From the IMG/VR virus record IMGVR_UViG_3300027872_000007, positions 1 to 54,595 of that record: a stretch of DNA of 54,595 nt. One strand, given 5' to 3'. This DNA is from a virus. Taxonomy: Duplodnaviria > Caudoviricetes. The notes beneath the pieces are model-generated. The model had not been told where the DNA came from. It did not search any database and saw only the letters and a list, made by a program, of their open reading frames with translations. A program made the position numbers and the translations under genes. Positions 1 through 54,595 of this stretch are shown here, one piece after another. Positions within the stretch are counted from its first letter, which is position 1. Every line of letters starts with the position of its first letter.

Positions 1-3000
1 GTAGGATCAGCCTCCGGTGCAGGAAGATGATGCTTCTTGAAATTGACGCTATCGACAGCCTCTGCACCACTCCATCGGATGCCGTGCACCTCACCTTTGG
101 AGAAGTAGATCCTGCTCATGCCGCGCCTGGACGCTTCAGCGATCATGTGTTTGATCACTAATAACTGCCAGTCCTTCTCGAACGGCGCGAAGCTGTGACC
201 ATCAGCATATTGCTGATACTTGTTCTTTGACTCGTGGAAAGACAGGAGGCCCATCTCCATGCTGGCAACGTGTCTCTCATTTAAGTTGTAGTCAAATGGC
301 TCATAGCCCAAATTGGTCTCGGCATCTTCGGTCTCCAGATCCAGCTTCATGCTGTTCATCGACACTAAGCTCATGTGTCTGGCGAGCGATGTGAATGCTG
401 AGTAGAGATCCACAGCCCTAGCGGATGACCAAACGTCAGAATCCCTGCTAAGATTATCGACCACTTCATCCCAGGCATCTTTGATGTGAGTTTTATCCTG
501 GACATGCTGCCACTCAATCACACTGGACGGCATATCGTTCAGTTTGCGGGTCATGGCCTCAGCGTGTAAGTCCTTCCTGGCCTGATCAACAACTTCTCCC
601 TCCATCTTTCCCTCAACAGTACCGTCCCAGAGCGGAAGCTCAATCGCATCCTTTTCGACCTTCGACAAATTTTTCAACACCAGACGTGCCTGAGAATAAT
701 CACTGCTTATTTTTCCAGACCAGATGTCATCCAGTACGCCTGCCCAATTACTTCCCTCTTTAGTCGCAAGGCTCAAACGACGCTCGCTGACGCCAAGCTC
801 CTCGGCTCTATCCAGAACCATTCCATTGAACTCCTCCCTCGTGATCGTCCCAGCCAACAACTTCTCAGAATGCTTCGGCATCAACTCGCGATAAGCAGAA
901 AAGATAATGTTCTGAATATGGTTCAGCCCGGCAACGAATCCATGTTTCTCGAAAATAGCTGGCCGAAACTGTTCCTGACGAACCTCCTCCGTTGTAATCG
1001 CGCCTCCCTCCTTGGAATCGACAAACGCTTCAAATCGTGACAGCAGGTCCTTGGCCTTGCCGATGGCTACTCCAGTCGAACCAACCATCGTGGCTTTTAT
1101 CTGGACCGACATATCCTTAGTAACCGGCCAGGATTTCATCTCCTTGGTAGTAGCTTTCCTGTGAGCGGTGATCGCCTTCCACTGGGACTCGGCCTTTTCC
1201 TTCCACTTTTTCACTTGTTCTGGATTTTCAAGCGCCTGACTTCTGGCTTCCTCATACATCTCAGCGAGAGGGGTGCCATCGTAATCCTCGCCACCACCAA
1301 AGGTGCCATCACGATTGTCATAGTCTGGGGAGTAAGAGTGATCGGCCCATGCTTCGAGTAGCTTTTCTTTAACTGCATCACGGATCGACTGATGCCAGTC
1401 GGACTGCATCTCATCTATGTAGAACGCATCGTTACCATCCGGATCCTTACGAACATCGAAGCGCACATGAGCTACGAAATTATCCTCATTCTCCCAGTGA
1501 CCGCTCTCGCTAAAGATTTCCTGGTCAGGATTTTGCCAGCGGAACAACAGGACCTCGTAATCCTCGCCAGCAGGTTTGAGCATGTAGTCTTTCCAGGCAA
1601 AGGCTTTATTTTCGTAATGGTCGGTAGCAACAATCACAGCATTGTCAAAATCCGAATCGTAACCAATGTCACCCTCCTCCTCATGTTGAACCGAGAAGTC
1701 GCCATCATTATCGACACGGATCGAGTATTGCCCTGAATACCAAGTTGCATCCCGATTTTTCGTTTCCCAATCGGATCGTTCGTCAACGTAGTGATCTTCT
1801 TCAAGACTTTCAGTGGCCTGTTCGTTGGCCTGCTCCTCCATGTCATCGACAGAAGTACCATCCCAAACACCAAGAGCTACATTCAGCTCCTCGATGTCCA
1901 TGTCTTCTTCTTCTGGGATGTCCGGATCTGCTTCGAGGTCTGGATCCCAATTATGTTCCTGGTAAACTTCCTTCAATGCACTGGAGTAATAATCCTCCCA
2001 GTGTTGATCACGAATGGTCTCCCAGTGTTCGTACCAAGCATCCTCATCAACTTCCTCCTCCGAGTCAGGGTGTTGCTCATCGAAATCCGGCTTTCCATAC
2101 TCGTCGTCTCCACCTGGGTTCTTGACATCAATATCGACACCATTGCGCTCGATGTACGACTGGATTGAAGTAACCGGGATTTTCTTCGGCTTGGTTCCAC
2201 CGAACGCTTTGAGCTTCGCGGTCAATTCCGAACGCTGTTCCTGCATATTATTTAGGTCGCGCTGCTCAGTGACTGGCAGAAACTGTGTGTCCTCGTTATC
2301 AGCCTGCCACTGGCTCCGAAACGCATTGGCTGTATGATTGTACTCAGGAGCGCCAATTTTCTTCGACGTATCAGGGAACGCAGTATCGAAGGCTTCCAAC
2401 TGTAAGGTGTTGGCGCGTTTCAAAACGGACGTGATTTCTGCCCCCACTTCGCGTTGCTCTTTGAAGACCTCGAAAATGGGCCCTGGAAATAGAGACTCCA
2501 CATCCTCCATGCGATCGCCTATTGGCCAACCAGTATTAGCAGTCATGCTGTAGAGGTCGGCCCAGGTCGCATCCTCCAGCCAGGTTTCCAGGCCCATCCA
2601 GTCGATCTCGGTCTGCTTCATCTTGCCCTTCTTGATCTGGGACCTGATGAACTGCTTCCAGCCATCGGCGCTGGTGGACTTGGTGTCAGTCTCGTTGAAC
2701 GCCTTCCACACCGCTGAGTAGAAGTACGGGGCGCTAACATGACGCAGGCGACCTCGACGTTTGGCTCGCTGGTATCCACCAGGCTTTTGCACGAAGTCGC
2801 TCGACTGCGCGATGACTGCCATGAGCTGCCCGGTATTGAACATGGCATCCTGGCCTGTCATCCATCGCACCACGTCGCGCAGGGCCTCGATGATTCGATC
2901 CAGGAGCTGCTGCGCTCGCTGCTTGACTGTCTGGCCGGCAAGAACTCGCTGCGCGGTGTGAGCGATGAACTCCTCCGCGGCTATCCTGCGCTCGCTGATG

Positions 3001-6000
3001 TCATTCCAATCCAGATCGTATTGTTGAGTGACCTCCCTGACCTCTTTCGCGAACGACTTGGACACTGTGTCCATAAACTCATCGAATCGCCATGGCGGCA
3101 ATACCTGTCTGAGCCCGAAGTGGCCGACTACTTCATGCAGCAACGTCTCGATTGCCTCTGCCCTGGAAGTGACGTTGTTGGCGATGATGTAGATGTCGTC
3201 GTTAAACGCACCTTGGTCATACATTCCAGTCGTGTTTTTCTTCGAGTGGTCGTCCTCCATGGAAAGCTGAAGATGCCGCGGCAAGTCTTCGATTGACTCA
3301 ATAACTCTTACAGGCGGGACGGTACGAAACATCCGATATACTGGCCTCAGCGCACCTTGAAGGTCAGGCACCGAGTAACCTTTGCCAGCATTCGTCCTCG
3401 GTTTTTCAATGAACAGAGCGGCCTGCTTCGGAATCAATTGTTCTGCCGTGGCCATGAGCTTTGTGTCCGCCCTGTCAAGCCAGCCCTTAAATTCTTCCGT
3501 GGTCATCTCGACGTAATCGCCCAGTAGCCTGCCGCCATCACTGTAATTGCGGCGATAGCCTTTCAGCGCATCCTCGGTGCTGCGATACCCAATCATCACC
3601 TTATGTTCGTCGAAGTTCTCCGGACTTATTTTCTTTCTGGCATCCTTTTTCTGATTGATGACGACCACGTTCCCGGACTCCGGATACCTGCCAATGAAGG
3701 CATCGACCTGATCAAAGCCACCGTAGCCATCTCGTTCATTGCTCTCCGTACCCTTGATGTAGCCGTAGGCATCCTTCATCTTGATCGACCACTTGTTGCC
3801 CTGGCTGTCAGTTCCTGAGCGTGTGCCACCTTTTGCGTTCTCGATCGTTATCGGCAGACCGTCGATCGTCATGTGACCTTTCTTGTAGTTGCCGGCCTTT
3901 TTCTGCTCCTCGGTTGGCTCAGACTCTACCCGGCGCTGAGCAGCATCAAGACGAGCAGCAATCGAGCTTCGAGACTCATCCGCATCGGAGCGGAAGGTTT
4001 CCGTTTCTGAGATTTCGTCCTCCTCCATGACGATCTCGATCTCTGGTAACCGAGTGGCCTGATCAGCATTGAAAACCCGGTACTCGATCTCGTCGAAATT
4101 CAAACCCATGCCCTGATGAATGGCACCATCGAAACCTTTGTCCCTCATCTTCTGGACCATGGTCGCGTCATCGAGGAGCGTAGACACCTCCATGTACAAC
4201 TGATCGACACGCTCAGGTGCTTTTCGCAGCACTTCGGCGGGGCTCTCAAACTCTTGAGCGAAATTCTCCTCCCAGTTGTTGGTATTCATGATCCGATTGG
4301 AAAGTTCGATGTCATTCAGAATGTGCCTGACAGCAGCCTGTCCCAACTTCCTGCGGACTTCACTTATATCTATGAATGGATCGTTCTTCGAGTTGACGAT
4401 CGGTTTCTTGATGTTCAGCGTGTAGCCACGGACACGCGGATCACGAGCGATCCTGTCCCTGGTTCTATCGTTTGGCTCCTTCGCGTAAACCGTAGCAGTC
4501 GCTAGACTGCCAAACGACAATGAGCCAATACGAGTCTGAAACTCCGTATCCTGGCCTTCGCGTAATCCATGCTCACCGCGCCAGACAACGATTTTCTCGC
4601 CACCCTTATCGGTTACGTCTCCCTCCTCGCGCTCCTCTGCTCGAACCATGCGCTTCGGCTCGACAATATCAATTGCCTCTCCGGTCTTTCTGATCGTGAC
4701 CTCCTCACCCTCCATGATGATTTCTTCACCAGCGGCAGTGTCGCGAAGCGAGCTGAGCGCCTTGCGTCCCTTCGGCAACAACATGATTCGCTCGTCTGCA
4801 CCAACGAACCTTCCGTATCCGGCGTTTGTCAGAGTGTATTGTTCGTCGATGGTCAACGGGTCGCCGGCTGCGACACGCTCCAATAGATCAACATCGAGAT
4901 CAACCTTGACCAGGCCCAGCTCCTCAGCTTCCGCGTCAGAGATCTCCCCGGCCTGTTCAGATGGTGGCTTCGGCTTCGGCTTCCTGATTTTCTTGCCGCT
5001 ATCGTCTGTGGTCGGATCGTCTTTGTCGATCTCCTCTTGGGTCACATCCTTGTAGAACGGATGCACTACGGTCGCCAGGGATCCACCAACACCGAAGCCG
5101 ATGATGGCCGATCGCCTCAACATCGCGAGACCTTCCTCGGTCGTCGTAATCCAGATCAGTGCCTCACCGAAGGTCATCTCCTCAGTGATGAATCCCTTTG
5201 TATAGGCGTCCTGGATGAGCTGCGTAAGGGGCTCCTGAAGCGCCTCAGCACCACCGGCCTTCAAAAACCGCTTCAGTAGGGTGCCACCTCCCTTGGTTAA
5301 AATGCCGATCGGTATGCGTTCTGTGAGGACCTCAGCCGCGCCAAACACCATGCCATCGTTGACTGCTTGGCTGTGAGATCGTCCCTCAGCAATCGACTCT
5401 GCGTACTGATCAGCAAATACCTGGCCGCCCATGATCGCGGCGCCGGCATTTGCGCTCCTGGTCGCCGCTGCAACAATCAGCATCGGAGCCATGTTGATCG
5501 AACCCTCGATGATCGCTGAGGCGTAGTACTTAACTGAATCTTCCTGGACGTTTGGCGTATAGGTTTGAAGATAATCCCTTGCTTCCTTGCTTATCCGCAG
5601 CCCCTCCTGAAGCTCGGCATCCGCTCCGGCCTCTTTCAGCATCTCGCCATACAGCTCAGCCGGCTCCTTGCCCTGGACGTAAGCCTCCACCTCAAGAGCG
5701 AAGCTATCCTCCGGGGCAACGCCTTGATCGGACGCATGCTCCAATATGTACGCGAGATCTCGTGGCGCATTCAGGAACATCTTCGCGCCACCGTACTGGC
5801 GTTTGAACATCGCCGGCACGTTTGTCAGCGTATCCCACAGCACCATGCCCCAGGGATCTTCAGGCTTTTCTTCCTTTGCCTCCTCTGGTTCGTCGGGCTC
5901 ACGCTCTTTCCAAAGCCTTCTGGCTTCCATAATGTGATCGGAACGGGCCTGAGCTGCCTCGATGGCTTCTTCTTGTGTTGCGAAGTTCGGATGAATCCAG

Positions 6001-6674
6001 CCTTTCTTGGCCTGGCTCCTCGCATCCCTTATGGCTACCGGGTTGGGAACCTGCTTGCCATTGATGATCGTTGGGATATTGAAAAACCGGCCTTCATTCT
6101 CAACCGTGATGCTGATCTCGGTGGACTGGGAGCCGTCCTCGTTCTGAAGAAGCTGCCTGGTCGGATCAATAACAAAACCGTGCGGATCTTTGGGATATTT
6201 AATCCACTGCTCACGCTCTTTCTTCAGCCTACCTTCGGCTGATGGCCTGGCCTTGCCAGCGTCACCTGGGCGCAGATAATCGGTCAGTGCATTTTCGGCC
6301 TCAGTGTCCGGTGGCTCCTCCAGCCCGGCCCTTATTAGCGCCGAGTGCGGCGCCGGCTTTGATCCGCCAAAGCTAGTTGTACCGCTGCCGCGACCGGGGA
6401 AAGTCTCGCGATTAAGTTTGATGTTGTTTTTTGTGATCTGCCTGGCTTCTTCGCGTGTTGGCGCGTTCCGCCTGGCTTCCGTTTTGATGTCATCACGCCA
6501 CTCCTGAAATGAATCGAACGCACGACCGAAGAACCCTGGCTCGCTTGAGTCGCCAATATCAATGCGACTGACCGGAGACTCAGGATCTGGAGCTTCTTCG
6601 ACGAGAGACAGCGGAGCTGGAGCCTCTACCTCCTCCTCGTCGTCTTCTTCGGTTACGATTGAAAGCCCTGCCAT
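1..6674 (-). CDS. Giant polyvalent internal-virion/ejection protein (>=2224 aa, 3' end outside window) with ART-like, InPase and HExxxH metallopeptidase domains
   Basis: ATG at 6674 (MAGLSIVTEEDDEEE), 2 nt after the upstream stop. The frame was open wherever I translated it, down to base 3; it is absent from the ORF track, consistent with no stop in the window. Motifs: VVWRGEHG..KGFDGAIH..EYRVFNADQ; PTEEQKKAGNYKKGH..ITIENAKG..YGYIKGT..DEHKVMIG; LLHEVVGHFGLR; YIDEMQSDWHQ. Confidence 0.85.
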   Translation of the reverse strand, partial: MAGLSIVTEEDDEEEVEAPAPLSLVEEAPDPESPVSRIDIGDSSEPGFFGRAFDSFQEWRDDIKTEARRNAPTREEARQITKNNIKLNRETFPGRGSGTTSFGGSKPAPHSALIRAGLEEPPDTEAENALTDYLRPGDAGKARPSAEGRLKKEREQWIKYPKDPHGFVIDPTRQLLQNEDGSQSTEISITVENEGRFFNIPTIINGKQVPNPVAIRDARSQAKKGWIHPNFATQEEAIEAAQARSDHIMEARRLWKEREPDEPEEAKEEKPEDPWGMVLWDTLTNVPAMFKRQYGGAKMFLNAPRDLAYILEHASDQGVAPEDSFALEVEAYVQGKEPAELYGEMLKEAGADAELQEGLRISKEARDYLQTYTPNVQEDSVKYYASAIIEGSINMAPMLIVAAATRSANAGAAIMGGQVFADQYAESIAEGRSHSQAVNDGMVFGAAEVLTERIPIGILTKGGGTLLKRFLKAGGAEALQEPLTQLIQDAYTKGFITEEMTFGEALIWITTTEEGLAMLRRSAIIGFGVGGSLATVVHPFYKDVTQEEIDKDDPTTDDSGKKIRKPKPKPPSEQAGEISDAEAEELGLVKVDLDVDLLERVAAGDPLTIDEQYTLTNAGYGRFVGADERIMLLPKGRKALSSLRDTAAGEEIIMEGEEVTIRKTGEAIDIVEPKRMVRAEEREEGDVTDKGGEKIVVWRGEHGLREGQDTEFQTRIGSLSFGSLATATVYAKEPNDRTRDRIARDPRVRGYTLNIKKPIVNSKNDPFIDISEVRRKLGQAAVRHILNDIELSNRIMNTNNWEENFAQEFESPAEVLRKAPERVDQLYMEVSTLLDDATMVQKMRDKGFDGAIHQGMGLNFDEIEYRVFNADQATRLPEIEIVMEEDEISETETFRSDADESRSSIAARLDAAQRRVESEPTEEQKKAGNYKKGHMTIDGLPITIENAKGGTRSGTDSQGNKWSIKMKDAYGYIKGTESNERDGYGGFDQVDAFIGRYPESGNVVVINQKKDARKKISPENFDEHKVMIGYRSTEDALKGYRRNYSDGGRLLGDYVEMTTEEFKGWLDRADTKLMATAEQLIPKQAALFIEKPRTNAGKGYSVPDLQGALRPVYRMFRTVPPVRVIESIEDLPRHLQLSMEDDHSKKNTTGMYDQGAFNDDIYIIANNVTSRAEAIETLLHEVVGHFGLRQVLPPWRFDEFMDTVSKSFAKEVREVTQQYDLDWNDISERRIAAEEFIAHTAQRVLAGQTVKQRAQQLLDRIIEALRDVVRWMTGQDAMFNTGQLMAVIAQSSDFVQKPGGYQRAKRRGRLRHVSAPYFYSAVWKAFNETDTKSTSADGWKQFIRSQIKKGKMKQTEIDWMGLETWLEDATWADLYSMTANTGWPIGDRMEDVESLFPGPIFEVFKEQREVGAEITSVLKRANTLQLEAFDTAFPDTSKKIGAPEYNHTANAFRSQWQADNEDTQFLPVTEQRDLNNMQEQRSELTAKLKAFGGTKPKKIPVTSIQSYIERNGVDIDVKNPGGDDEYGKPDFDEQHPDSEEEVDEDAWYEHWETIRDQHWEDYYSSALKEVYQEHNWDPDLEADPDIPEEEDMDIEELNVALGVWDGTSVDDMEEQANEQATESLEEDHYVDERSDWETKNRDATWYSGQYSIRVDNDGDFSVQHEEEGDIGYDSDFDNAVIVATDHYENKAFAWKDYMLKPAGEDYEVLLFRWQNPDQEIFSESGHWENEDNFVAHVRFDVRKDPDGNDAFYIDEMQSDWHQSIRDAVKEKLLEAWADHSYSPDYDNRDGTFGGGEDYDGTPLAEMYEEARSQALENPEQVKKWKEKAESQWKAITAHRKATTKEMKSWPVTKDMSVQIKATMVGSTGVAIGKAKDLLSRFEAFVDSKEGGAITTEEVRQEQFRPAIFEKHGFVAGLNHIQNIIFSAYRELMPKHSEKLLAGTITREEFNGMVLDRAEELGVSERRLSLATKEGSNWAGVLDDIWSGKISSDYSQARLVLKNLSKVEKDAIELPLWDGTVEGKMEGEVVDQARKDLHAEAMTRKLNDMPSSVIEWQHVQDKTHIKDAWDEVVDNLSRDSDVWSSARAVDLYSAFTSLARHMSLVSMNSMKLDLETEDAETNLGYEPFDYNLNERHVASMEMGLLSFHESKNKYQQYADGHSFAPFEKDWQLLVIKHMIAEASRRGMSRIYFSKGEVHGIRWSGAEAVDSVNFKKHHLPAPEADP

Positions 6675-6676
6675 GG

Positions 6677-8005
6677 CTAATTCGCTTGCTCAACCTTGCC
6701 GTTTCGGATACGAACCTTGGTCTTATTCGATAACGTGTAGATCTTTCCTGGGACCATGCCGGCGCGAGCCTGGGAATCCATACCACTAAGCAGTCCATCA
6801 GGATCCTCGAAACCACCAGCCTTCTTGCTGCCGGTCTCGATGCTGCCGCTATTGATGATCTCCATGCGCCGCTCGACGAATCCTTGAGCTACTTCGAGCT
6901 GCTCATCAGGAGTCATCAGCTTCCAGCGTTTCAACTGTCCGGTGCTGGGAATACGATACCTTGAGCTGGCCTTATCTGGGTCCTCCAGGTTCTTCATCAC
7001 CCGATCAGTCTGATCGGCTCGCTCTAGTTCTGGGAACGCGACGTTTGCGCCGCCGCCTTTTGCGTATGCGAGCGCACGTCGCTTGCATGACTTCAGCGCA
7101 GAACCCTTGAGCCCCTCGCACTCCAGGCCCTCGTAAGCCATGCGATCAACTTCACTGGCAAACTTATCGGCATTCGCGGCCTGCACTGGTTCACCATCCA
7201 TCAGGACCGGCTTCGACTCACCACTTTGCTGATCGACGACGATAAAGTTGCCATCTCTGTCCGCCTTGACAACCGTATCCGCTTCCTCGGCTTTCTTGAT
7301 CTGGGCTTCCGTAAGGCGCCGTTTTTGTTCACGTTCTTCGGCTTCAGTTGCTGCCTTGGCTTTGGCTGTCTCACGCCGTTGATGGCCACCGAACGCCTGC
7401 ATGCCGGCTTGTCCAATGTCGCCAGCAATGGTGCCCTCTCCAGAGCCGGATGAGGCCATTAGGCTCAGCCCAAACTCCATTAAAATCAGTGCCTTCTCTT
7501 GCCTGGTCAGCTTGCCTTTCAGGTCCTTGGATTTCTTTTTCATCGTCGGATCGTTTTCGGATTTCTCCGGCTCGGTGCCCGTTATCTTGGCGTACTCCTC
7601 GTCAATGTTTGTGCCAGCCTTCTCCATTGAATCGATAGCAGAATTGACGGATTTCGGATCGGCTTTCTCTGCCATGCCGGCGAAGCTGTTCTCGCCCTTA
7701 TCGAACTCCGCGGTCCGATCTGGCTGTGCCTGGGCTTGTACAGGAGGCATCGCTGGCTGTGGCGCTTGACCTGGAGCATCGAAGCTCGGAGCTGGCGCTC
7801 CAGGCCCTGGTCCTACAGCCCCCTCTGGAGGCATCGATGCCATCGGCCCTGTTGGCGAGCCGCCTGCGCCGATAGGCTGCGCTTGCAACGGTGACTGCTC
7901 AGGAAGCGGAAAGGTTGTCGCGCCTTCCGGCTGTGGCTGGCCTCGAACAATGTCTTGCAACGCAGGAACATTCTGGGCCAGATATTCGTCGAGTAATTTA
8001 CCCAT
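6677..8005 (-). CDS. Putative internal virion (ejection) protein
   Basis: Likely start MGKLLDEYL at 8005, just after the upstream stop. P/Q-rich N-terminus and a G/A-rich LMEFGLSLMAS..IGQAG segment. Lies between ejection-type genes. Confidence 0.65.
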   Translation of the reverse strand: MGKLLDEYLAQNVPALQDIVRGQPQPEGATTFPLPEQSPLQAQPIGAGGSPTGPMASMPPEGAVGPGPGAPAPSFDAPGQAPQPAMPPVQAQAQPDRTAEFDKGENSFAGMAEKADPKSVNSAIDSMEKAGTNIDEEYAKITGTEPEKSENDPTMKKKSKDLKGKLTRQEKALILMEFGLSLMASSGSGEGTIAGDIGQAGMQAFGGHQRRETAKAKAATEAEEREQKRRLTEAQIKKAEEADTVVKADRDGNFIVVDQQSGESKPVLMDGEPVQAANADKFASEVDRMAYEGLECEGLKGSALKSCKRRALAYAKGGGANVAFPELERADQTDRVMKNLEDPDKASSRYRIPSTGQLKRWKLMTPDEQLEVAQGFVERRMEIINSGSIETGSKKAGGFEDPDGLLSGMDSQARAGMVPGKIYTLSNKTKVRIRNGKVEQAN

Positions 8006-8009
8006 AATT

Positions 8010-8909
8010 TTATTCCGTAGGGCCGTATAGACCGGCGCCCTGACCAGGTGGGCCGCCTTCTGCCGCACCTTGAGCCACCAATGACATGCCACCAGTGAAA
8101 TAAGCTGCCGTGACCGTTGCCGCTGCACCAAGGATCGCCTGGAACTCACCGCCTTCAGTGGATGTGGTCATGGTCTCGCCGTGTGGCACGGTACTGAGTG
8201 CAGCCAGGAGCGGCTGTAGATTGGTGATGTCCCAATCCCTGGCTTCAATGAACTGCTGATAATCGAAGTCGAGACCGGCCTGATCGAGAGATCGCTTCAG
8301 GCCACCTGTCACCAAGAGATTGTTCATCTCGGTTGAGAGCATTCGCTGACCTTCGGACCCAAGGTTACGGAACTGGTCCGAAGAAGCGCGAGCTGCTACA
8401 CGGTCCTGCTCGAATCGGTTCGCCGCAGACTCGAACGCCATGGCATAGCCACGCGCATATAGATCGGAGATCGCTTCCAGGCTCTTACCGCTGGCCTCGG
8501 ATGCGATGATTGCCGCCCTGGATCCACCGAAAGCGGAAGCCATGCCAGCTTCTTGCTGTGCCGTCTGTTTACGACGCAGACCTTCCTCGCGAAGCTCACG
8601 AGCTGCCGGCTCCAGTGCGCCCTTGATAAATGGATTCTGGTATGCCTCGATGTCAGCATCGAGGAAAGACTGACTGCCACGTTCGGCCAGCTCACGCGAA
8701 CGATCCAAGTCTGCCCGATAGGCTCCACCTTCCGTCGCGGCAAGATCATAGGCTCGCTGCTCGTTCGGATCGAACGAGGCAACACGCTGATCGGTAAATG
8801 GCGTATAGGGGCGCTGCGCGATGTCTCGCGCCATTCCAACCGCTTGCTGGCTACCCTGGCTCAGCCACGCTGGAATGTCCCTCTGTTGAACCTTCTTTTT
8901 CTTGGACAT
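8010..8909 (-). CDS. Internal virion / DNA-transfer (pilot-like) protein
   Basis: YQNPF, AFGGSR and QAGLDFDYQQF motifs plus a hydrophobic G/A-rich C-terminus, typical of podovirus ejection proteins. Confidence 0.7.
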   Translation of the reverse strand: MSKKKKVQQRDIPAWLSQGSQQAVGMARDIAQRPYTPFTDQRVASFDPNEQRAYDLAATEGGAYRADLDRSRELAERGSQSFLDADIEAYQNPFIKGALEPAARELREEGLRRKQTAQQEAGMASAFGGSRAAIIASEASGKSLEAISDLYARGYAMAFESAANRFEQDRVAARASSDQFRNLGSEGQRMLSTEMNNLLVTGGLKRSLDQAGLDFDYQQFIEARDWDITNLQPLLAALSTVPHGETMTTSTEGGEFQAILGAAATVTAAYFTGGMSLVAQGAAEGGPPGQGAGLYGPTE

Positions 8910-9399
8910 CGTTAGGTGCCCTCACAAAGTTGCCGCCACCATATTGGTAGCCCCTTCGCTCCATCAACTTGTCTTTCAAGTCGGTGTCGCGACCAGTCAT
9001 CAATCCGATAATGATTGGCAACCCTTTCCCTGTTGCCGGATCCACTTTCTCATCCGCAAACATCTCGACCATCTTCATCAGTTGGTCGGCAACATCCGTG
9101 TCTCTCCAGGTCTTTAGGACATAAGTCCAGTCGTTCTGCATTACCCAGTCGTCACTCCAATCGTCCCTGGCAATAGACATTCCAATGGCCGCGACGATCT
9201 GTTTTTGCTCCTTCGTTTCAGCTATGGCGACAAAGCCCCTATCGATCAGAGTTAAAACATGGAACATCTGCTTCGACTCGTTAATGCTGAGTGTCGAATA
9301 CCAGATGTCTTCCGCTTGCTCCTTTGCCGCTCTCCTCAGTAACTGAACGAGCTTTACTACATCGTCGGGCTGTGCCCTCCGAATGCTTACCTTCTTCAC
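8851..9399 (-). CDS. GNAT-family acetyltransferase-like protein
   Basis: IRRAQPDDV N-terminus, YVLKTWR..VADQLM, LMERRGY. Sits before the ejection genes, as in many podoviruses. Confidence 0.7.
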   Translation of the reverse strand: MKKVSIRRAQPDDVVKLVQLLRRAAKEQAEDIWYSTLSINESKQMFHVLTLIDRGFVAIAETKEQKQIVAAIGMSIARDDWSDDWVMQNDWTYVLKTWRDTDVADQLMKMVEMFADEKVDPATGKGLPIIIGLMTGRDTDLKDKLMERRGYQYGGGNFVRAPNDVQEKEGSTEGHSSVAEPG

Positions 9400-9423
9400 G
9401 ATGATCTCCTTTATCCGACTCCG

Positions 9424-10221
9424 CTATTTGCCAGGGCCACCTCGCAAGGCAAGCCACCGGCCAAAATTCAACAGTTTCAATCCTACATACTCGCCAAACG
9501 AGTTGGCTGCACTATGGTCCGCCAATGCCGCACCCCACACCGCTCCACCAATGGCGGCTGAGGATACACCAGTTATAGATGGAGCCACTGACGCTGCATA
9601 AGATACGGACGTAAACGCACTTGGCGCAATCGGAGATGCCGCGAAGCCAAACACTCGAATGGAATCGCCTGCTTGAAATAAATTGTCCAACCCGCCAGTC
9701 AGCCCATCGGTAGTGATCTGGATCCCGGAATCAAGCGAAGCCAACGTGGCCACTGAGCCGTCTGTCAGATTCTCCACCTGAAACTTGTCTAGCAGCTTGT
9801 CCTCAATGCCAAAGGTAATAAAACTCGCAGCAGAATCGATCAGGATGGTATTGGAATCAGCCCCAGTGTGGCTTCCGAAGTCCTCCAAGAAGGCAACCAA
9901 GTCACCCTCACCAACAACCATTAACTCAGTCGCCGGCCCTCCGCGAGCAGCGAATCTCAACTTGGCATTCTGGATTGTGGCAATGACCCCTGCCTGAAGA
10001 CCTGGCTGCACAGGGGTCTTGCCCTCGGTGTCGAGGATCTTGTCGTCATCCAGATTTTCCAGTGAATCATCAGCTTCCCCGGCTGGCAGGGTATTCGATC
10101 TCAGCGTGTCAACAAGATCCTGAACCGCCAGGGCTGCTGACGGTGGACTAACCTCGATAATTCGTGGACTGATTCGGCTGAATACCCCCCAATCAACAGT
10201 AATGTCTGCCCTTTCGGTCAT
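9424..10221 (-). CDS. Virion structural protein (tail-associated)
   Basis: 265 aa, overlaps the upstream stop (ATGA), lies in the tail module. Confidence 0.6.
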   Translation of the reverse strand: MTERADITVDWGVFSRISPRIIEVSPPSAALAVQDLVDTLRSNTLPAGEADDSLENLDDDKILDTEGKTPVQPGLQAGVIATIQNAKLRFAARGGPATELMVVGEGDLVAFLEDFGSHTGADSNTILIDSAASFITFGIEDKLLDKFQVENLTDGSVATLASLDSGIQITTDGLTGGLDNLFQAGDSIRVFGFAASPIAPSAFTSVSYAASVAPSITGVSSAAIGGAVWGAALADHSAANSFGEYVGLKLLNFGRWLALRGGPGK

Positions 10222-13200
10222 GGCAGATCAACTTGAGCGTCCGCAGTTTGTACAACACCGAGAATTACGCCAGACGCTGTGAACTCGCCCGTTGAGCGGA
10301 AAGGCTTGAATCCTTTTAGGCGAGCCTTGTATACGACATCGATGTTGGCGACGAATTGTATGGTGTTCGTTACCGATACGCCTGCGGCCTGCTCCCTGAT
10401 AAAGGTCACATGCACGTTATCATCGAGCGTCAAATCAACGGCGCCAGTAACGGCACCAATCGTACCCGAGGTCAACGTGAAAATGTTGGTAGTGCGATTC
10501 ACCGAGCTATACGGGAATTGCAGGAAATTGCCGGTGTCGTTCGGATCCAGTACATACAACACACCAACATCCGGCACATCTGCCGGCAACGGACTGATGG
10601 TGCGAGAATTGGCGCCAACCAATATGGTTGAGTCGGCTGCCTGGTTGTTACCGCCACCGATGACACCAACATCAAACTCATTTCTGAGAATAAGCGTGGA
10701 GCCCGAGCCCGTTGAGCGGAAAGCGGCAACTCGCCACAAATTCGCAATACCGGAGATAGTCATTGACTGTAGGTTCGGTGGGCTACGGGTTACGCCATTA
10801 TCGTCGATAACCGTAAACGCCCGAATATCTGCTGCTGCCACAAAGCCAGTATCGAGGAACCAGCCCTGAGCCAACGCCCAGTTGCCAGTAAACGGCCCCA
10901 TCGGATTACCCGGTTTGACTTCGCCATAACTGTCTTTTAGCTTGCGGAAGAACCGACCGATGGTGCCGGCATCGGCAGTGCCAGGGCCCTCGAATAAGAA
11001 AGTGGCTTCTTCAGCGCGAGTCAGATATTTGGAATACTGGTAGCCGTTCTGCACTGTTTGGGGGCTGCCGCCTCCGGTCAGGTTGTGCGAGACCGAAGCC
11101 GAGTAGGGCTGTGCGCCTTCACCATTGTTCAGGTCAGCACTGAAAAGAACGACTGAGGCATAGGTCTGTGTCGTTACGCCTGGATTCCACGTTGCACCCG
11201 AGCTGACGCCAGTAATGGTGTTGTCACCTGAGAAGGTGCCAGTCAGTACCTGGATGTAAATAATGTCCGTAACGGTGTCCGCAAACACCAGCCGTCCGGT
11301 CGCGCCAGTGACAGCCTGAGAAAGCGCCTCGCCTGGATTGAACGTGCCGGTAATGACTGCCTGCGGCGAACTATCGGCAGAAATGTCAACAACTTGCATG
11401 GCAATGTCGGCGCTGAAGCCAGCAACGACCTCACCAATAGAGACCGGCTCATTGACCGTGAAGGCTTTGCCGGAGACTTCGCCTGTGCAGACATCGCCAT
11501 CGGCAAGCTGGGTGCCGCCTTTCAGTACATATTCCAAGGTGCCGGTCGCCCCGGCATCGCCAGTCTGAGCTACCACATAACCAACTTTCAGTAAGTTACC
11601 CGCAAGCGCAGTAAACATTTCACCCTTGAGCAGGGTAGCTGCTGAACCGGCATCCCAGTCAATGATGAAGGCGCCGTTCGGGTTACGATCCGCCGCAGTA
11701 TCATCAGCCGTACCCAGCGCAACCGTGTTGACGCCTCCAACAGCCGCATTGAACTGCGTATGATCGTAAGTCGATGTCCAAAATTCGTGTGCGAATACCG
11801 TATAAGCTCCGTTGACAGACGGATCACCGCCCGGTAACAACTGCCCAAGGCCAGCCGTGGCGGGTGCGATAAAGCGCGTGTCTCTGCGTGTTTTCACCTT
11901 CACCAGCACGTCAATCTGACCTTCAAGCCAACTGGTTGCCACTTTTTCCTGATTCTGTTCGATGTAGAGCTGCGGCATGTGAAAAGGCTGCGCCGCGACA
12001 TACAGGAAGCCGGTATCCGTGACCTTATTCAAAACGCCGGTAGTCTGCGGGTTCGCCCAGACTTCCGCGCCCGAGGTATCCGTCCAACCGCCTTGACGCA
12101 TGAAGCGATACGAAAGATCAGGCGTGATCCAATCAAAGACCACCTGATAAGCCGAGCCCTTGCCAGTAGCATCCAAGGCTTCGTCGTCATCCAACTGGAT
12201 CAACTCATCGAAGGTGTCTTGAGAGAGCGTGTACACGCTGTTGGATTTTCTAACGATATTGAGTGAGTTGGCAGCCGCATAAATACCGCCCTGTGAAGCA
12301 TTGCCACCAACCGCATCAGCAAACTGCTCTTTGCGAATGCCGTCAGGCAGATTCAGTAGCGCCGCGGCAATCACGGCATTGGTGCCGTTAGCATCAGCGA
12401 TCTTCACGCCGTCCACGTTAATATCTTCAGTCGTAACCCACGTACCGGACTCGTCGGCCAGAATGAGCTGAGTGCCAGTGTCGGCTAATACTCGCCCGGT
12501 CGCGGCAGAAGTCACGCCAACAATTACGTCGCCAGGCGAGAACACCTTGCCTGCAACGAGGTTGTTGTAACCAATGACCTGATCGATTTCCAGACTAATA
12601 TCGTCAGTCCAGTCGCCGCCTCCACCCGAACTATCCGAGTCCACAATGATCAGGCTGCCGGTCGCTGTGACGCCCAACACTCGCTCGACCAGTCCACGCG
12701 CGCCCCCGGCTGTGGTTTCCTGCACGATCGCCTGTTCTGGAATTGCCACGGTGCCGGCATCGTAGTGAATGATTACACAGTCGTTTGTGTTGGCCGTACC
12801 GGGAACGGCAAGGGTGCCAGCGGTCTGCGTGGTGCCAAGTGCCGTATCGTTGTCCACACCGACACCATTCGCCAGCGCCACGCCTGCCTCGCCACCAGTA
12901 ATGCTAAGCGAGCTATTATTGGTAAACAGTGTGAATACGTCACCAAAAAGCGTACCACCGCCCAAGCCATCTTCATTGTATTCGATGGTCCGAACAGTGA
13001 TTGTGCCAGTCACTGCATCGGTGACGACATCCCCAATATGAATGCCCTGTACATCCGGAGTCTTGTCAACGACACCATCGAAGTTCACAAAGGACATGAC
13101 CTCAAAGGTCTCGTTGTCCTGAAACAGCCCGACTACATTGGTCAGTGTCAGGGTGCCGCTTGCGGTCGCACCAGTGACGGCAATAATTTTGCCGATCGCG

Positions 13201-13334
13201 CCAGAAGTATTGCCGCGGACGTATTCACCAACGGCTGCCTGTCGGCCAGTGCCTATGTCGTAGCTCAGCACACCGTCGATGTGGCTCAATATTTTGGCAG
13301 CGTAATTAAAGTCCCAGTCATCTGCGATGGCCAT
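10218..13334 (-). CDS. Large tail/fibre structural protein (1038 aa)
   Basis: G/T/A/V-rich with repeated F/VxxG(E/D)xxxGxxS(G/A)AxG motifs. C-terminus resembles that of 13346-15898. Confidence 0.7.
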   Translation of the reverse strand: MAIADDWDFNYAAKILSHIDGVLSYDIGTGRQAAVGEYVRGNTSGAIGKIIAVTGATASGTLTLTNVVGLFQDNETFEVMSFVNFDGVVDKTPDVQGIHIGDVVTDAVTGTITVRTIEYNEDGLGGGTLFGDVFTLFTNNSSLSITGGEAGVALANGVGVDNDTALGTTQTAGTLAVPGTANTNDCVIIHYDAGTVAIPEQAIVQETTAGGARGLVERVLGVTATGSLIIVDSDSSGGGGDWTDDISLEIDQVIGYNNLVAGKVFSPGDVIVGVTSAATGRVLADTGTQLILADESGTWVTTEDINVDGVKIADANGTNAVIAAALLNLPDGIRKEQFADAVGGNASQGGIYAAANSLNIVRKSNSVYTLSQDTFDELIQLDDDEALDATGKGSAYQVVFDWITPDLSYRFMRQGGWTDTSGAEVWANPQTTGVLNKVTDTGFLYVAAQPFHMPQLYIEQNQEKVATSWLEGQIDVLVKVKTRRDTRFIAPATAGLGQLLPGGDPSVNGAYTVFAHEFWTSTYDHTQFNAAVGGVNTVALGTADDTAADRNPNGAFIIDWDAGSAATLLKGEMFTALAGNLLKVGYVVAQTGDAGATGTLEYVLKGGTQLADGDVCTGEVSGKAFTVNEPVSIGEVVAGFSADIAMQVVDISADSSPQAVITGTFNPGEALSQAVTGATGRLVFADTVTDIIYIQVLTGTFSGDNTITGVSSGATWNPGVTTQTYASVVLFSADLNNGEGAQPYSASVSHNLTGGGSPQTVQNGYQYSKYLTRAEEATFLFEGPGTADAGTIGRFFRKLKDSYGEVKPGNPMGPFTGNWALAQGWFLDTGFVAAADIRAFTVIDDNGVTRSPPNLQSMTISGIANLWRVAAFRSTGSGSTLILRNEFDVGVIGGGNNQAADSTILVGANSRTISPLPADVPDVGVLYVLDPNDTGNFLQFPYSSVNRTTNIFTLTSGTIGAVTGAVDLTLDDNVHVTFIREQAAGVSVTNTIQFVANIDVVYKARLKGFKPFRSTGEFTASGVILGVVQTADAQVDLP

Positions 13335-13345
13335 CGTTCTATCCC

Positions 13346-15898
13346 CTATGGTAAATCCACAATTTTATTCGGCTCGAATCTCACGCCAACCGTCAATCCA
13401 GCGGATGTTATCACGCCAGGCGTTCGGAAGAACTTAAAACCCTTTAGCCGCACTCTTGTCTCTACGTTGGTATCACTGACAAAATTGAAAGTTGCATCGG
13501 TGAATGTACCAGCCGCGTCAGTCGTTCCTTGCGTAATCAGCGTTCCAGCCGGATCGTTTTGAATCCGAACTCTTGCCCCCTGCACAGCATTGCCATCTGG
13601 ATCGTTCACCTGCACTGTCAACGTCACGGTGTTGTTGACAATGGTCGCGCCATTCAAGGTAGACACCGATGGGGTGTCGCCACCTTGCAGCACATTGATG
13701 ATTGCAATCGCACCAGTACGCAGCTCGAAGATCGCATCGGTGCCCCCAACCGCAGTCCACACTATCGGAACGGCATTATCCCCCGTGGCAAAGTTGCCAG
13801 CGTGAGTTGGGGCTGACGTGTCTGTACCTACATTAACGATATTCACAGCCGTTCCAGCCGTGTACTCAATGGTCAGCACGTACTTGGTCGTGTTCACCAA
13901 TAAGAACTCGTCCCGGAACTCGAAGTCCGTCATCGTCAACACACCGTCGAGCGTACTCACGTCAAGCGTCTCGGACGTAGCCAGAGCCACACCTGTCGGT
14001 TCACTGTCAGTACCAAACGTGCCTGTGTGGGCATACAGTTTGGCTACCGCCGTGCCGGTCGGTGATGCTGTCTTGCTGAGCATGAACTGGGCACGAGATA
14101 GCGTGTTGCCATCGCCGGTCACACTTTGGGCATAGCCGTGATTCACATCATTCAGAGGGCTGGTCGCGCTCTGGTTCGCAATACCGTAGCTGTCAGTGAC
14201 GGTTGCAACGCCAGAATTGAGAACATCAAAGGTGTTGCCAGCAAAGGTGATGTTGCGAAAGTTGTAAGTGATCTTGCCGGTGAGTGTTGGTCGTAACTGG
14301 ATGCCATTGATACAGTTCTGCACAGCAACGTCACGGAAGCTGTCAGTGGCTGGATCAGCATCACCAAGGTCGATCGCAGCATTCTCCGCTGCTGCCAAGC
14401 CTGCGATCACGTTACACTTGCGAAACAACGCTCCATTTCTAATCCTGATGATCTCGAAGTTAGTTATGGTGCAGGAGATCATGTCAGCGTTGGCCTGCTC
14501 CAGATTGATTCGTCCACCCGTATCTACTCGAACGAATGTGCCAGCGGCTGTTAATGTTCCTCCAGCACTAACAGTATCCACTCGAATACGAATGAAGTAG
14601 TAAGCAAGCGAGCCGTTGACAGTCGTGGTCGCCCAATCAGAAGGTATTTCCCATCGCGGTTTCTTAACACCTGTACTCTGGAAGTCCAGTCCGGCATCCG
14701 TAAGCTGCGACAAAACCACCCACGAGCTGCCGTTCCAATACTCATATACGACAGTGAACGTACCATTATTCGCTTGCGCCACATTATATTCAGCGTTACT
14801 GAACGGGAAGTCATGCCCAATGTAATTCGCATCATTCACCGTTGCAGGTGACTCTAACATTACAGTAGCGTTTGGGCTGCCTGATACCGCATGTAACGTC
14901 TCGTTTGTAAACACACCCCCATTGTCTAATTGGTTATTACGAAATGTATCTACCGCCAATGCTGCTGGACCCAACAAGGTACATCCATAGAAAGCCACCG
15001 CAATATCGGCATCCGTCGCAACCACATTGAACGGCACCAACCCAGCCGATAAAAATGAATTACCAGACACACCTACTGCGGTGATGCCACTGCCAACCAA
15101 CGTACCGAAGGTGGCTGCATTCGTGCCTGTGCCACCAATAAACGATAGGACGTGGAAACTGGTCGCAAACGCTCCATCTTGAAACACCCAGACCTTATTG
15201 CTGTCCTCGAAGGTGCTGTTGGTAGCTGCGGTGACATCACCAATGACTATGCCGCCAAGAATATAAAACACACCGTTGATGTCAACAAACGTGCCACGAC
15301 CGGCAGTTGCATCAGCCGCTGCAATCTCAAGCGCGCCACGCGGAGTGGCAGCACCACCAGTCACCGTGATGCCAGACAAGATCTTTAGTTCATCAAGGAA
15401 AAAAGTATCACGAGATGATGCCGTCTGATGGTCAGCTAAGAGTGCAAATGCCCTGGCATTTGCCATCAGATTACCAGCACTATTGAACTGATGGTTAGGG
15501 GATAGCGGGTCAGCACAGAAGCAAAAGAATCCGTTAAATACATTGCGTGTCGTGTTGTTATCACCAACATTGATTTCTTGGTACAAAGTGGCAGCACCAT
15601 TAACCGTAGACCATCGGATACGCCAGCCCTGCCCGGCACTTGATACGTTATCGAGTGATCTCCCCCAAATCAAAATATGCTTGCCTTCAATGTCAAGGAC
15701 GCCCCCGAAGTCGTCACCAACACCACCAAGGTCAGCAGCCGTGACACGCGCTCGCCATGAGTTCGTACCCTGTGCCTTGATGTCAGGATCAAGTGCGCTT
15801 GGGTTATTCACCCCAGTACCAACATTGAAGCGTGACGCATCCAACGCATCACACGTATTGATGATCGTCTGATCGTTAGCGGCGACGGAAATTGCCAT
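13346..15898 (-). CDS. Large beta-rich tail/receptor-binding structural protein (850 aa)
   Basis: Beta-helix-like stretches, a WEYWNG-type module and an Ig/carboxypeptidase-regulatory-like C-terminus (TVTLTVQVNDPDGNAVQGARVRI). Confidence 0.7.
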   Translation of the reverse strand: MAISVAANDQTIINTCDALDASRFNVGTGVNNPSALDPDIKAQGTNSWRARVTAADLGGVGDDFGGVLDIEGKHILIWGRSLDNVSSAGQGWRIRWSTVNGAATLYQEINVGDNNTTRNVFNGFFCFCADPLSPNHQFNSAGNLMANARAFALLADHQTASSRDTFFLDELKILSGITVTGGAATPRGALEIAAADATAGRGTFVDINGVFYILGGIVIGDVTAATNSTFEDSNKVWVFQDGAFATSFHVLSFIGGTGTNAATFGTLVGSGITAVGVSGNSFLSAGLVPFNVVATDADIAVAFYGCTLLGPAALAVDTFRNNQLDNGGVFTNETLHAVSGSPNATVMLESPATVNDANYIGHDFPFSNAEYNVAQANNGTFTVVYEYWNGSSWVVLSQLTDAGLDFQSTGVKKPRWEIPSDWATTTVNGSLAYYFIRIRVDTVSAGGTLTAAGTFVRVDTGGRINLEQANADMISCTITNFEIIRIRNGALFRKCNVIAGLAAAENAAIDLGDADPATDSFRDVAVQNCINGIQLRPTLTGKITYNFRNITFAGNTFDVLNSGVATVTDSYGIANQSATSPLNDVNHGYAQSVTGDGNTLSRAQFMLSKTASPTGTAVAKLYAHTGTFGTDSEPTGVALATSETLDVSTLDGVLTMTDFEFRDEFLLVNTTKYVLTIEYTAGTAVNIVNVGTDTSAPTHAGNFATGDNAVPIVWTAVGGTDAIFELRTGAIAIINVLQGGDTPSVSTLNGATIVNNTVTLTVQVNDPDGNAVQGARVRIQNDPAGTLITQGTTDAAGTFTDATFNFVSDTNVETRVRLKGFKFFRTPGVITSAGLTVGVRFEPNKIVDLP

Positions 15899-16188
15899 TA
15901 CTTACCTTGTGGAGTTGGCAGGCTAGACTTGATGACTTCCTCGCTCGGTCCACCCGTATCCTCGATTTTGTATATCGGTCCCACACCCTCATCGTCCTCT
16001 GGCCAGGTCACATAACAGATAGCTTCGGGCTGCTTCACCACCTGCCGAGATCCAAACAAGCGTATAGCTTCTACAGCATTGAAGGCCACACAAGTCTCCG
16101 TTGTCGTCTTGGGCTTTTTCACATCGGGATTCCCAGTGTACAGCGTAACCCTCCAAAGCCGCTTCAGTTCTCGTCCTCGATAAAACAT
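15898..16188 (-). CDS. Hypothetical protein
   Basis: GGAGA SD; the stop overlaps the start of the next gene. Confidence 0.6.
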   Translation of the reverse strand: MFYRGRELKRLWRVTLYTGNPDVKKPKTTTETCVAFNAVEAIRLFGSRQVVKQPEAICYVTWPEDDEGVGPIYKIEDTGGPSEEVIKSSLPTPQGK

Positions 16189-16197
16189 TTTCTTCTC

Positions 16198-16731
16198 CTA
16201 CGAATAAGGTAATGCCAGTCGATCGTTCCAGATATTGTCGAAGGCACTGTCGCCATTGGCCCATTCAATATCGACATCATCTTCACCTGGCGTGATGAAC
16301 GTAATTCTCTGGATCCGCCAAAGTGCATCAGCATCCACAGTGCCAGGAACGGCTTCTCCAAAGTAATAAATGGTAGACGTTGTTGTGTCGTCAACCCGTT
16401 GTGCGAAAGTGGCCACAGCATCAGCCTCCAAAACAGTAATTCGTGATTCATGGTTGACAATAACAGCCGTGTTCGCGGCCACTGCCGCCACGCTCGCCTT
16501 GCCATCAAGGGCAACTTGCAATCCAGAAATAGAAGATACTGGGTGTGTATCCGCGGCGTCTCGGCCAGCAAGATCATTATGCTCCCCAGCAAATTCGGAT
16601 GCAGCCTGTGTCGCTGCCTGTATGTCGCCCTCGACAGATCGGAACCATCGTTGCAAGTCATCAACGAGGGCTCGCATTTTGTACTGATCGTACTGCCTCT
16701 CGAACTGAGGAAGATTCGGTCTACCGGCCAT
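16198..16731 (-). CDS. Tail-associated structural protein
   Basis: Start MAGRPNLP overlaps the nozzle-gene stop. Contains the HPVSSISGLQVALDGKA fibre-type repeat and a YFGEA..WRIQRI..W.DR..L.Y C-terminal module. Confidence 0.65.
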   Translation of the reverse strand: MAGRPNLPQFERQYDQYKMRALVDDLQRWFRSVEGDIQAATQAASEFAGEHNDLAGRDAADTHPVSSISGLQVALDGKASVAAVAANTAVIVNHESRITVLEADAVATFAQRVDDTTTSTIYYFGEAVPGTVDADALWRIQRITFITPGEDDVDIEWANGDSAFDNIWNDRLALPYS

Positions 16732-19361
16732 TAGCCGCCCCTCCTGCCATGAGGTTTCACCTCGGCTCGCCAGGTGCCCATTCTCCAATTGTCTCCAATG
16801 GCATTTGATTCAATTCGCAAGGCAACCTGCCGAGCCTTCATGCGAACACCTTTTCGTGCGGTGGTCGGCAAAATAGTAAATGGTCCCTTAATTTTCTGCG
16901 TTGCTGACTGCGGATACTCTCTGCCCTTGAGCGTAAAGTCGATGCTACCGACAAGTGTCTTAAAGTCCGGGATCATCGCGCCAATGTGCATGAGGTGATT
17001 CCCGGAATCTTCAATCTCAGCGTCCCAGGTCTCGATAAACGATGTCATCGCCTGAAGGACATCGTTCTCATCAGTGTCGTCCACACCAGTCTCGTGCTGG
17101 AAAATTAGACCGCCAAATGTCGCGTAAGGCTTCTTCAAGAACTGCGAACTGTCGTGAAACGCTGTGCGAGTCAACGTCCCAAAATCCCAAACCATGTCTT
17201 TGTAATCGAGCTTGACGTAGCGATCGTTGGTCTCTGACAGCGCACTTGGATAGAACCACCAGATCTCAGTGAATAGTTTGTTCACCGCACAGTAGACCTT
17301 CTGCCCCTGGGCGGAATTGATGTCGTCGAATACGTGATTGCGAACATCGCAGTCCATGACCCTGAGTACTCCATCGTATCTCAGGAAATCGTCGGTGCCC
17401 ATGAAGTACATGATGCCATTGACATCGACGCCACCGTTTGCGCCAGCAATCGTGACACTCTGCCCCTGATGTCGCAGGCCAAAGACAAGACTCCCTCCAA
17501 TAAATTGGAGGGCATGCAGAGACTCGTCAGTGTTTACAAGAATGTCGCCACGCGACTCGACCGCGGTAATGATTTCCGAGCCCACATCAAGGCGAATATC
17601 GCCGGCCAGGTTCGTGCTGGTCGGGATCCAGTCATTGAAGTTTTCCTGGTCTGACCAACGAATCAGAAGTTTATCTGCATCTCCAGGTGACGCCGCTGAG
17701 CCGAGGCCGGCACCAAAGGCAATCACATGACGTGACTCCGGAGAAATGAGCATGCGCTGGATAGACGCTGGCGCATTCACCACCAGTTGTGCGCGAGAGG
17801 TAGGTCCAGCGGTACGGTCCCAATGATACAGCGCACCACCGTTTGGCGAAGCAAGTAGATCCTCACCGAAGTTATCGAGCGACCAGGTTCGCAATGTCCT
17901 CAAGATGCCGCCGATTGGATCTCCCACGCCGTAGAAACCATTTCCATAGCCACCAGTCCCGTAGCCTTGCACCGTCACGTTGCCAGATGCGCCAATATCG
18001 ATGTCGTATTCAAACTGCACTGTGCCGCCGCCAGATGCCGACGAGGTTGCCGGCGTCAGGTTTCTGATGACGTAATTATCGGCATCGGTCACCGAGATGA
18101 TCTGAAATTCTCCATCGATGGTGATGCCGCCAACCGCGGTGGCGCCACTGAAACGAACGAAGTTACCGGCCTGCCCACCGTGAGCTGTGTCGGTGACCTG
18201 GACATACGTGGGATCGCCACTTGCGTTTGGATCGAACGCGCCCGTTACGCTCGTAGTAAACGGATCCGTCAGGCTACCTTGCTCCCTGATTGGCGTGATG
18301 TCGTACAAGGTGCTGTTGTTGACCAAGTACAACTTCAAGTCCGTGCCGATCGCCGCCCAGCTCTGCTGATCAATGCTCGTCCAGTCGATCAGTGCCCTGG
18401 AAAAGCCAAGAAATTCCGTTTGCTCAAGATTGTTCGCCGGCAAGATCACCAGGCCGTCTGGAAAAGGCGTGATCGAACTGATGCCGAAAGCTGCACCTGG
18501 CGTTATCAAAAGGGCTATCGTGCTGGATTGGTCTCCATTGCAGGCTGTCGCCTGAAACGGTCGCACATCCACGTTCAGGGTATTGGCGTCTTCCGGCAGG
18601 GATTCAGTGATAATGACCTGCGTTGCTGCGACGACCGCGCCGGCCAGAAATCGAATGACAATGCCTTGAGTGTTCGATTGGATGAACGAATCCACCGCAT
18701 AGACAAACACATTCGGCGTACCAGTCTGTACGTTATCGATGAGCGGATCTCGTAACGTCAATGTCGTCGCGCCGGCTGAGTGATTTGCCGCGAGCGCCGT
18801 GACCTGCGGTCCTGAGTCCGTCAGTATCCTCACCTTGCTGCCGACCCGTAAGTAAGTGTTCAACGTAGCGGAGATCTGAATACTGATAGATCCAGTGGTG
18901 CCGCCGCCGATTACGTTCGCCCCGCCAGCAAACTCCTCTGGGTACTCAATAATGAACGCATCGCCGGCAGACGCCGTGATGTTGGCGCTCAAGTCAAAAA
19001 CGAACACACCGGCCAAGGCGCCGGCATCGTTCACTGTGCGTCCGCCTAATCCTCCTACCAGAGAATCATCGAACAGCCAAACAGGATCGGCATCCAAACA
19101 GGTGACAGCCGTTGCCAGGTTAATCGTCGTCGCAGACACAATGTAAGTGCCGCTGGCAATCACATCCTGGCTGAGTTCTTCGTCAATGCCGACGATGGTC
19201 TGGCCCAGAGAACTGATTATCCAGCCACCGAGTTTCTCCGCAAGCAACTGACGGAACCGAATTTTGTCGCCATCCTTGTACCGGCCCTTTGCACCGCGGT
19301 CGGTTTCCTCGGTCATAAGACCAGGGAAGTTTGGCAATTCAACTGGTGTCAGCCTGCTCAT
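16731..19361 (-). CDS. Tail nozzle / DNA stabilization protein (P22 gp10 / tail tubular B-like)
   Basis: DGDKIRFR..EKLGGW, WSLDNFGEDLLA, LLIRWSDQEN..DW, NKLFTEIWWFYPS, C-terminal WRMGTWR..PHGRR. Confidence 0.8.
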   Translation of the reverse strand: MSRLTPVELPNFPGLMTEETDRGAKGRYKDGDKIRFRQLLAEKLGGWIISSLGQTIVGIDEELSQDVIASGTYIVSATTINLATAVTCLDADPVWLFDDSLVGGLGGRTVNDAGALAGVFVFDLSANITASAGDAFIIEYPEEFAGGANVIGGGTTGSISIQISATLNTYLRVGSKVRILTDSGPQVTALAANHSAGATTLTLRDPLIDNVQTGTPNVFVYAVDSFIQSNTQGIVIRFLAGAVVAATQVIITESLPEDANTLNVDVRPFQATACNGDQSSTIALLITPGAAFGISSITPFPDGLVILPANNLEQTEFLGFSRALIDWTSIDQQSWAAIGTDLKLYLVNNSTLYDITPIREQGSLTDPFTTSVTGAFDPNASGDPTYVQVTDTAHGGQAGNFVRFSGATAVGGITIDGEFQIISVTDADNYVIRNLTPATSSASGGGTVQFEYDIDIGASGNVTVQGYGTGGYGNGFYGVGDPIGGILRTLRTWSLDNFGEDLLASPNGGALYHWDRTAGPTSRAQLVVNAPASIQRMLISPESRHVIAFGAGLGSAASPGDADKLLIRWSDQENFNDWIPTSTNLAGDIRLDVGSEIITAVESRGDILVNTDESLHALQFIGGSLVFGLRHQGQSVTIAGANGGVDVNGIMYFMGTDDFLRYDGVLRVMDCDVRNHVFDDINSAQGQKVYCAVNKLFTEIWWFYPSALSETNDRYVKLDYKDMVWDFGTLTRTAFHDSSQFLKKPYATFGGLIFQHETGVDDTDENDVLQAMTSFIETWDAEIEDSGNHLMHIGAMIPDFKTLVGSIDFTLKGREYPQSATQKIKGPFTILPTTARKGVRMKARQVALRIESNAIGDNWRMGTWRAEVKPHGRRGG

Positions 19362-20560
19362 TACGCAATCTTCTGCAACGCCAGGTACGAGCCATCAAAG
19401 ACTGTCAGGTTGTTCGCGTTACTGGTGTTCTGTGCCCACTGCAAGGACAATGTACCTCCATCGGACACCACTAAAGTACCATCCAGCAAATTCCATTGAG
19501 CCACCGCGATGTCTATAGAGGCTTCGGTCACGGTGAGATTGACATCCCGCAATGCTCTGGTGTTTGCGCCACTTGCCGTCTCCATGCTTGTAAGCTGAGA
19601 CCGGGTAACCGTTCCGGTATAATTGATTCGCCATTTGATGCCCATAGCACCAGTGACCAGTCCCTTAAAAACCATGAGCATGGTCAGCTTGTAGGTGCCT
19701 GCTACGATACCAGTGAGAACTAAATCGTCGTCATCGTTCAGCGTCACATCGGTATTGGTCGTCTGGTTTACCGTTTTTTCAGCCCCAAAAGAAAAACCGC
19801 CTGCCGCGATCGCGCCTAAAGTAGCCGGAGTGACGGCCCGTACCGCATCGACACCAGCATCGACCTCAGCTTGAGTCGCAAGCTCGATAACTCCGGCGAG
19901 ACTTTCTGTCGCTGCTCGACCGGCGAGCTTCAGCGGCGTGATGGCGCGAACATCATCGGTTCCAATATCGGTCTCAGCCTGGGTAGCGATTTCGAGCGCA
20001 CCCTTCTGCGTCTCCGTGGCTTGCAACAACGATGTCGCGTTCGCCAGTTTGAATGGCGTCACGATTCTCGTGTCATCCGAGCCAGCATCGACCTCGACCT
20101 GAGTCGCGAGTTCAGCGATACCCGATTGTATTTCCGTTGCCTGCAATGCCGTCGAACCAATAATGAAGGTCTCATCGGCGTTCGGATCGACGTAGACCAT
20201 GACCACCGAACCACCTGGGATAACGACTCCGGTTCCTGCTGCGGTCTTGACTGTCACATCGAAAGCAGGAGAGGTCTCGTTCGTGACCATGTAAAGTTTC
20301 GACGTGCTGGGCACAGTGACATTCCTAGCAACGCCAGGATTGCCAATGACCGCGAGCATCGCGTTTCGGGCCTGATCGGTAGCGCCGTTTGCTGTCGTTA
20401 GAACAACATCTGCGACCGTCACATCAACGGCAATTCGGCCAGCGATAGCGGTCTCGACCAACTGGATCAGGCTCGCGTTATTGATCCCGCCCCAGACGTT
20501 TTGATTGCCGCCAGTTTCTTGCAGTACGAGCCGCAGAATTGAAGTAAATGTGTCAGCCAT
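19361..20560 (-). CDS. Tail fibre protein
   Basis: N-terminal anchor LRLVLQETGGNQNVWG and three ATE..G..E(L/I)ATQ.E.D.G.D..R..TP repeats. Confidence 0.75.
   Translation of the reverse strand: MADTFTSILRLVLQETGGNQNVWGGINNASLIQLVETAIAGRIAVDVTVADVVLTTANGATDQARNAMLAVIGNPGVARNVTVPSTSKLYMVTNETSPAFDVTVKTAAGTGVVIPGGSVVMVYVDPNADETFIIGSTALQATEIQSGIAELATQVEVDAGSDDTRIVTPFKLANATSLLQATETQKGALEIATQAETDIGTDDVRAITPLKLAGRAATESLAGVIELATQAEVDAGVDAVRAVTPATLGAIAAGGFSFGAEKTVNQTTNTDVTLNDDDDLVLTGIVAGTYKLTMLMVFKGLVTGAMGIKWRINYTGTVTRSQLTSMETASGANTRALRDVNLTVTEASIDIAVAQWNLLDGTLVVSDGGTLSLQWAQNTSNANNLTVFDGSYLALQKIA
19820..20145 (-). repeat. Three tandem ~33-37 aa fibre repeats
   Basis: ATEIQSGIAELATQVEVDAGSDDTRIVTPFKLA / ATETQKGALEIATQAETDIGTDDVRAITPLKLA / ATESLAGVIELATQAEVDAGVDAVRAVTPATL. 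Confidence 0.85.
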
Positions 20561-20589
20561 TGGTCTACATCCTCAAAAGTGCGTAAGTA

Positions 20590-21057
20590 TTATCCACTGG
20601 ACCTCACTATCGCGAGGGCCGGGTTCGTTGGATCCGGGAACTTGATCGTTAAGTTGCCACCGTTCACTGTGATCGGTGAACCGAAATTCAGGACCCACAT
20701 GATCTTGTTCGCCTGGGGCCCGGCTGTCGTGTTGTAAATGACAGCACCTTGAGCCGCGGTTCCGGGGCTCTGCCCCCAGGTGGCTCCAGCTATCACAATG
20801 TCATCGAGATCCATGACAGGGCGATTCGCGCCGCCAGGTGTGTAAATAACGGTCTGTGTCAACGCGAAGCCACCGGCAACATATCCGGATCCAACCAGCT
20901 CGTCTGTCAGCGATGCCTGAAGGTCCGCAGTCTTCACATCGATGTTCGCCAAGGTCGTGTACATGGCGAAGAACAGCGCGTCGTTCTCCGGATCATGGAC
21001 GCCGTTGAACAGTTGGTCCCGCAGGAACTGGAAGCAGGTGCCGGCGATGATGCTCAT
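20590..21057 (-). CDS. Conserved tail structural protein
   Basis: G.H...D..FFAMYT, GYVAGG..L, GAVIYN, VLNFG, IKFP pattern typical of a tail protein in this phage type. Confidence 0.7.
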   Translation of the reverse strand: MSIIAGTCFQFLRDQLFNGVHDPENDALFFAMYTTLANIDVKTADLQASLTDELVGSGYVAGGFALTQTVIYTPGGANRPVMDLDDIVIAGATWGQSPGTAAQGAVIYNTTAGPQANKIMWVLNFGSPITVNGGNLTIKFPDPTNPALAIVRSSG

Positions 21058-21725
21058 GTCAAGCTCACCGTCCTGGCCGCTTCCTTGATCGGGCTGTAAT
21101 CAGCTCTCCATTGCCGTCTCAGCTCCAACTTCCTGGATCCCAAAAACTCGCTGTAGGTTTTCTTCCATACTTCGATCTCGCCCTGATCGGACTTCAAGAA
21201 CTCCTCGCTCGCGACCAAGGCCGCGTACAGCAACAGGTCGCCACAGTTCGTACCGAGCCAGGTCGTTTGCGTTGCGGGGGCCAATGATATTGGAGACTGG
21301 ATCTGACGCAACTCGAAGCCATGGGTCAATATAGGTGCCGGCGCAACCCAAATCTCGGTCTCGGTAAACTCAGCCCAATAGATCGGCTCTGCCGTCTGAG
21401 TCACATCGGGTTCAAAGTCCAGGCAAAATTCGTAAGTCCGGCGTTGCAGGAAACGCCTCAGCCCTGCTCCACCGACATCGCGTATGTGCAATGACCTGGT
21501 GCCTTGCCAGGTCGCCGGTTTGATCGGCTGGATAAATACCGCGGCTGTCAACGCACCTGTTTCCACTCGATCGAAGATCTCGAAATTGAGATCCGTGGTC
21601 AGCCGGCTTTCGCCCAGCTTGACCAAGGTCGGCAAATCGGTGATGTACTCGGCGCTCCCTTCCTCCAGTACCACCTGAAGCTCGGCTATGAGCTGATCGT
21701 AAGTAAACGAAATGGATGAACTCAT
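21054..21725 (-). CDS. Head-tail adaptor / tail tubular-like protein
   Basis: Start MSSSISFTYDQL at an ATGA overlap. TTWLGTNCGDLLLYAALV..FLK motif. Confidence 0.7.
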   Translation of the reverse strand: MSSSISFTYDQLIAELQVVLEEGSAEYITDLPTLVKLGESRLTTDLNFEIFDRVETGALTAAVFIQPIKPATWQGTRSLHIRDVGGAGLRRFLQRRTYEFCLDFEPDVTQTAEPIYWAEFTETEIWVAPAPILTHGFELRQIQSPISLAPATQTTWLGTNCGDLLLYAALVASEEFLKSDQGEIEVWKKTYSEFLGSRKLELRRQWRADYSPIKEAARTVSLT

Positions 21726-24076
21726 GACAAATAATCCCAGTCCTGAAAGCCAACGGGCTTCGTGAATGCGAAAGGCGCTTTCATAGTCCACCGCACCTTA
21801 AAGCCTTTATTGTTGCAGTTTACCGACCCAACGTAGGCAGGAATGGGTGCGCCTGTGGTCGTATTAAGGAAGTCTCCTATGAGCGTCTCGACCCTGGCAG
21901 GTGTACCGTTCCTGGACCATGTTACCTCACCAGTAACCAGATCAAGGGCGATGCCAATGACATCTCCCGTTGTATAGGCCAATAAGCCGTTTGTCGTAAT
22001 GCCATTGTGATGCGTTTGCCCATCGGCCATGTACGAAGCGATAAATGGTCGTTCGCCGGCTTCATCGCCTGGATCTGATGCGGCATTGGATTGACCGCCT
22101 GAAATGTGTGCATTGAAAGTGCCAACGTAAACTCCGAGAGTAATCGCATTTGGCGTACCGAACGACGCGCCAACAGTAAATTCGCAATAGTACTTGCCGG
22201 TCGCGCCAGTAGCGTCTCCGGCTGGAAACGCCAGACGACCCATCATGTGTCCGACCGACGAGTTGCCTCCTTGAAATGGCATCTCTGGATAATCGTTGCC
22301 AGATCCAAAATGATTGTCATCAGGGAAAACGTGAGCATACATCTGCTCCTGATGTCGGATTAGCTCTGGCGCCGTAATGATGTTGCCACACAATTCTACT
22401 GTCATGCCTTTAATGGGAAGGCCGCCCCAAGCTCTGGCAGGATTGTTATTCAGACGCATCAAAGTCCTCGGCAAGAAACCAGGTGGAACAGTCGGCGGCG
22501 GCACCGCAAATCCAAGAGACGGAATGAATGGCGGAACGAAATCACCTTTGCTGAGTGTTGCTATGTTGTAAGTGAAGGTCCTCACTGAAAGCGATGAATC
22601 ATAGATCAATGAGGCTAAAGTGGTGTCGTTATCCGAAGGAGAAGCGAACCAGATCCTGTACGTGCCAGAGTTCGCTGGCGTCAGAAAGAAAAAGCTATTG
22701 GCCGAATCATTGTTAGCAAATTCCAAGGATACACAATGGAAAACTTCATTCCAGCCAACGCCTTGATTAGTTACCTGGTCAATAATCGGAAGTGAGGCGG
22801 TCGTTTCTCCCCTGAAGAACTGTCCGTTAATCCCAGGTGATGCCAGCTCCTCCCAACCAATAAACCATGCCTGCTCATCAACAACGTCCCAATGGACAGC
22901 CAAGCAGTACGTCTCCCCAACTTCAAGCGTGACATCTTTGAAGCAACCGTGTGGCCCACCAGTTATGTCACCGTCATCAATGACAACGGCATAATGAATA
23001 CCATTCAAGACCGGATCCAAACTACTACTGCCACTGGTTGACCAAGTTGCAAAGAGATCGTTGGCAGTATCTGGCAATAAGTTCTCGCACAGCGACACTG
23101 CACCTGGGTTGTAAAACGCCGCATATAGCCATCCAGACTTTCCGCTGCCGCTGTTTTCATCAATCTGCATATTTGTGACAACATCTTGCGTCGGCGTCTT
23201 GCGCGTAATGACCGGATCGCCGGCAGTCGGCCCATCATGAAAAGTCACAATTTCCAGCACCGAACTATTGGGGCTTGAGATTTGTGGCGCACCCATCAAA
23301 GCAACAAAGTCAACATTGGCAGTTATATCGTCATCGATTCCTGGATCGCTCCACGATAAATTCTGAAAGGGACAGGCCAGATTCAAGTTCTGAACTACCC
23401 ACCAAAGCACGTACCACCGGACGTTTGTCGCGTTGTTTGATGTCAAAGCAAAGATGGTCGCATCTACAATATTCTCCCGCGGAAACCACCAAAGCGAGCC
23501 GGATCTGACTGAATCGTTATAGCCCTTGCTTGTCACATGATTAGAAATAATGCAGCGAAGATCTGGTCCTGAACTGTCTAGCTCCGCGTTAGTGGTAATT
23601 GAGATCATGTGCACAATCGCTGAGCAGCCAACGTCAAGACTGCCTGTCAGATCCAGGTTGAACGTCAAACTGTTATCGACGATCTCGAAGCCTGAATCCT
23701 TGACACGCACAGCACCAGACTCAATCACTGGCGTAATGTTGGCCAGCTCATAACCGAACGAGAGCCCGGCGCTTCCTGCACCACCAAGAGGAAGACCGAA
23801 TCCTCCACCAGGAATAGGATCCAGTCCAGGTGCGCCACCGAGTTCAAGGAGAGTGCCAATCTGGTCGCGCTCAGGAGCTGGTCGGTACAGCGCAGTCGGA
23901 TCCCTGACGCTGGGCAATGATTCCTGCGGATGCTTGGGCTCGTACCATTCAGGATCGACAATCAGGTTCGGATAATAGCCGTCCGCAATCATATCTCGGA
24001 GCAGCATCTTGCGTCCCGAACGGGCACACTCTCCGAGAGCCCACTTTCCCTTGGCGTATGCTGCCCCGATCGCCAC
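21722..24076 (-). CDS. Structural protein: conserved Cys-containing N-terminal head-tail domain fused to a long extension ending in a SPRY/B30.2-like domain
   Basis: N-terminus AKGKWALGECARSG..EPKHPQ..DPTALYRPAPE. C-terminus GKYYCEFTV..YTTGDVIGIALDLVTGEVTWSRNG..PVGFQDW. Confidence 0.7.
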   Translation of the reverse strand: MAIGAAYAKGKWALGECARSGRKMLLRDMIADGYYPNLIVDPEWYEPKHPQESLPSVRDPTALYRPAPERDQIGTLLELGGAPGLDPIPGGGFGLPLGGAGSAGLSFGYELANITPVIESGAVRVKDSGFEIVDNSLTFNLDLTGSLDVGCSAIVHMISITTNAELDSSGPDLRCIISNHVTSKGYNDSVRSGSLWWFPRENIVDATIFALTSNNATNVRWYVLWWVVQNLNLACPFQNLSWSDPGIDDDITANVDFVALMGAPQISSPNSSVLEIVTFHDGPTAGDPVITRKTPTQDVVTNMQIDENSGSGKSGWLYAAFYNPGAVSLCENLLPDTANDLFATWSTSGSSSLDPVLNGIHYAVVIDDGDITGGPHGCFKDVTLEVGETYCLAVHWDVVDEQAWFIGWEELASPGINGQFFRGETTASLPIIDQVTNQGVGWNEVFHCVSLEFANNDSANSFFFLTPANSGTYRIWFASPSDNDTTLASLIYDSSLSVRTFTYNIATLSKGDFVPPFIPSLGFAVPPPTVPPGFLPRTLMRLNNNPARAWGGLPIKGMTVELCGNIITAPELIRHQEQMYAHVFPDDNHFGSGNDYPEMPFQGGNSSVGHMMGRLAFPAGDATGATGKYYCEFTVGASFGTPNAITLGVYVGTFNAHISGGQSNAASDPGDEAGERPFIASYMADGQTHHNGITTNGLLAYTTGDVIGIALDLVTGEVTWSRNGTPARVETLIGDFLNTTTGAPIPAYVGSVNCNNKGFKVRWTMKAPFAFTKPVGFQDWDYLS

Positions 24077-24078
24077 AT

Positions 24079-24540
24079 TTATCGCCTATTGAATCGCGAC
24101 CGCCGCGACTTATTCAACGTGGGCGAAGTGACATTGGTTTCGACCCTGGTGCCACCAGTTTCCGCGAGCCCTGCGACTCCAGCTTGCTGGCCCCTGGCTC
24201 CTTCGATAGCCTGACGCATCAAACCGCCGACACCACCTCCACGTTGAGCAGGAGGAGTTTGCCGAAGCGGCTCCGTCTGAACCTGTCCTGGACGTTTGGC
24301 GGTCGGTACAACGCCAGGAGAGGTCGCTGGGTACTGCGGCGCAATCTTACTTCGCGCTGCATTGACTGGAGCGGCAAGCGGGGCTTCCGGATCCACAATG
24401 CTTTCAGCCTCCGGCAGAAGCGCCGAGGTATCCCCTGGTGTTGCAATCTTCGGAGCTGCCGCTCGACTGATAGGGTTCATGACCCTGTTGAGAATACCGC
24501 CAGGCTTCGGACGCCCGGTCAAATTTGCTCGACTTACCAT
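24079..24540 (-). CDS. Small basic, disordered hypothetical protein (possible virion)
   Basis: Start overlaps the upstream stop; P/A/G/R-rich. Confidence 0.55.
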   Translation of the reverse strand: MVSRANLTGRPKPGGILNRVMNPISRAAAPKIATPGDTSALLPEAESIVDPEAPLAAPVNAARSKIAPQYPATSPGVVPTAKRPGQVQTEPLRQTPPAQRGGGVGGLMRQAIEGARGQQAGVAGLAETGGTRVETNVTSPTLNKSRRSRFNRR

Positions 24541-25256
24541 TAACGTCTCCCGTAAAAGCGATCGTAATTGACAGACAGCACAAACGGTGCGCTCTCGTGA
24601 TCTTCGTCATCGGCCTCTTTGAAGTACACCTCAGCTTCGCTTACCAGGTCCCTAAACCGCTCCGGCTTGTACTTTTGTGCGATCTTCGCTGCCAAGGCGG
24701 ACACGAATGCCTCCTGGAATCGGAATGGAATATCCAGGGTATTTTGGGCGTTTCCTGCGTCCTCGATCTGACCGTAGACATTGGCAATAATTTGATCGGT
24801 GGTGTTCTCGCCGCTGAGCCAATAGAACATCTGCGGAGGCAACAAAGCGCCGGTCGTGTCTTTGCGTCGATCGATGAAATACCGATCTGGCCGACCTTTC
24901 AAGGTCTTGTCGTGGATGATCAGGTAGTCCGATCGCGAGATGGGATACATCTCCGTATCCACACCGTTGACACCAACACCCATAAAGCGACGTAGCACCA
25001 CGGTCTGCACATCAATCGTGCCTGCCGGCAAATCGAAGACGTTCTCATCGATCGCAGTCGTGTGGTTGACCTGCGTAAACTTCCATTGACGATGGCCTTT
25101 GTTGGACCACCGCGACAGGATGAATCCGACCGAGCGACGGATCGAGATGAGATGCTGGGTCACAATCTCTTGAAGATCGAGCCCAGCCCTCTCAACTGCT
25201 TCGTCAGCGTAAGCGGCCAGATTCGGATCCGTTATAAACGTACCCGTTGAGGCCAT
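24540..25256 (-). CDS. Head-tail adaptor (tail tubular protein A-like)
   Basis: MASTGT, WSNKG, ISRSDY..K..KGRP, DIPFRF..ALA. Confidence 0.75.
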   Translation of the reverse strand: MASTGTFITDPNLAAYADEAVERAGLDLQEIVTQHLISIRRSVGFILSRWSNKGHRQWKFTQVNHTTAIDENVFDLPAGTIDVQTVVLRRFMGVGVNGVDTEMYPISRSDYLIIHDKTLKGRPDRYFIDRRKDTTGALLPPQMFYWLSGENTTDQIIANVYGQIEDAGNAQNTLDIPFRFQEAFVSALAAKIAQKYKPERFRDLVSEAEVYFKEADDEDHESAPFVLSVNYDRFYGRR

Positions 25257-25258
25257 GG

Positions 25259-26377
25259 TTACGCCCCCCTATGACCGGCCTGTGCGATCTCCATCGTTGG
25301 AGTGCCACCAGTAATTGCCGCATTGGATACCAATCGCAATGCGGTGATCGTCTCTTTGACAGTATCGTTAGCATCAGCGACAACGGCCACCAAGGCGCCG
25401 TGATCAAAACTATTCACAACAGGATAAACCAGGTCAAATACTGATCCAACGTGCTGGCCCACTGTCGGCTGAGGATCGTTACCGCGCCTGCCCAACAAGT
25501 TCGATCGCGTCAGCTCAACGTCCAAGCTGACTGTGGCGCCGTTGATCTTGATTGTCAGACCTATATCGACTGGATTCCTGATGTAATCCACCGGGAACCA
25601 GGCCGTTGGAACGACCGTGACTGTGCCGGCACTGATGTCGCCGCCAATGTTGTTCTCAGGAATAATCGACAGGATGCTCGCGAAAGGCTGCTCAGTTGCG
25701 ACCGTTGCCGCGGCGCCCAGCACTGATTCTTGGATCTGATTGCCTTTACGCCCTGTGCCAGTAATCAAGAATCGATTGCCAGCAGCAGTGCCGGCAACGA
25801 AAGCCTGCGTACCGATAGGAACCGTGGTGCTGGTTCCCGCCTGGAACTCTGCACGAATGTAGAAAAATGGACCTTGCCCATTGATCGTAGATGCCACCCA
25901 GTCACCTGGAACGGTAAACGATACGGTGTTGACTCCACCAGTTTTGAAGTTCGTGGTGCCATCACTCACGCCGGCAAGAGCGACAAACGAGGTGCCGTTG
26001 AAGTATTCCCAAACCACCGTGTAGGTGCCAACACCAGCAGTGCCAACATTGACATCGATACTTGAAAACTTCGCATCGGAGCCGAAGTTGTATCGATCGA
26101 TGCCGGCAGCCGGCACAGCCGGAAACAGCGTCATGTCGTTCGCTGCCGCGCTGTTCGCTTCGCCGGTCTCGTCAACGAATGCGCCACCATCTTCAGCAAT
26201 GGCGGCGCTCAGCACTCCGAGCGCAAACGTCAGTAGCACTGTTCGCGGCACGTCATTCACGAACGGAGATCCACCGGCCAGAACCAGTGGCTGCCCGGCA
26301 ACCGCCTGTTGCACCGCTGCAATCAGAGAGGCGTTACCAGCAGCATAGGGGCCAATTTGTAAGACATTTTGTCTCAT
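25259..26377 (-). CDS. Virion structural protein with an inserted beta-sandwich module
   Basis: PRTVLLT...FLITGT...QESV scaffold interrupted by a ~115-aa WEYFNG module. Confidence 0.65.
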   Translation of the reverse strand: MRQNVLQIGPYAAGNASLIAAVQQAVAGQPLVLAGGSPFVNDVPRTVLLTFALGVLSAAIAEDGGAFVDETGEANSAAANDMTLFPAVPAAGIDRYNFGSDAKFSSIDVNVGTAGVGTYTVVWEYFNGTSFVALAGVSDGTTNFKTGGVNTVSFTVPGDWVASTINGQGPFFYIRAEFQAGTSTTVPIGTQAFVAGTAAGNRFLITGTGRKGNQIQESVLGAAATVATEQPFASILSIIPENNIGGDISAGTVTVVPTAWFPVDYIRNPVDIGLTIKINGATVSLDVELTRSNLLGRRGNDPQPTVGQHVGSVFDLVYPVVNSFDHGALVAVVADANDTVKETITALRLVSNAAITGGTPTMEIAQAGHRGA

Positions 26378-26391
26378 GTCGTTCCCCCAGG

Positions 26392-27078
26392 TTAATTTCT
26401 AGCGTCGTTTCCGAAACCGTCCGCTGTGAAGTCAGGGATGTAGTACAGAACGATGTCCTCGACGCCATCCAGAGCCACCGCAGGATCATACGTTCCTCGA
26501 CGATCACCAGTCGTATTCGTAACCGGCTTGGTCTGATCAGCAACAACCAGCGTTCCAGCATCAGCCGCGCCTGTCGAGCCGACCAGCGTGTGCAATCGAT
26601 CAAAAAGATTTAGCAGCCTGGCATCAAGACCCAGCACATCGGTTGTACCAACAGTCAGGTTGCCGGCCAAGATAACGTCCACCGAGATCGCTGTCACCGT
26701 TTTGAATGCCTTCAGTCCTGGCACTGCGGTTAAGCCGTTCAGGGCGATGTCTTCAACCACTGCTGCACCAGCAATGTCGGTGCCAGTAACGGTCACGATC
26801 TGAGTCGTATCACCGGCATTCGAGCTGTCAACCAAAATCCCCCTGGCGACATCAAGAGTAGCAACTCCGGCAACGGCCAAAACACCATCGAGAGGCACGT
26901 CACCGAGCGGCGTGACAGCCGCTATTACCAAGCCATCCACGTCGCCAATGATTGCATTGGCAATAATAAGTCGATGAACCAAAGCAAGAGAAACGCCACG
27001 TTGCGCGCCGTTCAAGGCATTGGATTGCCCAGCCCCTGCAAAGTGTTCGTCTGCATGTGTAATCGTATGTCTGCTCAT
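26392..27078 (-). CDS. Minor capsid / decoration-like structural protein
   Basis: Immediately downstream of MCP. VTVTGTD..G..VVEDI, GLKAFKTVT, TTGDRRGTY motifs; GAGGAG SD. Confidence 0.7.
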   Translation of the reverse strand: MSRHTITHADEHFAGAGQSNALNGAQRGVSLALVHRLIIANAIIGDVDGLVIAAVTPLGDVPLDGVLAVAGVATLDVARGILVDSSNAGDTTQIVTVTGTDIAGAAVVEDIALNGLTAVPGLKAFKTVTAISVDVILAGNLTVGTTDVLGLDARLLNLFDRLHTLVGSTGAADAGTLVVADQTKPVTNTTGDRRGTYDPAVALDGVEDIVLYYIPDFTADGFGNDARN

Positions 27079-27125
27079 AACAGCCCTCCTCGGGCAGAGG
27101 AGTCCATTCCTCGTTAATCGTGCAT

Positions 27126-27156
27126 GAAAAGCTCCCGGCCCACGAATGAGCCGGGA
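27126..27156 (-). terminator. Probable intrinsic terminator/attenuator after MCP
   Basis: TCCCGGC-10nt-GCCGGGA stem followed by GCTTTT on the minus strand. Confidence 0.55.
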
Positions 27157-27188
27157 TGTCAGTTCAGGTCGCTACTGCGGCCTTAGTC

Positions 27189-28100
27189 CTACGCGCCACC
27201 TGGCGAGCCGTAAGCACCGCGCCAGTCGGACCAGCCGAAGCTGTACCGCTCGCGAGCCTTGTAGCGAAGATTGCCGGTCTCGAAGTCGCCCTCGATACCA
27301 CGCGAGATCTTCTTACGAAGCATGTGCTTGAGCCCATCAGGACAGTCCGTCTTGAGAGTCCACTGGTCGGGATCCGTCAGGCGGTGATTCACGCAGAATC
27401 CGTCGCCCACGGTGCCGAGAGTGTAGATGGCGCTGATGTCGTTATCGCCAGTGTTCGTGCGATACGGTGACATCAAGATCCGCGTTGCCACGAATTGCAA
27501 CTCCGTTGGGAGAATTAGCTTCGTGATCTGCGCTGCGATCGGAATGCCACGGTCGTCATCGAACTCTGAGATGTCGATCGCTGCCTGTTCCAGTGATGCC
27601 TCTGCAAGGTCGGCTGCTGTCGCCAGGGTATTCGCCTGGACACCGCCGCCGAACTGCGGATGGCTTGCTGAGAACAACGGTACACCGTCGCCGCCAAGAA
27701 AGAGGGCGTCGAAGCCGTTGTTGACAATATCAGCACCCTTAACTTCTTTGGTGTGCTGATGTGAACGTGCAAGGGCACGAGCATACTTGTTACCCAATGA
27801 CCCATAGAGTCCGTCTTCCTCGGCTTCCTCAGTGATAGCGAACGCCAGAGCGATCGTCTCATGAGTGTACCGAGCAACGTAACTCTCCGCGCCCTGGTCG
27901 TATGCAACGCCTTCACCTTCGGGCTTGACTGGTGCACCTGCGAACCCGGCGAGCAACACGTCTTCCTCGAATGCTTTCATCGATCGCTCGATGTCGAAGA
28001 TTTCGCGCCACTCCTCTGGATACCGCTTGTACTCCATGCCGAAGACGGCGTTTAAGCCTTCTTGCAGTTGCTTGCGAAAGTCGCTTCGATTCATTGCCAT
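27189..28100 (-). CDS. Major capsid protein (HK97 fold, Mu gpT-like family)
   Basis: MAMNRSDFRKQLQEGLNAVFG, KPEGEGVAYD, ARYTHETIALAFAITEEA.ED, GGDGVPLFSASHP, GDFETGNLRYKARERYSFGWSDWRGAYGS. Confidence 0.92.
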   Translation of the reverse strand: MAMNRSDFRKQLQEGLNAVFGMEYKRYPEEWREIFDIERSMKAFEEDVLLAGFAGAPVKPEGEGVAYDQGAESYVARYTHETIALAFAITEEAEEDGLYGSLGNKYARALARSHQHTKEVKGADIVNNGFDALFLGGDGVPLFSASHPQFGGGVQANTLATAADLAEASLEQAAIDISEFDDDRGIPIAAQITKLILPTELQFVATRILMSPYRTNTGDNDISAIYTLGTVGDGFCVNHRLTDPDQWTLKTDCPDGLKHMLRKKISRGIEGDFETGNLRYKARERYSFGWSDWRGAYGSPGGA

Positions 28101-28102
28101 GA

Positions 28103-28696
28103 TTAGACTCCCGCTGAGGCTAGTGAGCCGTAGCTATGGTTGTTAATCAGGACGCGAGCCTTCGCGAACTGTCCATAAGCATTATCGGGCCCACGCAATA
28201 GACCGAGGATTCGGAGCTGCTTGGAAGCACCTGCCAAAGTCGTTTGGTCAAACTGGAAGGCCGATCGGCCTGTAAATGCGTTCCCCGCACCAGCTACGAA
28301 GTTGCCCATTTGGCCAACATCCGCAACTACCAATCCGGCGCCACCGGATACTTGGATGATGAACTCCTGTCCTGGGTCATCATATACGAGGGCTTCCGGA
28401 TCTTCTCCGGGTGTGATGCCGGTAGCGACAGTGCCTGTCGGCCACCTTGGGCGGAACTGAACTTCCCCGTTTGCATCGACGTAACGACAACCAGCAAATA
28501 CACCTGTGATCAGGTTTGCATCGCCGGCTGTAGCAATGGTGATCCTGCGCCCTACGCCTGTCAGGACAACTGGATCGCCTGCGAAAAGATCTTGAGCTAA
28601 GGCGCTCGCGATCTCATACGCGCCGAACCTACTGGGAGTACCGCCTGCACCGTGTCGAGTCGGCAGTAAGCCTGCCGCACGATCCACGTTTGCCAT
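28103..28696 (-). CDS. Capsid decoration/cement-like protein
   Basis: MANVD..GLLP, F.GDPV, GVFAGCRY, VYDDP; directly upstream of MCP. Confidence 0.7.
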   Translation of the reverse strand: MANVDRAAGLLPTRHGAGGTPSRFGAYEIASALAQDLFAGDPVVLTGVGRRITIATAGDANLITGVFAGCRYVDANGEVQFRPRWPTGTVATGITPGEDPEALVYDDPGQEFIIQVSGGAGLVVADVGQMGNFVAGAGNAFTGRSAFQFDQTTLAGASKQLRILGLLRGPDNAYGQFAKARVLINNHSYGSLASAGV

Positions 28697-28711
28697 TCGG
28701 ATACCTCCAAA

Positions 28712-29338
28712 TCAATCATCGTCGGCTACCTGTACTTGTCGCACAGGAGCCACCGTAACGGATGAGTGTCTGGTCGCCTGGATCGGGCCGAAGCCTGATA
28801 CATCCTCCCTGGACACTCCCTTGAGTTGCCGCTCGATTGCCCGGTTTTGACGCCTCTGCTTGTCGCGGTAAAACTTCTTCCGCTGAGCATGAACGCGCTT
28901 GGGCATCTCGCATAGGATCAAGTCCTCTACGCCGATGACATCCCCGTACTGGTCGATATTGATGGTCGGCAGTGAACGATCTGACAGGGCTGACGCCTTG
29001 ACAGGTCTCCATCCTTCTCGAATTGCATTTCGCAGTCGGGCTGTATCCTTCACCGTTCCAAGACGTATCCGAATGAAACGATTTACATATCCATCCCTGG
29101 CTGGCGGGGCATCAAGATCTGAATACCGGCGCCATTCCGTAACTTCATTGTCGGCTTCCGTGTCGTACAGGTCGTCCACTTCGCGGTCCTGGTTCTCCTG
29201 CTGAACCTTTCCATCTGCATGGACCACTTGCTCTGGCGTGTTCTTTTTACCGCCAGTTTTACTCTTTCCCTGAGCTGAATCGCTGCGCCGCTTCTCCGCT
29301 GCGGACCTCGCTTGTTTCTTCGCCGTTTTACTCATCAT
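28712..29338 (-). CDS. Conserved head-module protein
   Basis: LDAPPARDGY..RFIR..REGWRPV..VEDLILCEMP; lies between scaffold and decoration genes. Confidence 0.7.
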   Translation of the reverse strand: MMSKTAKKQARSAAEKRRSDSAQGKSKTGGKKNTPEQVVHADGKVQQENQDREVDDLYDTEADNEVTEWRRYSDLDAPPARDGYVNRFIRIRLGTVKDTARLRNAIREGWRPVKASALSDRSLPTINIDQYGDVIGVEDLILCEMPKRVHAQRKKFYRDKQRRQNRAIERQLKGVSREDVSGFGPIQATRHSSVTVAPVRQVQVADDD

Positions 29339-30386
29339 CACAACCCTCCAGGTAGTTTTCCACCGCCTTTGGGTCATCCGGATCCAGGCCGAACGCTTTC
29401 ATGTTCGCAACCCTGGCGCGGCTCAATGTTTTTCCCTTTTTCTTCCTAAACTTCTTCTTCGTCCTGGAAACGCCACCACGGTCGCCTTCCGATACCGGGC
29501 TCCTGCGCCTCTGCTTCTTCGCCTTCGCTTTGCGGCGAGACTTCGAGGGAACCTCCCCGAACTCATCCTCCTCCTCGAACTCCTCCTCCTCGTCTTCCTC
29601 ACCGAGGCCCAGATCTACCGTGTGTTCCACGATGCCTGGATACTTTTTCTCCACCAGGGCTTCGAGATGCTCGTAAAAGTCATCGTCGGTGGGCTTGTAA
29701 CCCTTCTTCTGCAAAGCGAGATCCGCTTTACGAACGAAGGCCCGGACGTGTCCGAGATCTTCGTCATCCCACCAATCCTGCTCCTGGATCCACTCCATAG
29801 CCCTGGGGATAATCGTGGGCGTATCTTCCTCGCCCAGATCATCTGGCTCATCATGCTCCGCTTCTAGCTCCCTCTTGCGGTCTCGAAGGTCCGCAGTCAA
29901 CTCACCCATTTGTCGAGTGAGCGAGGCGACTGTCTTGCTGTCGCCCTTCTCCATGGCAGCTTCGATCTGGGATTCCAGATCTTCAAGTTTGCCGCTGAAC
30001 TCATTGAGTTCGTCGGTCTTCCCTGTTTTTTCCAGAGTTGCGATCCGCTTTTCTAGCTTCGATATTGTCTCGCCGGCTTCAGCCTTGGCGGCAGCTAGTT
30101 GTCGATTCGCATCTCGTTTCACACCAGCCAGGCGCTTACGCATGGCTTTGGTCATCTTGGCTGGATCGTACTCTCCATCTTCAGCCAGTTCGTCGTCCGC
30201 TTCGCTGTCCGTGTCATCCGTATCCGCTTCGCCATCCGTGGTTTGTTCGTCTTCATGACGCTCGTTCTCAGTCAAATCCTCCTCGTCGAGTCCGAGCTGA
30301 TCAAGTACGTTGTCCGGTATCGGATCTGTGTTCCGTCGCAGATCATCAAACTCATACTCGATCTTTTCCCGTTGTCCATTGGCCAT
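29328..30386 (-). CDS. Capsid scaffolding protein
   Basis: Acidic coiled-coil, AMEWIQEQDWW, GYKPTDDDFY, basic C-terminus; canonical position. Confidence 0.75.
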   Translation of the reverse strand: MANGQREKIEYEFDDLRRNTDPIPDNVLDQLGLDEEDLTENERHEDEQTTDGEADTDDTDSEADDELAEDGEYDPAKMTKAMRKRLAGVKRDANRQLAAAKAEAGETISKLEKRIATLEKTGKTDELNEFSGKLEDLESQIEAAMEKGDSKTVASLTRQMGELTADLRDRKRELEAEHDEPDDLGEEDTPTIIPRAMEWIQEQDWWDDEDLGHVRAFVRKADLALQKKGYKPTDDDFYEHLEALVEKKYPGIVEHTVDLGLGEEDEEEEFEEEDEFGEVPSKSRRKAKAKKQRRRSPVSEGDRGGVSRTKKKFRKKKGKTLSRARVANMKAFGLDPDDPKAVENYLEGCDDE

Positions 30387-30415
30387 CCTCGCTCTCCTTG
30401 ATCAACGGTGTCGTG

Positions 30416-30443
30416 ATAATACTCCTTGCAACCCTCCAGTCAA
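30416..30443 (-). promoter_or_regulatory. Candidate sigma70 promoter for the scaffold-capsid operon
   Basis: TTGACT-16nt-TATTAT upstream of the scaffold RBS. Confidence 0.45.
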
Positions 30444-30859
30444 AGAGACATGCAATCGAACGCTTCGGGCGTTTCCGTCACACAAAGAAGTTGCGTATCG
30501 GAAATGACCACCCAAAGGGTGCCATCCTGCGTCCGAAACTTCTCGCCGTCATGCTTTCCAAACTGCACCCAATCGCCAACGACGCATCCGTGCGCCTGCA
30601 TCAACTTCAATTGCGATCGGGTAACCGCTTGAAAACACAACGGTCCCATGTCCCTAACCATGCCAACGTAAGTACTGAACTCCCTTTGCTCCAGATACTC
30701 ATCCGGCATCTCGATACCACCAGCAGACATCTTTGGTGGCTCCGGGATCTGCACCGCGATGCGCCACAAATCGATCTTCCCTGGGTAGTTCTTTTGTACA
30801 AACGTGTCCAGCAGTGTTGCTGGCGCCTGCGCATCTTGCGCCTCAGCTTCGCTATTCAC
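30440..30859 (-). CDS. groES: GroES-like co-chaperonin
   Basis: WRIAV..KMSAGGIEMPD..VGMVRDMGP..VGDWVQFGKHDG..ISDTQLL. Likely GTG start at 30859. Confidence 0.8.
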   Translation of the reverse strand: MNSEAEAQDAQAPATLLDTFVQKNYPGKIDLWRIAVQIPEPPKMSAGGIEMPDEYLEQREFSTYVGMVRDMGPLCFQAVTRSQLKLMQAHGCVVGDWVQFGKHDGEKFRTQDGTLWVVISDTQLLCVTETPEAFDCMSL

Positions 30860-31052
30860 CTGTTTCCTCCTCTCCTTCAACCTGCTCAAGAAACTCGCGA
30901 GTAATCTCCATGATCCAGCGAAGTTCGGCGTTCCTGCCGACCAACTTCATGTACTGATCATGCGGCACACCTTTGTCCATGTTGGCGTGATTCTCCGCGA
31001 GACGTTCCTTGGCTCGATTGAGGACGAGTTCTGCAATCCTAAGTGCAGACAT
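30852..31052 (-). CDS. Small helical protein upstream of GroES
   Basis: G..HDQYMKLVG..AEL pattern in a conserved position. Confidence 0.65.
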   Translation of the reverse strand: MSALRIAELVLNRAKERLAENHANMDKGVPHDQYMKLVGRNAELRWIMEITREFLEQVEGEEETGE

Positions 31053-31067
31053 CGCCTGCTCCTGTTG

Positions 31068-31226
31068 TTAGCCGCCTTCGCCGGCCCCAGTGCTTTGGTA
31101 CTTGCCCATTGCACCTTTGGCTTTCATGCCGACTTTACCAGTGCCCATCGTGCCTCTGGCCAATAACTTCTTGCCCTTCGGCTTTGAACTGTGCATTTGG
31201 TTAGGCGGCTTGCTACCCATTTTCAT
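31068..31226 (-). CDS. Small basic G/K-rich protein (52 aa, not in ORF track)
   Basis: MKMGSKPPNQMHSSKPKGKKLLARGTMGTGKVGMKAKGAMGKYQSTGAGEGG; start overlaps the upstream stop. Confidence 0.55.
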   Translation of the reverse strand: MKMGSKPPNQMHSSKPKGKKLLARGTMGTGKVGMKAKGAMGKYQSTGAGEGG

Positions 31227-31405
31227 CAGTAGCCGCCCTTGCTGGCACCGCTGTCGGAGCCGCTGCCTGTTTTCTGATGCTTACCCATAGCACCAGAGAC
31301 ACTGTGTTGACCGCCGCCCTTCGGGCTTCCTGACTTGCTCGCACTGCGACCAACTTTCTTGTCAGCTTTCGGCTTCGGCGGCACGAGATAATCACTCATT
31401 GCCAT
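31226..31405 (-). CDS. Small basic G/S/K-rich protein
   Basis: GGAG SD; shares GAMGKxQxTGxG with the next gene. Confidence 0.55.
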   Translation of the reverse strand: MAMSDYLVPPKPKADKKVGRSASKSGSPKGGGQHSVSGAMGKHQKTGSGSDSGASKGGY

Positions 31406-31443
31406 CTCCACATGCTACGTCGATCTTACTTCGGGCTCGACGC

Positions 31444-31668
31444 TTACCCTTTATCTGCTTCAGCAGCAATCACCGACAATCGGAACTGCTGCTGACCTTG
31501 ACCGCCAGAGTATAACCGGGAGATCAGTCGTAGCAAACTCCGGAAGCCCATGTTGAGTTCCTTGGCTGAATTGGCAAACTTGCGCGGCGGGATGTCAGAT
31601 GACATCGCACCTTGTCCGCGCAGGAATGCCCTCGCTGCACGAACCTCTTTAGGACTCGCCAGTGCCAA
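31444..31668 (-). CDS. Hypothetical protein
   Basis: TTG start after GAGGA (LALASPKEVRAARAFLR...). Confidence 0.5.
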   Translation of the reverse strand: MALASPKEVRAARAFLRGQGAMSSDIPPRKFANSAKELNMGFRSLLRLISRLYSGGQGQQQFRLSVIAAEADKG

Positions 31669-31804
31669 GTTTCTTCCTCGCTTTCCGACGCTTCTCACGA
31701 CGATCCTTCTCCACGGCTTCGATCTCATGCGCCGTTTTGCGGATCTGCTTGCGCACCTTCTCTGCCGGCGATGGCTTCGGTGCGTCAGTCTTTTTGTCAG
31801 CCAT
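31649..31804 (-). CDS. Small basic protein (51 aa, not in ORF track)
   Basis: MADKKTDAPKPSPAEKVRKQIRK...; ATG overlaps the portal stop. Confidence 0.5.
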   Translation of the reverse strand: MADKKTDAPKPSPAEKVRKQIRKTAHEIEAVEKDRREKRRKARKKLGTGES

Positions 31805-34290
31805 TACTTTTTCCTCTTGCGCTGTTTGCTGGTGCTGCTTTTCGGTGCGCTCACTGGCCCCTTTCCGAACGTGGCTTGAGCATGAGCTTTCTTGTCCAGG
31901 CGGCGAACTTCGGCTCTCGATTCTTTGTCCTTGCGTTTTTGCTCGGCATCGGACTCCTTGTCGAGCCGCTTCTTCCCGGCATCGGATTCTTCGTCTTTCC
32001 GATCGATGCCAGCTTCTGTCTCAGCTCTACCACGCTCGATCTTGCCAATGGTCTCCAGGTCAGCCTCGTCTTCGAGGCGCTGTTGCTCGTCCTGCTCGGC
32101 CTGTTCTTCAGGCGTCTTCGCAGGCGGTGGCGGTGGTCGCAGCTTCTTGGCCACGGCCTGACTGATCAATTGCTCAAGCTCAGGTGGAAGGTCCTCGTTT
32201 TCACTTGGATCGTCCAGGTTAATGTATGGGAGTTGCGTACCCAGCTCGGCCTCGACTTGCTGCCGATACAGATACGCTTTGTGTTCCATGACGTGCGCCT
32301 GAATCACCGGCTCCAGGTTCGCTACCAGGTCCGGGTTCTCCGCGGCCTGGGTCTCTGCAAAATTCATGTGCACAGCGACGTGCGCTTGATGATCCTGAAG
32401 GGGATACACGGTCGCCGCGGCGCCGGTCATGAAGCCCATGTTCTCGCTCACTGGATCCAGCGGTGCATCGCTCTCCTCCGGCATGATCTGATCGACATCC
32501 GGAATACGAAGGGCTTCGAGCATGCGTCGATGCGCAATCTTTTTCTGCTTCTTCGGATACAGCTCTGGAGCCGCGGTGATCAGTTCCAGGATTGCCTGGT
32601 TCTGCGCGATGCGCTGCGTTGATGACCAGATGTTCGGATCCGATACCGGGATGATGTCCACGCGGCCATCGAAATCCTGTTTCAGGATCTTGCGCTCCTC
32701 GCCCTGGACCTCGTAGGGATACTCGTCCACGTCCATGAACTCGTAGTTCAGCGTGGCCATCATCTTGAACTCTTGCCGCGCCGAGACGTGCATGCGCTTG
32801 TGGATGCCGCTGAACACCTTCGAGCCCTGTTCTATGAGCGCCAGAGTCGTGCCAACGGGCCCGGTGTTCGAGGCATCACCGATCATGTTCTCAGTGGTGG
32901 TGGCAAAGCGCCGGCCTTCCTTGACCAACGTCTCAACAAGGGTAGCGAGAGCTGTCGATGGCTCTTTCACCGGCAGGTTGAAGAACGCCTTCTCCAACTC
33001 GTCGGCAGACATATCGACATCGATCCACTCGCCCGGAGTGAAACGTATCTCCCCGGCAACCTTGGCTTCCTTGGATTTGAATCCACCCTGTAGGTTTGCC
33101 ACCGAGGCACTATCAAGCAGGGCACGAATGCCACCACTGACTGCCTTCGCAAGTGAGCCAATTATGTGTAGAAGCCCAAAACCGTAAAAGCCAAGGCCGG
33201 GGAGATACTTGTAGTGGGTGAACCAGATGCGCTTCTTCATCAGCTCGTCGTCGTGCTTCCAGTTGCGACGAACTGCCAGGACCTCGCGAGACTCAGCCTC
33301 GACCGTGACGATGTACGGTGGCGCTATGTCGGAGTTTTCGTCCCATGGCATGTGGTAATCGATGTGGTATTCGAGGATCGTGTAGATCGTGTCATCGTAA
33401 TGTTGCTGCGGCGAACGATCGTCGGCCACGTCCTCCATGTCGTACCGGGAAAAGCTGGTGTTCTTATCGACGATGATCTGCGGTGTCGGCACTAACCGTG
33501 CATCCTCGATGAATGATCCCGCCTCCTGGGCCCGATAAACATCATTCTCCGGCATTTCGTACTTGTGACAATACCGCGGCGCGTTCGCAAGAGTTCGCGC
33601 ATGGTAGGGAACAATAAAGTCCTCTGCGGTCACAAAGCGTGATGTCGTCATGCCGGTGATCGGGTCGATGTAGACTTTCTTGAAAGCCGAACCTGATAAG
33701 GGAAGGTAGAAAAGCATCTGGTCCGTTGACCAGTAATACTCCTCATCGGCTTCCGTGAGCTGGTAGTTCATGTAGTCAGCGAGTCGCTCACCCTGCTCTA
33801 CCTTCTCGTCGGTCGCCTCGCCCATGATGTAAGGCTTTACCGGGCCCGAAGGCGGGAAGAACTCCTCAATCGCTCGCGCCTGGAACTGCGTGGTGGCTTC
33901 AGCGATGAGTGGATGCTGGACCGTGGCCGCACCCTTGAACGGTACATCGGATGCTGGCTCGTCCGTCAGGCCCATAAGCCTGAGTCCATCAGCCAGCCGG
34001 TTGAAGTGTTCTTCGCGAACCTGCTCATCGATCTCGTAGTACTCGATCAGCTCATCCGCGATGGCCATGCGTTCTTGAGCAGACAGTTCCTCGGCTAGAT
34101 TGTCGTTCCAACCGTCAGGCGATGCTTCGTCATGATCGATGTCCGCGTATTCAGCGATCTCACCTTTCGGAATCACTGAAATGGTTCCGTCATCGTTGTG
34201 GCGAATGACGTTCTTTTCAGTGTACTGCTCGGCCTCCTTGAAGGTCGGCATCGTCTTCATTGTCGAAAGCAGATCTGCTCTAGCTGCCAT
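31804..34290 (-). CDS. Portal protein
   Basis: PFKGAATVQHPLIAEATTQFQARA, YMNYQL, LPLSGSAFKKVY, GLGFYGFGLLH, PVGTTLALIEQG, DFDGRVDIIPVSDPN. Confidence 0.9.
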   Translation of the reverse strand: MAARADLLSTMKTMPTFKEAEQYTEKNVIRHNDDGTISVIPKGEIAEYADIDHDEASPDGWNDNLAEELSAQERMAIADELIEYYEIDEQVREEHFNRLADGLRLMGLTDEPASDVPFKGAATVQHPLIAEATTQFQARAIEEFFPPSGPVKPYIMGEATDEKVEQGERLADYMNYQLTEADEEYYWSTDQMLFYLPLSGSAFKKVYIDPITGMTTSRFVTAEDFIVPYHARTLANAPRYCHKYEMPENDVYRAQEAGSFIEDARLVPTPQIIVDKNTSFSRYDMEDVADDRSPQQHYDDTIYTILEYHIDYHMPWDENSDIAPPYIVTVEAESREVLAVRRNWKHDDELMKKRIWFTHYKYLPGLGFYGFGLLHIIGSLAKAVSGGIRALLDSASVANLQGGFKSKEAKVAGEIRFTPGEWIDVDMSADELEKAFFNLPVKEPSTALATLVETLVKEGRRFATTTENMIGDASNTGPVGTTLALIEQGSKVFSGIHKRMHVSARQEFKMMATLNYEFMDVDEYPYEVQGEERKILKQDFDGRVDIIPVSDPNIWSSTQRIAQNQAILELITAAPELYPKKQKKIAHRRMLEALRIPDVDQIMPEESDAPLDPVSENMGFMTGAAATVYPLQDHQAHVAVHMNFAETQAAENPDLVANLEPVIQAHVMEHKAYLYRQQVEAELGTQLPYINLDDPSENEDLPPELEQLISQAVAKKLRPPPPPAKTPEEQAEQDEQQRLEDEADLETIGKIERGRAETEAGIDRKDEESDAGKKRLDKESDAEQKRKDKESRAEVRRLDKKAHAQATFGKGPVSAPKSSTSKQRKRKK

Positions 34291-34350
34291 ACAACCTCCC
34301 ACGACCGACGATCGTCGGTAATGGTCTTCGTGGGCGGCGAAGATATTCGG

Positions 34351-34379
34351 ATTCTAGTCCGTACTTGGCGCTATGTCAT
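34351..34379 (-). promoter_or_regulatory. Candidate sigma70 promoter for portal
   Basis: ATGACA-17nt-TAGAAT, about 60 nt upstream of the portal ATG. Confidence 0.55.
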
Positions 34380-34386
34380 CCTTTCA

Positions 34387-34659
34387 TCAAAACGCTCCAG
34401 TACGGGGATGGAATTGGACATCCCCCTCGACTCGCGGTGGCCACTCCCAATAATGTCCACCAGCTCTCATCTCAGGATTGAGGTTATCCCGATGCGGCAC
34501 ATTACCGATCCACATTGGAGAGCCATGGGTGTCGTAAAACAACTTCAAATTTACCTTCGTGCCTGAAACAACGCCAGTCACGATAGCCGCAATTCGTTCA
34601 CCTTCCTCCGTACTCAGCGGTATGAAGTGGACGATTCGTCCGATACTCGGCATTTGCAT
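34387..34659 (-). CDS. Conserved phage hypothetical protein
   Basis: PSIGRIVHF..AAIVT.V..VNL..WEWPPRV, a motif common in phages. Confidence 0.7.
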   Translation of the reverse strand: MQMPSIGRIVHFIPLSTEEGERIAAIVTGVVSGTKVNLKLFYDTHGSPMWIGNVPHRDNLNPEMRAGGHYWEWPPRVEGDVQFHPRTGAF

Positions 34660-34661
34660 GA

Positions 34662-34928
34662 TTACTCCGTAGCGGTCTCGCCTTCGTCCTCTGACTCGTT
34701 CGCGTCGTCGTCAGGTTCCTCGACAAGCACTGTCTCCTGGAAGATCAGTGATTTCTCGGTCGCGATAATCGGACGAGACGTGCGCTCGAAAGTATCTTTC
34801 GGACACCAGCTCTCGTAGCCATCCGGATAGACGACCTTGTAACCGTCAATCGGCTCCTGGCCAACAGGTGGATTTGGATCAAGTGCTGGCTCGGCCAACA
34901 CGACCTTCGTGGTCACATACGCTTGCAT
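34662..34928 (-). CDS. Stand-alone GYxVVYPDGYESW domain (often N-terminal to DUF2829/Tad2)
   Basis: YVTTKVVLAEP..GYKVVYPDGYESWCPKDTFE. Confidence 0.65.
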   Translation of the reverse strand: MQAYVTTKVVLAEPALDPNPPVGQEPIDGYKVVYPDGYESWCPKDTFERTSRPIIATEKSLIFQETVLVEEPDDDANESEDEGETATE

Positions 34929-34937
34929 TGTTTTCTC

Positions 34938-35150
34938 CTATGGATTGCAAACGCCGTGCGGTAGTGCACGGCACTCCTCTTTGAACTCGTTGATGATGTC
35001 ATCGCCCTCAGCTTCAGCGATGATGATTGCACCAACGAAGACGCCGGCAACGATCATGGCTGTCTGTTTTTCTCTCTCGGTCCAGTTATCGATCGTCGTG
35101 CATCCAGACAAACCGATCGCCAACACGATCAATAGCAATACGCCTTTCAT
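34938..35150 (-). CDS. Small lipoprotein
   Basis: MKGVLLLIVLAIGLSGC lipobox plus a second hydrophobic segment. Confidence 0.75.
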   Translation of the reverse strand: MKGVLLLIVLAIGLSGCTTIDNWTEREKQTAMIVAGVFVGAIIIAEAEGDDIINEFKEECRALPHGVCNP

Positions 35151-35161
35151 TCCGTCTCTCC

Positions 35162-35719
35162 TCAGAAGTACCAGGTAAATCGAGCCCAAGAGTCCTGGCC
35201 AGTGTTCCAGTCGTTGACGAAACACTGGCCGAGTGCATTACACGCTTCGATCGAGGGGTTCGAGTCAGCAGCAGAGAAGTGTCGCAACTTGAATCCGATG
35301 CGCTCAGTAAACTTGAACTCGAACGATATGCCGGCACGAAACTTCGATGTCACGATTCGGTCAGCGTTCTGAAAGAAATATGGACCGAAACCGATTCGCA
35401 TGCGACCAAACCACGGATCCTTGACAATGAACTCGACGCCGGCATAGAGCTGCTCATTGATGTTCCAAACGCAGTCAGGTCGATCGCATGCCTTGAATGT
35501 CTGCGGCCCGATGTAACCGAAGCCCAGGTCGATGTGATGCTCATCGAAACGATTCACGAGCTGCACATGCACTGCATCGGTGATGTCCGCGGTAACCTGC
35601 GATACACCGATGTCGATGTACAGGTCACTCGCCTTTGCGCACGAGCCCCACATCACAAACAAGAGCAGCACCGAGACAACCATGATCGCTCCCTTGTTCT
35701 CGCTCCAGAATGCTTTCAT
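35162..35719 (-). CDS. PagL-like outer-membrane beta-barrel (lipid A deacylase / acyloxyacyl hydrolase-like)
   Basis: Signal peptide (..CAKA|S), amphipathic strands, RHFSAA..NTGQD motif and C-terminal WYF. Confidence 0.6.
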   Translation of the reverse strand: MKAFWSENKGAIMVVSVLLLFVMWGSCAKASDLYIDIGVSQVTADITDAVHVQLVNRFDEHHIDLGFGYIGPQTFKACDRPDCVWNINEQLYAGVEFIVKDPWFGRMRIGFGPYFFQNADRIVTSKFRAGISFEFKFTERIGFKLRHFSAADSNPSIEACNALGQCFVNDWNTGQDSWARFTWYF

Positions 35720-35859
35720 TTTCGGTTCCTCTTTCGGGCTTGTTTAGCGGTCTTAGCGGCCTTCCGACGCTTGGCCACGTTCTTCGCGAACCACTTGGCG
35801 TCGGTACTCCCTCCACTTCGGAGCTGGTTGCGAGCTTTGTTGCTGCCCTGCTTAGCCAC
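35716..35859 (-). CDS. Small basic peptide (47 aa, not in ORF track)
   Basis: GTG start MAKQGSNKARNQLR...; the stop overlaps the next ATG (ATGA). Confidence 0.45.
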   Translation of the reverse strand: MAKQGSNKARNQLRSGGSTDAKWFAKNVAKRRKAAKTAKQARKRNRK

Positions 35860-36004
35860 TGATCTTGTTGACGGCCCATCTCCACAGCCACACGGCGCCG
35901 TTGATAACCGAACGACCCAAATAGCTGATCGATGGAAATAAGTTCACCAGTACCAGGGCAGTTATGAAGCCCACCGACACGTCCCACAGTTGAAGATCAA
36001 ACAT
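35852..36004 (-). CDS. Small membrane protein (50 aa)
   Basis: GAGGAGG SD; hydrophobic VSVGFITALVLVNLF. Confidence 0.6.
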   Translation of the reverse strand: MFDLQLWDVSVGFITALVLVNLFPSISYLGRSVINGAVWLWRWAVNKISG

Positions 36005-36107
36005 GATGTCCTCCTCAGAGGCGGCTGCGAGGCGAAGCCAAGGGCAGTTCAACTCCGGCTTCCTTACGGGATTAACGATTCTCTGCCTCGCTTAATCGAA
36101 TGCTACC

Positions 36108-36371
36108 TCAGTCTGGGTCGCCGTGGAAGTCTGCGAAGTATCGTTTGTTGAGCCAGCTATTGAACCATCGCTGCATCCACAGGATGTCGCGCTTCTCCAT
36201 GTCCGACCAAGCACAGTCGAGAGTGTAACTGTCGTCTTTCGCATCCCGCTTATTGGTGAGGATAATCACGTCATCAATCTCGCCACGCTCTGCTTGTTGA
36301 AGCGCATGGCGCAGCGTTCGCACGGCGTCATACTCACCGACTGGCAATTCTTTCACGTTGTCATGCGCCAT
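36108..36371 (-). CDS. Hypothetical protein
   Basis: MAHDNVKELP..TLRHALQQAERGEIDDVIIL; overlaps the TerL end. Confidence 0.6.
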   Translation of the reverse strand: MAHDNVKELPVGEYDAVRTLRHALQQAERGEIDDVIILTNKRDAKDDSYTLDCAWSDMEKRDILWMQRWFNSWLNKRYFADFHGDPD

Positions 36372-37953
36372 AGAACTTCCTTGGCTGGCTGAACAGCGCC
36401 AGCTCATCGTCCTTCTCATCGTCAGGTAAGTCGATCAAGCCCATGCGCCGGATATACGCGAGCAGCATCACCACGCAGTCCACCAGGTCGTCATTCTCAC
36501 CGACCGGGAACGTCGCGCACTGATTGATAACTTCGTAGGCCCAGTTCCTGGGGATGTACCACAGCCGGCCATCCTTCAAGATCTGCGCGACCATGTGAGC
36601 CCGGAACACTTTGTCCTTGGACCCAGGCTTCACTCCGCGTATCGAGAGCCCTGCTTTACGCAGCTCCTGAATCAACGAATGACCGCTGGCCTTCTTCTCG
36701 ATCAGCGTCCAGTCAGGATGCCACTCGACATTGTGTCCGATCGCTTCGGTCTTGAGATCTGGGAACTCCACTTTGTCGTTGAACCGCTCCAGCATCAGAG
36801 CATGAACAGCCATGTCCTGTTCTCGACCGCTCTCCGAATACTCGAACAGACCAGCAGTGATCCTCGCGGAGCAGTCGTTCTCCTCGTCGGTCTCGAAAGC
36901 CGTGTCGTACACGGAGATGACCTCAGTGAACTCCGGCATTGGCATTGGCTTGCCGGCGTACTGATGGTCCTGCGGATAGCACCACTGCTTCCACCACTTC
37001 TTCTTCAAGATCAGGCCACCACCGGACGTTGGATCTTGGTTCATCTGGGCAGAGTAGTCCCTGACTGACATGGCCTTGCGCTCAGCCTTGACCTCCTCCT
37101 GGCCAAAGCGTTGCTCGTTCAGCAATTCGCCCTTCTTCTCCCTTGGGTCCTCGAATATCGCACCTTCCTTGGTCTTATGTCCCTTGCCGGCATTGAAGAA
37201 CGTGATGCAGTGCCTGGCTGGATCGTATTCCATCGGCAGCATCAGCACTTCCCATCGCTCGTCCTCGGTCATGAGGATGTGGCCGAACAGGTCAGCATCG
37301 TGCGACCGCTGCCCGATCAGGACCTTCTGCCCAGTCGTCGGATCATTGAGTCGCGATCGCAGTGAGTTGTCCCAGGCTGACAGTGTGCTGTAACGAATCA
37401 GGTCGGAGTACACGTCCGACATATTGTGCGGGTCATCGATGATGATCTTATCGCCGCCTTCGCCAGTGACCTTGCCCAGGATCGAGCCTGAGATGCGATG
37501 ACCACCGTGATTGTTGACGTAGCGATTCTTGCGATTGTCCGATGGATCCAGGTAGAACGTGTCCGCGTACCGTTCTCGAAACCAGGCCGACTCGATCAGC
37601 CGGCGAGACTTGACTGCATCTCGGATGGCCAGCTCCTGAGCGTAAGAGGCGAACAGGAACTGCACTCCTGGATCCAGTAGCCACTCCCACACCGGCCACA
37701 ACACACTCGCGGTCAGACTCTTGGTCTGCCGCGGTGGGATATTGATCATCAAATTGCGAATGTCACCGAACGTGACATAGGCGAGGTGGTCACAGATAGC
37801 GTCCAGGTGCCAGTTGTTCTTGAACTGCTTCGGCTCTACGACCGGCCAGGCAACGGCAACGAACTCTCTCAGATCTCTCCGATAGAACTCGGCTTGGGCT
37901 TGCGTGAGTTGCTTGGATACCGCTTCTTGAACGCTGAGTGCATCCGCGACCAC
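36361..37953 (-). CDS. terL: Terminase large subunit
   Basis: Walker A INIPPRQTKS, Walker B IIIDDP, nuclease residues YDTA, IEKKASG and NDDLVD. Confidence 0.95.
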   Translation of the reverse strand: MVADALSVQEAVSKQLTQAQAEFYRRDLREFVAVAWPVVEPKQFKNNWHLDAICDHLAYVTFGDIRNLMINIPPRQTKSLTASVLWPVWEWLLDPGVQFLFASYAQELAIRDAVKSRRLIESAWFRERYADTFYLDPSDNRKNRYVNNHGGHRISGSILGKVTGEGGDKIIIDDPHNMSDVYSDLIRYSTLSAWDNSLRSRLNDPTTGQKVLIGQRSHDADLFGHILMTEDERWEVLMLPMEYDPARHCITFFNAGKGHKTKEGAIFEDPREKKGELLNEQRFGQEEVKAERKAMSVRDYSAQMNQDPTSGGGLILKKKWWKQWCYPQDHQYAGKPMPMPEFTEVISVYDTAFETDEENDCSARITAGLFEYSESGREQDMAVHALMLERFNDKVEFPDLKTEAIGHNVEWHPDWTLIEKKASGHSLIQELRKAGLSIRGVKPGSKDKVFRAHMVAQILKDGRLWYIPRNWAYEVINQCATFPVGENDDLVDCVVMLLAYIRRMGLIDLPDDEKDDELALFSQPRKFYGA

Positions 37954-37954
37954 C

Positions 37955-38125
37955 TCATTGACACTCCTTGCACTTGGCTCGCTTCACATGGGCCCTGGAC
38001 TCAGTTCGGAGCTGGCTATGCCCACATTCGAGATGCCGGATCCATATATCCGTTTCAGGGATACAGCCTCGTTGAGGTTTGAAGCTAACGTATTCGCATT
38101 TTTCGACCAGCATTAGAGACATCAT
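37955..38125 (-). CDS. Small Zn-binding protein
   Basis: LECGH..CKEC. Confidence 0.5.
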   Translation of the reverse strand: MMSLMLVEKCEYVSFKPQRGCIPETDIWIRHLECGHSQLRTESRAHVKRAKCKECQ

Positions 38126-38487
38126 AAATTCCCCGCTGATAATCCCTTGTAGCGGTGCAATAGAGTGTCCCAGCACCACCGTCTATTCAGGACCACCGCT
38201 ATCGCACCATTGTCCATCGCAGTGAAACGAGCAGTCTCGACGATAGGCTCACCCTGGTCGGTCTCTGTCGTGAAGCGCAGCATGTTGAACTTGCGCGGCC
38301 AGGTGTGGAAGACAATGCCCAGGTGGATCACTGGCTCCTTTGGGTTATCCCGCTGACGCAGGAACACCCAGGTATGCGGACGTAGTACGGGCGCATGCAG
38401 TACCTTGCCAAGCATAAGCGCCCGAATGTAAAGCACCGTCTCCGACAGCTTCGGGCGTTGTTGAGGACTGTTTGATTCGTTGGCCAT
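38122..38487 (-). CDS. Hypothetical protein
   Basis: Translationally coupled at both ends. Confidence 0.55.
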   Translation of the reverse strand: MANESNSPQQRPKLSETVLYIRALMLGKVLHAPVLRPHTWVFLRQRDNPKEPVIHLGIVFHTWPRKFNMLRFTTETDQGEPIVETARFTAMDNGAIAVVLNRRWCWDTLLHRYKGLSAGNL

Positions 38488-38714
38488 CACATATCGTGCT
38501 TGTTGCGGTGGTGGGCTGGCCTGTCCGGGCAACCAGTAACATGCGGGTTGCCGGCCTTCTTGCCGTGCGGGTTACCTTTCTTGTGCGACTTCTTCTCGAT
38601 GCCGGCCTCGCTCATAGCAATCGCTACTGCTTGCTTTTGTGGTCTACCTGAGTGGACCAGCTCGCTGATGTTCCCGCTCACGACCTCTTTGCTGCTGCCT
38701 TGCTTGAGTGGCAT
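38487..38714 (-). CDS. Small basic protein common near terminases
   Basis: [38 protein letters not shown]. Confidence 0.7.
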
Positions 38715-38752
38715 GTCATCCTCCAGGGCGGCCACGGCATTCTAACCTGTTT

Positions 38753-38995
38753 CTAACCTAAAGGTGGCGGTATGATCCGTTCGTACTTCACCAGGGCCTG
38801 AGCGTAATGATCAAAGTCATTCGGCAGGTTGATGTCGTTCGGGCCAATCTCCCGGTGAATGTTGCGCTCGTAAGCAAGACAGATGCCACCCAGCGGCTGC
38901 CAACCTTGCTCCATGTGCAAGACGACCTCATCAACCAAGAAGTCAGAATTACAGGCCACGATCACGGTGTAGTCGATGATCTTCCTCTCGTCCAT
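38753..38995 (-). CDS. DUF1737-like protein
   Basis: Y..I....LVDEV...MEQGWQPLGG..YAQALVK. Confidence 0.7.
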   Translation of the reverse strand: MDERKIIDYTVIVACNSDFLVDEVVLHMEQGWQPLGGICLAYERNIHREIGPNDINLPNDFDHYAQALVKYERIIPPPLG

Positions 38996-39300
38996 CAGCC
39001 CATCGCCCATACATAGATTTTGCTTCGACCAAACTGGTGAAGAAACCATCCATCCAGCCAGATGGGCCATGGCGACTTTCCTGCATCTGGTCCATCGAAG
39101 GCTTTCCATATCCTCCCATAGAGTGCAGGAGGAGTTAAAATGTAGTATTCATCATGCCGCGGTGGGCTCGTTGAAACATGCAAGTCAAAAGTTTTCTCTA
39201 CGTTGAAATACTTTCTCGTGTACTCGGCACAAACTCTCTTACCGTCAGCCGTCCAGTAGTCGCCGTCCCTCAGCTTAAACTCCAATACTTTCTTCGTCAC
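38995..39300 (-). CDS. Hypothetical protein
   Basis: GTG start overlapping the upstream stop. Confidence 0.55.
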   Translation of the reverse strand: MTKKVLEFKLRDGDYWTADGKRVCAEYTRKYFNVEKTFDLHVSTSPPRHDEYYILTPPALYGRIWKAFDGPDAGKSPWPIWLDGWFLHQFGRSKIYVWAMG

Positions 39301-39710
39301 GATTTTCTCCCCTCCCTGTCCTCGTCTGTGTCCAGTAGCTTTAGATAGGCGCGTGAGTAATCGCCTTTCATATGCCCTTCATGGATGGCGCTCGACTCCC
39401 TGCCCTCTTTGGCCTGCAACAGACGAAGCTCAAATATAAAGTCTCGCCATCTTTCGTGTTCTGGTCCCATAATCGGCTTTGATTTTCTGAAATTCTCAGG
39501 GCGCAGGAACTCCAACACCACATAGTCGTCGTTAGCATCGTTCTCTGGATCGAAATCCAGCGTAACTGACATATCGCCTCTTGGAGAAATCCAAACACCA
39601 TCTGAACCAAACAGTCCAGCAGGTACGCCTCGTAGCGTCATAGCATCTGGATCGTCTACAAATTCATAGCCTACCGCTTCAGCTAATCGCCTTATGTCCC
39701 TATCGTTCAT
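39297..39710 (-). CDS. Hypothetical protein
   Basis: Start MNDRDIRRLAEAVG at an ATGA overlap. Confidence 0.55.
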   Translation of the reverse strand: MNDRDIRRLAEAVGYEFVDDPDAMTLRGVPAGLFGSDGVWISPRGDMSVTLDFDPENDANDDYVVLEFLRPENFRKSKPIMGPEHERWRDFIFELRLLQAKEGRESSAIHEGHMKGDYSRAYLKLLDTDEDREGRKS

Positions 39711-39946
39711 AGTGTGGTGTCCTTGACCTCCACTCGAATGGTCTGGCCGTCGATCATCAGCAAGTCCAGCAGGTAATCGATCGAGCAACGGTCTTTGCCA
39801 TTGACGATCTCGTTGATCGTGGACTGCGGCACTCCCCACTGCCTGGCTGCTTCCGATTGGCTGGCATGCAGCTCAATCCGGCCACGTACCGCGGTAAGCA
39901 GGCTCTCTTTCATTTCCTCCGGTGTCGATGCAACGAAGTGAATCAT
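39707..39946 (-). CDS. XRE-family HTH protein
   Basis: SQSEAARQWGVPQSTINEIVNGK..SIDYL. Confidence 0.75.
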   Translation of the reverse strand: MIHFVASTPEEMKESLLTAVRGRIELHASQSEAARQWGVPQSTINEIVNGKDRCSIDYLLDLLMIDGQTIRVEVKDTTL

Positions 39947-40251
39947 TTCTGCTCCTGTTGTCGTGCATCAGTGGATTTTTGTCGTGTTTGCCATTCCAAG
40001 TCGCCAAATAGCTCATCCATTTCGATTTCTCTCACGCCGTCTCGCTCTCCGATTGGCGTGAATCTATAAACCGAATAGTGTGCTGGAACATATCGGCGCG
40101 GATTAAAACCAGACACCCAGCATGTATGCCCAGCGACCTTGAACACAACCAGCCCGGCTTTGTCGCTGATAGCAGCTAGTGTCGTCTTTCCGGTATCGAC
40201 GCCAACCCTTTCAACGCGACCATCTGCATATATTAGGGCTCGAAATCTCAT
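39943..40251 (-). CDS. Hypothetical protein
   Basis: Coupled ORF within the operon. Confidence 0.55.
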   Translation of the reverse strand: MRFRALIYADGRVERVGVDTGKTTLAAISDKAGLVVFKVAGHTCWVSGFNPRRYVPAHYSVYRFTPIGERDGVREIEMDELFGDLEWQTRQKSTDARQQEQK

Positions 40252-40345
40252 GACTGCCCCTACCCGTAGTGGTCAGCGTCCAATAGCAGCATGACTAGCA
40301 TCCCGCACCCAAAACCAAGCATAAATAATTGAAGCCCCATCTCCA

Positions 40346-40525
40346 TCACTGATTTGCTGGATCCGATGCCCAGGCCGGATACTCTGTCTTCACTGGCTGC
40401 TCGATCGCTACGGTGCCATTGCAATACGGATACATCGTGCAGCCCCAGAACTCCTCTCCGGTCGCTTTGTTCTTGCGAACTACCATCTCGTCGCCGCACT
40501 CAGGGCATTCGGGTTCACTGTCCAT
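40346..40525 (-). CDS. Topoisomerase-type C4 zinc-ribbon protein
   Basis: CPECGDEMVVRKNKATGEEFWGCTMYPYC. Confidence 0.8.
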   Translation of the reverse strand: MDSEPECPECGDEMVVRKNKATGEEFWGCTMYPYCNGTVAIEQPVKTEYPAWASDPANQ

Positions 40526-40823
40526 CTTCGATACGATCCAGCCGTTCAATCTCAGCAACGATCAGCGCCCCGGCCTTTACGAGATTTCGTCGATCCGTTG
40601 TCGGCTTCCACCATCCACGCGCCCACGGCCATGACAGTGGAATACCAGTTGCTACATGGTGAATAGATGCCTTCGCAGAACGTAGCGCATAGCACCCACT
40701 AGCCAATGCAAGTTCGCCGCCCTCGTGTTTGTCGTCATGGTTAAGCGTCCAACCTTCCTCCTCGACTTGCCGGTAACGCTCGCGCCCAATCTCATCGAGT
40801 ACCGATTCAGTTTGCTTGTTCAC
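40515..40823 (-). CDS. Conserved phage protein
   Basis: ER.RQ..EEGWT..HDD.H..GELA..WPW..WWKP..RRNLVKAGALIVAEIERLDR. Confidence 0.75.
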   Translation of the reverse strand: MNKQTESVLDEIGRERYRQVEEEGWTLNHDDKHEGGELALASGCYALRSAKASIHHVATGIPLSWPWARGWWKPTTDRRNLVKAGALIVAEIERLDRIEDGQ

Positions 40824-40824
40824 T

Positions 40825-41115
40825 TCAGTCTCCTCCGATAAACATGCCGGCGTTGCAAGCCATCATGCACGAGTGGCAAAGCACGATGTCCTTGGTATCG
40901 ACCTCTTTCGCGATCACCGGATCTGGCCCAAGGATTTGAGCAAGCGGCGCTGCTTCGCCCATGCTCATTTCCAGGCCATGCTGTCTTTGGATTGCTTTAG
41001 CATCGAGGCCCATCGTGTCCATGCGAAACACATAGAAGATCGGAATGTTCTCGTGCGCGACACCCTTATCACAGGCGCTGCACTTCTTCAGATCGCGTTG
41101 CTTCATATCAGGCAT
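40825..41115 (-). CDS. Zn-finger hypothetical protein
   Basis: CSAC..LCHSC. Confidence 0.6.
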   Translation of the reverse strand: MPDMKQRDLKKCSACDKGVAHENIPIFYVFRMDTMGLDAKAIQRQHGLEMSMGEAAPLAQILGPDPVIAKEVDTKDIVLCHSCMMACNAGMFIGGD

Positions 41116-41807
41116 CAGATGTCATCCTGATCGAGCCACCAGGCGATGAAGAACGTCACGGCTTTTTCCATGCGAACTGGATCCAGTATCCGGCCACACA
41201 CGATCGGATCAGACCTATTGAGCCGGCGTCCCATTGCAGTGCCAACCTGGTCGAACAGCTTTCGATCTAGCGCCAGTTGCGTCTCCTTAATGACGTATGG
41301 CTTGATGATGTTGACCGGGAATGTGATCTCCTCGTCAAATGATGTGGGCCAATAAGTGTCCTGTTCCTCTCCATTGCTTTTTATTTTTGTGCCGTAACCA
41401 CCGCTTACTGGAACAGGATCAACATACCTTCCTTTGCCTGCTGGAAGGACCTGGCCGGTTTGTTCAAATGCCTCCCACTTGTAAGTGCTGATCGTTTTTC
41501 TCGGCTTACGTTGGCCGGTGCGTACTGCGAATAAGTCAAGATCGAAGTTTGGCACGATCATGTAACCCAGTTTGATCGCCCTACCAATCTTCAGGTAATA
41601 CTCGATGCGCCGTTCGCATCGACGCACATGCGCCTTGAACGGCTTCGAGTTGAAGTGCCCTCTCCGTGCTTGATTATAGTTTGCGTCGGCCTCACGCTTT
41701 TGCATGAGCAGGCGCCTGATGTTCTCTGCGCACCACGATCTAACTGTCTTCTGTGCAACAGCCAGCTCGCTCGGTGTGTACGCGACTACTTGGGTAGTGG
41801 TCATCAT
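41115..41807 (-). CDS. Hypothetical protein (230 aa)
   Basis: AGGAGG SD, coupled; ends DPIVCGRI..VTFFIAWWLD. Confidence 0.7.
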   Translation of the reverse strand: MMTTTQVVAYTPSELAVAQKTVRSWCAENIRRLLMQKREADANYNQARRGHFNSKPFKAHVRRCERRIEYYLKIGRAIKLGYMIVPNFDLDLFAVRTGQRKPRKTISTYKWEAFEQTGQVLPAGKGRYVDPVPVSGGYGTKIKSNGEEQDTYWPTSFDEEITFPVNIIKPYVIKETQLALDRKLFDQVGTAMGRRLNRSDPIVCGRILDPVRMEKAVTFFIAWWLDQDDI

Positions 41808-42166
41808 GATCCTCCTGTTGGTGCATCTGAAATTGGCAGCCAGTGAGTGGGCTCAGGTAGGTCCTCGGCAAAGACTGAAGTTCTCCACGAGTGTTCGGCA
41901 AGCCAGGCAACACGGAAACAATCAACCAACTCCCTCACTTTCATGTTGCACGTCCAAACGATCGTGCCCTGCTCTGGTAGCTCATCTGCTACCGCGATCC
42001 ACTGACCACGAACGACCCAGGCATTTGCAAATGCCAGATGGAGCCTGTTTTCCAAGAATGGATGCCCTGCACTGTCGGGCTTTGTCAGTGTGTCCACATT
42101 TGCGCAGCCGATTCCCTCCAGCGACTTGATCCATTTGTTCCACGCTTTACTGTACGGTGTCTCCAT
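41804..42166 (-). CDS. DUF551-like protein
   Basis: WIAVADELPE...PTHWLPISDAP. Confidence 0.7.
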   Translation of the reverse strand: METPYSKAWNKWIKSLEGIGCANVDTLTKPDSAGHPFLENRLHLAFANAWVVRGQWIAVADELPEQGTIVWTCNMKVRELVDCFRVAWLAEHSWRTSVFAEDLPEPTHWLPISDAPTGGS

Positions 42167-42308
42167 CGTGCTTCTCCCTTCCTTCCCAGGTGAGCCAGAT
42201 CCAATAAATGCTCCCGCACCTGGGGCAACAATTGTGTTGTCGATATTCTCCTGGCCTATCGTACCATTGATATAGGCATCTCGTACACTGCATGAGGCCC
42301 GGTCTCAT
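42147..42308 (-). CDS. Small zinc-ribbon protein (53 aa, not in ORF track)
   Basis: MRPGLMQCTRCLYQW..CCPRCGSIYW. Confidence 0.5.
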   Translation of the reverse strand: MRPGLMQCTRCLYQWYDRPGEYRQHNCCPRCGSIYWIWLTWEGREKHDGDTVQ

Positions 42309-42373
42309 GAGGCCATGTTACTCCTGGGCGCTACTCCAGGATCTCCACCTCCTCGCGCTTCCATCTGACCTCA

Positions 42374-42574
42374 TCATATGGCTGGACCGATGTGTTCGAG
42401 TTTTTCGACCACTACAGGCGCAGCCCACATTTCATCTTTCTTGAATTGTTGGGTCGCTTTTTCGATGGCCACCACCGCATTTGGAGCAACAACATTGTAC
42501 AGTCGATGGACTCTATTCAACCGCGACACATTGCCGGCCTGAGTCAATGTCATGCTAAATACTCGTTTCATCAT
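42374..42574 (-). CDS. Hypothetical protein
   Basis: ATGA-coupled ORF. Confidence 0.55.
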   Translation of the reverse strand: MMKRVFSMTLTQAGNVSRLNRVHRLYNVVAPNAVVAIEKATQQFKKDEMWAAPVVVEKLEHIGPAI

Positions 42575-42801
42575 GCTTCCTCGATGTAGGTCACACGACG
42601 CAGGCCGATCTTGCGAAGAATCGCGTCACCTGGATTAACTCTGTCACCAACTCGCAACGAGTTCAGGTAGTGCGGATCCAGCCCCAAACGTATTGCCGCT
42701 TGCCGGCAATTGCCAAACTTTTTGACCAGGGCCTTTACCGTTCGGCGTATCAGGGCCTGTTCCACTTTCGTTGGTTGCTTAAAATTACTTGCGTATCTCA
42801 T
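42571..42801 (-). CDS. HTH DNA-binding protein
   Basis: GGGAG SD; NCRQAAIRLGLDPHYLNSLRVG..NPGDAILRKIGL. Confidence 0.7.
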   Translation of the reverse strand: MRYASNFKQPTKVEQALIRRTVKALVKKFGNCRQAAIRLGLDPHYLNSLRVGDRVNPGDAILRKIGLRRVTYIEEA

Positions 42802-42817
42802 GGTCGTTCTCCCTTTC

Positions 42818-43291
42818 TTAAACGCCTGGATTCCAATAAGTGTTGCGATTGTCTCCTGGCAATAGATCATCGACAGTCCATTCACTGTCGTCGAAGGTTT
42901 CGTCCTTGCTCAGTATCAAGCCGAACTCTCGCGCCAAATCCGCGAGCTTTTGCTGACCATAGAACTTTTCGTCATCAGGTCCGATGGTCAATCGTCTGGG
43001 TATGTTACCTACATCCAGGATAGCCTTGGTGGCGTCCTGAAGTGCCGCCTCGCAGATGTCTGCCGGCGTATTCGGCTCGATGATATTGCCGATACCGGGT
43101 TTAGCCGTCTTCATCTCCACACCAAATTCTGCTAGTTGGCCATCGATCTGCTTAGTGAACATATTCATCGCTCCAGCAAAAAACGATTTCCAAGCACAGT
43201 CGTTGATTTTTTCAGCTACACGCTTCAGGCGATTGAATCCGCCAACTACATTTTGTCGGGCAATTAAGACATCGACATCAAGTTTGCTCAC
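42818..43291 (-). CDS. Protein with an MCP-derived C-terminal half
   Basis: Probable GTG start (GTGA overlap). PADICEAALQDA ~ MCP AADLAEASLEQA; FDDSEWTV ~ LTDPDQWTL; YWNPGV ~ YGSPGGA. Confidence 0.6.
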   Translation of the reverse strand: MSKLDVDVLIARQNVVGGFNRLKRVAEKINDCAWKSFFAGAMNMFTKQIDGQLAEFGVEMKTAKPGIGNIIEPNTPADICEAALQDATKAILDVGNIPRRLTIGPDDEKFYGQQKLADLAREFGLILSKDETFDDSEWTVDDLLPGDNRNTYWNPGV

Positions 43292-43386
43292 AGCCTTTTC
43301 CTTGTGATCCACGCCATCACTGCATAGCCAACAATAATTCCCAGCAGCAACGCAATTATGCTCACGCACAAGGTCGGCATGATCAT
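43288..43386 (-). CDS. 32-aa transmembrane peptide (not in ORF track)
   Basis: MIMPTLCVSIIALLLGIIVGYAVMAWITRKRL; coupled at both ends. Confidence 0.55.
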   Translation of the reverse strand: MIMPTLCVSIIALLLGIIVGYAVMAWITRKRL

Positions 43387-43571
43387 GGCATCTTCCGATA
43401 GCAGTATCTGGCAATCTGATTGATGATGTTGTCACGACCGAGAAGTGTTGCTGGCCGATTCTTTGGCTTCGTTAGCTCGTAGATGTCATCGATGATCTTC
43501 CTGGTGGCTTTCAGCTCGACACGAAGCTCACCCTCGGACATCTTGTCCACGTTTTTAGTGAAAGTGATCAC
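43383..43571 (-). CDS. Hypothetical protein
   Basis: AAGGAGG SD and a GTGA overlap. Confidence 0.6.
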   Translation of the reverse strand: MITFTKNVDKMSEGELRVELKATRKIIDDIYELTKPKNRPATLLGRDNIINQIARYCYRKMP

Positions 43572-43846
43572 GGCGCCTCCTTGAGAATATCGAGATCCAT
43601 AACGTGAGTCAGCATCTCAATGTCTTCCTTGCGGCAATAGATGACCTGATTGCCCTTGTCAAGGTACAGCTTGCCCGGATCCAATATGCCAACAGTACGC
43701 CAAGCCCTCAAATGCAGGCGTCTTAGAAAATCGTACCATTTGGGTGTGATTCTTACTTTGGGCTTCACCGGCACCAATCTGTAACCGGCGAACATATTCT
43801 TCGTCATCGTCTCTGTCCCTTTAGCTCCAGTCCTATTCTCAATCAT
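43568..43846 (-). CDS. Hypothetical protein
   Basis: Coupled ORF; start could be 43807. Confidence 0.5.
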   Translation of the reverse strand: MIENRTGAKGTETMTKNMFAGYRLVPVKPKVRITPKWYDFLRRLHLRAWRTVGILDPGKLYLDKGNQVIYCRKEDIEMLTHVMDLDILKEAP

Positions 43847-44153
43847 CGATGTCGATCCACAACTCCTCCATATTGTCTGGCTCCAGCTCCTCGTACACGT
43901 CACCGAAGGCTTTGTTCAGGCCCTCCTTCAACGCCTTTGGGAACTCAGCCCTAAGCCCTGGATCATACGGAATGCTCGCACCCTCCGGCTTGGCCTGTAC
44001 CAGGCTGAAGCCTCCGGTCAGGTCATGGTGCGCGGCATCGTGTAGCAGAGTTGGATGCTTCATGCTTCTCAGCATCACGCCATCGTCGTTTTTCGGAACC
44101 ACCGCCATCGCAGCAGCGCCAATGAAAGCCTGAATGAATCCGCGTCTGTTCAT
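43839..44153 (-). CDS. Twin-arginine-signal protein made of permuted MCP fragments
   Basis: MNRRGFIQ; DGVMLRSMKHP; GGFSLVQAKPEGASIPYD; RAEFPKALKEGLNKAFGDVY. Confidence 0.75.
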   Translation of the reverse strand: MNRRGFIQAFIGAAAMAVVPKNDDGVMLRSMKHPTLLHDAAHHDLTGGFSLVQAKPEGASIPYDPGLRAEFPKALKEGLNKAFGDVYEELEPDNMEELWIDIDD

Positions 44154-44356
44154 GCCGGCGTTCCATACATGGCTCGGTAATCGATCCACTGAACGTCCAG
44201 GCTGGAATCCATGTTGACCTTAAACTTCATCGCAACGATGTTGGGATCAGCCAATGGACTGAGATCCAGCCTTGGCATCGCAGTCGCCATTCGCATGCCG
44301 ATCGCTACCGTTGCTACTGCGCCGACAAACGCCTTGAGAAATGCTCGTCTTTTCAT
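44150..44356 (-). CDS. Twin-arginine-signal peptide ending in an MCP C-terminus mimic
   Basis: MKRRAFLK..MKFKV..WIDYRAMYGTPA. Confidence 0.7.
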   Translation of the reverse strand: MKRRAFLKAFVGAVATVAIGMRMATAMPRLDLSPLADPNIVAMKFKVNMDSSLDVQWIDYRAMYGTPA

Positions 44357-44577
44357 AGACTCAAAAGCCAAAAACCAAATGCAGCAATGGGAGCCATAAT
44401 GAGAAGCGTTCCAACAAACTGGGCGCCCCAATCTGTTTCCATTGGAGGTGAAGCATATCGAGGCTCATGAACAACTGTGTCTCCATACACGCTACGCCAA
44501 TCACTCCAATGACTGACGAAGAAGACGGCGTTTAAGCCTTCTTGCAACTGTTTGCGCGAGAAGTTCTCTTTGCTCAT
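44353..44577 (-). CDS. Membrane-anchored fusion of the MCP N- and C-terminal peptides
   Basis: RKQLQEGLNAVF + WSDWRSVYG + C-terminal TM helix. Confidence 0.8.
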   Translation of the reverse strand: MSKENFSRKQLQEGLNAVFFVSHWSDWRSVYGDTVVHEPRYASPPMETDWGAQFVGTLLIMAPIAAFGFWLLSL

Positions 44578-44738
44578 TGCTTTCTTCTCATATCACCGCG
44601 GCCCAATGCCTCCGAGTTCTTCATCTGGAGTCTGTGGCTTTCCCGTTTCGCTTCATTGAACGTGCCGTGGAATTTCGATTCGCCGGTCTCCAGCTCCTCA
44701 ATGAGACGACCACGGCGCTCCCACTTCTGTTCAAGCAT
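44574..44738 (-). CDS. Small charged protein (54 aa, not in ORF track)
   Basis: MLEQKWERRGRLIEELETG...; AAGGAG upstream and an ATGA overlap downstream. Confidence 0.5.
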   Translation of the reverse strand: MLEQKWERRGRLIEELETGESKFHGTFNEAKRESHRLQMKNSEALGRGDMRRKQ

Positions 44739-45231
44739 GCTGGAACATGGCTCCTTTCGACATATAAATCACTGGCATAGCAATCGTATCGTCCATCTCC
44801 TGCATGCCCATTAAAGCACCATGCTCCATTTTATTGATCGACAAAGCCCCCTGACTAATGCTGATGATCTGCGCTGCTTCCAGCTCATCGAAGAACTCAT
44901 CGTTCATGCCGAACTCCTCGATTACTTGATGAGCGACATATCGAGCCCCACGCTCAACATTTCTGAATGCCTGCGTAGCTTTCCGAAGAAGGTCTTTGGG
45001 ATTGATAGGCGTCCATGGATCTGAGTCGAAAATGGCAGCTCTCTCGAAGATCTGAACGTTCCAGGGCTCAGCAGTATCGATGCCATAGTAGTATTTATCG
45101 GTAGCCATCTCGTAACGCCAGGTGCCATCAGCAAGCACCTCCGGAAACTTTGGAGCCATACGAGAGGCAATAGCAACCGTCGCCACGGCTGCCGCCAATC
45201 CATGAAAGAACGCTCTCCTGGTAAGTCGCAC
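44731..45231 (-). CDS. Twin-arginine-signal protein with MCP-like fragments
   Basis: GTG start with SD; LTRRAFFH; GTWRYEMATDKYYYG; ARYVAHQVIEEFGMNDE. Confidence 0.65.
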   Translation of the reverse strand: MRLTRRAFFHGLAAAVATVAIASRMAPKFPEVLADGTWRYEMATDKYYYGIDTAEPWNVQIFERAAIFDSDPWTPINPKDLLRKATQAFRNVERGARYVAHQVIEEFGMNDEFFDELEAAQIISISQGALSINKMEHGALMGMQEMDDTIAMPVIYMSKGAMFQHA

Positions 45232-45235
45232 TGTC

Positions 45236-45586
45236 CTACTCCTCTTTTTCCTCCACTTTAACGCCCTCGGCTCTTTGGATTGCCTTCTCAACGTCCGCAG
45301 GGCGCTCTTGCAGAATCTGAGCTGGCGTTCCACCTCCGGGCTGCCGAACCGTTTCGTAATCCGGTTTCGGTTTAGGCGCTTCGGTCTTTCGATCGCGACG
45401 ACGCTTGGCGGTTTCTTCCTGGCCGCGCTCTCGGTGTTCCTCGATGAGCTTTTTACGCTCAGCGTCTGATGCTTTGGTTTCCAGTTTTCGCTTGCGCGCC
45501 TTCTCGCGATCAGTATCTGGTGCCGGCGTACTCATTGGTGGGCCGAATGATCGTGGTCGTTCCTCTTTGTTCGCTCTACTGGCCAT
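45236..45586 (-). CDS. Charged low-complexity protein
   Basis: Operon-contiguous ORF. Confidence 0.6.
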   Translation of the reverse strand: MASRANKEERPRSFGPPMSTPAPDTDREKARKRKLETKASDAERKKLIEEHRERGQEETAKRRRDRKTEAPKPKPDYETVRQPGGGTPAQILQERPADVEKAIQRAEGVKVEEKEE

Positions 45587-45588
45587 TG

Positions 45589-45822
45589 CTAAATCCCCGC
45601 TTTTCGTTCCTGCTCGTCAAGATACTTCTGACGTTCAGTTACCGGCTTGGGTGCTTTGGTCTTCCGATCTTCCGGCTTCGTCGCTTCAGGCGCTTCTGGC
45701 TTTTCGTCGCCGTACTGTTCCTTGTACCGCTTGCGCCTGGCCTCACGCTTCTTGGCCACTTTACACGAGATAGAATCCGGATCTTCGCGACAAATCTCTT
45801 TTGCTGATCGGCTGGTCGGCAT
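45589..45822 (-). CDS. Charged small protein
   Basis: Operon-contiguous ORF. Confidence 0.55.
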   Translation of the reverse strand: MPTSRSAKEICREDPDSISCKVAKKREARRKRYKEQYGDEKPEAPEATKPEDRKTKAPKPVTERQKYLDEQERKAGI

Positions 45823-45825
45823 AAC

Positions 45826-46152
45826 TCACCCTTCGGTAGTCGATGGCGGCGACTCATCCTCGTCAGGATGCTCAACAGTGTACGTGAAAGGATCCAGCAT
45901 CGGTATCTTCTCCATGAAAATATCGTCCTCGCTGACATCCTCCCAATCTGCCTCCTGGCTCTCCATGATGATTTGGATCCGATGGTTCGACTGATCCTCA
46001 TCCGATTGCACGACCTTGACAATCTCGATGTCCTGCGGACAGTTGGTTGACACGTAGTCGTTTTCCTTCGCGGTAAGAATCGCTTTCAAAATATCGATAC
46101 TAAGTTCAACTCTAGCCAGCTTCGTCATCTGGATCTCCAGGATCTGGGTCAC
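45826..46152 (-). CDS. Acidic hypothetical protein
   Basis: Operon-contiguous ORF; start uncertain. Confidence 0.55.
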   Translation of the reverse strand: MTQILEIQMTKLARVELSIDILKAILTAKENDYVSTNCPQDIEIVKVVQSDEDQSNHRIQIIMESQEADWEDVSEDDIFMEKIPMLDPFTYTVEHPDEDESPPSTTEG

Positions 46153-46465
46153 GAGACTCTAATGCCATTAGCGTTACATCGGCAAGTTTCCCGAACTCAA
46201 AGTCGTTGCAGCAAATACTGGCCGCAACCATCGACGAGTGCGAACCTGTTGGATGAATCACAACCAAACACATTGCAGACACAGTACCTTTCTCGATTCC
46301 TTTCAGGGCGTTTTGCAGTTGCCGCATAGCATCACGTTTCGCCTGAACAGGAAAGTAGCCATCCACCTTGGGCTCTGGCTTGTTCTTGTCGAGTTCCCTC
46401 TCCATGCGCTTAATTTCCAGGCTCGCTACACCATCTTTATCAGGCAGTATGATTCTACTACGCAC
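46112..46465 (-). CDS. Hypothetical protein
   Basis: LQNALKGIEKGTVSAMCLVV, weakly similar to 36108-36371; start uncertain. Confidence 0.5.
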   Translation of the reverse strand: MRSRIILPDKDGVASLEIKRMERELDKNKPEPKVDGYFPVQAKRDAMRQLQNALKGIEKGTVSAMCLVVIHPTGSHSSMVAASICCNDFEFGKLADVTLMALESRDPDPGDPDDEAG

Positions 46466-46832
46466 TTTCTTTCGACTCCTCGGTTGGCTTATCCAGCCCA
46501 TGGACAATCGACGGTGGCGGCGTCGGCTTCGGAAGGCCAGCACGTTGCGCTGACTTCTCAGCGCGTCCTTGCTTCTCGGCTTCGCGATCCTCGGCAAACT
46601 TCACATCTCTAGTTGTGACCTTTCGCTCGATGGTTTCCGCGTCATAACCAATCGCATCGGCAAATTCTTTCATCGTCGATGCCTCAAATTCTGGTTTCAT
46701 CGCCATAACCTTTTCCATCATGGCGTTTCGCTGCTTACGTTCATCATCGTTGGCCGGCACCCCCCGATAGGTCATGCCGAACACAATGTTCACCGACAGT
46801 TCCACGTCGCCGCAATCGATTTTAAGTGACAT
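46458..46832 (-). CDS. Hypothetical protein
   Basis: GGGAGAG SD before MSLKIDCG. Confidence 0.6.
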   Translation of the reverse strand: MSLKIDCGDVELSVNIVFGMTYRGVPANDDERKQRNAMMEKVMAMKPEFEASTMKEFADAIGYDAETIERKVTTRDVKFAEDREAEKQGRAEKSAQRAGLPKPTPPPSIVHGLDKPTEESKESA

Positions 46833-46876
46833 GATCAGGCTCTCCCAGTAATTTGTAATCGCTGTCCCGAAGCATC

Positions 46877-47134
46877 TTATAATACATCCTTTAAGGCTCG
46901 ACACTTCGCTTCGTGTGCCTGCCGGCATTCGTTCTTGATGTGCTGTTCGCAACCAGGACACATCTCACATTTCTTACACGATCCCTGCTTCGCGAACGGC
47001 GTAGTCAGATAGCAAGTGCAAACATCGGGAAAGTTTTCCTCGACTCGTTTGCGGCGCCACGCTATCCATCGATCATGCGCTTCCTTCGGCGTCGGGCGTC
47101 TTGTGGAAACCGCAGAACCCGCAGAACTTTTCAT
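46877..47134 (-). CDS. Cys-rich hypothetical protein
   Basis: CTC..CKKCEMCPGC..H..C; start uncertain. Confidence 0.45.
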   Translation of the reverse strand: MKSSAGSAVSTRRPTPKEAHDRWIAWRRKRVEENFPDVCTCYLTTPFAKQGSCKKCEMCPGCEQHIKNECRQAHEAKCRALKDVL

Positions 47135-47273
47135 CGATGTCCTTCCTGCTATACGAGCGACGACTACATTTTAGACAAACAATGCATGTGCCATCGTCAC
47201 TGACGAGATAAGTCAGATCCGACTTGTTTGGCCAGCCGACGAGTTTCTTCGCTGACTCTATGAAACGCTGCAT
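47073..47273 (-). CDS. Zn-finger protein
   Basis: IVCLKC..SY..DI..KFCGFCGFH. Confidence 0.55.
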   Translation of the reverse strand: MQRFIESAKKLVGWPNKSDLTYLVSDDGTCIVCLKCSRRSYSRKDIDEKFCGFCGFHKTPDAEGSA

Positions 47274-47592
47274 TACAGTTGCCACGAGCAATAACCTCCG
47301 ATAGACCTCGCGCCAATCCCAACAGCCAGTGATCGGTAACCACCAGCAGAAAGATCTGGGCAAGGATGTTGATGTCCGCGCCGGCTTTCAGCCAATGAGA
47401 CTTCGGCCTAAACTGCGCCAGCGTGAAGTCGTCCATGCGGAATGAATAAAACGAAAGCAGGAACAGCCCGTAGACGATCCAGTGCACCAGATCGTTCTGA
47501 GCCTCAGTGCCGAACGGCGTTCCCGATGTGTAAATGAGCCAGGTAAACCAGGTCGAAAATGCGACCGCCAACCATTGTGACATCTTGCTCAT
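47197..47592 (-). CDS. Multi-pass membrane protein
   Basis: About three hydrophobic segments. Confidence 0.6.
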   Translation of the reverse strand: MSKMSQWLAVAFSTWFTWLIYTSGTPFGTEAQNDLVHWIVYGLFLLSFYSFRMDDFTLAQFRPKSHWLKAGADINILAQIFLLVVTDHWLLGLARGLSEVIARGNCNAAFHRVSEETRRLAKQVGSDLSRQ

Positions 47593-47598
47593 GGCTGC

Positions 47599-47703
47599 CT
47601 ATACGTGTCCGCCCTGAAAGCCGGTAATTGCCGGCAATATAACAAAGAAAACCAGCAACGCCAGAAACACGATGATAGCCACAACAATTTTGAGTGTTTT
47701 CAC
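47599..47703 (-). CDS. 34-aa membrane peptide (not in ORF track)
   Basis: GTG start after the GGAGG SD; MKTLKIVVAIIVFLALLVFFVILPAITGFQGGHV. Confidence 0.6.
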   Translation of the reverse strand: MKTLKIVVAIIVFLALLVFFVILPAITGFQGGHV

Positions 47704-47705
47704 GA

Positions 47706-47752
47706 CTGTACCCTCCTATATAGATACTACGATAACAGAACAGCGATCTCAA
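47706..47752 (-). promoter_or_regulatory. Sigma70-like promoter plus GGGTACAG leader heading the small-ORF operon
   Basis: TTGAGA-17-TAGTAT-10nt-GGGTACAG. Confidence 0.6.
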
Positions 47753-48438
47753 GTGATCTCGTGAGATTCGCCTTCAATTGCCCTGGCCCTGGCTGCCTTC
47801 TTCTGGATCGCCTCCAGCGTCTGTATGACAGCTTCCAGCTCATCCTGTGGCATAGAGCTGAAGTCCAGCGACCGAGCCTGGCTCTGGCGCATGTTCAGAT
47901 CCAGCATCAGCTTCTCGGAGAACATCCCCAGGTGGCGACCCAGATTGACCAAGGCGCTGTGTTTGTCATGCAAAACGTACCTGTAATCCAGCTCCTTGCC
48001 GTCCTCGGTCTCGATCTCCTCGGTCGTCCAGGAGTCCACAGCGAGGGCCTGCGGATTGGTCAGCTCGTTCACTGGCCTGCCGATCAGGCGTATGCCACCG
48101 TTCACCTTCACGACTCGAACATAGTCCTTGACATTCTGAAAGCCGATCGCTGCCATCTCATGCAAGATCCTGGTCGTCGTCACATCGTACTGGGCCGCGG
48201 CCACTTCATTCTTCTTCTCTTGAAGAAACGCCAGGAACGGACGCAGATTGGCCGCCAACTTGTGGGATTTTATCTTCGATGTGGTTTTGGAGTACCCGGC
48301 ATCGATCATTGCTGGATACGGCTTCATTGCGTGTTGGACCACGTTTATCGCGAAGTCCAGTTGCAATTTAGTTCGTGGCCAGCCTCTGGTGTTGCGTGGT
48401 TCTACCTGGATCACTTCTGCTGGGGCGCTCACACACAT
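47749..48438 (-). CDS. terS: Terminase small subunit
   Basis: AMIDAGYS HTH, VTTTRILHEMAAIGF, LHDKHSALVNLGRHLGMF. Confidence 0.85.
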   Translation of the reverse strand: MCVSAPAEVIQVEPRNTRGWPRTKLQLDFAINVVQHAMKPYPAMIDAGYSKTTSKIKSHKLAANLRPFLAFLQEKKNEVAAAQYDVTTTRILHEMAAIGFQNVKDYVRVVKVNGGIRLIGRPVNELTNPQALAVDSWTTEEIETEDGKELDYRYVLHDKHSALVNLGRHLGMFSEKLMLDLNMRQSQARSLDFSSMPQDELEAVIQTLEAIQKKAARARAIEGESHEIT

Positions 48439-48752
48439 GCTCCATTGTTTCCCGGCAGCCGCAGCCGGCCCACCGAGGATGTGTCGGGTAGGTCTTATGA
48501 TACTCGCAAGGCCGGTAAACTTTCACGCTTCTCATTCCGATCGCAATCGAATCTCACACAGGTCGCCCAAGGGGATCACCTGCATGGTCGAGATGCCCTC
48601 CACTTTGATGCCAAGAAACTCATCGATCAGCTTCGTGGCCGTCTCCAACCGAGTCATCCCAAAGTCACGCTTCCCGAACTCCTCGGCTGGCACTCTGAAT
48701 GACATTGTGTTTGTAATCACAACGCCCCTGATTACTTTGATGATCGTAGTCC

Positions 48753-48809
48753 TTGCAATCCCGTAGTCAGACGCGTATTGTCTCATCTGGGTACAGTCAG
48801 TCAAGGAGC
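48753..48809 (+). promoter_or_regulatory. Sigma70-like promoter plus GGGTACAG..GGAGC leader
   Basis: TTGCAA-17-TATTGT-7nt-GGGTACAG. Confidence 0.6.
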
Positions 48810-48814
48810 AAGAC

Positions 48815-48985
48815 ATGGAAATTCTCTTTTGGATACTTGTGATCTACGTCACACTCGACATCGCCGCTTGCGTATATGTTGTCTATCAGCGCGGCGGGAT
48901 CAAGGCCACCGTCCGTGAAGTTCGCGACAACTTAGGATACACGCGGCCTTCAGAGGATGACGAAGATGTTCACAGTGAATGGTGA
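48815..48985 (+). CDS. 56-aa membrane protein (not in ORF track)
   Basis: AAGGAG SD; MEILFWILVIYVTLDIAACVYVVYQRGG... Confidence 0.65.
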   Translation: MEILFWILVIYVTLDIAACVYVVYQRGGIKATVREVRDNLGYTRPSEDDEDVHSEW

Positions 48986-49106
48986 AGGACCTGAATACGC
49001 GCACATCGGCCTAGTATTCGCTGCGGCTCGTGCCTGGATGATCGATTTCCGCAGGAGCGTGACGATCTATCAAAACGGTAAACCGCTCAGGCTTTTGCGC
49101 TATTAA
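48966..49106 (+). CDS. 46-aa hypothetical protein (not in ORF track)
   Basis: MFTVNGEGPEYAHIG...; ends just before the terminator. Confidence 0.5.
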   Translation: MFTVNGEGPEYAHIGLVFAAARAWMIDFRRSVTIYQNGKPLRLLRY

Positions 49107-49124
49107 GCCCCACTTTTCTCCACC

Positions 49125-49148
49125 AAGGGCCCTTCGGGGCCCTTTTTA
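49125..49148 (+). terminator. Intrinsic terminator
   Basis: AAGGGCCC-TTCG-GGGCCCTT followed by TTT. Confidence 0.85.
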
Positions 49149-49163
49149 TTGTCAAATGAGAGC

Positions 49164-49218
49164 TTGCAATCATGTGGTCATCGTGCATAATCGGTCCTGG
49201 GTACAGCAGCAACGGAGC
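49164..49218 (+). promoter_or_regulatory. Sigma70-like promoter plus GGGTACAG..GGAGC leader
   Basis: TTGCAA-16-CATAAT-7nt-GGGTACAG. Confidence 0.6.
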
Positions 49219-49223
49219 AAATC

Positions 49224-49418
49224 ATGAGGAACCACGAACTGATCTCAGCCATTGCCGAAGAATCGGTAGAGCTTCGAGACCTCTCAACAAGCGGTGGCGT
49301 CAACGAGCAGGCATTCGATCTTTGGGCGCACCAAGACCGCCTGCAATCCATTCACGACGAACTTGTACAGCTCGGCACAGCCATCCGGATCGAAGCCAAA
49401 AATCTCAGCTCATCGTAG
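49224..49418 (+). CDS. Small helical protein
   Basis: GGAG SD downstream of the promoter. Confidence 0.65.
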   Translation: MRNHELISAIAEESVELRDLSTSGGVNEQAFDLWAHQDRLQSIHDELVQLGTAIRIEAKNLSSS

Positions 49419-49490
49419 CCAGTAGGGCATTCTCACGAGTGCCCCTCTGGGTGCAATGTCGCACCACAATCCATATAGGAGGATTGAATC

Positions 49491-50624
49491 ATGAAAGCTG
49501 GAATGTCACTCGAAGCATTACTCACGGAAGTCCAGCGGCAAAACTCTGTCAAGAGAGACTTCACGACCTCGACCGAAGACAATGCACGTATGGTCGATAC
49601 GGACGCTGAAGGTTTTCCTGGCGGCGTTGCCGTTGTGATGTTGAAGGATGGTGCTGCTGAGCTTGAGCGTTTCGCTGTATCGGAACACGCACACAAGCAG
49701 ATCGCAGCTCGCCTGAACATCCCCAGTCGCTACTACTTTCGACTGCTGACTGATCACCGTGATCTCGTCATCCACCAGGTCAACGCTCTGTTCGAGCGTG
49801 AGCCGGCATCACGCCTGTTCCGCACCTTGGATGGCACCCTTCGCGCCTTCCTGTCCGATCGCTACCTGCGACTGGACAACAACGATGTCCTGGAGCAGAC
49901 GCTTCCGGCGATCGTCAAGGGCGAGTTGGAGACCCAACTGCTCAGCACCAATGTCGGTGAGAACAAGATGCACATGAAGGTCCTGTTCACTGGCGACGAG
50001 CTGGCGCACGAAGTCACCTCTCGTACCAAGGATGGCTCGCCCAGGATCATCCGTCCTGGATTCCGTATGTCCAACTCAGAGACCGGCAGCGGCACTCTGG
50101 CCATCGAAGGCTTCTTCTACGATGGCTACTGCCTCAACGGCTGCGTGTTTGGTCGCGTCGAAGCGTTCAGCTTCAAGCGCACCCATCTCGGTGGCCGGCT
50201 GATCGAGGGCGTTGACTTCGAGGTTATCTCGGACAAGTCCCGCGAGCTGGAGGACAAGGCGATCATCAGCCAGGTGTCTGATGTCATGGCATCGATGGCC
50301 AATCCTGAGTTCGCTCAGAAGATGGTAGATCGGCTCAGAGCCACGACGCTGACTGGTGACGTGCAGAGCCCGGTCAATGCTGTTGACTTCGCTGTAAAGG
50401 AGCTGGATCTGCGTGAGGACGAGAAAGAGGGCATCCTCACTACGTTCATCGAGGATCGTGACTATTCGCAGTGGGGCTTGGCATCTGCCATCACCCAGAT
50501 TGCGAACAAGAACGAGACCTCCTACGAACGCGCCTGTGAACTGGAGAATGTCGGTGCCAACATCATCGACCTGAACCAGGTTCAATGGAACAGGTTCGTC
50601 CAGGCAGAGAAGGTTGCTGCCTAA
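49491..50624 (+). CDS. DUF932-family phage/plasmid protein
   Basis: AHKQIAARLNIP..Y, RAFLSDRY.RLDN, SNSETGSG, CLNG; strong SD. Confidence 0.8.
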   Translation: MKAGMSLEALLTEVQRQNSVKRDFTTSTEDNARMVDTDAEGFPGGVAVVMLKDGAAELERFAVSEHAHKQIAARLNIPSRYYFRLLTDHRDLVIHQVNALFEREPASRLFRTLDGTLRAFLSDRYLRLDNNDVLEQTLPAIVKGELETQLLSTNVGENKMHMKVLFTGDELAHEVTSRTKDGSPRIIRPGFRMSNSETGSGTLAIEGFFYDGYCLNGCVFGRVEAFSFKRTHLGGRLIEGVDFEVISDKSRELEDKAIISQVSDVMASMANPEFAQKMVDRLRATTLTGDVQSPVNAVDFAVKELDLREDEKEGILTTFIEDRDYSQWGLASAITQIANKNETSYERACELENVGANIIDLNQVQWNRFVQAEKVAA

Positions 50625-50644
50625 CTCCGGTGTACCCGCACCAG

Positions 50645-50664
50645 AAGGGGCCTTCGGGCCCCTT
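50645..50664 (+). terminator. GC hairpin (weak terminator or processing site)
   Basis: AAGGGGCC-TTCG-GGCCCCTT with a poor U-tract. Confidence 0.5.
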
Positions 50665-50677
50665 GTGAGGTGCAATC

Positions 50678-50944
50678 ATGATGACAAAACACACGCCCAA
50701 GCACTTAGAAGCCTTTGACCTAATTTGGCCGGTTGCCATTGAGATAGCTAAAGCCTATCTAAGCGAATACTCCACCGATTACCCCGGTGGCTACGCGAAG
50801 CAAAAATTGAAACGAGTTCAAGCAGAAGACCACACAAAGGTTCATCTTATATCTGAGGTTCTATGGAGGCTATCTGGAGATGCATACACACCTCATTATT
50901 GGTTCACAGAAATAATAGATAAGGCAAAACATGGTGCACTATGA
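50678..50944 (+). CDS. Hypothetical protein (lower GC)
   Basis: GAGGT SD. Confidence 0.6.
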   Translation: MMTKHTPKHLEAFDLIWPVAIEIAKAYLSEYSTDYPGGYAKQKLKRVQAEDHTKVHLISEVLWRLSGDAYTPHYWFTEIIDKAKHGAL

Positions 50945-51066
50945 ATCAGACTAAATACCTCTTTTACCACCGACCAAAATCATGCGAAAAATAAATTTTC
51001 AGGCCAAATCGACTACACCATCAAAGGGCTCCAGCCCCAAGATTGTCCGATTGTCACCATGTCGTT

Positions 51067-51120
51067 CTGCAACGCTGTTGTCAAAATGTTATAATGATCA
51101 TTCGGGTACAGCTTTGGAGC
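51067..51120 (+). promoter_or_regulatory. Extended -10 promoter plus GGGTACAG..GGAGC leader
   Basis: CTGCAA-17-(TGn)TATAAT-8nt-GGGTACAG. Confidence 0.7.
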
Positions 51121-51125
51121 GGTCA

Positions 51126-51395
51126 ATGGAAACCTCAATCGTCTACTACGACCCCTCGAACATCGGGCAAAAGACTTGCCTGGTCATCGAGTCACGCAAG
51201 CGCCTGCACATCGTCATGATCAAGGGCAGGGGCTTGGTCCACTTATCAATTCCGGAATCGGAAGCTCAGTACATGCGCCCAGCCGGAGTCGCCTTGAAGA
51301 AAGGACTGCGTTCGTTCGGCGGTATCGCCAGACGGAAAGGATCCACAAAGGCAGCCAAGACCTGGTTAGCCAAAGCAAGGGAGAGCGTCTCATGA
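51126..51395 (+). CDS. Basic hypothetical protein
   Basis: Start METSIVYYD after GGAG. Confidence 0.6.
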   Translation: METSIVYYDPSNIGQKTCLVIESRKRLHIVMIKGRGLVHLSIPESEAQYMRPAGVALKKGLRSFGGIARRKGSTKAAKTWLAKARESVS

Positions 51396-51745
51396 GCAGA
51401 ACTTGGACTGAACACAAACTCACTGACAGCATGCTGAAACAATTAGCAGCCGCATCAAACCGCGAGAATGGCAGTCTGTATCCAGGCATTGGTTATGGTG
51501 CCCCTAGCTCGCGAGCGGCGTTGTTCGTTCGCGGCCTCGCTAATAACGCAGCAGGCGAGTGCAAAGCATATCCAGGTCACAGAGACGACCGGATCAACGA
51601 CACTGGCCGAAAGGCACTCGAAGACACTCGAATGTTTGGTACTTATGGTTGTGCAACTGACTGTAAGTGCGACCGATGTAAAGAACTTCGAAAACAGGCT
51701 GACGAAGAAAGATTGGCACAAACCCGAAAAGGGGTGCCGAAATGA
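51392..51745 (+). CDS. Hypothetical protein with C-terminal Cys cluster
   Basis: ATGA-coupled; CATDCKCDRC. Confidence 0.6.
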   Translation: MSRTWTEHKLTDSMLKQLAAASNRENGSLYPGIGYGAPSSRAALFVRGLANNAAGECKAYPGHRDDRINDTGRKALEDTRMFGTYGCATDCKCDRCKELRKQADEERLAQTRKGVPK

Positions 51746-52647
51746 AACAAACATTCATCAACAAGAATTTCAAAGACGAGTCGTTGGTCATCATCAGGCT
51801 GGCAAACGAAATCATCGACGAGTACCGCTCTCAGGGCTTCCTCCTGACGCTGCGGCAGCTCTACTACCAGTTCGTCGCCAGAGGGTGGCTGCCGAACACG
51901 CAGCAGTCCTACAAGCGTCTGGGCTCGATCATCAACGATGCCAGGCTTGCCGGCATGGTGGACTGGAGCGCGATCGAGGACCGCACCAGGAACGTGAAGT
52001 CGAACTACCACTACACCGGCCCACGTCAAGCCGTCCAGGATGCGCTCGACACCTACGAGATTGATATGTGGGCGAACCAGCCTGAGCGTGTCGAGGTGTG
52101 GATTGAAAAGGAAGCCCTGTCAGGCGTCATCGCAAATGTCTGCGACGAAATGGACGTGCCCTACTTCGCTTGCCGCGGCTACGTTTCGCAGTCGGAACAG
52201 TGGAGAGCCTATCGTCGCGCACAGTACTACGGACACGAGAAAAGCCAGACCACTGTCATTCTCCATTTTGGAGATCACGACCCATCTGGCATCGACATGA
52301 CTCGCGACAACCAGGACCGTTTGGATATGTTCTTGGAAGATGATGAGTATGTAGAAAACGTCACGGTAGAACGCCTGGCGCTGAACATGGATCAGGTAGA
52401 AGAATTTAATCCGCCGCCGAATCCTGCCAAGATAACCGACAGCAGATTCGCCGGCTACGCCGCCCAGTACGGTGACGAGAGCTGGGAGCTAGACGCGCTG
52501 GAACCGAAGGTAATGACAGACCTGATCCGCCAGCATGTGCGACAGCACCGTGACCCGGCACTCTGGTCGGACAAAGAGGAGGAGCGGGACGACCATAAGC
52601 TCCAGCTCCAGGACATCATCGACGATTTAGGAGAAGACGATGAATAG
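51742..52647 (+). CDS. TopoVI-A/Spo11-like wHTH-TOPRIM protein
   Basis: LTLRQLYYQ, VEVWIEKEAL, RGY.S, HFGDHDPSG, WELDAL. Confidence 0.75.
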   Translation: MKQTFINKNFKDESLVIIRLANEIIDEYRSQGFLLTLRQLYYQFVARGWLPNTQQSYKRLGSIINDARLAGMVDWSAIEDRTRNVKSNYHYTGPRQAVQDALDTYEIDMWANQPERVEVWIEKEALSGVIANVCDEMDVPYFACRGYVSQSEQWRAYRRAQYYGHEKSQTTVILHFGDHDPSGIDMTRDNQDRLDMFLEDDEYVENVTVERLALNMDQVEEFNPPPNPAKITDSRFAGYAAQYGDESWELDALEPKVMTDLIRQHVRQHRDPALWSDKEEERDDHKLQLQDIIDDLGEDDE

Positions 52648-52939
52648 GAAGCAGGAAATCAAAGAGATAAGGCTAGTCCTTAATTATTCGCGCAAGGTGT
52701 ACGGAAGCTGCAATCATTCCTACATAGGCTGCATGGCCGACTCGCGCCTTCACTCGATCCTGGGATGCACGAGGAACCAACAGCTCGTCCCGGAACAAGG
52801 ATACGACGAGCTATTCGAGAACGCGACAGACGATCAAATCGACGAAGGTCACAAATACGTCGATCACTGGATCCCGATCGCCAAGGAATACATGGCTCCG
52901 CGAGCCAGAATCTCCAGGGCAATCGCCCAGTTCAGCTAA
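52640..52939 (+). CDS. Hypothetical protein
   Basis: AGGAG SD; overlaps the upstream gene. Confidence 0.6.
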   Translation: MNRKQEIKEIRLVLNYSRKVYGSCNHSYIGCMADSRLHSILGCTRNQQLVPEQGYDELFENATDDQIDEGHKYVDHWIPIAKEYMAPRARISRAIAQFS

Positions 52940-52966
52940 AAAAGGGCCCTCGCAATGAGGGCCCTT
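52938..52966 (-). terminator. Intrinsic terminator (U-tract on minus strand; possibly bidirectional)
   Basis: AAGGGCCCTC-5nt-GAGGGCCCTT with an A6 run on the left. Confidence 0.8.
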
Positions 52967-53094
52967 CTCGAATAAAGCGACCGGAACTCTTTCAGCCAGA
53001 ATAGGCTATCGGGAATGCGGGTACAGTCACGGAGCCTGATAGGATTTCGTAGTTCCGGGTCGCCAGGGGTTCAGTCGCCGGGCTTCCTATCCAT
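52938..53094 (-). ncRNA. Candidate structured sRNA antisense to the GGGTACAG/GGAGC leaders
   Basis: Candidate promoter TTGTCG-18-TAATGT, long complementary arms, a loop containing CUCCGUGACUGUACCC, and its own terminator. Confidence 0.45.
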
Positions 53095-53098
53095 GGCG

Positions 53099-53530
53099 TT
53101 ACATTAGCACAGTCGGCTCCAGCTCGACAACCACCATGCCGTCAGTAACGATGTTGCTCGTTCGCCAGACGTGATGCTCCACGATCTGGTAGTCATCCAT
53201 AAATACGCCGGCTTTTTGCAGCGCATCCTCCAGCATCTTGAACAGATTCGACGTGTCCCGCTTCCTGCGGTCAGGCGGGAAGGTCCACATACGCATCACC
53301 AGAGGGCAGCTCCAATTCATGGCCGCCTTGTCCCGCATCACAATGGACTGGACGTTACGATGAAATTCCTTGGCCTGAGATGTCGGATACGCCTGGACGA
53401 ATTGCTTCGGCGCCCTGCCAGCAACCCGGTAGCCAGTGTAATGATTCGCGGTCGGCGGCCACGGTAACTCCAGTCTCAATCCAGATGGTTTACTACCGGA
53501 ACCGATGACTTCCAATTCTCCCTGCTCCAT
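53099..53530 (-). CDS. rusA: RusA-family Holliday junction resolvase
   Basis: LELPWPPTANHY..PPDRRKRDTSNLFKMLEDALQKAGVFMDDYQI. Confidence 0.88.
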   Translation of the reverse strand: MEQGELEVIGSGSKPSGLRLELPWPPTANHYTGYRVAGRAPKQFVQAYPTSQAKEFHRNVQSIVMRDKAAMNWSCPLVMRMWTFPPDRRKRDTSNLFKMLEDALQKAGVFMDDYQIVEHHVWRTSNIVTDGMVVVELEPTVLM

Positions 53531-53892
53531 AACTTTGCCTGCTCAAAAATATCGTAAGAAAGTTGATCGTTTACCCACTGAAGGTGTTTCATCTGCGTTC
53601 CAAATTCCAACTCCCAACTTTGCACTCCGTATCCAGAATCGATGCCAAGATGACCAACATGGTATTTGAACTCAAGCGGTATCTGTAAGAACGGATTGTT
53701 CTTCTCGCCCATGCCTGGGCCGCGAAACTCCGGACCAAGGTCTCTCATCGAGCCAGCATGACAATGGTGCAAAGTTATGAATCTTGACATCGCTACAGCA
53801 CAACGCAGCTCTCGCAAATTCTTCTCGTGCCTGGTGACGCTAATCTTCTGTGGTTGACCGCCATTCGGAGTACGGTCGCCTGATTCGTTCAT
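53476..53892 (-). CDS. Ref/DUF968-like HNH-type nuclease
   Basis: LRC..LHHC..GMG.K..IPL..YH..GI..WE.EFGTQ; start uncertain. Confidence 0.6.
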   Translation of the reverse strand: MNESGDRTPNGGQPQKISVTRHEKNLRELRCAVAMSRFITLHHCHAGSMRDLGPEFRGPGMGEKNNPFLQIPLEFKYHVGHLGIDSGYGVQSWELEFGTQMKHLQWVNDQLSYDIFEQAKLWSRENWKSSVPVVNHLD

Positions 53893-54595
53893 GAAATACC
53901 TCTCCCGCCTTTGGATTGTTGTCGAGATCAGCCCTTGATTCGATGCCGCAGATCCAGCGGATCCACCTGGCAACATGGTCGCCATGATCCCACCATGCGG
54001 CTGATCTCAGCTTTTTGTCTGGTAGCGGCACCTGTTCGCTCAGGTATTGCAGGAACAGGTTGTCGTGGCTCCTCATTGCGGCCCACCGCGCCAGCGGCCC
54101 TCCCTTGCCGGCACCATTGGCTTGCTCTGCCCTTGCTCGCTTCTCCTGGTTGATTGGCTCGTCGTCTGAGTCCAGCTCGACGAACACAGCCATGAACAGG
54201 TCGCCTGGTTCATTGCGCTGCCTGCCGGCGCAGCCTGCGAACGGGTGGCTCGCGTCCTCCTCATCCATCCAGAACCTGACCCACATGCCCTGCCCCAAAG
54301 GATTACCGCCTCCAGCCAGCATCAGCTCACCCTGGTAGAAAACATCGTCGTCACCGACCCTGGTGATCGCAGTATGGAACCTGGTGCCCACTCGGTTACC
54401 GCGGCGCCTGACAAATTGAGCAAACGGATGCAGGATCATCGGCGTATCGTCCGTGCCAACCAGGCGAAACTTGACTGTGCGACCTGAGTTCAGCTCCCAT
54501 TTCGCATCCAGGAGTTCGAGGCCGCCCTGGTGCGCAACGATCGGGAGCGTCTCAGTCGAACTCGTCGAACTCGTCTCTGCGTCCGGATCTAGTAC
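53840..54595 (-). CDS. Conserved phage protein (probably 5'-truncated by the window)
   Basis: Frame open to the right edge; C-terminal WIRWICGIESRADLD.N..A...F...IRRPY motif. Confidence 0.6.
   Translation of the reverse strand, partial: VLDPDAETSSTSSTETLPIVAHQGGLELLDAKWELNSGRTVKFRLVGTDDTPMILHPFAQFVRRRGNRVGTRFHTAITRVGDDDVFYQGELMLAGGGNPLGQGMWVRFWMDEEDASHPFAGCAGRQRNEPGDLFMAVFVELDSDDEPINQEKRARAEQANGAGKGGPLARWAAMRSHDNLFLQYLSEQVPLPDKKLRSAAWWDHGDHVARWIRWICGIESRADLDNNPKAGEVFHERIRRPYSEWRSTTED

Follow-up and report, generated by a model that had tools for sequence, protein, structure and literature searches.

A cluster of small genes on the minus strand of an uncultured marine tailed phage (positions 42818-45231) encodes real, translationally coupled accessory proteins whose ancestry lies in incomplete copies of that phage's major capsid protein (MCP), which has the HK97 fold. 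The window, i.e., the whole stretch of DNA that was analysed, comprises 54,595 nucleotides (IMG/VR record IMGVR_UViG_3300027872_000007). We consider this description very probably correct, and the best explanation as a whole, in which the MCP-derived genes act as exported or membrane-anchored linear mimics, carries a blended probability of about 0.45; its mimicry mechanism taken separately is tentative and falls somewhat short of an even chance. The original prediction had named five intact, operon-embedded ORFs (o1 to o5), and in the ORF list all five are present as such on the minus strand (Table 1). ATGA overlaps join o4b to o4, o4 to o3 and o3 to o2, and the start ATG of the 32-aa ORF overlaps the stop of the upstream ORF 43383-43571 in the same way. 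No MCP similarity was seen in o4b, which has a homolog in the related locus L009 (63% identity over 54 aa, tblastn). The genes sit in an accessory region adjoining early-type genes, and the cluster holds two small membrane-helix ORFs, o4 and the 32-aa ORF.

Table 1. Positions of the capsid gene and of the cluster features in the window.
Feature	Position	Strand	Description
MCP gene	27189..28100	minus	303 aa, HK97 fold, Mu gpT-like; source of motifs
o1	42818..43291	minus	157 aa from GTG 43291; open frame reaches 43435
32-aa hydrophobic peptide ORF	43288..43386	minus	between upstream gene 43383-43571 and o1; from the ORF list
o2	43839..44153	minus	104 aa; Tat signal and MCP-like motifs; member of the 120-cluster family
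o3	44150..44356	minus	68 aa; Tat signal and copy of MCP C-terminal strands (MCP 270-300)
o4	44353..44577	minus	74 aa; MCP N-arm motif, C-terminal motif and C-terminal transmembrane helix
36-nt stretch in o4	44521..44556		blastn and codon table against MCP codons 9-20 (28041-28076)
o4b	44574..44738	minus	54 aa, small, charged; couples o5 to o4
o5	44731..45231	minus	166 aa; one of a small family of proteins with a Tat signal

The MCP is matched by PF10124 (Mu-like gpT; Pfam, E 3.5e-6) and phrog_371 (PHROGs, E 3.5e-17). Foldseek with its AF2 model (pLDDT 94.1, pTM 0.89) leads to HK97 (1ohg, E 3.2e-11), and a PDB sequence search with the MCP profile returned Mu GpT-domain capsid proteins only (8rkc, E 2e-5). 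There are 3638 representative relatives at E<=1e-3 in the protein search; the closest cultured ones, at 55-57% MCP identity, belong to the Pelagibacter phages HTVC023P and HTVC027P and the Roseobacter phages CRP-901 and CRP-902. When 54 proteins of the window were each compared by blastp with 463 accessory-region ORFs, the MCP query gave 13 matches and the rest were collinear orthologs; structural proteins other than the MCP had no match among these ORFs, except for two weak ones for the dubious ORF 21412-21753. Among the window's structural proteins, only the MCP is echoed in the accessory region. In a separate comparison with controls, the real ORFs gave 45 matches, whereas reversing or shuffling the ORFs left 5 each. 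Positions 46458-46961 gave a weak blastp match to MCP 16-97, which we treat as chance; the MCP-family HMM described below does not recover it. A search for shorter proteins with the MCP itself gave 518 matches, and the 120 listed are truncated genuine MCPs.

Each ORF of the cluster was aligned with the MCP by the Smith-Waterman method and compared with 500 shuffles of the same ORF, and an HMM built from the window MCP, three cognate MCPs and 136 diverse full-length MCPs was run on the complete set of stop-to-stop frames (3707) from four related genomes. The HMM picks six small ORFs in these genomes (E 8.5e-13 to 4.3e-5, versus 0.11 and 1.1 for the best shuffled frames). The claim that each of the five ORFs holds MCP segments stood for four of them, the similarity appearing solid for o2 and o4 and moderate for o3 and o1, and is not shown for o5. 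The scores of o4 (72; shuffle maximum 47), o2 (69; maximum 57) and o3 (42; maximum 41) are each reached by 0 of 500 shuffles; the score of o1 (42) is reached by 11 of 500 shuffles and that of o5 (32) by 204. In the HMM search, o2 is found at E 4.3e-5 as three sub-domains in permuted order, o4 at E 0.23, o3 and o1 weakly (E 1.7 and 9.2) and o5 not at all. The small ORFs match in segments of 10-60 residues whose order often differs from that in the MCP, and none is an ordered match to the full length (~300 aa) of the MCP. Pfam and PHROGs yield no MCP family for the small ORFs at E<=0.1 and no family of any kind for o1-o5 at E<=0.001; the weak PHROG matches of o1-o5 (E 0.004-0.08) are to families of unknown function only.

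The layout of the individual genes differs. In o2 the Tat signal is followed by DGVxLxSxKHP (similar to MCP 138-148), an E-loop-tip motif (MCP 49-68) and an N-arm motif (MCP 3-31), so that the E-loop-like segment precedes the N-arm-like one, unlike the order in the MCP and as the claim of permuted motifs had it. Such an order could also come from tandem duplication and deletion, without selection for independent motifs. The MCP-like part of o3 ends at the C-terminus, as in the MCP itself, and aligns with the MCP family by hhalign over 31 columns (o3 35-67 = MCP 270-300; 24% probability, E 8.2e-4). Residues 1-37 of o3 match the L009 homolog of o5 at its start, the two signals being paralogous, and the relatives of o3 in related loci were found through the signal only. 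No signal peptide was seen in o1, which probably derives from the A-domain segment 139-211 of the MCP and has since diverged: together with its one homolog (in L009, 38% identity) it aligns with the MCP family over 61 collinear columns (o1 57-118 = MCP 139-211; hhalign, 65.8% probability, E 5.7e-5). No relatives of o1 were found in viral_contigs. The o5 family, with homologs in L004, L009 and L031 and five clusters in a search of 5.8 billion proteins, aligns with the MCP family at 0.7% probability (hhalign, E 0.085), and o5 is best described as a Tat protein whose MCP ancestry is not demonstrated.

In o4, all 12 residues of the N-arm motif (RKQLQEGLNAVF) equal those of the MCP, and the MCP C-terminal motif WSDWR.xYG is present (hhalign against the MCP family, 44% probability, E 2.3e-4). 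The predicted 26-nt repeat is exact (28041-28066 = 44521-44546) and extends by blastn to 33 of 36 identical nucleotides, the three differences in the 12 N-arm codons all being synonymous; WSDWR is encoded by different codons in the two genes. It seems that o4 recently re-acquired or re-converted the N-arm motif of the MCP. Its C-terminal hydrophobic helix (residues 54-72, KD19 2.11) is preceded by an acidic flank, and the topology of o4 is therefore ambiguous, either orientation being allowed. No close relative of o4 was found in viral_contigs; its positional analog, L005:4938-5189, carries an MCP 279-299 motif (66.7% over 21 aa) and, as read from its sequence, a hydrophobic C-terminus like that of o4. 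We rejected the idea that the fragments are silent cassettes, i.e., donors for capsid variation, because the MCP is 85-96% conserved among related phages, whereas the fragments share 30-50% identity with it, and because their likeness to the MCP lies at the protein and not the DNA level.

The o2 family comprises 121 clusters at E<=0.01, of which the 120 listed were examined (55-221 aa); they belong to uncultured marine phages, come from several sources, and none of them bears a meaningful name. Related uncultured phages have two to three o2-type genes apiece, which bears out the expectation of equivalents in relatives, and in six loci (L005-L008, L010, L011) one member lies immediately upstream of the gene for the large terminase, in the packaging module. 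Aligned as families, o2 and the MCP reach 95.6% probability (hhalign, E 1.1e-8). At least one HSP of at least 24 bits to the MCP is found in 108 of the 120 members, versus 23.1 bits for the best shuffled HSP, and members that hold a contiguous chunk match MCPs down to E 3e-16 (in P0236, residues 5-82 = MCP 48-128). Counted with patterns that were written after the family had been inspected, the motifs occur in the 120 members as follows: Tat 114, E-loop 109, A138 64, N-arm 55, spine 41, A164 38, B78 37 and C283 1. Two or more MCP modules are present in 108 members, 99 of which depart from the MCP order, and there are 21 architectures; the E-loop tip is nearly constant, while the N-arm, the spine helix, strand 78-83 and the A-domain motifs 138-148 and 164-171 are optional. 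A His-rich element that is absent from the MCP, LLHDAAHHD, is invariant in eight viral-contig homologs, and its core HDAAHH occurs in 63 of the 120 members.

Outside this family, neither the o2 DNA region (blastn) nor the o2 protein (tblastn) has a match in 50,697 phage records, and the o2-family alignment gave 297 pattern matches and 0 confirmed ones in GTDB genome contigs, which therefore offer no prophage or host clue. ESM Atlas matches to o2 are all under 0.9 and consist of viral hypothetical clusters and Tat-bearing proteins, to be taken as leads only. The matching sequencing runs listed are three DNA runs, two labelled seawater and one marine-sediment metagenome, the last of which shares a small part of the words, with no RNA run among them. 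The window has in common with the HTVC023P-type marine podoviruses a GroES-like co-chaperonin gene, which a published description places in the core genome of that group (PMC9599517). These phages differ in having no tblastn match to o2 and no second match to the MCP profile; in five cultured relatives that fall in the wider MCP family, CRP-901 and HTVC023P among them, the profile matches only the MCP of each phage.

The o2-family genes are under purifying selection, in line with the predicted non-neutral evolution. Across 15 pairs dN/dS is 0.24-0.63 (0.24-0.33 for o2 and its five orthologs) versus 0.03-0.06 for the MCP, and in the G001/G002 pair dS is 0.31 for the o2-family gene and for the MCP alike. 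Since the ratio is 5-14 times that of the MCP, the constraint is relaxed. At the 38 MCP positions that are conserved to at least 70%, the majority residue of the small family equals the MCP consensus in 32, versus 21 of 64 variable positions; conservation in the MCP and in the small family is correlated (Spearman 0.31, p 6e-5), a value inflated by ascertainment because the segments were picked by similarity to the MCP. The small genes thus appear to keep the residues that the wider MCP family also keeps. Old members, those of the o2 family, stand beside the apparently young o3 and o4.

Three of the ORFs (o2, MNRRGFIQAF...; o3, MKRRAFLKAF...; o5, ..TRRAFFHGL...) carry RRxF[IL] followed by a hydrophobic stretch and, together with the C-terminal helix of o4, they make up the four ORFs for which an export or anchor feature had been predicted, a putative assignment in each case. 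The Tat consensus RR-x-F-[LI] with a moderately hydrophobic region is present in 114 of the 120 family members, and the twin arginine is invariant in the eight viral-contig homologs and at least 90% conserved in a 110-sequence alignment. TIGR01409 (TAT_signal_seq) matches 43 of the 110 members at E<=0.1 (best 1.8e-4), Tat-signal models are the only recurrent NCBIfam matches of these members, and PF10518 on o2 remains below its cutoff (15.7 versus 22.7 bits). Such a signal would bring most of these motifs into the periplasm or to the membrane. A Tat signal in 114 of the 120 members is a poor fit with two roles that the original prediction had proposed, the titration of cytoplasmic sensors and the poisoning of cytoplasmic capsid assembly.

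The mature parts of the family are acidic (median net charge -7), and o2 is predicted to be mostly disordered. Its AF2 model from the 110-sequence alignment (pLDDT 61.8, pTM 0.24) has no autonomous HK97 fold, its ordered parts being the signal helix and the N-arm-like helix only, and the Atlas model has a pLDDT of 0.45. Complex prediction of the MCP with o2 residues 21-104 gave an ipSAE of 0.00 in two runs without controls, which weighs neither for nor against binding. These proteins share with the Tat substrates described by TIGR01409 and PF10518 an N-terminal M-x-RR-x-F-[IL] and, after it, a stretch rich in Ala, Gly and Val. Enzymes that are folded and often carry a cofactor are the typical Tat substrates, whereas the o2-type proteins are short and acidic, with predicted disorder.

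A serious, if unlikely, alternative is that the MCP fragments provided only the starting sequence for Tat-exported periplasmic proteins with a capsid-unrelated function, such as envelope modifiers or superinfection exclusion factors, and that motif conservation reflects local secondary structure in the new context. The near-universal Tat signal, which would take the products away from capsid assembly, the His-rich element foreign to the MCP and the dN/dS far above the MCP value all accord with such exaptation. So do o5 and a Tat ORF of G003 whose mature part the MCP HMM does not recover, two cases from which it follows that the same kind of locus also hosts Tat proteins without a detectable MCP-derived payload. 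Against it stand the kept residues, which are those of the whole MCP family, the variety of module orders and combinations, which is hard to square with a single new fold, the predicted disorder of o2 and the seemingly recent renewal of the o4 N-arm motif. T4 Imm and Sp, T5 Llp, Cor and P22 SieA are small phage envelope proteins that act in superinfection exclusion and are typically encoded in accessory regions. The cluster proteins resemble them in being small, phage-encoded, envelope-directed and located in an accessory region, and differ in having no sequence relationship to them (no Pfam or PHROG match); we know of no capsid-derived protein among these five.

CapRel, Lit and PifA are cytoplasmic capsid sensors, and Lit protease recognises the Gol peptide of T4 gp23 together with EF-Tu. 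Gol resembles the cluster in that a short linear MCP stretch suffices for recognition by another protein; it differs in being part of the MCP itself and triggering host defence, and is neither a separate gene nor exported nor multi-motif. Decoys that titrate cytoplasmic or membrane-associated host capsid sensors, so that abortive infection stays off, would profit from conserved MCP motifs as the targets that a sensor could least easily lose. The location beside early-type genes would suit them, and the MCP motifs of o4 could face the cytoplasm if o4 is tail-anchored. MCP sensing by bacterial immunity, which also favours decoys, is well documented: according to a preprint, Avs7 and Dsr1 attach to the HK97 fold and touch, among other parts, its A-domain, P-domain and E-loop, and the sensor described there envelops the folded MCP by shape complementarity (bioRxiv 10.64898/2026.01.04.697583). 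A sensor that grips folded MCP would be ill matched to a protein predicted to be disordered; most family members have an export signal, no known anti-defence family was matched in Pfam or PHROGs, and we find the decoy reading improbable.

We give no more credence to a role in assembly or lysis, in which MCP interface mimics, membrane-tethered or bound to the Tat receptor, would act inside the infected cell by dominant-negative capping against co-infecting relatives, by localising procapsid assembly or by tying the moment of lysis to the pool of free MCP. In HK97-type capsids the N-arm and E-loop classically serve as elements between subunits, and such elements are the ones most often retained (E-loop in 109 and N-arm in 55 of 120 members); the family member upstream of the large terminase gene in six loci and the small membrane-helix ORFs also point this way. 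A cleavable export signal, however, is an odd build for a cytoplasmic tether, and the phage's own MCP would be hit too. Covalent cross-linking of mimics to capsids, a notion that hinged on placing the invariant E-loop Lys at the HK97 cross-link site, was dropped. Finally, non-functional recombination debris or spurious ORFs with leftover MCP-like stretches would account for the lack of close o4 relatives in viral_contigs, the matching of o3 via its signal only and the noise-level HMM E-values of both, but are very improbable given dN/dS <1 in 15 of 15 pairs, the invariant twin arginine, the consecutive ATGA overlaps, the 120 listed clusters from several sources and the excess of matches over reversed and shuffled ORFs.

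The preferred reading, mimicry by exported or anchored MCP-derived proteins, has partial parallels. T4 gp24 vertex protein, the PICI Ccm capsid-size proteins and encapsulins stem from an HK97-fold capsid gene and serve a new role as separate genes; they keep the whole fold, are cytoplasmic and assemble into shells. The cluster genes have such descent and separateness in common with them, but consist of 10-30-residue motifs of variable number and order behind an export signal, with o2 predicted to be unfolded. In systems of the arbitrium AimP type, a short secreted pro-peptide is encoded beside the gene of its cognate intracellular receptor; no receptor-like gene of this style was recognised among the annotated neighbours. 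In the full-text literature we found neither a viral family with Tat targeting and capsid-protein ancestry nor any family of MCP-motif strings behind a Tat signal; as the original prediction had surmised, no described system like the cluster was found.

Under mimicry, the products would be acidic, largely unstructured 'beads on a string' that display conserved elements of the capsid surface or of its interfaces at the inner membrane or beyond it, where they would compete with the same elements of the real MCP for whatever partner recognises them. The partner we favour would be encountered in the periplasm and would be either a host envelope factor or some component of a related phage that superinfects the cell. 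To our knowledge tailed-phage capsids do not enter the periplasm, and a periplasmic partner for MCP-like motifs is therefore not obvious. A more specific version, possible though we rate it as unlikely, is that a marine phage clade repeatedly builds genes from pieces of its capsid gene and that the disordered poly-motif mimics intercept a reader of capsid elements in the periplasm, e.g., the internal virion proteins that a superinfecting relative ejects, or a capsid-binding host envelope factor.

No phage proteins are more conserved or more abundant than capsid proteins, which are also a main target of bacterial immune sensors. The cluster is a rare traceable example of genes born from fragments of an essential structural gene, and it defines a family of 120 listed clusters, none of which currently has an annotation, in phages distantly related to cultured marine podoviruses such as the HTVC023P type (MCP identity 55-57%). 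If mimicry is true, an unsuspected partner that recognises capsids would exist at the cell envelope, and conflict between phages or between phage and host would include a new tactic; if the poly-motif reading is true, these genes would represent a new class of capsid-mimicry accessory proteins and a visible, continuing birth of genes from a structural gene.

The original prediction held that five small ORFs of the window (o1 to o5) are built of shuffled peptides of its major capsid protein (MCP, 303 aa). All five are present, and their likeness to the MCP was assessed by SW alignment, with 500 shuffles of the same ORF as control, and by an MCP-family HMM (built from the window MCP, three cognate MCPs and 136 diverse full-length MCPs) searched against the full set of 3707 stop-to-stop frames from the window plus three related genomes, where shuffled-frame controls reached E-values down to 0.11 and 1.1. 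ORF o2 scores 69 (shuffle maximum 57; 0/500) with an HMM E-value of 4.3e-5 from three sub-matches at successive HMM positions 138-151, 52-69 and 6-30, and its family aligns with the MCP family in hhalign (95.6%, E 1.1e-8; o2 45-64 on MCP 49-68). ORF o4 scores 72 (shuffle maximum 47; 0/500; HMM E 0.23), and hhalign matches its C-terminal motif to the MCP family (44%, E 2.3e-4). For o3 the SW score is 42 (shuffle maximum 41; 0/500), the HMM E-value 1.7 and the hhalign result 24% (E 8.2e-4; o3 35-67 on MCP 270-300); o1 also scores 42, equalled by 11 of 500 shuffles (HMM E 9.2), and together with one homolog reaches 65.8% in hhalign (E 5.7e-5; o1 57-118 on MCP 139-211). The o5 score of 32 is equalled by 204 of 500 shuffles, the HMM gave no hit to it, and its family aligns with the MCP family at 0.7% (E 0.085). 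Judged from sequence, MCP similarity is therefore solid for o2 and o4 and moderately supported for o3 and o1, whereas o5 is not demonstrated to be MCP-derived, and the prediction is not supported for that member.

The 26-nt repeat reported previously is confirmed: 33 of 36 nt are identical over MCP codons 9-20 and o4 codons 8-19, with synonymous changes at each of the three differing sites. The other motif that o4 shares, WSDWR, uses codons that differ from those of the MCP, including a different serine codon family, and the likeness is thus kept at the protein level. By blastp, the MCP gave 45 hits among 463 accessory-region ORFs of the window and nine related loci (against 5 in reversed and 5 in shuffled versions of these ORFs). 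When 54 window proteins served as queries in the same search, the MCP accounted for 13 hits in 13 small ORFs; the other structural proteins had none in accessory ORFs, bar two weak hits for a dubious ORF (21412-21753), and what remained were hits between collinear orthologs, terminase for example. A 167-aa window ORF resembles MCP 16-97 weakly in blastp (26.9 bits) and has a similar ORF in the related locus L009; this likeness is probably due to chance, since the MCP HMM did not recover the ORF.

Coordinates of the features discussed, in the window unless a related locus (L) or genome (G) is named
Feature	Position	Strand	Remarks
MCP	27189-28100	-	PF10124, phrog_371
GroES-like co-chaperonin	30440-30889	-	phrog_3188, E 1.3e-6; between portal and scaffold-like genes
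Portal	31804-34302	-	
Large terminase	36361-37953	-	
o1	42818-43291	-	
o2	43839-44153	-	Tat-A138-(degenerate E-loop)-Narm
o3	44150-44356	-	Signal, then copy of MCP C-terminal strands, ending at C-terminus as MCP does
o4	44353-44577	-	N-arm motif, C-terminal motif, C-terminal hydrophobic helix
o4b	44574-44738	-	Small ORF between o5 and o4
o5	44731-45231	-	GGAGG-type site ahead of GTG
o7	45589-45822		
167-aa ORF	46458-46961	-	
Open frame	1-6300	-	>2099 codons; runs off left record end
Topoisomerase-like	51742-52647	+	phrog_6247, E 1.8e-110
RusA-like resolvase	53099-53530	-	phrog_34, E 9.5e-24
Terminase-adjacent Tat/spine-helix members	L005:7787-8116		
	L006:9866-10462		
	L007:7268-7567		
	L008:5499-5771		
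	L010:5668-6264		
	L011:1610-2206		
Second twin-arginine ORF	G003:C1:17479-17820	+	113 aa

The MCP is a Mu gpT-like HK97-fold protein whose AF2 model (pLDDT 94.1) has Foldseek matches to HK97 and many other capsids. Its elements were assigned from the secondary structure of the model and bear the usual HK97 names: we take residues 1-35 to be the N-arm, 44-79 the E-loop (tip 52-70), 81-89 a P-domain strand and 99-127 the spine helix, while 167-178 form an A-domain helix and the C-terminal strands span 278-299. The window is an entire viral record of IMG/VR, linear (54,595 bases; completeness ~78%); its DNA occurs in seawater metagenome runs, and it also holds minus-strand tail fibre genes. A single frame stays open across 6.3 kb at its left end, a giant gene truncated where the contig stops; the ORFs called there on the plus strand look spurious. 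At the right end the topoisomerase-like and RusA-like genes mark the replication/recombination module, and no integrase was found among 41 window proteins scanned. By MCP, the nearest cultured phages are marine and freshwater (55-57% identity), including Roseobacter phages CRP-901 and CRP-902 and Pelagibacter phages HTVC023P and HTVC027P; the core genome of the HTVC023P type is reported to include a GroES co-chaperonin (PMC9599517).

A profile of eight o2 homologs searched against 5.8 billion proteins returned 121 clusters at E≤0.01. The 120 listed are 55-221 aa long, none with a meaningful name, and generally show recognisable MCP motifs behind a twin-arginine signal. In 108 of 120 at least one HSP of at least 24 bits to the window MCP was found (23.1 being the best among shuffled sequences); 35 show at least two separate HSPs, in permuted order in 34, and the HSPs fall within MCP residues 1-180, one member excepted. 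Motif patterns, composed after reading the family and thus descriptive, almost never match shuffled members and count the E-loop tip in 109 members, DGVxLxSxxHP (MCP 138-148) in 64, the N-arm GLNxxF in 55, the spine-helix LARSxxxTK in 41, LxEASLE (MCP 165-171) in 38, YTHxTx (MCP 78-83) in 37 and the C-terminal ERYxFGW in 1; a Tat export signal in 114 of the 120 points to the periplasm. Two or more modules occur in 108 members, in non-MCP order in 99 of these, and make up 21 architectures, the commonest being Tat-A138-Eloop-A164-Narm (31), Tat-Eloop-Spine-B78 (22) and Tat-Eloop-Narm (11). One member (P0230, 221 aa) runs from spine helix through C-terminal strands, E-loop and A-domain helix to MCP 240-265, and some keep a contiguous chunk (P0236 5-82 on MCP 48-128; 41% identity, E 3e-16). 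MCPs of this phage clade itself rank among the best matches of the family, as would be expected if the phage's own MCP gene was partly duplicated long ago and the copy then underwent deletion, duplication and reshuffling, an order of events that we infer. A His-rich segment absent from the MCP, LLHDAAHHD (o2 residues 36-44), is invariant in eight viral-contig homologs, with its HDAAHH core in 63 of 120 members, and could be a metal-binding site.

At 157 MCP positions, each with 15 or more small-protein residues aligned to it, the degree of conservation is correlated between the small family and the MCP family (Spearman 0.31, p 6e-5), and the majority residue of the small family agrees with the MCP consensus at 32 of 38 positions conserved at ≥70% and at 21 of 64 variable positions, a comparison biased because the segments were found through similarity. 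The small proteins are often nearer the consensus than the window's own MCP is; for example, ALARSMMQTKE is nearer LA.SM..TKE than the window's ALARSHQHTKE. The AF2 model of o2 (110 sequences; pLDDT 61.8, pTM 0.24) is ordered only in the signal helix and an N-arm-like helix, and the Atlas model is likewise poor. Together with acidic mature parts (median net charge -7) and the many module orders, these models suggest a set of separate linear motifs and not a single fold. All eight viral homologs retain the twin arginine, which is also nearly invariant in the 110-sequence alignment, where TIGR01409 matches 43 members. Among o2 orthologs dN/dS is 0.24-0.63 in 15 pairs versus 0.03-0.06 for the MCP of the same phages, and between genomes G001 and G002, with dS 0.31 in both genes, it is 0.40 versus 0.029, indicating purifying but relaxed selection on the family.

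Equivalents exist in relatives. Homologs of o2 were found in nine viral contigs, three of which also hold a cognate MCP (96%, 86% and 85% identity to the window's); in these three genomes the MCP HMM recovered five further small ORFs besides the MCPs (E 8.5e-13 to 1.5e-6). In complete records of five cultured relatives the MCP profile found the MCP only; a search of the same type in the window and in the records of five relatives gave 1-3 matches each, the additional sub-MCP ones coming from the window, G002 and G003. No match to o2 was found by tblastn in 50,697 phage records, nor in GTDB genomes. A simple twin-arginine pattern marks o2, o3, o5 and one spurious 41-aa frame in the window, and two ORFs per relative in the same region and strand. 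The mature part of one of the two such ORFs of G003, a close relative, was not recovered by the MCP HMM; with o5, it indicates that the locus also hosts Tat proteins without detectable MCP-derived payload.

ATGA stop/start overlaps join o4b to o4, o4 to o3 and o3 to o2. The signals of o3 and o5 are paralogs (residues 1-37 of o3 align with the beginning of the L009 homolog of o5), and in relatives o3 is matched through its signal only; o4 has no close relative in viral contigs. Both appear to be lineage-specific additions between genes that adjoin in other relatives. An 83-aa ORF in L005, with the MCP 279-299 motif (66.7% identity over 21 aa) and then a C-terminus that is hydrophobic as judged from the sequence, is an analog of o4. 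In L005, L006 and L008 the o2 homolog has an o7 homolog ~75-80 nt upstream; between the two, the window has o6, o5, o4b, o4 and o3 (44150-45586), and this spot appears to gain genes. In six loci a family member with Tat signal and MCP spine helix directly precedes the large terminase gene, where a small terminase is usually encoded; many members of this kind have the same conserved tail at the C-terminus, GARRSVG..GSPDR, perhaps owing to an overlapping signal ahead of the terminase gene.

Full-text literature searches returned no description of capsid-derived exported proteins or a similar family. Sequence-level evidence establishes that the small proteins are MCP-derived, selected and provided with a predicted Tat signal or membrane helix. 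Their predicted periplasmic location, together with the way capsid sensors engage folded protein, leads us to rank mimicry of capsid elements in the periplasm or membrane first, and second a periplasmic role unconnected with capsids, for which remnants of the MCP served as raw material. The decoy for capsid sensors proposed in the original prediction ranks lower: MCP-sensing immunity exists, in that Avs7 and Dsr1 bind folded MCP by shape complementarity (bioRxiv 10.64898/2026.01.04.697583), but a sensor of this type encloses a folded protein and not a disordered chain, and a periplasmic location suits decoys for cytoplasmic sensors poorly. It also suits poorly the poisoning of cytoplasmic assembly suggested in the original prediction. 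Assembly or lysis roles likewise rank lower, and junk lowest. Under the favoured reading, periplasmic or membrane mimicry, the small proteins would imitate conserved elements of the capsid, either at the inner membrane or beyond it.

Follow-up and report, generated by a model that had tools for sequence, protein, structure and literature searches.

We have found that the small viral gene P0001 belongs to a sizeable and previously undescribed family of at least 97 leader-bearing proteins derived from the HK97-type major capsid protein (MCP) of phages. P0001 is, with high probability, a real gene of MCP descent. The explanation that best accounts for the data as a whole, to which we would give a probability of about 0.4, is that it is an accessory gene of a marine podophage whose product acts as an exported or membrane-tethered mimic of MCP motifs. 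The window, by which we mean the whole stretch of DNA analysed (54,595 nucleotides), is a viral record of 54.6 kb with an estimated completeness of 78%. The record comes from seawater metagenomes. Its sequence has been found in three DNA runs from seawater and marine sediment metagenomes, one of which may be the source sample; no RNA runs are listed. The positions of P0001, its blocks and the genes referred to below are given in Table 1.

Table 1 Features of the window relevant to P0001 (window coordinates; residue numbers refer to the protein named)
Feature	Position	Strand	Description
P0001	43839..44153	-	104 aa; ATG at 44153, stop at 43839-43841; Tat-like leader followed by a mosaic of MCP blocks
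Twin-arginine-type leader MNRRGFIQAFIGAAAMAVVP	44094..44153	-	P0001 residues 1-20; helix predicted at 4-17
DGVMLRSMKHP	44052..44084	-	P0001 residues 24-34; resembles MCP 138-148
LLHDAAHHD	44022..44048	-	P0001 residues 36-44; conserved His-rich block without MCP counterpart
GGFSLVQAKPEGASIPYDPG	43956..44015	-	P0001 residues 47-66; resembles MCP 51-70 (inferred E-loop)
RAEFPKALKEGLNKAFGDVYEELEP	43878..43952	-	P0001 residues 68-92; resembles MCP 5-29 (inferred N-arm helix)
P0003	44150..44356	-	68 aa; Tat-like leader MKRRAFLKAF..ATA; C-terminal WIDYRAMYGTPA resembles MCP 290-300
P0004	44353..44577	-	74 aa; MCP N-arm block, C-terminal block WSDWRxxYG and hydrophobic C-terminal anchor
26-nt exact DNA repeat of MCP gene 5' region	44521..44546	-	Within P0004
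P0005	44731..45231	-	166 aa; starts at GTG 45231, with GAGGAG 7 nt before it; bears the operon's third Tat-like leader
MCP, HK97-type	27189..28100	-	303 aa; source or model of the fragments
GroES-like gene	30440..30889		In head module
portal	31804..34302
terL	36361..37953
terS	47749..48438

Comparison of P0001, which ends in a TGA stop codon, with the phage's own MCP using BLASTP gave three alignments: residues 45–95 with MCP 49–98 (E = 7e-6), residues 68–99 with MCP 5–35 (E = 5e-5) and residues 24–61 with MCP 138–175 (E = 0.011). The order of the blocks along P0001 is MCP 138–148, then 49–70, then 5–38. The initial annotation had paired three motifs of this ORF with MCP motifs in that same order, and all of them are recovered both by BLASTP and with an independent HMM made from 148 diverse MCP homologues (Z = 1), on which the blocks fall at 138–151 (9e-3), 51–69 (3e-4) and 6–30 (4e-6). 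Because the order is permuted, a simple internal deletion of an MCP copy is excluded, as that annotation had argued. It had also proposed a comparison with shuffled sequences, and we scored the segments one by one against 1000 shuffles apiece. Segment 45–67 against MCP 49–70 gave z = 7.9 and segment 68–104 against MCP 5–38 gave z = 8.6, with none of the shuffles reaching either score; the weakest of the three, segment 21–44 against MCP 138–148, gave z = 3.3 and was equalled by 8 of the 1000. We also compared the 61 small ORFs of the surrounding island with 26 large proteins encoded in the window. MCP gave the strongest real matches (P0004 at 2e-5; P0001 at 1e-4 and 0.002), and a five-fold shuffled set reached 0.007 at best. 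Since both the segment shuffles and the small-ORF comparison exceed their shuffled controls, the likeness of P0001 to MCP at the coordinates in Table 1 is genuine and beyond chance. The leader (residues 1–20) shows no likeness to MCP, its score being reached by 354 of 1000 shuffles, and on the same count the idea that it derives from the MCP N-terminus (MNRSDF against MNRRDF) is not supported. The HMM alignment of the DGV block enters leader residues 13–17 in 36 of the 97 family proteins described below, an overlap too short to call.

The MCP itself matches the major head protein family PHROG 371 (E = 3.5e-17) and, in Pfam, Mu-like_gpT (E = 3.5e-6), and its nearest cultured relatives are those of Roseobacter phage CRP-901 and pelagiphage HTVC023P at about 55–57% identity. 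Its AF2 model is poor (pLDDT 51.8; helices at 5–26 and 100–116). In a Foldseek search of the PDB with this model, the top-ranked entries were all HK97-fold proteins, although none had an E value below 0.044, and PDB sequence searches using the MCP and its profile gave nothing useful. We take the canonical HK97 order to place the blocks in the N-arm, E-loop, P-domain strand and spine helix, and presumably the remaining ones in the first post-spine strand, one A-domain helix and the C-terminal strand; the labels N-arm, E-loop and spine helix used here come from that order together with the poor model and not from a structure. The source elements are peripheral parts of the HK97 fold that make inter-subunit contacts. 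Residues invariant in the close MCP set include G52, A56, K59, E61 and G62, and L12, E14, G15, L16, N17, F20 and G21; the invariants of the P0001 family, G48, K55, E57, G58, D64, L75, L79 and F83, coincide with close-set MCP invariants. The suggestion that the retained blocks are merely the most conserved parts of MCP was rejected, as they average 2.19 bits against 2.16 bits for the rest of the protein.

The AF2 model of P0001 (22 sequences) has a pLDDT of 53.4, a pTM of 0.17 and two helices only, of which the second spans residues 73–89 in the N-arm-like block. The ESM Atlas model likewise has a pTM of 0.17, and a search of the Atlas returned nothing at 0.9 or above, and Tat substrates only as weak leads. 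Judged by its AF2 model, P0001 resembles a succession of linear motifs more than it does a folded domain. Prediction of a complex between MCP (148 rows) and P0001 21–104 (22 rows) gave an ipSAE of 0.00 in two runs made without controls, and we read nothing about binding from it.

The leader of P0001 starts MNRRGFIQAF, with RR at positions 3–4 followed by F and I/L, and its match to TAT_signal (residues 1–20, E = 0.022) is the only Pfam match of the protein, at 15.1 bits against a gathering threshold of 22.7. An RR pair is found within the first 20 residues of 92 of the 97 family proteins, the five without it being N-terminally truncated gene calls, and the pattern RRx[FVL][ILVM] is present in 88. 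The median length of the uncharged stretch is 14 residues (range 12–24), with a mean Kyte–Doolittle value of 1.5, in keeping with the moderately hydrophobic h-region of about 12–20 residues that a Tat signal should have; it is rich in Ala and Gly and is usually followed by Pro. Eleven proteins were tested against the curated Tat profiles: TAT_signal matches residues 1–20 in eight (E from 2.7e-4 to 0.14; best 21.2 bits) and TIGR01409 matches five (best 15.9 against a cut-off of 16.7), none of the 11 reaching a cut-off. At residues 1–20 the Tat profiles are the sole or leading Pfam matches. A precomputed PF10518 match exists for two family members. Inspected by eye, P0003 has A-T-A before M-P, and P0001 has no clear AxA, only an A-M-A inside the hydrophobic stretch and then VVP. 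With the profile scores below threshold, we call the leader Tat-like and make no claim of membership; the twin-arginine leader named in the initial annotation has the RR motif and a TAT_signal match whose score falls short of the threshold. What P0001-type leaders share with Tat signal peptides (PF10518, TIGR01409) is the RR, the F, the I/L, the uncharged stretch and the Pro-containing end. They differ from known Tat substrates in being phage-encoded and in carrying a small, probably unfolded cargo rather than a cofactor-bearing enzyme, as well as in scoring below the cut-offs. From these sequence features, P0001-type proteins are probably targeted to the membrane or to Tat.

Homologues of P0001 fall into 26 protein clusters at 46–73% identity and occur in nine viral loci. 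A related spine type, consisting of the leader, the P-domain strand and the spine helix (for example at 7787–8116 of locus L003), contributes 70 clusters, and the family set consists of these 70 plus 27, that is 97 small proteins. Every one of the 97 has an MCP HMM match at i-E < 1e-3 (Z = 1), whereas none of 485 shuffled sequences does. Two or more blocks are present in 59 of the 97, and in 49 of those 59 their order is permuted relative to MCP. The commonest architectures are DGV-block to spine (30), spine alone (29), E-loop to N-arm (11) and E-loop to spine (9). The leader, DGVxLxSxxHP, LLHDAAHHD, GFGLAxxKxEG..YD and the spine-helix block recur in varied orders, the MCP part of the vocabulary comprising the N-arm, the E-loop, the P-domain strand, the spine helix, the DGV..HP strand, helix 160–187 and the C-terminal strand. 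The E-loop-like block is the sole MCP block invariant across the P0001 family, P0340 and P0356, both of the spine type, also contain LLHDAAHHD, and the family has two leader types in common. A scan of the window and nine related loci (791 frames) gave 33 matches to the MCP HMM at i-E < 1 against one for shuffled frames, with one to four MCP-block ORFs in nine of the ten stretches; three of the loci (L003, L005 and L006) each combine the E-loop, strand/spine and C-terminal-strand types as a triad. No small ORF of the window or the nine loci has a significant match to the A-domain core (MCP 188–278). One paralogue (7274–7567 of L005) has a sub-threshold match to Pfam Phage_capsid_4 (E = 0.0015).

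A tblastn search of 50,697 phage records with P0001 found nothing at E ≤ 1, no family in Pfam, PHROG or NCBIfam covers the mature part of P0001, and we found no published description of leader-bearing MCP-mosaic proteins in the literature searched. A scan of genome contigs with the spine-type alignment identified 17 loci, all of them full-length MCPs in MAG contigs (open frames of 298–318 aa and one 612-aa frame open at the contig end); as no small leader genes were among them, they give no clue to the host.

P0001 is the last gene of an operon that runs P0005, a 54-aa ORF, P0004, P0003, P0001, in which ATGA stop/start overlaps join the 54-aa ORF to P0004, P0004 to P0003 and P0003 to P0001. 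The leader of P0003 is more canonical than that of P0001, and the likeness of its C-terminal WIDYRAMYGTPA to the MCP C-terminus was reached by none of 1000 shuffles. A P0003 homologue in locus L039 retains YDWRAVYGTPSG, and the gene order P0003-type then E-loop-type recurs there. The two MCP-like blocks of P0004 gave shuffle z values of 12.9 and 7.4, the N-arm block being identical to MCP at 12 of 12 residues. The DNA repeat within P0004, whose other copy lies at 28041–28066, extends as 33 of 36 nt (blastn E = 1e-8) and is the sole MCP-DNA repeat above noise in the window; relatives of P0004 were sought in viral contigs and none were found. The cargo of P0005 has no detectable MCP likeness. 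Its leader matches TIGR01409 at E = 0.22, and homologues are present in loci L002 and L007. In a scan of 1049 six-frame stretches of the window with the MCP HMM, the five best matches after MCP itself all lie in P0001, P0003 and P0004 (i-E 0.006–1.1; best shuffled frame 3.9). An ORF at 46458–46961 that aligns pairwise with MCP 16–97 (E = 8e-4) is unsupported by the HMM scan (i-E 22) and was set aside. Genes from about 49 kb to base 1 are nearly all on the minus strand. The P0001 cluster sits between terS and terL in an island of roughly 10 kb made up of small ORFs of no known family, which is hypervariable, and an SU10-type adaptor, tail genes and a giant ORF lie further downstream.

Among seven P0001-type coding sequences, dN/dS ranges from 0.19 to 0.54 (18 of the 21 pairs have a computable dS), compared with 0.03–0.06 for the MCPs of the same phages; the MCP genes of relatives diverge at dS > 1. 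Thus, the P0001-type ORFs are real, fast-evolving genes. Within the family, it is the leader and the MCP-like blocks that are chiefly conserved. A phage with a 96% identical MCP carries, instead of the P0001 arrangement, leader, LLHDAAHHD, E-loop, spine helix and strand. Block content turns over rapidly, as is typical of conflict genes.

We consider the following account of function the best available. The product would consist of a Tat-type signal or anchor peptide and about 85 residues without an autonomous fold, and the leader would carry this chain to or across the inner membrane. There the chain may mimic conserved linear contact motifs of MCP and compete with the genuine MCP for a partner that recognises them, acting as competitor or decoy; the partner might belong to the capsid or virion of a related phage that co-infects or superinfects the cell, or might be a capsid-sensing host factor. 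A mimic or competitor function is a tentative assignment. The fast turnover, the multiple paralogues (2–4 per genome) and the island location suggest a role in conflict, in which the proteins would either exclude related phages or serve as decoys where the capsid is sensed. For the blocks compared, the cognate MCP ranks only 8, 16, 35, 21 and 77 of 148 MCPs; that the blocks do not track it speaks against a decoy adapted to the capsid of the carrying phage and suits the targeting of other phages. The main weakness of the mimic reading is that the leader points to export while the target is cytoplasmic: there is no obvious reason for a protein that imitates a cytoplasmic assembly component to be in the periplasm.

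Another observation that the mimic reading has to accommodate is that, in five of the nine related loci, the stop of the spine-type paralogue falls exactly at the terL start, which would fit a role in morphogenesis equally well. The proteins would then be accessory factors for the phage's own head. Their blocks would dock on MCP by strand or helix mimicry and so nucleate the lattice, chaperone it or cap it, for instance at the membrane or at the portal vertex, while the leader or anchor would do no more than hold them to the cytoplasmic side of the membrane. The genes lie in a late, co-oriented packaging and head operon whose head module encodes a GroES-like co-chaperonin, the blocks are taken from peripheral inter-subunit elements, with the A-domain core always absent, and the P0004-type proteins are tail-anchored and would hence face the cytoplasm. 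However, gene content differs among phages whose MCPs are 85–96% identical, which is unusual for an essential assembly factor, dN/dS is 5–10 times the MCP value, leaders of the canonical form RRxF[LI]K are indicative of export, and the tblastn search found no family member in the phage records. We regard a morphogenetic role as rather unlikely.

The clash between leader and target would be resolved if the two to four small proteins of each phage jointly formed a split mini-module of the capsid periphery, assembled in the cytoplasm and exported by Tat to the envelope. Taken together, the small-protein types hold every HK97 P-domain element and the extensions, without the A-domain, and Tat moves folded complexes. 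Such a module could bind those parts of related superinfecting phages that attach to capsids, or divert a defence that senses the capsid. We judge this idea improbable at present; if true, conflict systems derived from capsids and diversified by block shuffling would form a new class.

As to how the genes arose, the sequences make it most likely that a few partial MCP duplications became fused to the leader and that recombination between paralogues and horizontal movement followed. This origin is favoured because blocks and leaders are shared across the family, because some joins resemble circular permutations and because the blocks do not track the cognate MCP. Joins of this kind are HMM 129/130–156 followed by 104–134 and, in P0362, 145–180 followed by 103–151; in P0022, the E-loop block is inserted inside an otherwise collinear 136–180 stretch. 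One spine block is identical at 19 of 26 residues to a distant MCP (46% identical overall) and at 12 of 26 to the window MCP, which is not the MCP of the phage carrying that block. At the DNA level P0001 has no similarity to the MCP gene, which implies that its blocks are old.

The initial annotation had instead envisaged repeated capture of MCP fragments into P0001 with selection for a string of epitopes. In its favour, the permutation is genuine and no fold is predicted for the product. The 26-nt repeat in the neighbouring P0004, exact even though the MCP genes of relatives diverge at dS > 1, is a demonstrably recent capture and shows that MCP gene fragments are still occasionally acquired. 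Independent captures into P0001 itself find no such support: besides the missing DNA similarity, its blocks are common to 96 other proteins and are closer to each other and to the family consensus than to the cognate MCP, and the joins look like duplicated stretches that have been circularly permuted. Neither a reverse transcriptase nor any other machinery for capture was detected among the 61 ORFs scanned with Pfam and PHROGs. The term epitope, in its immunological sense, is unsupported, and we know of no antibody-like recognition system in these hosts, although the data are compatible with selection on linear MCP motifs. Strict repeated capture is accordingly a doubtful proposition, and we give it little weight.

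That the ORFs are non-functional debris, i.e. decaying remnants of MCP duplications or recombination scars that stay open by chance, is very unlikely. They are small, lie in a hypervariable island and have no known family or predicted fold, and P0004 is without relatives; but the ORFs are intact, with homologues across the clusters and viral loci given above, dN/dS is below 1 in all 18 computable pairs, conservation is focused on the leader and the MCP-like blocks, the starts are translationally coupled and the P0003-type/E-loop-type pair order is kept in L039. Chance resemblance in a short ORF, for which one could cite only the shortness of the blocks (11–30 residues) and the marginal DGV block (8/1000), is refuted by the shuffle controls (two blocks at 0/1000 with z about 8), by MCP being the top match among the 26 large proteins, by the agreement of the HMM scans with their shuffled controls and by the conservation of the blocks across the family.

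Compared with a full MCP (PF25209 Phage_capsid_4, PF10124 Mu-like_gpT; PHROG 371), P0001 shares three blocks and keeps the invariants of the close set, but it is one third of the length, has the blocks out of order, lacks the A-domain and a predicted fold, bears an export-type leader and evolves 5–10 times faster at non-synonymous sites. It does not match as a member of the HK97 MCP family: there is no Pfam capsid or PHROG match, and the MCP HMM aligns with three short, non-collinear stretches only. Satellite proteins that resemble or dock on the HK97 capsid of a helper and alter its assembly are known, namely Ccm of the PICIs (an MCP homologue), CpmB of the SaPIs and Sid of P4. The likeness of P0001 to these is one of concept only, a capsid resemblance encoded by a mobile element. 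They are folded, cytoplasmic and satellite-encoded, whereas the proteins described here are phage-encoded, leader-bearing mosaics that are probably unfolded, and no sequence relation between P0001 and such capsid-redirecting proteins was seen with Pfam or PHROG. Short linear stretches of MCP can be recognised by host defence, as with the T4 Gol peptide and the Lit protease, and with CapRel. Gol is part of the MCP itself and P0001 is a separate gene; what they have in common is the premise of a decoy. Small exported proteins that act in the periplasm, affecting phage entry or lysis, are also known from phages, an example being the T4 antiholin RI. Among bacteria, the HXS effector HxsA is small, has an N-terminal export or anchor segment and acts in the periplasm (PMC13128918). 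Both resemble P0001 in being small and in having an export or anchor segment; neither is related to it in sequence or derived from a capsid protein. None of the satellite, defence-trigger or periplasmic systems named here has the architecture of P0001.

Whole HK97 capsid folds have been exapted as encapsulins, gene transfer agents and the capsid homologues of satellites. To our knowledge, the exaptation of short linear capsid blocks, recombined behind a secretion leader, has no precedent. If the proteins are capsid mimics in conflicts between phages or between phage and host, they would be a prokaryotic parallel to the capsid-derived restriction factors of animals and would offer a direct handle on the capsid motifs that are recognised during infection. 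The family is also a natural experiment in how proteins evolve when blocks are shuffled and circularly permuted, and the gene from which they descend is present in the same genome. Even with a mundane function, an origin can now be assigned to at least 97 ORFan proteins of abundant marine podophages.

The second type of leader in the region is carried by P0005, encoded upstream of P0001 (the 104-aa protein with a Tat-like leader and permuted MCP blocks). Together with its counterparts in the related viral loci L002 and L007 it forms a conserved protein of 166-200 aa with the leader ..ATVAI..RMAPKFPEVLADG.., and in none of the three is similarity to MCP detectable in the cargo. The same leader type is joined to MCP strand/spine blocks in four small proteins of the leader-bearing family (P0350, P0352, P0354 and P0366). 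In five related loci, spine-helix-type leader genes end either exactly at the terL start or 36 nt short of it, and many of their products have a conserved C-terminal tail, ...SGEGARRSVGVEGSPDRI.

The gene for P0004, also upstream of P0001, shares an exact repeat with the MCP gene, 33 of 36 nt being identical when the stretch is widened. Both copies lie ~30 nt downstream of their own start codons. The repeat may mark recent recombination or may be an RNA-level element common to the two genes.

Between the genes for the small and large terminase subunits (window 36361-48438 with both genes included) lies a hypervariable accessory island, ~10 kb of small ORFs without family matches. In related loci it holds FN3-like proteins with Sec signals, along with a gene resembling PAPS reductase when judged by eye (L004 7344-8153, 8621-9178; L002 2669-3259). 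ORF 46458-46961 aligns weakly with MCP 16-97 (pairwise E 8e-4), and a relationship to MCP is unsupported by the MCP HMM (i-E 22).

Elsewhere in the window, the giant ORF, with its InPase domain at residues 922-1066 (PF18823, E 4e-40), probably encodes a packaged or ejected virion protein. The GroES-like gene sits within the head module, flanked by portal and MCP.

Coordinates of features in the window and related loci
Feature	Position	Strand	Remarks
Conserved ORF, 100-167 aa	window 46458-46961; L007 1895-2197	- (window)	weak pairwise likeness to MCP
26-nt exact direct repeat	window 44521-44546 and 28041-28066		5' coding regions of ORF 44353-44577 (P0004) and MCP gene
P0005	window 44731-45231	-	second leader type; conserved in L002 1889-2494 and L007 3684-4268
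Giant ORF, >2224 aa	window 3-6674	-	InPase domain; continues past window end
GroES-like co-chaperonin	window 30440-30889	-	PHROG 3188 at 1.3e-6; Pfam Cpn10 sub-threshold
Spine-helix-type leader proteins	L003 7787-8116; L004 9866-10462; L005 7268-7567; L006 5499-5771; L008 5668-6264		next to terL start

Within the family, a Cys/His-rich block, CSFCHGLNGDHFTWCNDVNPLK, is inserted in P0321-P0323 and P0365, and the His-rich block LLHDAAHHD is present in many members. Both are possible metal-binding modules which, if so, would fit Tat export of cofactor-loaded cargo.

Follow-up and report, generated by a model that had tools for sequence, protein, structure and literature searches.

The window, by which we mean the whole 54.6-kb stretch of DNA analysed here, comes from an uncultured marine podovirus-like phage. 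Between the genes for the small and large terminase subunits lies a block of about 10 kb of small genes, and to this block belong three genes, here called A, B, and C, which are oriented in the late (structural) direction of transcription. Two further small genes, D and E, lie among them, and the gene for the major capsid protein is located elsewhere in the window. The features are as follows.

43839-44153, minus strand: gene A (P0001), 104 aa, N-terminus MNRRGFIQ
44094-44153, minus strand: PF10518 match in the putative Tat-type (twin-arginine) leader of gene A, about residues 1-17
44150-44356, minus strand: gene B (P0002), 68 aa, N-terminus MKRRAFLK
44297-44356, minus strand: PF10518 match in the putative Tat-type leader of gene B, about residues 1-26, of the type found in the C family
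44353-44577, minus strand: gene E (P0004), 74 aa, without a Tat leader
44574-44738, minus strand: gene D (P0005), 54 aa, highly charged, without a leader
44731-45231, minus strand: gene C (P0003), 166 aa, GTG start read as M, followed by RLTRRAFFH
45166-45225, minus strand: PF10518 match in the putative Tat-type leader of gene C, about residues 1-26
27189-28100, minus strand: major capsid protein (P0158), 303 aa, which served as source or model for the copies described below

The reading frames overlap by 8 nt from C to D and by 4 nt each from D to E, from E to B, and from B to A, and a GAGGAG sequence stands 7 nt 5' of the start of gene C. Gene D, which is translationally coupled between C and E, has a 63% identical copy in L007. 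The dN/dS ratios range from 0.21 to 0.32 across A, B, and C (0.26-0.32 for gene A, 0.29 for gene B, and, in gene C, 0.11 for the leader versus 0.26 for the whole gene). On the basis of these ratios, the overlaps of 4-8 nt, and the protein families described below, A, B, and C are real, selected, and translationally coupled genes. No PHROGs family was found for genes A-E at E ≤ 0.001; in 50,697 cultured phage records, the region 43500-46000 has no DNA likeness and a tblastn search with A and C gave no match. In relatives of this phage, the block also encodes other small proteins directed to the envelope, namely FN3-like proteins with Sec-type leaders and small membrane proteins.

The first-pass annotation had pointed to twin-arginine starts on three neighbouring genes, and all of them are indeed present, on the minus strand, and kept in homologues. 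The N-termini of A, B, and C read Z-R-R-x-F-hydrophobic and continue into an uncharged stretch rich in Ala, Val, and Gly. The motif is present more often than chance would give. A six-frame scan of the window with the Pfam TAT_signal model yields exactly three matches at E ≤ 1, and these three are the starts of A, B, and C. Applied to 262 kb from five records of this phage group, the scan finds 11 matches, and applied to 292 kb from five cultured relatives it finds none. Likewise, a strict regular expression matches three times in the window against a mean of 0.39 in 100 first-order Markov simulations, only two of which reach three matches. It should be mentioned that none of the three window copies attains a curated cut-off: the scores are 15.1 and 12.6 bits where PF10518 requires 22.7, and 13.8 bits where TIGR01409 requires 16.7; the PF10518 cut-off is passed by the site of one relative, and the best family members reach E-values of 1.8e-6 and 9.5e-5 on the Tat models of two libraries.

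The uncharged, moderately hydrophobic stretch that follows the motif is also of the Tat type. The median distance from the R-R pair to the next charge is 16 residues in the A family and 17 in the C family, and the stretches in these families contain Ala, Val, and Gly at fractions of about 0.3, 0.15, and 0.1. The 12-residue Kyte-Doolittle maxima lie between 2.05 and 2.20 for the leaders of A, B, and C, and between 2.33 and 3.12 in a small comparison set of three Sec- or lipoprotein-type leaders from the same phages. An A-x-A sequence, which would suit signal peptidase I with its small residues at -3 and -1, is present in 88 of 111 A-family rows and 26 of 30 C-family rows, a pattern that is frequent by chance in Ala-rich stretches.

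Conservation of the motif was followed through two families, all of whose members lie on contigs of at most 84 kb where a length is given. When clustered at 90%, the A family comprises 117 proteins. Of 116 homologues of A, 110 retain the motif, and the six that miss it begin within the hydrophobic stretch. In the alignment of 107 rows, from which ten had been dropped beforehand, including six that start inside the leader, the sole invariant columns are R3, R4, and F6; the families most commonly detected in these proteins at E ≤ 0.1 are TIGR01409 (48/107) and TAT_signal (43/107). For the C family, 34 representatives were found and 27 of these matches keep the motif; among the other seven, three begin inside the stretch, two are C-terminal fragments, one is an unrelated protein of 1312 aa, and one has the motif behind a 40-residue extension. 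The C-family pattern is S/T/N-R-R-x-F-L/F-K/Q/H: all 30 rows have T, N, or S at position -1, 28 have F at +3, and in 24 the first charge past the stretch comes from R or K. The C-family HMM also matches residues 1-36 of B (E 2.2e-13). A homologue of B in two viral contigs keeps both of its parts and adjoins a homologue of A, and gene E has no relatives in viral contigs. In these families the leader is conserved at least as well as the payload, which would fit a leader retained as an anchor, but the 16-17 uncharged residues are short for a membrane span.

TatC recognises a Z-R-R-x-hydrophobic-hydrophobic motif, and Tat leaders fall into cleaved (class I) and uncleaved (class III, the Rieske-type anchors) forms, as set out in the available part of PMC13673990. 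The leaders described here resemble both classes (PF10518, TIGR01409) in the Z-R-R-x-F-hydrophobic motif at the extreme N-terminus, in the mild stretch rich in Ala, Gly, Val, and Thr, in the basic residue past the stretch of B and C, and in being as conserved as the payload. They differ in that the genes are phage-encoded, that the window copies lie under the curated cut-offs, that export is predicted from sequence, and that a very small patchwork of capsid pieces, for the most part unstructured, takes the place of a cofactor enzyme as cargo. Taken together, motif and conservation support the assignment of the leaders of A, B, and C to the Tat type; motif, conservation, and selection on the genes are observed directly, and export and any cleavage of these proteins are inferred. 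The viral record has no tatC, and tatC is present in all three genomes that carry a related capsid gene and were found with the capsid alignment as query.

What, then, do these leaders carry? The first-pass annotation had called the payloads capsid mimics, a description that stands for A and B, and for the neighbouring gene E, all of which resemble the major capsid protein of this phage to a significant degree, and that fails for C. The capsid protein itself belongs to PHROG 371 (E 3.5e-17), matches the Pfam family Mu-like_gpT with 27 bits against a cut-off of 20.1, and is 85-96% identical across four related records. The payload of gene A contains diverged copies of capsid residues of about 136-148, 49-70, and 4-40, together with a His-rich motif that has no capsid counterpart. 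The A-family HMM matches the capsid ORF with E 1.5e-10, and hhalign compares the A family with the capsid at 93% probability (E 2.7e-7). At least one capsid-like segment is present in 114 of the 117 A-family members, and the segments vary in kind and order from member to member. In gene B, the last 12 residues resemble the C-terminal tail of the capsid protein (290-301; E 0.001), and the comparison of B with the capsid gives a z of 3.9, a score that none of 300 shuffles reaches. The N-terminus of gene E copies capsid residues 3-35, and there is also a short copy of residues 290-298 (E 5e-6; in a second comparison, E 1e-7 and 2e-4; z 10.8); its residues 54-72 form a hydrophobic C-terminal segment, which suggests a tail anchor. 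For A, B, E, and an ORF at 46458-46961, the observed capsid score is reached by 0 of 300 shuffles, whereas each of the remaining 21 ORFs tested has its score reached by 12 or more of 300 shuffles. Gene D has no capsid likeness.

The copied stretches are the most conserved ones of the capsid protein, and within them the residues that are invariant in capsid proteins with 61-70% identity to this one are kept. Each of the payloads of A and B is a patchwork of short capsid copies, old and still conserved. The capsid protein that shares these short stretches with A, B, and E is of the Mu gpT type with the HK97 fold (PF10124). The likeness is confined to segments of about 10-50 residues, rearranged in some members, and a complete capsid fold domain is absent (A has 104 aa, B has 68 aa, and both contain short segments only); no Pfam capsid family was detected in A or B. 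A, B, and E cannot form the HK97 fold. Because the capsid profile has no relative of solved structure, labels such as "N-arm" or "E-loop" would follow from the order of elements in the HK97 fold, and residue ranges are given instead. The structure model of gene A is mostly coil (pLDDT 60, pTM 0.22), and co-folding of the capsid protein with A residues 18-104 gave 0.01 and 0.00 against a mark of 0.32, which is uninformative either way. In three distant genomes, the A profile matches capsid genes alone and no mini-proteins. A census of short proteins against capsid residues 1-180 gave 166 matches; the 120 listed share 52-72% identity with the capsid query, look like true capsid genes that have been cut, and include no Tat-like leader, so that the census did not reach the mimic class. 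A likeness of A and B to the portal protein (tblastn E 0.41 and 0.07) was dropped as chance because it had no support from the family HMM.

Gene C is of a different kind. Its payload is an alpha/beta domain that has no detectable relatives outside this phage group and no likeness to the capsid protein (hhalign E 0.24; 123 of 300 shuffles score as high). The fold model (pLDDT 64.6, pTM 0.60) found no Foldseek match at E ≤ 0.001 in the PDB or BFVD and no usable match in the ESM Atlas; a VIA-align comparison with 48,161 chains gave no Z of 5 or more, the best being 4.5. Gene C carries a leader of the kind seen in B on an unrelated domain. Neither C nor a third Tat-tagged gene, present in a complete relative, has likeness to other genes of its own phage, and therefore capsid mimicry is not general among the Tat-tagged set.

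The explanation that we favour, with moderate confidence, is that selected late genes use Tat-type leaders to have their payloads, capsid patchworks in the case of A and B, moved across the inner membrane or anchored at it. The TatBC receptor of the host would most likely read the leaders of A, B, and C, and the small payloads would then cross the inner membrane or stay on its outer face through an uncleaved leader. Both outcomes have precedents in the available text of PMC13673990, according to which Tat tolerates small unfolded cargo without exposed hydrophobic stretches, and uncleaved Tat leaders are able to anchor proteins. The mostly unstructured payloads with capsid motifs could bind the usual partners of those capsid stretches, candidates being an adjacent capsid subunit or a host factor specific for capsid protein in unassembled form, and the bound partner would be kept at the membrane or taken through. 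This further step, in which the payloads bind a partner of the capsid stretches and hold or export it, is our best guess, though less likely than not, and we put it forward tentatively. Gene E, with a capsid motif and a putative tail anchor, fits the same theme of a capsid motif joined to a membrane address.

Some observations count against the favoured explanation: the scores of the window copies lie under the curated cut-offs of both Tat models; the leader of A is short, with 16-17 uncharged residues; and a small unstructured payload would not need Tat rather than Sec. Low scores, short leaders, and a payload that suits Sec would also agree with leaders that are not Tat signals at all but ordinary Sec/YidC signal peptides, or membrane anchors at the N-terminus, with a chance pair of arginines. 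We consider this improbable, in view of R-R-x-F as the only invariant columns in 107 rows, the full Tat pattern of the C-family proteins, of which 24 of 30 rows have a basic residue past the stretch, a hydrophobicity milder than in the Sec-type leaders of the same phages, and Tat families as the top matches in two libraries. We give very little credence to the idea that nothing is exported, the hydrophobic N-terminus being a cytoplasmic interaction helix, perhaps a remnant of capsid residues 126-137, and the proteins being assembly modulators such as dominant-negative or scaffold-like pieces. Residues 1-34 of A do align with capsid residues 128-148 across a 10-residue gap (score 34), an alignment that is not significant by itself, and the genes share their direction of transcription with the structural genes. 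Phage satellites are also known to redirect capsid assembly by capsid- or scaffold-like proteins: SaPI Ccm and CpmB and P4 Sid are accessory proteins of small size that look like the major capsid protein or interact with it. Those redirectors are cytoplasmic, satellite-encoded, and act on the capsid of a helper, whereas the genes described here are the phage's own, carry short copied stretches, and have predicted export or membrane addresses. Moreover, the leaders of B and C have no capsid counterpart, and a complete Tat consensus across more than 130 proteins would be left unexplained.

An alternative that is unlikely in our judgement, yet carries real weight, accepts exported envelope proteins and holds that the capsid likeness only records an origin from duplicated pieces of the capsid gene, with a periplasmic role unrelated to capsids (for example, superinfection exclusion, receptor masking, or lysis timing). 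The other envelope-directed small proteins in the block of relatives would agree with it, as would C and the third Tat-tagged gene without capsid likeness; to our knowledge, capsids never enter the periplasm. It does not easily account for copied stretches that retain exactly the residues invariant among capsid proteins with 61-70% identity to this one, for capsid stretches copied independently in four or more genes of the block (A, B, E, and the ORF at 46458-46961), or for segments that differ in kind and order among members, a variety that looks like selection for capsid likeness itself. Another view, proposed in the first-pass annotation, is that capsid-like baits bind a cytoplasmic capsid sensor of the host or rival subunits and either leave with them by Tat co-export or jam the translocon. 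Bacterial defence systems are known that respond to capsid proteins, gene E bears the same capsid motif on a putative tail anchor, and baiting would explain a strict R-R-x-F on a payload without its own need for Tat. Unlike Sec, Tat moves folded complexes, and partners without a signal are co-exported (PMC13673990, available part), as with the small-subunit leaders of hydrogenase and arsenite oxidase that carry a bound partner. As far as is known, a capsid-like bait would have no other way to clear a bound protein from the cytoplasm. In contrast to those enzymes, a partner of the phage proteins is hypothetical. Late-direction genes transcribed with the structural genes would be late for counter-defence, a protein that imitates a trigger should itself activate the sensor, and gene C lacks capsid likeness; we accordingly hold the baiting of sensors or rival subunits to be a long shot. 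The specific form in which A, B, and E are "addressed capsid mimics", that is, short copies of the capsid protein's best-conserved stretches, which would tolerate no mutation, placed on a Tat leader (A and B) or a tail anchor (E), which evict or pin a cytoplasmic protein that recognises capsids, such as a host defence sensor, has in our opinion a small chance of being right. If it were true, it would be counter-defence by removal, through Tat co-export or pinning at the membrane, rather than by inhibition.

Phage-encoded Tat substrates are hardly discussed in the literature. In the available text of a 2026 review of Tat transport, phages are mentioned only in other contexts, and our literature search found no paper on Tat-tagged or export-tagged capsid-fragment genes of phages. 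Across a whole family of 117 proteins, a strictly conserved Tat motif is joined to copies of the most conserved stretches of the capsid, and these genes show how a structural gene can supply fragments for new small genes of a phage. If the leaders work, parts of the phage's shell protein would be delivered to the envelope of its host or would serve to pull something else to it, and this would open a testable question about capsid sensing, the control of assembly, or a new use of the transport of complexes by Tat.

Three small neighbouring genes on the minus strand of this phage genome, here designated A, B, and C, begin with Tat-type motifs, each followed by an Ala/Val/Gly-rich hydrophobic stretch, in agreement with the first-pass annotation, which had described all three starts and an Ala/Val-rich h-region behind each. 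With two further small genes, D and E, they form a gene chain with overlaps of 8 nt (C to D) and 4 nt each (D to E, E to B, and B to A), and GAGGAG lies 7 nt upstream of the C start. The chain sits in an approximately 10-kb block of small, mostly unannotatable ORFs between the small and large terminase genes (36361-48438). The window is a linear IMG/VR virus record taken in full (54,595 bases; CheckV completeness 78). Between 48.4 kb and base 3, nearly all of its genes are carried by the minus strand, and those with names, including an SU10-type adaptor and tail fibre genes, were assigned with PHROGs and Pfam.

Genes of the window referred to in the text
47749-48438: small terminase (PHROGs/Pfam)
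44731-45231, minus strand: C, 166 aa, GTG start
44574-44738, minus strand: D, small gene between C and B
44353-44577, minus strand: E, small gene between C and B
44150-44356, minus strand: B, 68 aa
43839-44153, minus strand: A, 104 aa
36361-37953: large terminase (PHROGs/Pfam)
31804-34302: portal (PHROGs/Pfam)
27189-28100, minus strand: major capsid protein, Mu gpT type (PHROGs/Pfam)

By terminase and portal, the closest cultured phages are the Roseobacter phages CRP-901/902 (approximately 41-43% identity), followed by Pelagibacter HTVC023P-type and Caulobacter phages; the host is therefore probably marine and Gram-negative, perhaps an alphaproteobacterium. The best DNA match lies in a data set labelled seawater metagenome, which may itself be the source. 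The small and large terminase genes are adjacent in CRP-902, and the approximately 10-kb small-gene block is therefore absent there. Elsewhere in the window, a giant ORF (3-6674, minus strand; at least 2224 aa) extends past the low end, and a small ORF (34938-35150, minus strand) carries a very hydrophobic leader that ends in a lipobox-like L-S-G-C; it lies between the portal and large terminase genes, where it may belong to a lysis cassette and encode a lipoprotein or spanin.

The sole Pfam match of A and of B is TAT_signal (E-values 0.022 and 0.14), and the sole NCBIfam match of C is TIGR01409 (0.056); the three leaders share the sequence features of Tat signals but score under the curated cut-offs. 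When all six frames were scanned with TAT_signal (E-value ≤1), exactly three sites were found in the window, namely the starts of A, B, and C, and two in each of four related records, which with the window makes 11 sites in 262 kb, whereas no site occurred in five cultured relatives scanned as complete genomes (292 kb). A strict pattern, which demands a start codon with R-R no more than eight residues on, a hydrophobic pair after one intervening residue, and 14 residues without D, E, or R, selected the same three starts and nothing else in the window; among 100 simulated windows its mean was 0.39, and three occurrences were reached in two. The stretches are less hydrophobic (2.05-2.20) than three Sec- or lipoprotein-type leaders of the same phages (2.33-3.12), in a small comparison.

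Relatives of A occur at nine viral loci, and a profile of these nine retrieved 117 proteins among 5.8 billion clusters (the A family), whose names, two stray ones excepted, are lacking or “hypothetical”, and whose contigs are at most 84 kb wherever a length is given. R-R lies near the N-terminus in 110 of the 116 members other than A itself; the remaining six start within the hydrophobic stretch, as expected of mis-called or cut starts. These six were omitted from the family alignment, together with a near-duplicate, a 55-residue fragment, a row with a long extension, and a 221-residue form, and in the resulting 107 rows (of 117 proteins) only R3, R4, and F6 are invariant. TAT_signal is the most frequent Pfam family among the members (43/107 at E-value ≤0.1, best 1.8e-6) and TIGR01409 the most frequent NCBIfam family (48/107); two further Tat-leader families match six members each. 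Relatives of C are few: five by word search, and 34 representatives at E-value ≤0.001 among 1.84 billion. The motif is present in 27 of these 34; of the other seven, three start within the stretch, two are C-terminal fragments, one is an unrelated protein of 1312 residues, and one carries the motif after an extension of 40 residues. Across 30 C-family rows, R-R is always preceded by T, N, or S; F stands at +3 in 28, followed by L, F, or I in all and then by K, Q, or H in 24, and in 24 the first charge past the stretch is R or K. The C-family leader has the classical S/T-R-R-x-F-L-K pattern, and its stretch is followed by a basic residue. A homologue of B (53% identical), retaining both leader and C-terminal motif, is found in two viral contigs, followed by a homologue of A. 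Pairwise dN/dS values, some with saturated dS, are 0.26-0.32 for A, 0.29 for B, and 0.21-0.26 for C, with 0.11 for the C leader. The leaders are at least as conserved as the payloads, the remainder of each protein; such strong conservation is unusual for a cleaved signal and is a hint that the leader is retained or has a role beyond that of an address.

The likeness of the payloads to the phage's own capsid protein was first detected when the five proteins were searched against the window itself: residues 45-95 and 68-99 of A (E-values 5e-4 and 0.003, whole window) and 1-31 of protein E (5e-6, whole window) match the capsid gene. In an hhalign comparison of the A and capsid alignments, the C-terminal part of A corresponds to capsid residues 3-40 (93% probability, E-value 2.7e-7); by BLASTP, protein E matches capsid 3-35 (1e-7) and 290-298 (2e-4); and the last 12 residues of B match capsid 290-301 (0.001). 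The first 36 residues of B belong to the C family (HMM E-value 2.2e-13), so that B combines a leader of the C type with a capsid-tail motif. When 25 ORFs of the block were compared with the capsid protein over 300 shuffles, the real score was never reached by shuffles of A, B, E, or the ORF at 46458-46961, and it was reached in at least 12/300 for each of the other 21, C and D included. The earlier proposal of capsid mimicry is supported for A and B, as well as for E, and is not supported for C, which has no likeness to the capsid protein (E-value 0.24), and whose alpha/beta model, of moderate confidence, found no match in PDB, BFVD, or Atlas.

An HMM of the 117 A-family proteins matches the capsid ORF (E-value 1.5e-10) via two to three stretches, and at least one capsid-like segment occurs in 114/117 members (pairwise E-value ≤0.01). 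These segments span capsid 1-180, most often 49-70, in an order that varies among members; K, E, G, and D, which are nearly invariant in the family, align with the invariant capsid residues K59, E61, G62, and D68, and no part of these capsid proteins is more conserved than the copied stretches. In three distant genomes (capsid proteins 61-70% identical to that of this phage), the A profile matches the capsid genes and nothing besides. In four related records, the capsid protein is 85-96% identical to that of the window; because the mini-proteins are far more diverged, the copies are old. That the payloads are themselves capsid proteins is ruled out because they share stretches but lack the capsid fold; A predicted alone is mostly coil with a single helix at 66-89 (pLDDT 60, pTM 0.22).

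Several other segments should be mentioned. A His/Asp-rich motif of the L-H-D-x-x-x-H-D type (A 36-47, approximately 44013-44048), kept in many A-family members, has no capsid counterpart; as a candidate metal site it would give a reason for Tat export. The first 34 residues of A (44051-44153) align with capsid 128-148 across a 10-residue gap (score 34, not significant alone), and the leader itself may have grown out of a capsid segment. Residues 57-132 of the ORF at 46458-46961 (minus strand) resemble capsid 16-97 (z 6.4); it is without a Tat-like leader and has a counterpart in a related record (L001:765-1127). The ORF at 40518-40862 (minus strand) matches the A-family HMM weakly (E-value 0.018), in the part resembling the capsid N-terminal stretch, and when aligned directly with the capsid protein it showed no convincing likeness.

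One complete relative, of 72.8 kb, also carries exactly three Tat-like starts, all within 2 kb. They belong to a C homologue, to an A-like gene (capsid likeness, E-value 1e-4), and to a gene whose beta-rich payload is unlike anything else in that genome. In a related record (G004, L015; 7271-7507), a Tat-model match (E-value 1.5e-4) runs directly into a match to capsid 75-131 (6e-6) in one 104-aa open frame, by its sequence a further Tat-plus-capsid chimera with a different capsid segment. Related blocks also hold FN3-like proteins with Sec-type leaders and more Tat-tagged small genes with unrelated payloads (L002:1420-2010, L007:1428-1982, L007:4825-5166, and L001 at approximately 4840-5200).

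The analysis shows that the Tat-type motif is complete and strictly conserved on genes under selection, and that the payloads of A and B consist of capsid pieces; we regard the observation as confirmed and not as chance. A literature search of titles and abstracts found no publication on phage Tat cargo made of capsid pieces. According to PMC13673990, TatC recognises the motif of such leaders, small unfolded cargo is tolerated by Tat if it lacks exposed hydrophobic stretches, Tat leaders that stay uncleaved can act as anchors, and signal-less partners can be co-exported. The A, B, and C proteins would be brought to TatBC and then across the membrane or anchored in it, and we consider it probable that this targeting is real. 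A capsid motif combined with a membrane address is the theme common to A, B, and E, and on this basis we tentatively propose that these proteins might keep a partner that binds those capsid stretches at the membrane or past it. The main alternative is that this likeness is no more than a birthmark, in proteins whose present task in the envelope is an unrelated one. The first-pass version, in which capsid-like baits evict a sensor, seems improbable; of the first-pass interpretation, the Tat-type leaders and the capsid likeness of A and B are supported, and that of C is not. The block as a whole looks like a variable set of envelope-directed proteins.

Follow-up and report, generated by a model that had tools for sequence, protein, structure and literature searches.

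The sequence analysed here (the window) is the whole of a 54.6-kb linear virus record with an estimated completeness of 78%, and its source is a marine tailed phage. The minus strand holds nearly all genes from approximately 47.6 kb down to base 1, among them those for TerL (36361-37953), the portal (31804-34302), an SU10-like adaptor, and tail-fibre proteins. The major capsid protein (MCP) gene (27189..28100, minus strand) encodes a Mu gpT-like protein of 303 aa with the HK97 fold, with family matches to phrog_371 (E 3.5e-17) and PF10124 Mu-like gpT (E 3.5e-6). An AF2 model of this protein has a pLDDT of 56, with the N-arm, E-loop, and P-domain unreliable, and Foldseek searches with this low-confidence model returned HK97-fold capsids and encapsulins. 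A sequence search of the PDB with the MCP returned Mu GpT entries only, at E 0.6. The nearest named phages by MCP, at 55-57% identity, are Roseobacter phages CRP-901 and CRP-902, phage 023Pt_psg01, and Pelagibacter phage HTVC023P.

Several other features of this gene string were recorded in passing. An alignment of PDB entries 8rkx and 8rkc with the MCP profile placed MCP residues 267-295 ahead of residues 164-220 in the chain; at E ~0.6 this alignment is unreliable, and it hints at best that segment order may differ between the Mu GpT group and this MCP group. A giant minus-strand ORF at 3-6674 runs off the end of the window after at least 2224 aa, carries an InPase domain (PF18823, E 4.4e-40, residues 922-1066), and possibly encodes a giant virion or ejected protein. 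A 149-aa protein encoded at 30440-30889 (minus strand), between the portal gene and a scaffold-like gene at 29328-30386, matches GroES-like co-chaperonins (phrog_3188, E 1.3e-6; Pfam Cpn10 below cut-off).

The gene of interest, hereafter the mini-gene (44353..44577, minus strand), encodes 74 aa comprising an MCP N-arm peptide, an MCP C-strand peptide, a linker, and a predicted C-terminal transmembrane (TM) helix. It is flanked on the same strand by four small ORFs. The stop codon of a 54-aa ORF (44574..44738; 63% identical to an ORF in the related locus L089) overlaps the mini-gene start codon in an ATGA, the start codon of ORF B (44150..44356, 68 aa) overlaps the mini-gene stop codon in the same way, and the start codon of ORF A (43839..44153, 104 aa) overlaps the stop codon of ORF B, likewise in an ATGA; all four reading frames are linked in one chain. 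ORF C (44731..45231, 166 aa) is conserved in loci L084 and L089. ORFs A, B, and C all have N-termini resembling twin-arginine (Tat) signals, with an RR motif 2-4 codons past a start and a hydrophobic stretch after it; a six-frame scan of the window found open-frame RR.F[LIFV] motifs in these three ORFs only, flanking the mini-gene.

Two of these neighbours also contain MCP-like segments. In ORF A, which belongs to the type designated T1 below and has homologues in nine IMG/VR loci, the signal-like region is followed by segments resembling MCP 136-148, the E-loop (MCP 49-71), and the N-arm (MCP 5-27). The last 14 residues of ORF B weakly resemble the MCP C-terminus, residues 287-300 (hhalign E 0.0038, prob 8.8%). 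The ORF C family gave no significant match to the MCP (hhalign E 0.084), and a search of IMG/VR with ORF C patterns returned nothing. Downstream of ORF A, a 111-aa ORF (43568-43903, minus strand) has a very weak E-loop-like stretch, MFAGYRLVPVKPK aligned with MCP LLAGFAGAPVKPE, which is not significant (BLASTP E 73). The surrounding region is highly fluid; a conserved protein of 184-204 aa lies among the mosaic genes of relatives (L084 2669-3259, L085 5809-6423, L089 4428-4982), has an N-terminal hydrophobic stretch that by eye resembles a signal peptide, and is absent from the window.

The original prediction described the mini-gene as a mini-capsid in which MCP terminal peptides are joined and membrane anchored, and its description of the sequence was accurate. 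Codons 8-19 of the mini-gene, RKQLQEGLNAVF, are identical at 12 of 12 residues to MCP codons 9-20 in the N-arm, and the underlying DNA (44521..44556 against 28041..28076, both minus strand) is a shared tract of 36 nt with 33 identities. Within it, 44521-44546 equals 28041-28066 exactly over 26 nt, and the three adjacent differences are all synonymous (AAA/AAG, CAG/CAA, TTG/CTG). Identity falls to chance in the flanks (7/21, 7/30, and 8/30), and the tract contains the sole exact match to the MCP gene of at least 17 nt across the remaining 53.5 kb of the window, where no other match exceeds 14 nt. Four residues (FVSH) after the 12-mer, codons 24-32 (44482..44508, minus strand) encode WSDWRSVYG, which matches WSDWRGAYG of the MCP C-terminal strand (codons 290-298; 27207..27233, minus strand) at 7 of 9 residues; all five degenerate codons for identical residues differ (AGT/TCC, GAT/GAC, CGT/CGC, TAT/TAC, GGA/GGC), for 16/27 nt in total. 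A 7/9 match to the C-strand arose in one of 3000 shuffles of mini-gene residues 20-74. MCP residues 21-289 have no counterpart in the mini-gene, and the added TM helix (residues 51-74; 44356..44427, minus strand) is predicted from hydrophobicity, with Kyte-Doolittle means of 1.62-2.11 in 19-residue windows. No Pfam or PHROG family matched the mini-gene product, which is therefore not a full HK97-fold MCP; the complete fold requires about 280-310 aa, and the only segments that align are those of 12 and 9 aa. It also lacks an RR motif, so that the Tat substrate pattern of RR.F[LI]K followed by an h-region is absent.

Relatives of this architecture occur in other phages. On a syntenic contig, L085:4983-5186 encodes a product of about 68-83 aa with a strand resembling MCP 277-300, a linker, and a C-terminal TM helix, and it matches the mini-gene product over 49 aa including the TM helix (BLASTP E 2e-5). 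Four more members (P0152-P0155, 65-83 aa) have the same strand, linker, and C-terminal TM helix, and two of these (P0154 and P0155) begin with an N-arm-like peptide, and thus share the order N-arm, C-strand, TM helix with the mini-gene. A five-sequence alignment (A5) has invariant residues W24, D26, R28, Y31, D49, F54, G56, I60, M61, P63, and W70. The mini-gene is only 24-26% identical to the family; it retains the W.D.R..Y strand motif (W24, D26, R28, Y31) and a terminal hydrophobic helix with the conserved F.G...IM.P......W, but the first C-strand, RY.A.ERY.FG, which precedes W.D.R in the family, is replaced by the N-arm patch and FVSH. Judged by these alignments, the mini-gene is a divergent member of a tail-anchored MCP C-strand family. 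As a separate observation, inspection by eye of L011 (~2246-2938; G004 near 14120) showed an ORF of about 100 aa, read from M131 of the open frame, in which an N-arm motif abuts a C-strand motif and a Cys/His-rich stretch follows, with no TM helix; it would be a soluble analogue of the mini-gene architecture, though its HMM match is weak (full-sequence E 0.27 over 16,372 pieces, E 0.016 in one record).

The mini-gene is probably a real gene, a member of this family that carries a recent MCP-derived patch. The foremost competing explanation, which is unlikely on present evidence, is that it is a by-product without function, left when stray recombination with the MCP gene scrambled an old accessory gene that is still open by chance and in the process of being lost. 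Its exact protein is a singleton (one cluster member in 5.8e9 clusters), and the patch removed the first C-strand that all four relatives kept. Although the annotated frame has the best codon score of the six (0.005 against -0.23 to -0.60), this value is barely above zero and is the lowest in the operon, and the GC3 of 0.44 is the lowest of nine genes scored in the region, the others having 0.49-0.68. The fluidity of the region also fits such a by-product, and the syntenic loci L084 and L089 have other genes between ORFs C and A. Against it, the ATGA coupling is intact on both sides, the patch is in frame, the TM helix and W.D.R..Y invariants were kept, and the N-arm plus C-strand architecture recurs in P0154 and P0155 and, by eye and with a weak HMM match, in the L011 ORF. 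The original prediction that the mini-gene is not decaying debris is thus sustained, on evidence other than that first offered, namely the ATGA coupling, the codon score of its own frame, and the conserved tail-anchored family. Searches for relatives of the mini-gene in IMG/VR and GenBank phages found none, as did a search of JGI metagenome contigs with A5; the mini-gene alone matched one unrelated high-GC bacterial contig in the latter, through the TM helix only. Promoter and terminator scans gave counts no higher than in shuffled sequence.

A further alternative, which is improbable, is that the mini-gene is a collinear N-terminal fragment of an MCP, in which mini-gene residues 8-32 align with MCP 9-36 across a gap of three residues and SHWSDWRSVY continues the N-arm (RYPEEWREIF). 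Both hhalign and HMMER prefer this alignment when the mini-gene is taken alone (prob 93.8%, E 1.8e-7). In that register, however, only W and R are identical, compared with 7 of 9 residues for MCP 290-298, and DNA identity is at chance immediately past the 36-nt tract. Furthermore, when alignment A5 is compared with the MCP alignment A1, the motif falls on MCP 276-300 (hhalign prob 97.7%, E 2.5e-12).

The history of the tract bears on a third alternative, close to the original proposal, in which the mini-gene is a decoy mini-capsid held matched to its own MCP by selection; this has little probability. It draws on the 12/12 peptide, the exclusively synonymous DNA differences, and the conservation of the C-strand motif through different codons. 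When the 36 nt were compared with 67 distinct MCP genes from IMG/VR, however, the resident gene (33/36) matched less well than the alleles L003 (35/36) and L005 (34/36), with L001 at 32/36. These alleles are from conspecific strains with MCPs of 96-97% aa identity, and the state of the mini-gene at the three synonymous codons is found among them (L003, L005). What separates the tract from the resident MCP gene is therefore polymorphism within the MCP population, and its synonymous character is accounted for by constraint on the MCP itself, that is, by purifying selection acting there alone. The 12-mer is also found in 10 of the 67 distinct MCPs, some of them ~70% identical overall, so that peptide identity to the resident MCP is not specific. 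The synonymous-divergence signature, which had been read as selection for a match to the cognate MCP, does not survive this comparison. The account that best fits the tract is a recent copy or conversion of an MCP allele that left an in-frame patch, and not long-term selection on the mini-gene. The C-strand motif (at most 21/27 nt identical to any allele) is an old family feature common to relatives in other phages. A simple internal deletion of the resident MCP gene was also considered and rejected, given the age of the C-strand part, the lower GC3, and the relatives in other phages.

Co-evolution of small genes and MCPs, which had been suggested as a test of the matching proposal, was evaluated with 13 HMM-defined MCP-like segments in small ORFs from five genomes that include their own MCP. 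In none did the cognate MCP score above the best non-cognate MCP (for example, 12 against 12, 12, 12, 10, and 12). Identity was concentrated at MCP columns conserved at 90% or above (e.g., 9/9, 8/9, and 12/15) and was near zero at variable columns (0/3, 1/4, and 1/6), although retention of invariant residues is in part an ascertainment effect, as HMM detection rewards conserved columns. Exact MCP tracts of at least 17 nt were absent from four other genomes. ITEEAEED, the most invariant stretch of the MCP, is deleted in the type designated T2, so the mosaics are not merely the most conserved parts of the MCP.

Finally, an assembly artefact at the repeat is very improbable, as a 36-nt tract with unique flanks on both sides would need two chimeric switches, a 5.4-kb contig of the probable source sample covers 43810-45600 with zero differences, and a run from a second study contains identical 151-nt pieces at 44357-44507 (mini-gene codons 24-74) and 44144-44294, although these independent pieces end 14 nt from the tract, and only contigs of the probable source sample extend across it.

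The mini-gene and its neighbours belong to a wider set of small genes built from MCP segments. An MCP HMM was made from 82 MCP open frames (64 distinct sequences), and among 16,161 six-frame pieces it detected 25 small ORFs at E<0.01. An upstream RR motif is present in 22 of the 25; of the other three, two are truncated at contig ends and one is the tail-anchored protein of L085. The module order is E-loop, A-helix, N-arm in T1; strand plus spine helix plus a conserved tail in T2; and C-strands followed by N-arm in T3 (L011), and hybrids also occur. Homology to the MCP was recovered by hhalign for T2 (E 8e-12, MCP 67-131) and for T1 (E 1.6e-6, E-loop). Orthologue dN/dS values of 0.18-0.64 for T1 and 0.28-0.91 for T2 show that these neighbouring types are under purifying selection. 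In four of five uncultured relatives, the fragment genes lie kilobases from the MCP gene of the same genome, and as a specificity control, the complete genomes of five cultured relatives gave no extra match to the MCP profile at E<=1. A reading of these genes as silent cassettes for antigenic variation was rejected, as the pieces have no DNA-level identity to the MCP save for the one tract and lie in conserved ORFs under purifying selection.

A search of 1.84e9 representatives with the T2 profile returned 160 proteins at E<=1e-3, 40 of them at E<=1e-10. The short representatives (<=215 aa) among the 150 matches listed, together with the mini-gene and its four tail-anchored relatives, make a set of 145 proteins, in which 111 begin with RR.[FVIL] and the remainder are mostly collinear MCP gene fragments. 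Further mosaics among the representatives combine a signal with the C-strand and spine helix, or the spine helix with the C-terminus. In an AF2 model of a T2 protein (pLDDT 70), the only structured parts are a signal helix and a single long helix, the latter a homologue of the spine helix; the rest is coil, and as modelled an HK97 domain is beyond the reach of the mosaic proteins. No PHROG match was obtained for T1, T2, or the tail-anchored type, T1 and T2 have no match in GenBank phages, and no Pfam or PHROGs family matches the mosaic proteins apart from sub-threshold Tat-signal families. Among 185,579 bacterial genomes there was a single match, to query residues 19-78 (without the signal part), on a Flavobacteriales MAG contig, and the nearest entries in the ESM Atlas are short clusters automatically named 'Mu-like gpT domain-containing'. 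Full-text literature searches found no description of such proteins and no phage-encoded MCP-fragment decoy. On these searches the mosaic family is undescribed, and it is broader and stranger than the mini-capsid originally proposed.

The N-terminal consensus of the 111 representatives is M-[NK]-R-R-x-F-[LI]-[KR], with F in 97% at +3 and L or I in 93% at +4, after which come ~13 residues rich in Ala, Val, and Gly and then a Pro. Across 91 aligned sequences, R3 and R4 alone are invariant, and conservation at F6 and at five positions of the spine helix is 90% or higher. These motif statistics fit the twin-arginine consensus. Together with ORFs A, B, and C, the representatives resemble Tat signal peptides in the RR-x-F-[LI] start, the Ala/Val/Gly stretch, and Pro, but differ in their very short n-region and in their scores; seven of nine RR proteins match a Tat model (PF10518 or TIGR01409), all below cut-off (12.5-20 bits against cut-offs of 22.7 and 16.7), and two match neither. 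The mini-gene, lacking RR, stands apart. Most family members thus look Tat-exported and would be targeted to the envelope. In P0010-P0043 and others, the region just past RR aligns to MCP 120-151 (..KGA....PGGDGV.L.S..HP), and the Tat-like h-region may itself derive from MCP sequence, namely the G-loop and the terminal part of the spine helix.

On the preferred reading, the mini-ORF is a real phage accessory gene in a very young form. It belongs to a group of clade-specific, small, presumably envelope-targeted proteins assembled in shuffled orders from short segments of an HK97-fold MCP, the segments used being the N-arm, E-loop, strand, spine helix, G-loop, one A-domain helix, and C-terminal strands. 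The majority carry a Tat-like signal, and a minority that includes the mini-gene instead have a predicted C-terminal TM tail anchor. The mini-gene is a diverged member of the subfamily with N-arm, C-strand, and TM helix, its N-arm part having been overwritten recently, through gene conversion or illegitimate recombination, by 36 nt of an MCP allele from its own phage population. As linear mimics of capsid peptides at the cell envelope, the proteins would trap a partner whose usual docking site is those MCP elements, the preferred candidates being internal or ejection proteins that a superinfecting relative releases. They are taken as linear mimics because residues invariant in the MCP are kept in fragments unable to fold as a capsid, and an envelope role is favoured because most members look Tat-exported and cluster among the small accessory genes that head the long leftward gene string. 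In HK97-fold capsids generally, elements of the N-arm and P-domain face the shell interior.

Whether the proteins act in general as mimics that bind a partner of the MCP is, on sequence evidence, an evenly balanced question, and each specific role is less probable than that. Superinfection exclusion or sensing through the ejected internal proteins of kin is a speculative possibility, control of assembly through the MCP or scaffold is rather unlikely, and a decoy for a host capsid sensor is doubtful. Any single mechanism must also explain a topology that differs by subfamily, with some apparently Tat-exported and others tail-anchored, and this weighs against the model. Complex prediction for A1 with A5 residues 1-48 gave a score of 0.00, which is no verdict and is evidence neither way.

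Comparison with known systems offers partial parallels. Full-length capsid paralogues and HK97-fold MCPs (Mu gpT-like, PF10124) share segment homology with the family, which differs in having segments of 9-60 residues only, often permuted. Short linear peptides that dock on HK97-fold shells are known from T4 capsid-targeting sequences and encapsulin cargo-loading peptides, and the Foldseek list for the MCP model included an EncA-targeting-peptide entry; those peptides, however, are not derived from the shell protein and lack membrane or export signals. Host sensors also read short regions of MCPs, as with the Gol peptide and Lit, or CapRel, which makes an MCP-peptide decoy conceivable, but most members of the present family appear to be exported. 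SieA of phage P22 is an envelope superinfection-exclusion protein proposed to act on ejection proteins (PMC10883804). SieA is like the present family in being phage-encoded, fast-diverging, and located in the envelope (a location that is predicted here), and unlike it in being a prophage-expressed, polytopic inner-membrane protein without capsid similarity (PMC10883804).

If these proteins are capsid-peptide mimics, they would represent a new phage strategy in which short pieces of virion building blocks are sent to the envelope as an accessory function, and a sizeable block of marine viral 'dark matter' would become a testable family. It is tentatively suggested that lytic marine phages carry a large class (at least 111 clusters at 50% identity) of Tat-exported or tail-anchored capsid mimics, refreshed by occasional gene conversion from the resident MCP and acting at the envelope as traps or sensors for proteins that dock on the capsid shell or as decoys for capsid-sensing immunity. 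Were the trap, sensor, or decoy reading true, it would add to phage-phage or phage-host conflict a mode for which no precedent has been described. The mini-gene also offers a rare snapshot of gene making, in which a 36-nt in-frame patch passed from a structural gene to an accessory gene within one phage population. A more general lesson is that, between a constrained gene and its copy, differences that are synonymous only are not evidence of selection on the copy.

Two minor observations concern T2, a type with no gene in the window. In L085, a T2 gene (7787-8116) with a Tat-like signal and a spine-helix segment immediately precedes TerL (8119-9723), a position in which one might look for a small terminase. 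The C-termini of T2 proteins (L085, L086, L087, L088, and L090; P0002-P0008) end in a conserved tail, EGARRSVG.(E/G)GSPDR(I/V), and, as speculation, its acidic-x-hydrophobic C-terminus could be a PDZ-type ligand.

Follow-up and report, generated by a model that had tools for sequence, protein, structure and literature searches.

Early transcripts of phage P4 are shut off by CI, a small, structured RNA with complementarity to sites repeated in them; CI arises by processing of that same operon's leader and works through premature termination. The c4 RNA of bacteriophage P1 lies upstream of its own targets within the immunity operon, is matured by RNase P and has a downstream effect in which icd and Rho polarity are involved. 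To our knowledge, P1 c4, P4 CI, P22 sar and lambda OOP each act on one neighbouring transcript. In enterobacteria, the small RNAs MicL and DapZ derive from 3'UTRs and possess a promoter inside the upstream coding region. The collective post-transcriptional shut-off of many early mRNAs is ensured in bacteriophage T4 by proteins, RegA and RegB, via initiation regions or GGAG. One published account describes how loops of the phage P1 c4 RNA pair with phage mRNA sites near the ribosome-binding site, which prevents a small leading ORF, and through it the genes downstream, from being translated; the other known phage regulatory RNAs exemplified there target mainly host mRNAs (PMC12197685). According to a second account, the icaR mRNA carries in its 3'UTR an anti-SD sequence complementary to the SD of its own 5'UTR (PMC3868564). 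A non-exhaustive search of the literature found no phage RNA matched to a leader common to many early operons.

The locus presented here belongs to an uncultivated marine phage represented by a virus record of the IMG/VR collection (IMGVR_UViG_3300027872_000007), a linear sequence of 54,595 bases with a completeness estimate of 78%, which was analysed at its full length and is called the window below. It carries an element that resembles P1 c4 in having a loop complementary to phage mRNA sites, the ribosome-binding site included. The two differ in their location, since the element closes a DUF1376-DnaB-RusA operon, 3' of its final gene and with an intrinsic terminator of its own, and in their targets, which are the leader of several separate operons for the element and two sites of one transcript for c4. 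As for P4 CI, the proposed RNA would be encoded in a transcript under its control, but there is no sequence or model similarity between the two. The presumed outcome, a collective early shut-off, is reminiscent of T4 RegA/RegB, with the difference that the proposed effector is here an RNA.

Comparison with Rfam, which the sequence-only reading had suggested, returned no family for the element. There were 0 matches over the whole window at the gathering threshold, and a search of positions 52800-53250 at E <= 10 yielded STnc320, isrB, sau-6072 and MicL only, all at the level of the terminator and far below gathering (the MicL match, for example, covers the terminator only, at 13.2 bits for a gathering score of 56). 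C4, the Rfam family of the P1/P7 c4 antisense RNA that we take to be RF01695, was absent from this search. Because no Rfam model matches, the analogy to P1 C4 and P4 CI put forward from the sequence alone holds at the functional level and does not extend to family membership. The element is best read as a new antisense sRNA family, not as a member of C4.

The element in its genomic context

The window has a G+C content of 53.8% and encodes a tailed-phage structural module comprising large terminase, portal, major head and tail fibre (PHROG and ORF scan). Among public sequencing runs, its sequence was found in three, all of them seawater metagenome DNA and none of them RNA, one being possibly its source. 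Neither integrase nor repressor was encountered among the 61 window ORFs scanned in this 78% complete record, and ARAGORN reported 0 tRNA or tmRNA genes in the window. A blastn search of the INPHARED phages with 1 kb around the element gave zero matches. The element pattern had 0 matches in a genome-contig collection, where no prophage copy was found, and a RusA search of genome contigs returned one distant match only, in a Rhodospirillaceae MAG (39% identity over 36 residues), that gave no host assignment.

The element lies in a 159-nt gap separating two convergent genes. On the minus strand, a rusA-like Holliday-junction resolvase gene (53099..53530; Pfam RusA, E = 1.2e-12; PHROG 34, E = 9.5e-24) is the final gene of its operon and the element is found 3' of its stop codon; the window ends 1.5 kb upstream of rusA and the 5' start of the operon therefore falls outside it. 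On the plus strand, the stop codon of a 99-aa ORF (52640-52939) abuts the A-tract of the terminator. Coding readings of the gap were discarded for both strands: a 30-aa ORF of the plus strand (53015-53107) occurs without its ATG in relatives, and the minus-strand mini-ORFs of the spacer vary in sequence among them.

The whole element extends from 53071 to 52938 on the minus strand, between the rusA stop codon and the intrinsic terminator, and is preceded by a variable spacer (53072..53098) containing a window-specific GAUAGGA. RNAalifold and pair counts delineate an RNA body (52977..53064) closed by a stem, P1, in which the 5' arm GGCGACCCGGAACU, or GGCGACC(C)GGAACU with one bulged C (53064-53051), pairs with the 3' arm AGUUCCGGUCGC (52988-52977). 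Inside this body, a central imperfect hairpin, P2 (53003..53037), is formed by AGGCU (53037-53033) and AGCCU (53007-53003). The 5' strand and the apex of P2 are the site of the anti-leader/anti-SD core GGCUCCGUGACUGUACCC (53019..53036), an 18-nt stretch that reads GGCUCCG(U/C)GACUGUACCC, includes the seed stretches CUGUACCC and CUCC, and is the complement of GGGUACAG(UCA) and GGAGC. A single-stranded UUUAUU (52971..52976) links P1 to the terminator (52938..52969), which consists of a G+C-rich hairpin, GAAGGGCCCUC-AUUGC-GAGGGCCCUU, and of a run of six U that ends near 52938 and is present on the minus strand only; a simple consensus scanner did not flag this terminator. The minus strand folds with -62.9 kcal/mol (z = -3.47) and 0/200 shuffles are as good, against z = -1.89 and 10/200 shuffles for the plus strand.

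Outside the window, the element was detected in only 7 IMG/VR contigs and, by a pattern scan, 17 metagenome contigs, several of the latter being the same contigs as the IMG/VR records, and its distinct variants number 18. It is positioned directly 3' of rusA in every case; in the 7 IMG/VR contigs, the RusA protein that precedes it is at 80-83% identity. The spacer that precedes it resists alignment, unlike the element itself; counted from the rusA stop codon, it measures 17-67 nt in the 16 variants where its length could be taken. In the alignment of the 18 variants (A3), from which the core, helix and covariance-model results derive, the 18-nt core is identical in 18/18 save for one U/C position, where L005, L007 and L077 carry the C, while the flanking helices and spacers vary.

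Canonical pairs fill 593 of 611 cells (97.1%) on the rusA-sense strand, 58 of them G-U, versus 539/611 on the opposite strand, and seven pairs are changed on both sides. The covariation score reaches 0.173 versus 0.126 for shuffles, a value attained by 0/500 shuffles, for a set of 18 related sequences of a narrow clade in which such statistics can be inflated. When the partners are slid, canonical pairing falls to 38-59% of the cells. In P1 (190/197 cells canonical), A-U becomes G-U in 4 variants and one compensatory change from G-C to A-U occurs in L078; the 3' arm of L082, as read from A3, is rearranged yet still pairing. In P2 (196/198 cells), 10 variants have U-A as the closing pair, 7 have A-U and 1 has U.U, which is the clearest covariation in the element. 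The terminator is canonical in 189/198 cells in the sense orientation versus 172/198 in the antisense one, and its stem has compensatory changes. Six members folded singly adopt the same architecture (z = -3.4 to -6.0). A covariance model built from A3 (R1) recognises exactly one full element copy per record, with 122-166 bits on the sense strand, and does not exceed 20.7 bits anywhere else. These results support a conserved, strand-specific, structured and non-coding element that ends in an intrinsic terminator. A pattern limited to the frame without the loop (CCTGGCGACC..ATTCTGGC), intended for members with an altered loop, was abandoned: it matched 38 stretches, 7 known real ones and 31 chance occurrences in coding DNA.

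The two arms and the strong terminator anticipated by the sequence-only reading correspond to the conserved P1, with its bulged C, and to the hairpin with six U described above. The same reading had proposed two further pairings whose sequences exist in the window without being general. Its inner stem, CUAUCAGG/CCCGAUAG, is present with an A.C mismatch, but the CUAUC/GAUAG pairing is possible in just 3/18 variants; the GATAGGA/TCCTATC alternative is also represented there, both GAUAGGA (53092-53086) and UCCUAUC being on the minus strand, but one partner belongs to the unalignable spacer and the pairing is not conserved. In minimum-energy folds, the anti-leader is partly taken up by short helices with interruptions, and the pairs of these helices are invariant. 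Its accessibility is for this reason unproven, and comparison neither supports nor contradicts the inner pairs that surround it.

Leaders of the early operons and their match to the element

The motif GGGTACAG has 5 occurrences in the window for 0.71 expected, a count that 0/100 shuffles reach. The four sites other than the element share a layout made of a -35 box, a 16-17-nt spacer, a -10 box, 7-10 nt and GGGTACAG, completed by GGAG(C) and a start codon; the consensus scanner independently flagged two of these four promoters. Module 1 (48753..48817, plus strand) reads TTGCAA-17-TATTGT-7-GGGTACAG (48789-48796), with GGAGC at 48805-48809 and the ATG of a 56-aa ORF at 48815. Module 2 (49164..49226, plus strand) reads TTGCAA-16-CATAAT-7-GGGTACAG (49199-49206), followed by GGAGC and by an ATG at 49224; its operon contains a 64-aa ORF and then a 377-aa ORF. 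The label of capsid-mimic operon attached earlier to these genes was not borne out, since the 377-aa product matches PHROG 1362 only, of unknown function, and no Pfam family. Module 3 (51067..51128, plus strand) reads CTGCAA-17-TATAAT-8-GGGTACAG (51104-51111), followed by GGAGC and by an ATG at 51126, and heads an operon that runs to 52939 and includes a topoisomerase-like ORF (PHROG 6247, E = 1.8e-110). In module 4 (47701..47752, minus strand), TTGAGA-17-TAGTAT is followed by AGGA-GGGTACAG (47713-47706) and by TC-GTG (47703), the start of a 34-aa membrane-like ORF; the SD precedes the motif, which sits between it and the start codon. Judging from promoter spacing, the leader transcripts would begin at or just before GGGUACAG. 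An interpretation of GGGTACAG(T) as a sigma70 pause-type -10-like element (TACAGT) was set aside, 2/4 of the window leaders reading TACAGC.

The fifth copy (53019, plus strand) is the reverse complement of the element loop and keeps GGGTACAGTCACGGAGCC in the leader orientation. In the window as in the relatives, neither a -35 nor a -10 box stands where the modules have theirs, and GGAGCC is not followed by a start codon; this copy is consequently an anti-leader and not another leader.

The same promoter and leader layout is encountered in five related virus records, which contain 21 GGGTACAG sites versus 2 for a reversed-pattern control. We read 13 distinct sites other than the element in their context; by this reading, GGAG and a start codon lie downstream of 8, ATG directly abuts the motif in 4, and 1 is a chance-like occurrence inside a gene. 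In two relatives, G001 and G003, the very operon that ends with the element starts with TTGACC-17-TACCAT-9-GGGTACAG...GGAG...ATG; leader (L093:2028) and element (L093:5769) are on the same strand and no sense-strand terminator was flagged between them. The products of this operon are a DUF1376 protein, a DnaB helicase (DnaB_C, E = 1.9e-97), further ORFs and RusA, and the gene divergent from it encodes a RecT recombinase (E = 1.6e-30). The RecT gene of G002 and G005 also has the leader. The presence of the leader on the replication operon and on RecT indicates that it marks genes of DNA metabolism, presumably early ones, and places the anti-leader at the 3' end of one operon that it could repress. 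Ten distant loci encoding a topoisomerase-like protein at 44-60% identity (L103-L112) have neither GGGTACAG nor the element.

The core is complementary to GGGUACAG(UCA) and to the GGAGC of four leaders, ribosome-binding site included. As noted earlier from the sequence alone, the match amounts to 11 nt with the 48789 leader (GGGUACAGUCA) and to 10 nt with that at 47713 (GGGUACAGUC), in addition to GGAG(C). The predicted duplex with module 1 (-26.6 kcal/mol) is the best among 84 window translation-start regions; modules 2 and 3 give -26.0 and -24.8 kcal/mol, and the next-best start regions of the 84 are those of rusA itself (-20.5 kcal/mol) and 47703 (-20.2 kcal/mol). Each duplex is composed of two parts, an 8-11-bp helix on the first transcript bases and a 5-bp helix on GGAGC, with a small internal loop between them. 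A scan of the whole window in 21,822 windows places the three plus-strand leaders at ranks 3, 4 and 6; the sites ranking above them include the self site and a coding site at 30775 (minus strand) that is stronger than every leader (-29.0 kcal/mol). A cut-off of -20 kcal/mol retains 5 start regions, a count that is not significant as 5% of shuffled seeds equal it.

The co-variation between loop and leaders that the sequence-only reading hoped to see in relatives does not occur: both are invariant, and the U-to-C change in the loop of L005, L007 and L077 has no matching change in the G001 and G003 leaders. The relation between them rests on joint invariance and complementarity, and the data support an invariant loop that is the complement of a leader and SD common to several promoters. 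A second conserved block was considered as a second seed and rejected, its complement GCCAGAAT having 53 matches (<=1 mismatch) versus 48.5 expected.

A probable regulatory role for the element

We think it probable that the element is the gene, or a 3'UTR-derived part, of an antisense regulatory RNA that pairs with the shared early leaders. This RNA, of ~135-155 nt on the rusA-sense (minus) strand, would have its 3' end at the terminator near 52938. In a fold combining P1, P2 and the U-rich linker, a hairpin would display the invariant GGCUCCGUGACUGUACCC, which is predicted to pair with the 5'-terminal GGGUACAG(UCA) and then, across a small internal loop, with the SD GGAG(C). The targets would be early mRNAs produced from near-identical sigma70-like promoters, namely the window operons at 48789, 49199, 51104 and 47713, joined in relatives by RecT and by the very DUF1376-DnaB-RusA operon that ends in the element. 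By pairing, the RNA would keep the 30S subunit from binding at the opening ORF of each operon, in most cases a small one, and would probably also expose the downstream genes to decay or Rho polarity. The expected outcome is a negative feedback combined with a collective shut-down of the early replication and recombination genes, the element RNA being probably one brake on early gene expression. A more ambitious version, which we put forward only tentatively, sees in this RNA a master regulator that recognises a 5'-terminal leader and SD common to every early operon (replication, RecT recombination, topoisomerase-like and PHROG 1362 operons, small membrane proteins), issues from the 3' end of the replication operon, itself among its targets, and drives the early-to-late switch. 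Under this version, and if the phage is temperate, the RNA could take the place of a protein repressor, as an RNA-only factor of immunity or superinfection exclusion.

Other explanations account for part of these observations. The element could act exclusively in cis, as a 3'UTR whose anti-leader/anti-SD pairs with the 5' leader of its own long transcript and tunes translation or stability, no free sRNA being made. The G001/G003 operon, with its GGGUACAG...GGAG leader and the uninterrupted course to the element suggested by the terminator scan, fits this scheme, as do the terminator that element and operon have in common and the weakness of the internal promoter; the icaR study in Staphylococcus aureus provides a precedent for a 5'-3' UTR interaction (PMC3868564). 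The complementarity of the element, unlike that of icaR, reaches several other operons and its own promoter is possible. The same leader heads at least 3 other convergent or divergent operons of the window and more in relatives, a distribution that a purely cis role leaves unexplained, and the 18 variants all retain a -10-like box overlapping the rusA stop codon. The cis partner of the window's own element would lie outside the window, with the 5' end of the rusA operon. We regard an exclusively cis action as unlikely.

Recognition could also take place at the level of DNA, GGGTACAG being bound at the early promoters by a phage or host protein and its copy after rusA serving as operator, decoy or roadblock, with an RNA structure that would only stabilise the vicinity of the terminator. 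The promoters indeed have further conserved DNA in common (TTGCAATC..TGTGGTCA), suggesting protein recognition, and in most modules the motif stands at a fixed distance from the -10; over all of them, however, this distance ranges from 7 to 10 nt, and the motif is not palindromic. Moreover, the conserved block of the element spans the SD complement (GGAGCC), a feature of the RNA level, in the absence of promoter DNA, and its flanking helices covary with G-U tolerated on one strand only, which makes a protein-bound site quite improbable. Finally, the element might be a mere structural 3' end that terminates or stabilises the rusA transcript, its leader-like stretch being an inherited fragment of an inverted module with no regulatory role. 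Strong hairpins are common at the end of operons and the many module copies of this phage could seed such a duplication. Against this, no part of the element is better conserved than the 18-nt core, which remains invariant while its neighbours change, retains the leader and SD part and not the promoter, and resides in a covarying hairpin distinct from the terminator; we give this explanation very little credit.

If the preferred reading of an antisense RNA acting on several operons is correct, its novelty would lie in a single seed matched to a leader common to many operons, its own operon included, which would establish a feedback loop at the RNA level. Such an RNA would be the counterpart of the collective shut-off of the T4 RegA/RegB type and would account for the invariant 8 nt with which these phages begin their transcripts. 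The element would add a new family to the Rfam-type annotation of RNAs in marine viromes and would offer a compact regulator of a sigma70 promoter and leader module, testable in E. coli.

Possible production of the proposed RNA

Two origins are conceivable for the RNA: transcription from a weak promoter of the extended -10 type, embedded in the final codons of rusA, or cleavage from the replication-operon transcript. The promoter-like TTGTCG-18-(TGn)TAATGT that had been recognised at the rusA end is indeed found at 53130-53101 on the minus strand. This candidate (53101..53130) consists of TTGTCG (53130-53125), an 18-nt spacer and TG-C-TAATGT (53109-53101), the final T of TAATGT opening the rusA stop codon, and has a predicted start near 53094. 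With 4/6 and 3/6 matches to the consensus and its 18-nt spacer, it is weak and was not flagged by the consensus scanner. TGnTAnnnT is nevertheless maintained over the stop codon in all 18 variants despite differing C-terminal residues (VLM, VLL, VLS, MVS, MVL or VVS), and TTGTYG is located 18 nt upstream of the -10-like box in both C-terminal length classes. The codons under the box are CTA for Leu in 13/13 cases and GTA for Val in 5/5, whereas neighbouring codons vary synonymously. This conservation argues for a constraint beyond coding, without proving a promoter, and cannot be fully separated from the coding constraint. An own promoter at the rusA end is plausible, and release from the operon transcript by processing is equally possible.

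This arrangement evokes MicL and DapZ, as the element uses the terminator of the upstream gene, has a candidate promoter in the last codons of that gene, and combines a conserved seed with a U-rich stretch adjoining the terminator; it departs from them in being phage-encoded and in having the phage's own leaders as predicted targets. The U-rich stretch is the UUUAUU linker, which 17/18 variants keep (L082 differs) and which we consider a possible Hfq-type site.

Predicted promoters and transcription units of the leader modules

The promoters of the leader modules have more in common than a -35 hexamer: a block CTTGCAATC-N-TGTGGTCA is repeated in the window (48750-48775, 49161-49180 and 51064-51083) and in the relatives L013, L016, L017 and L020, often with TTGTCAAAT farther upstream. 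A phage transcription factor that works on the leader regulon might use this shared sequence as its operator. Leader modules 1 and 2 are parted by an intrinsic terminator of the GGGCCC type, AAGGGCCCTTCGGGGCCCTT-TTTATTG (49125-49150, + strand), whose hairpin is of the same style as that of the terminator of the RNA element. Because of this arrangement, each module seems to form a separate short transcription unit. On the opposite strand, the promoter and leader of module 1 (48753-48815, + strand) are overlapped by a minus-strand ORF (48532-48816) that lies upstream of a small-terminase-like gene (47749-48438); the divergent layout is tight, and the real start of this ORF is probably internal.

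The leader GGGTACAG also precedes a RecT-family recombinase gene in two relatives. This gene, found on the related contig L093 (866-2011, - strand) and with homologues in L016 and L017, is divergent from the replication operon. The exact GGGTACAG motif was not found upstream of the RecT-family gene of G001, a relative carrying the complete DUF1376-DnaB-RusA replication operon.

Flanks of the RNA element

The spacer that separates the element from the end of rusA was compared among relatives (for example L002 3436-3495, L005, L006, L008 and L076); in 13 of the 18 variants, an ATGAA sequence within it opens a mini-ORF of 2-4 codons, immediately 5' of the conserved ACCGACCCC. The encoded peptides are MK*, MNS*, MNR*, MKG* and MKF*. 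Long-spacer variants carry ACTGGTGA ahead of the ATGAA mini-ORF, the window has instead a 7-codon frame beginning with ATGGATAGG, and the spacers of three short-spacer variants among the 18 contain no mini-ORF. The mini-ORF may be a minigene, a processing signal or a chance occurrence.

At the other end, the stop codon of a convergent ORF (52640-52939, + strand) directly adjoins the A-tract of the terminator (52937-52945). Since only UUCUCGAAUAAAG follows the terminator hairpin on the plus strand, read-through from this side would yield a transcript that can pair with the element along its whole length and might serve as a sponge or as a substrate for RNase III. In the metagenome contig L082, the 3' arm of the closing stem P1 is rearranged (CCGGGCUCGCC) and retains pairing with the 5' arm, and CAUCUACUC takes the place of the UUUAUU linker.

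Predicted pairing of the loop within a coding region

The best non-self duplex predicted for the anti-leader loop (-29.0 kcal/mol) involves GCGGUGCAGAUCCCGGAGCC at 30740-30775 (- strand), inside a GroES-like ORF (30440-30889) of the structural-module coding region. This match is probably due to chance; alternatively, the site could represent an additional target of the loop.
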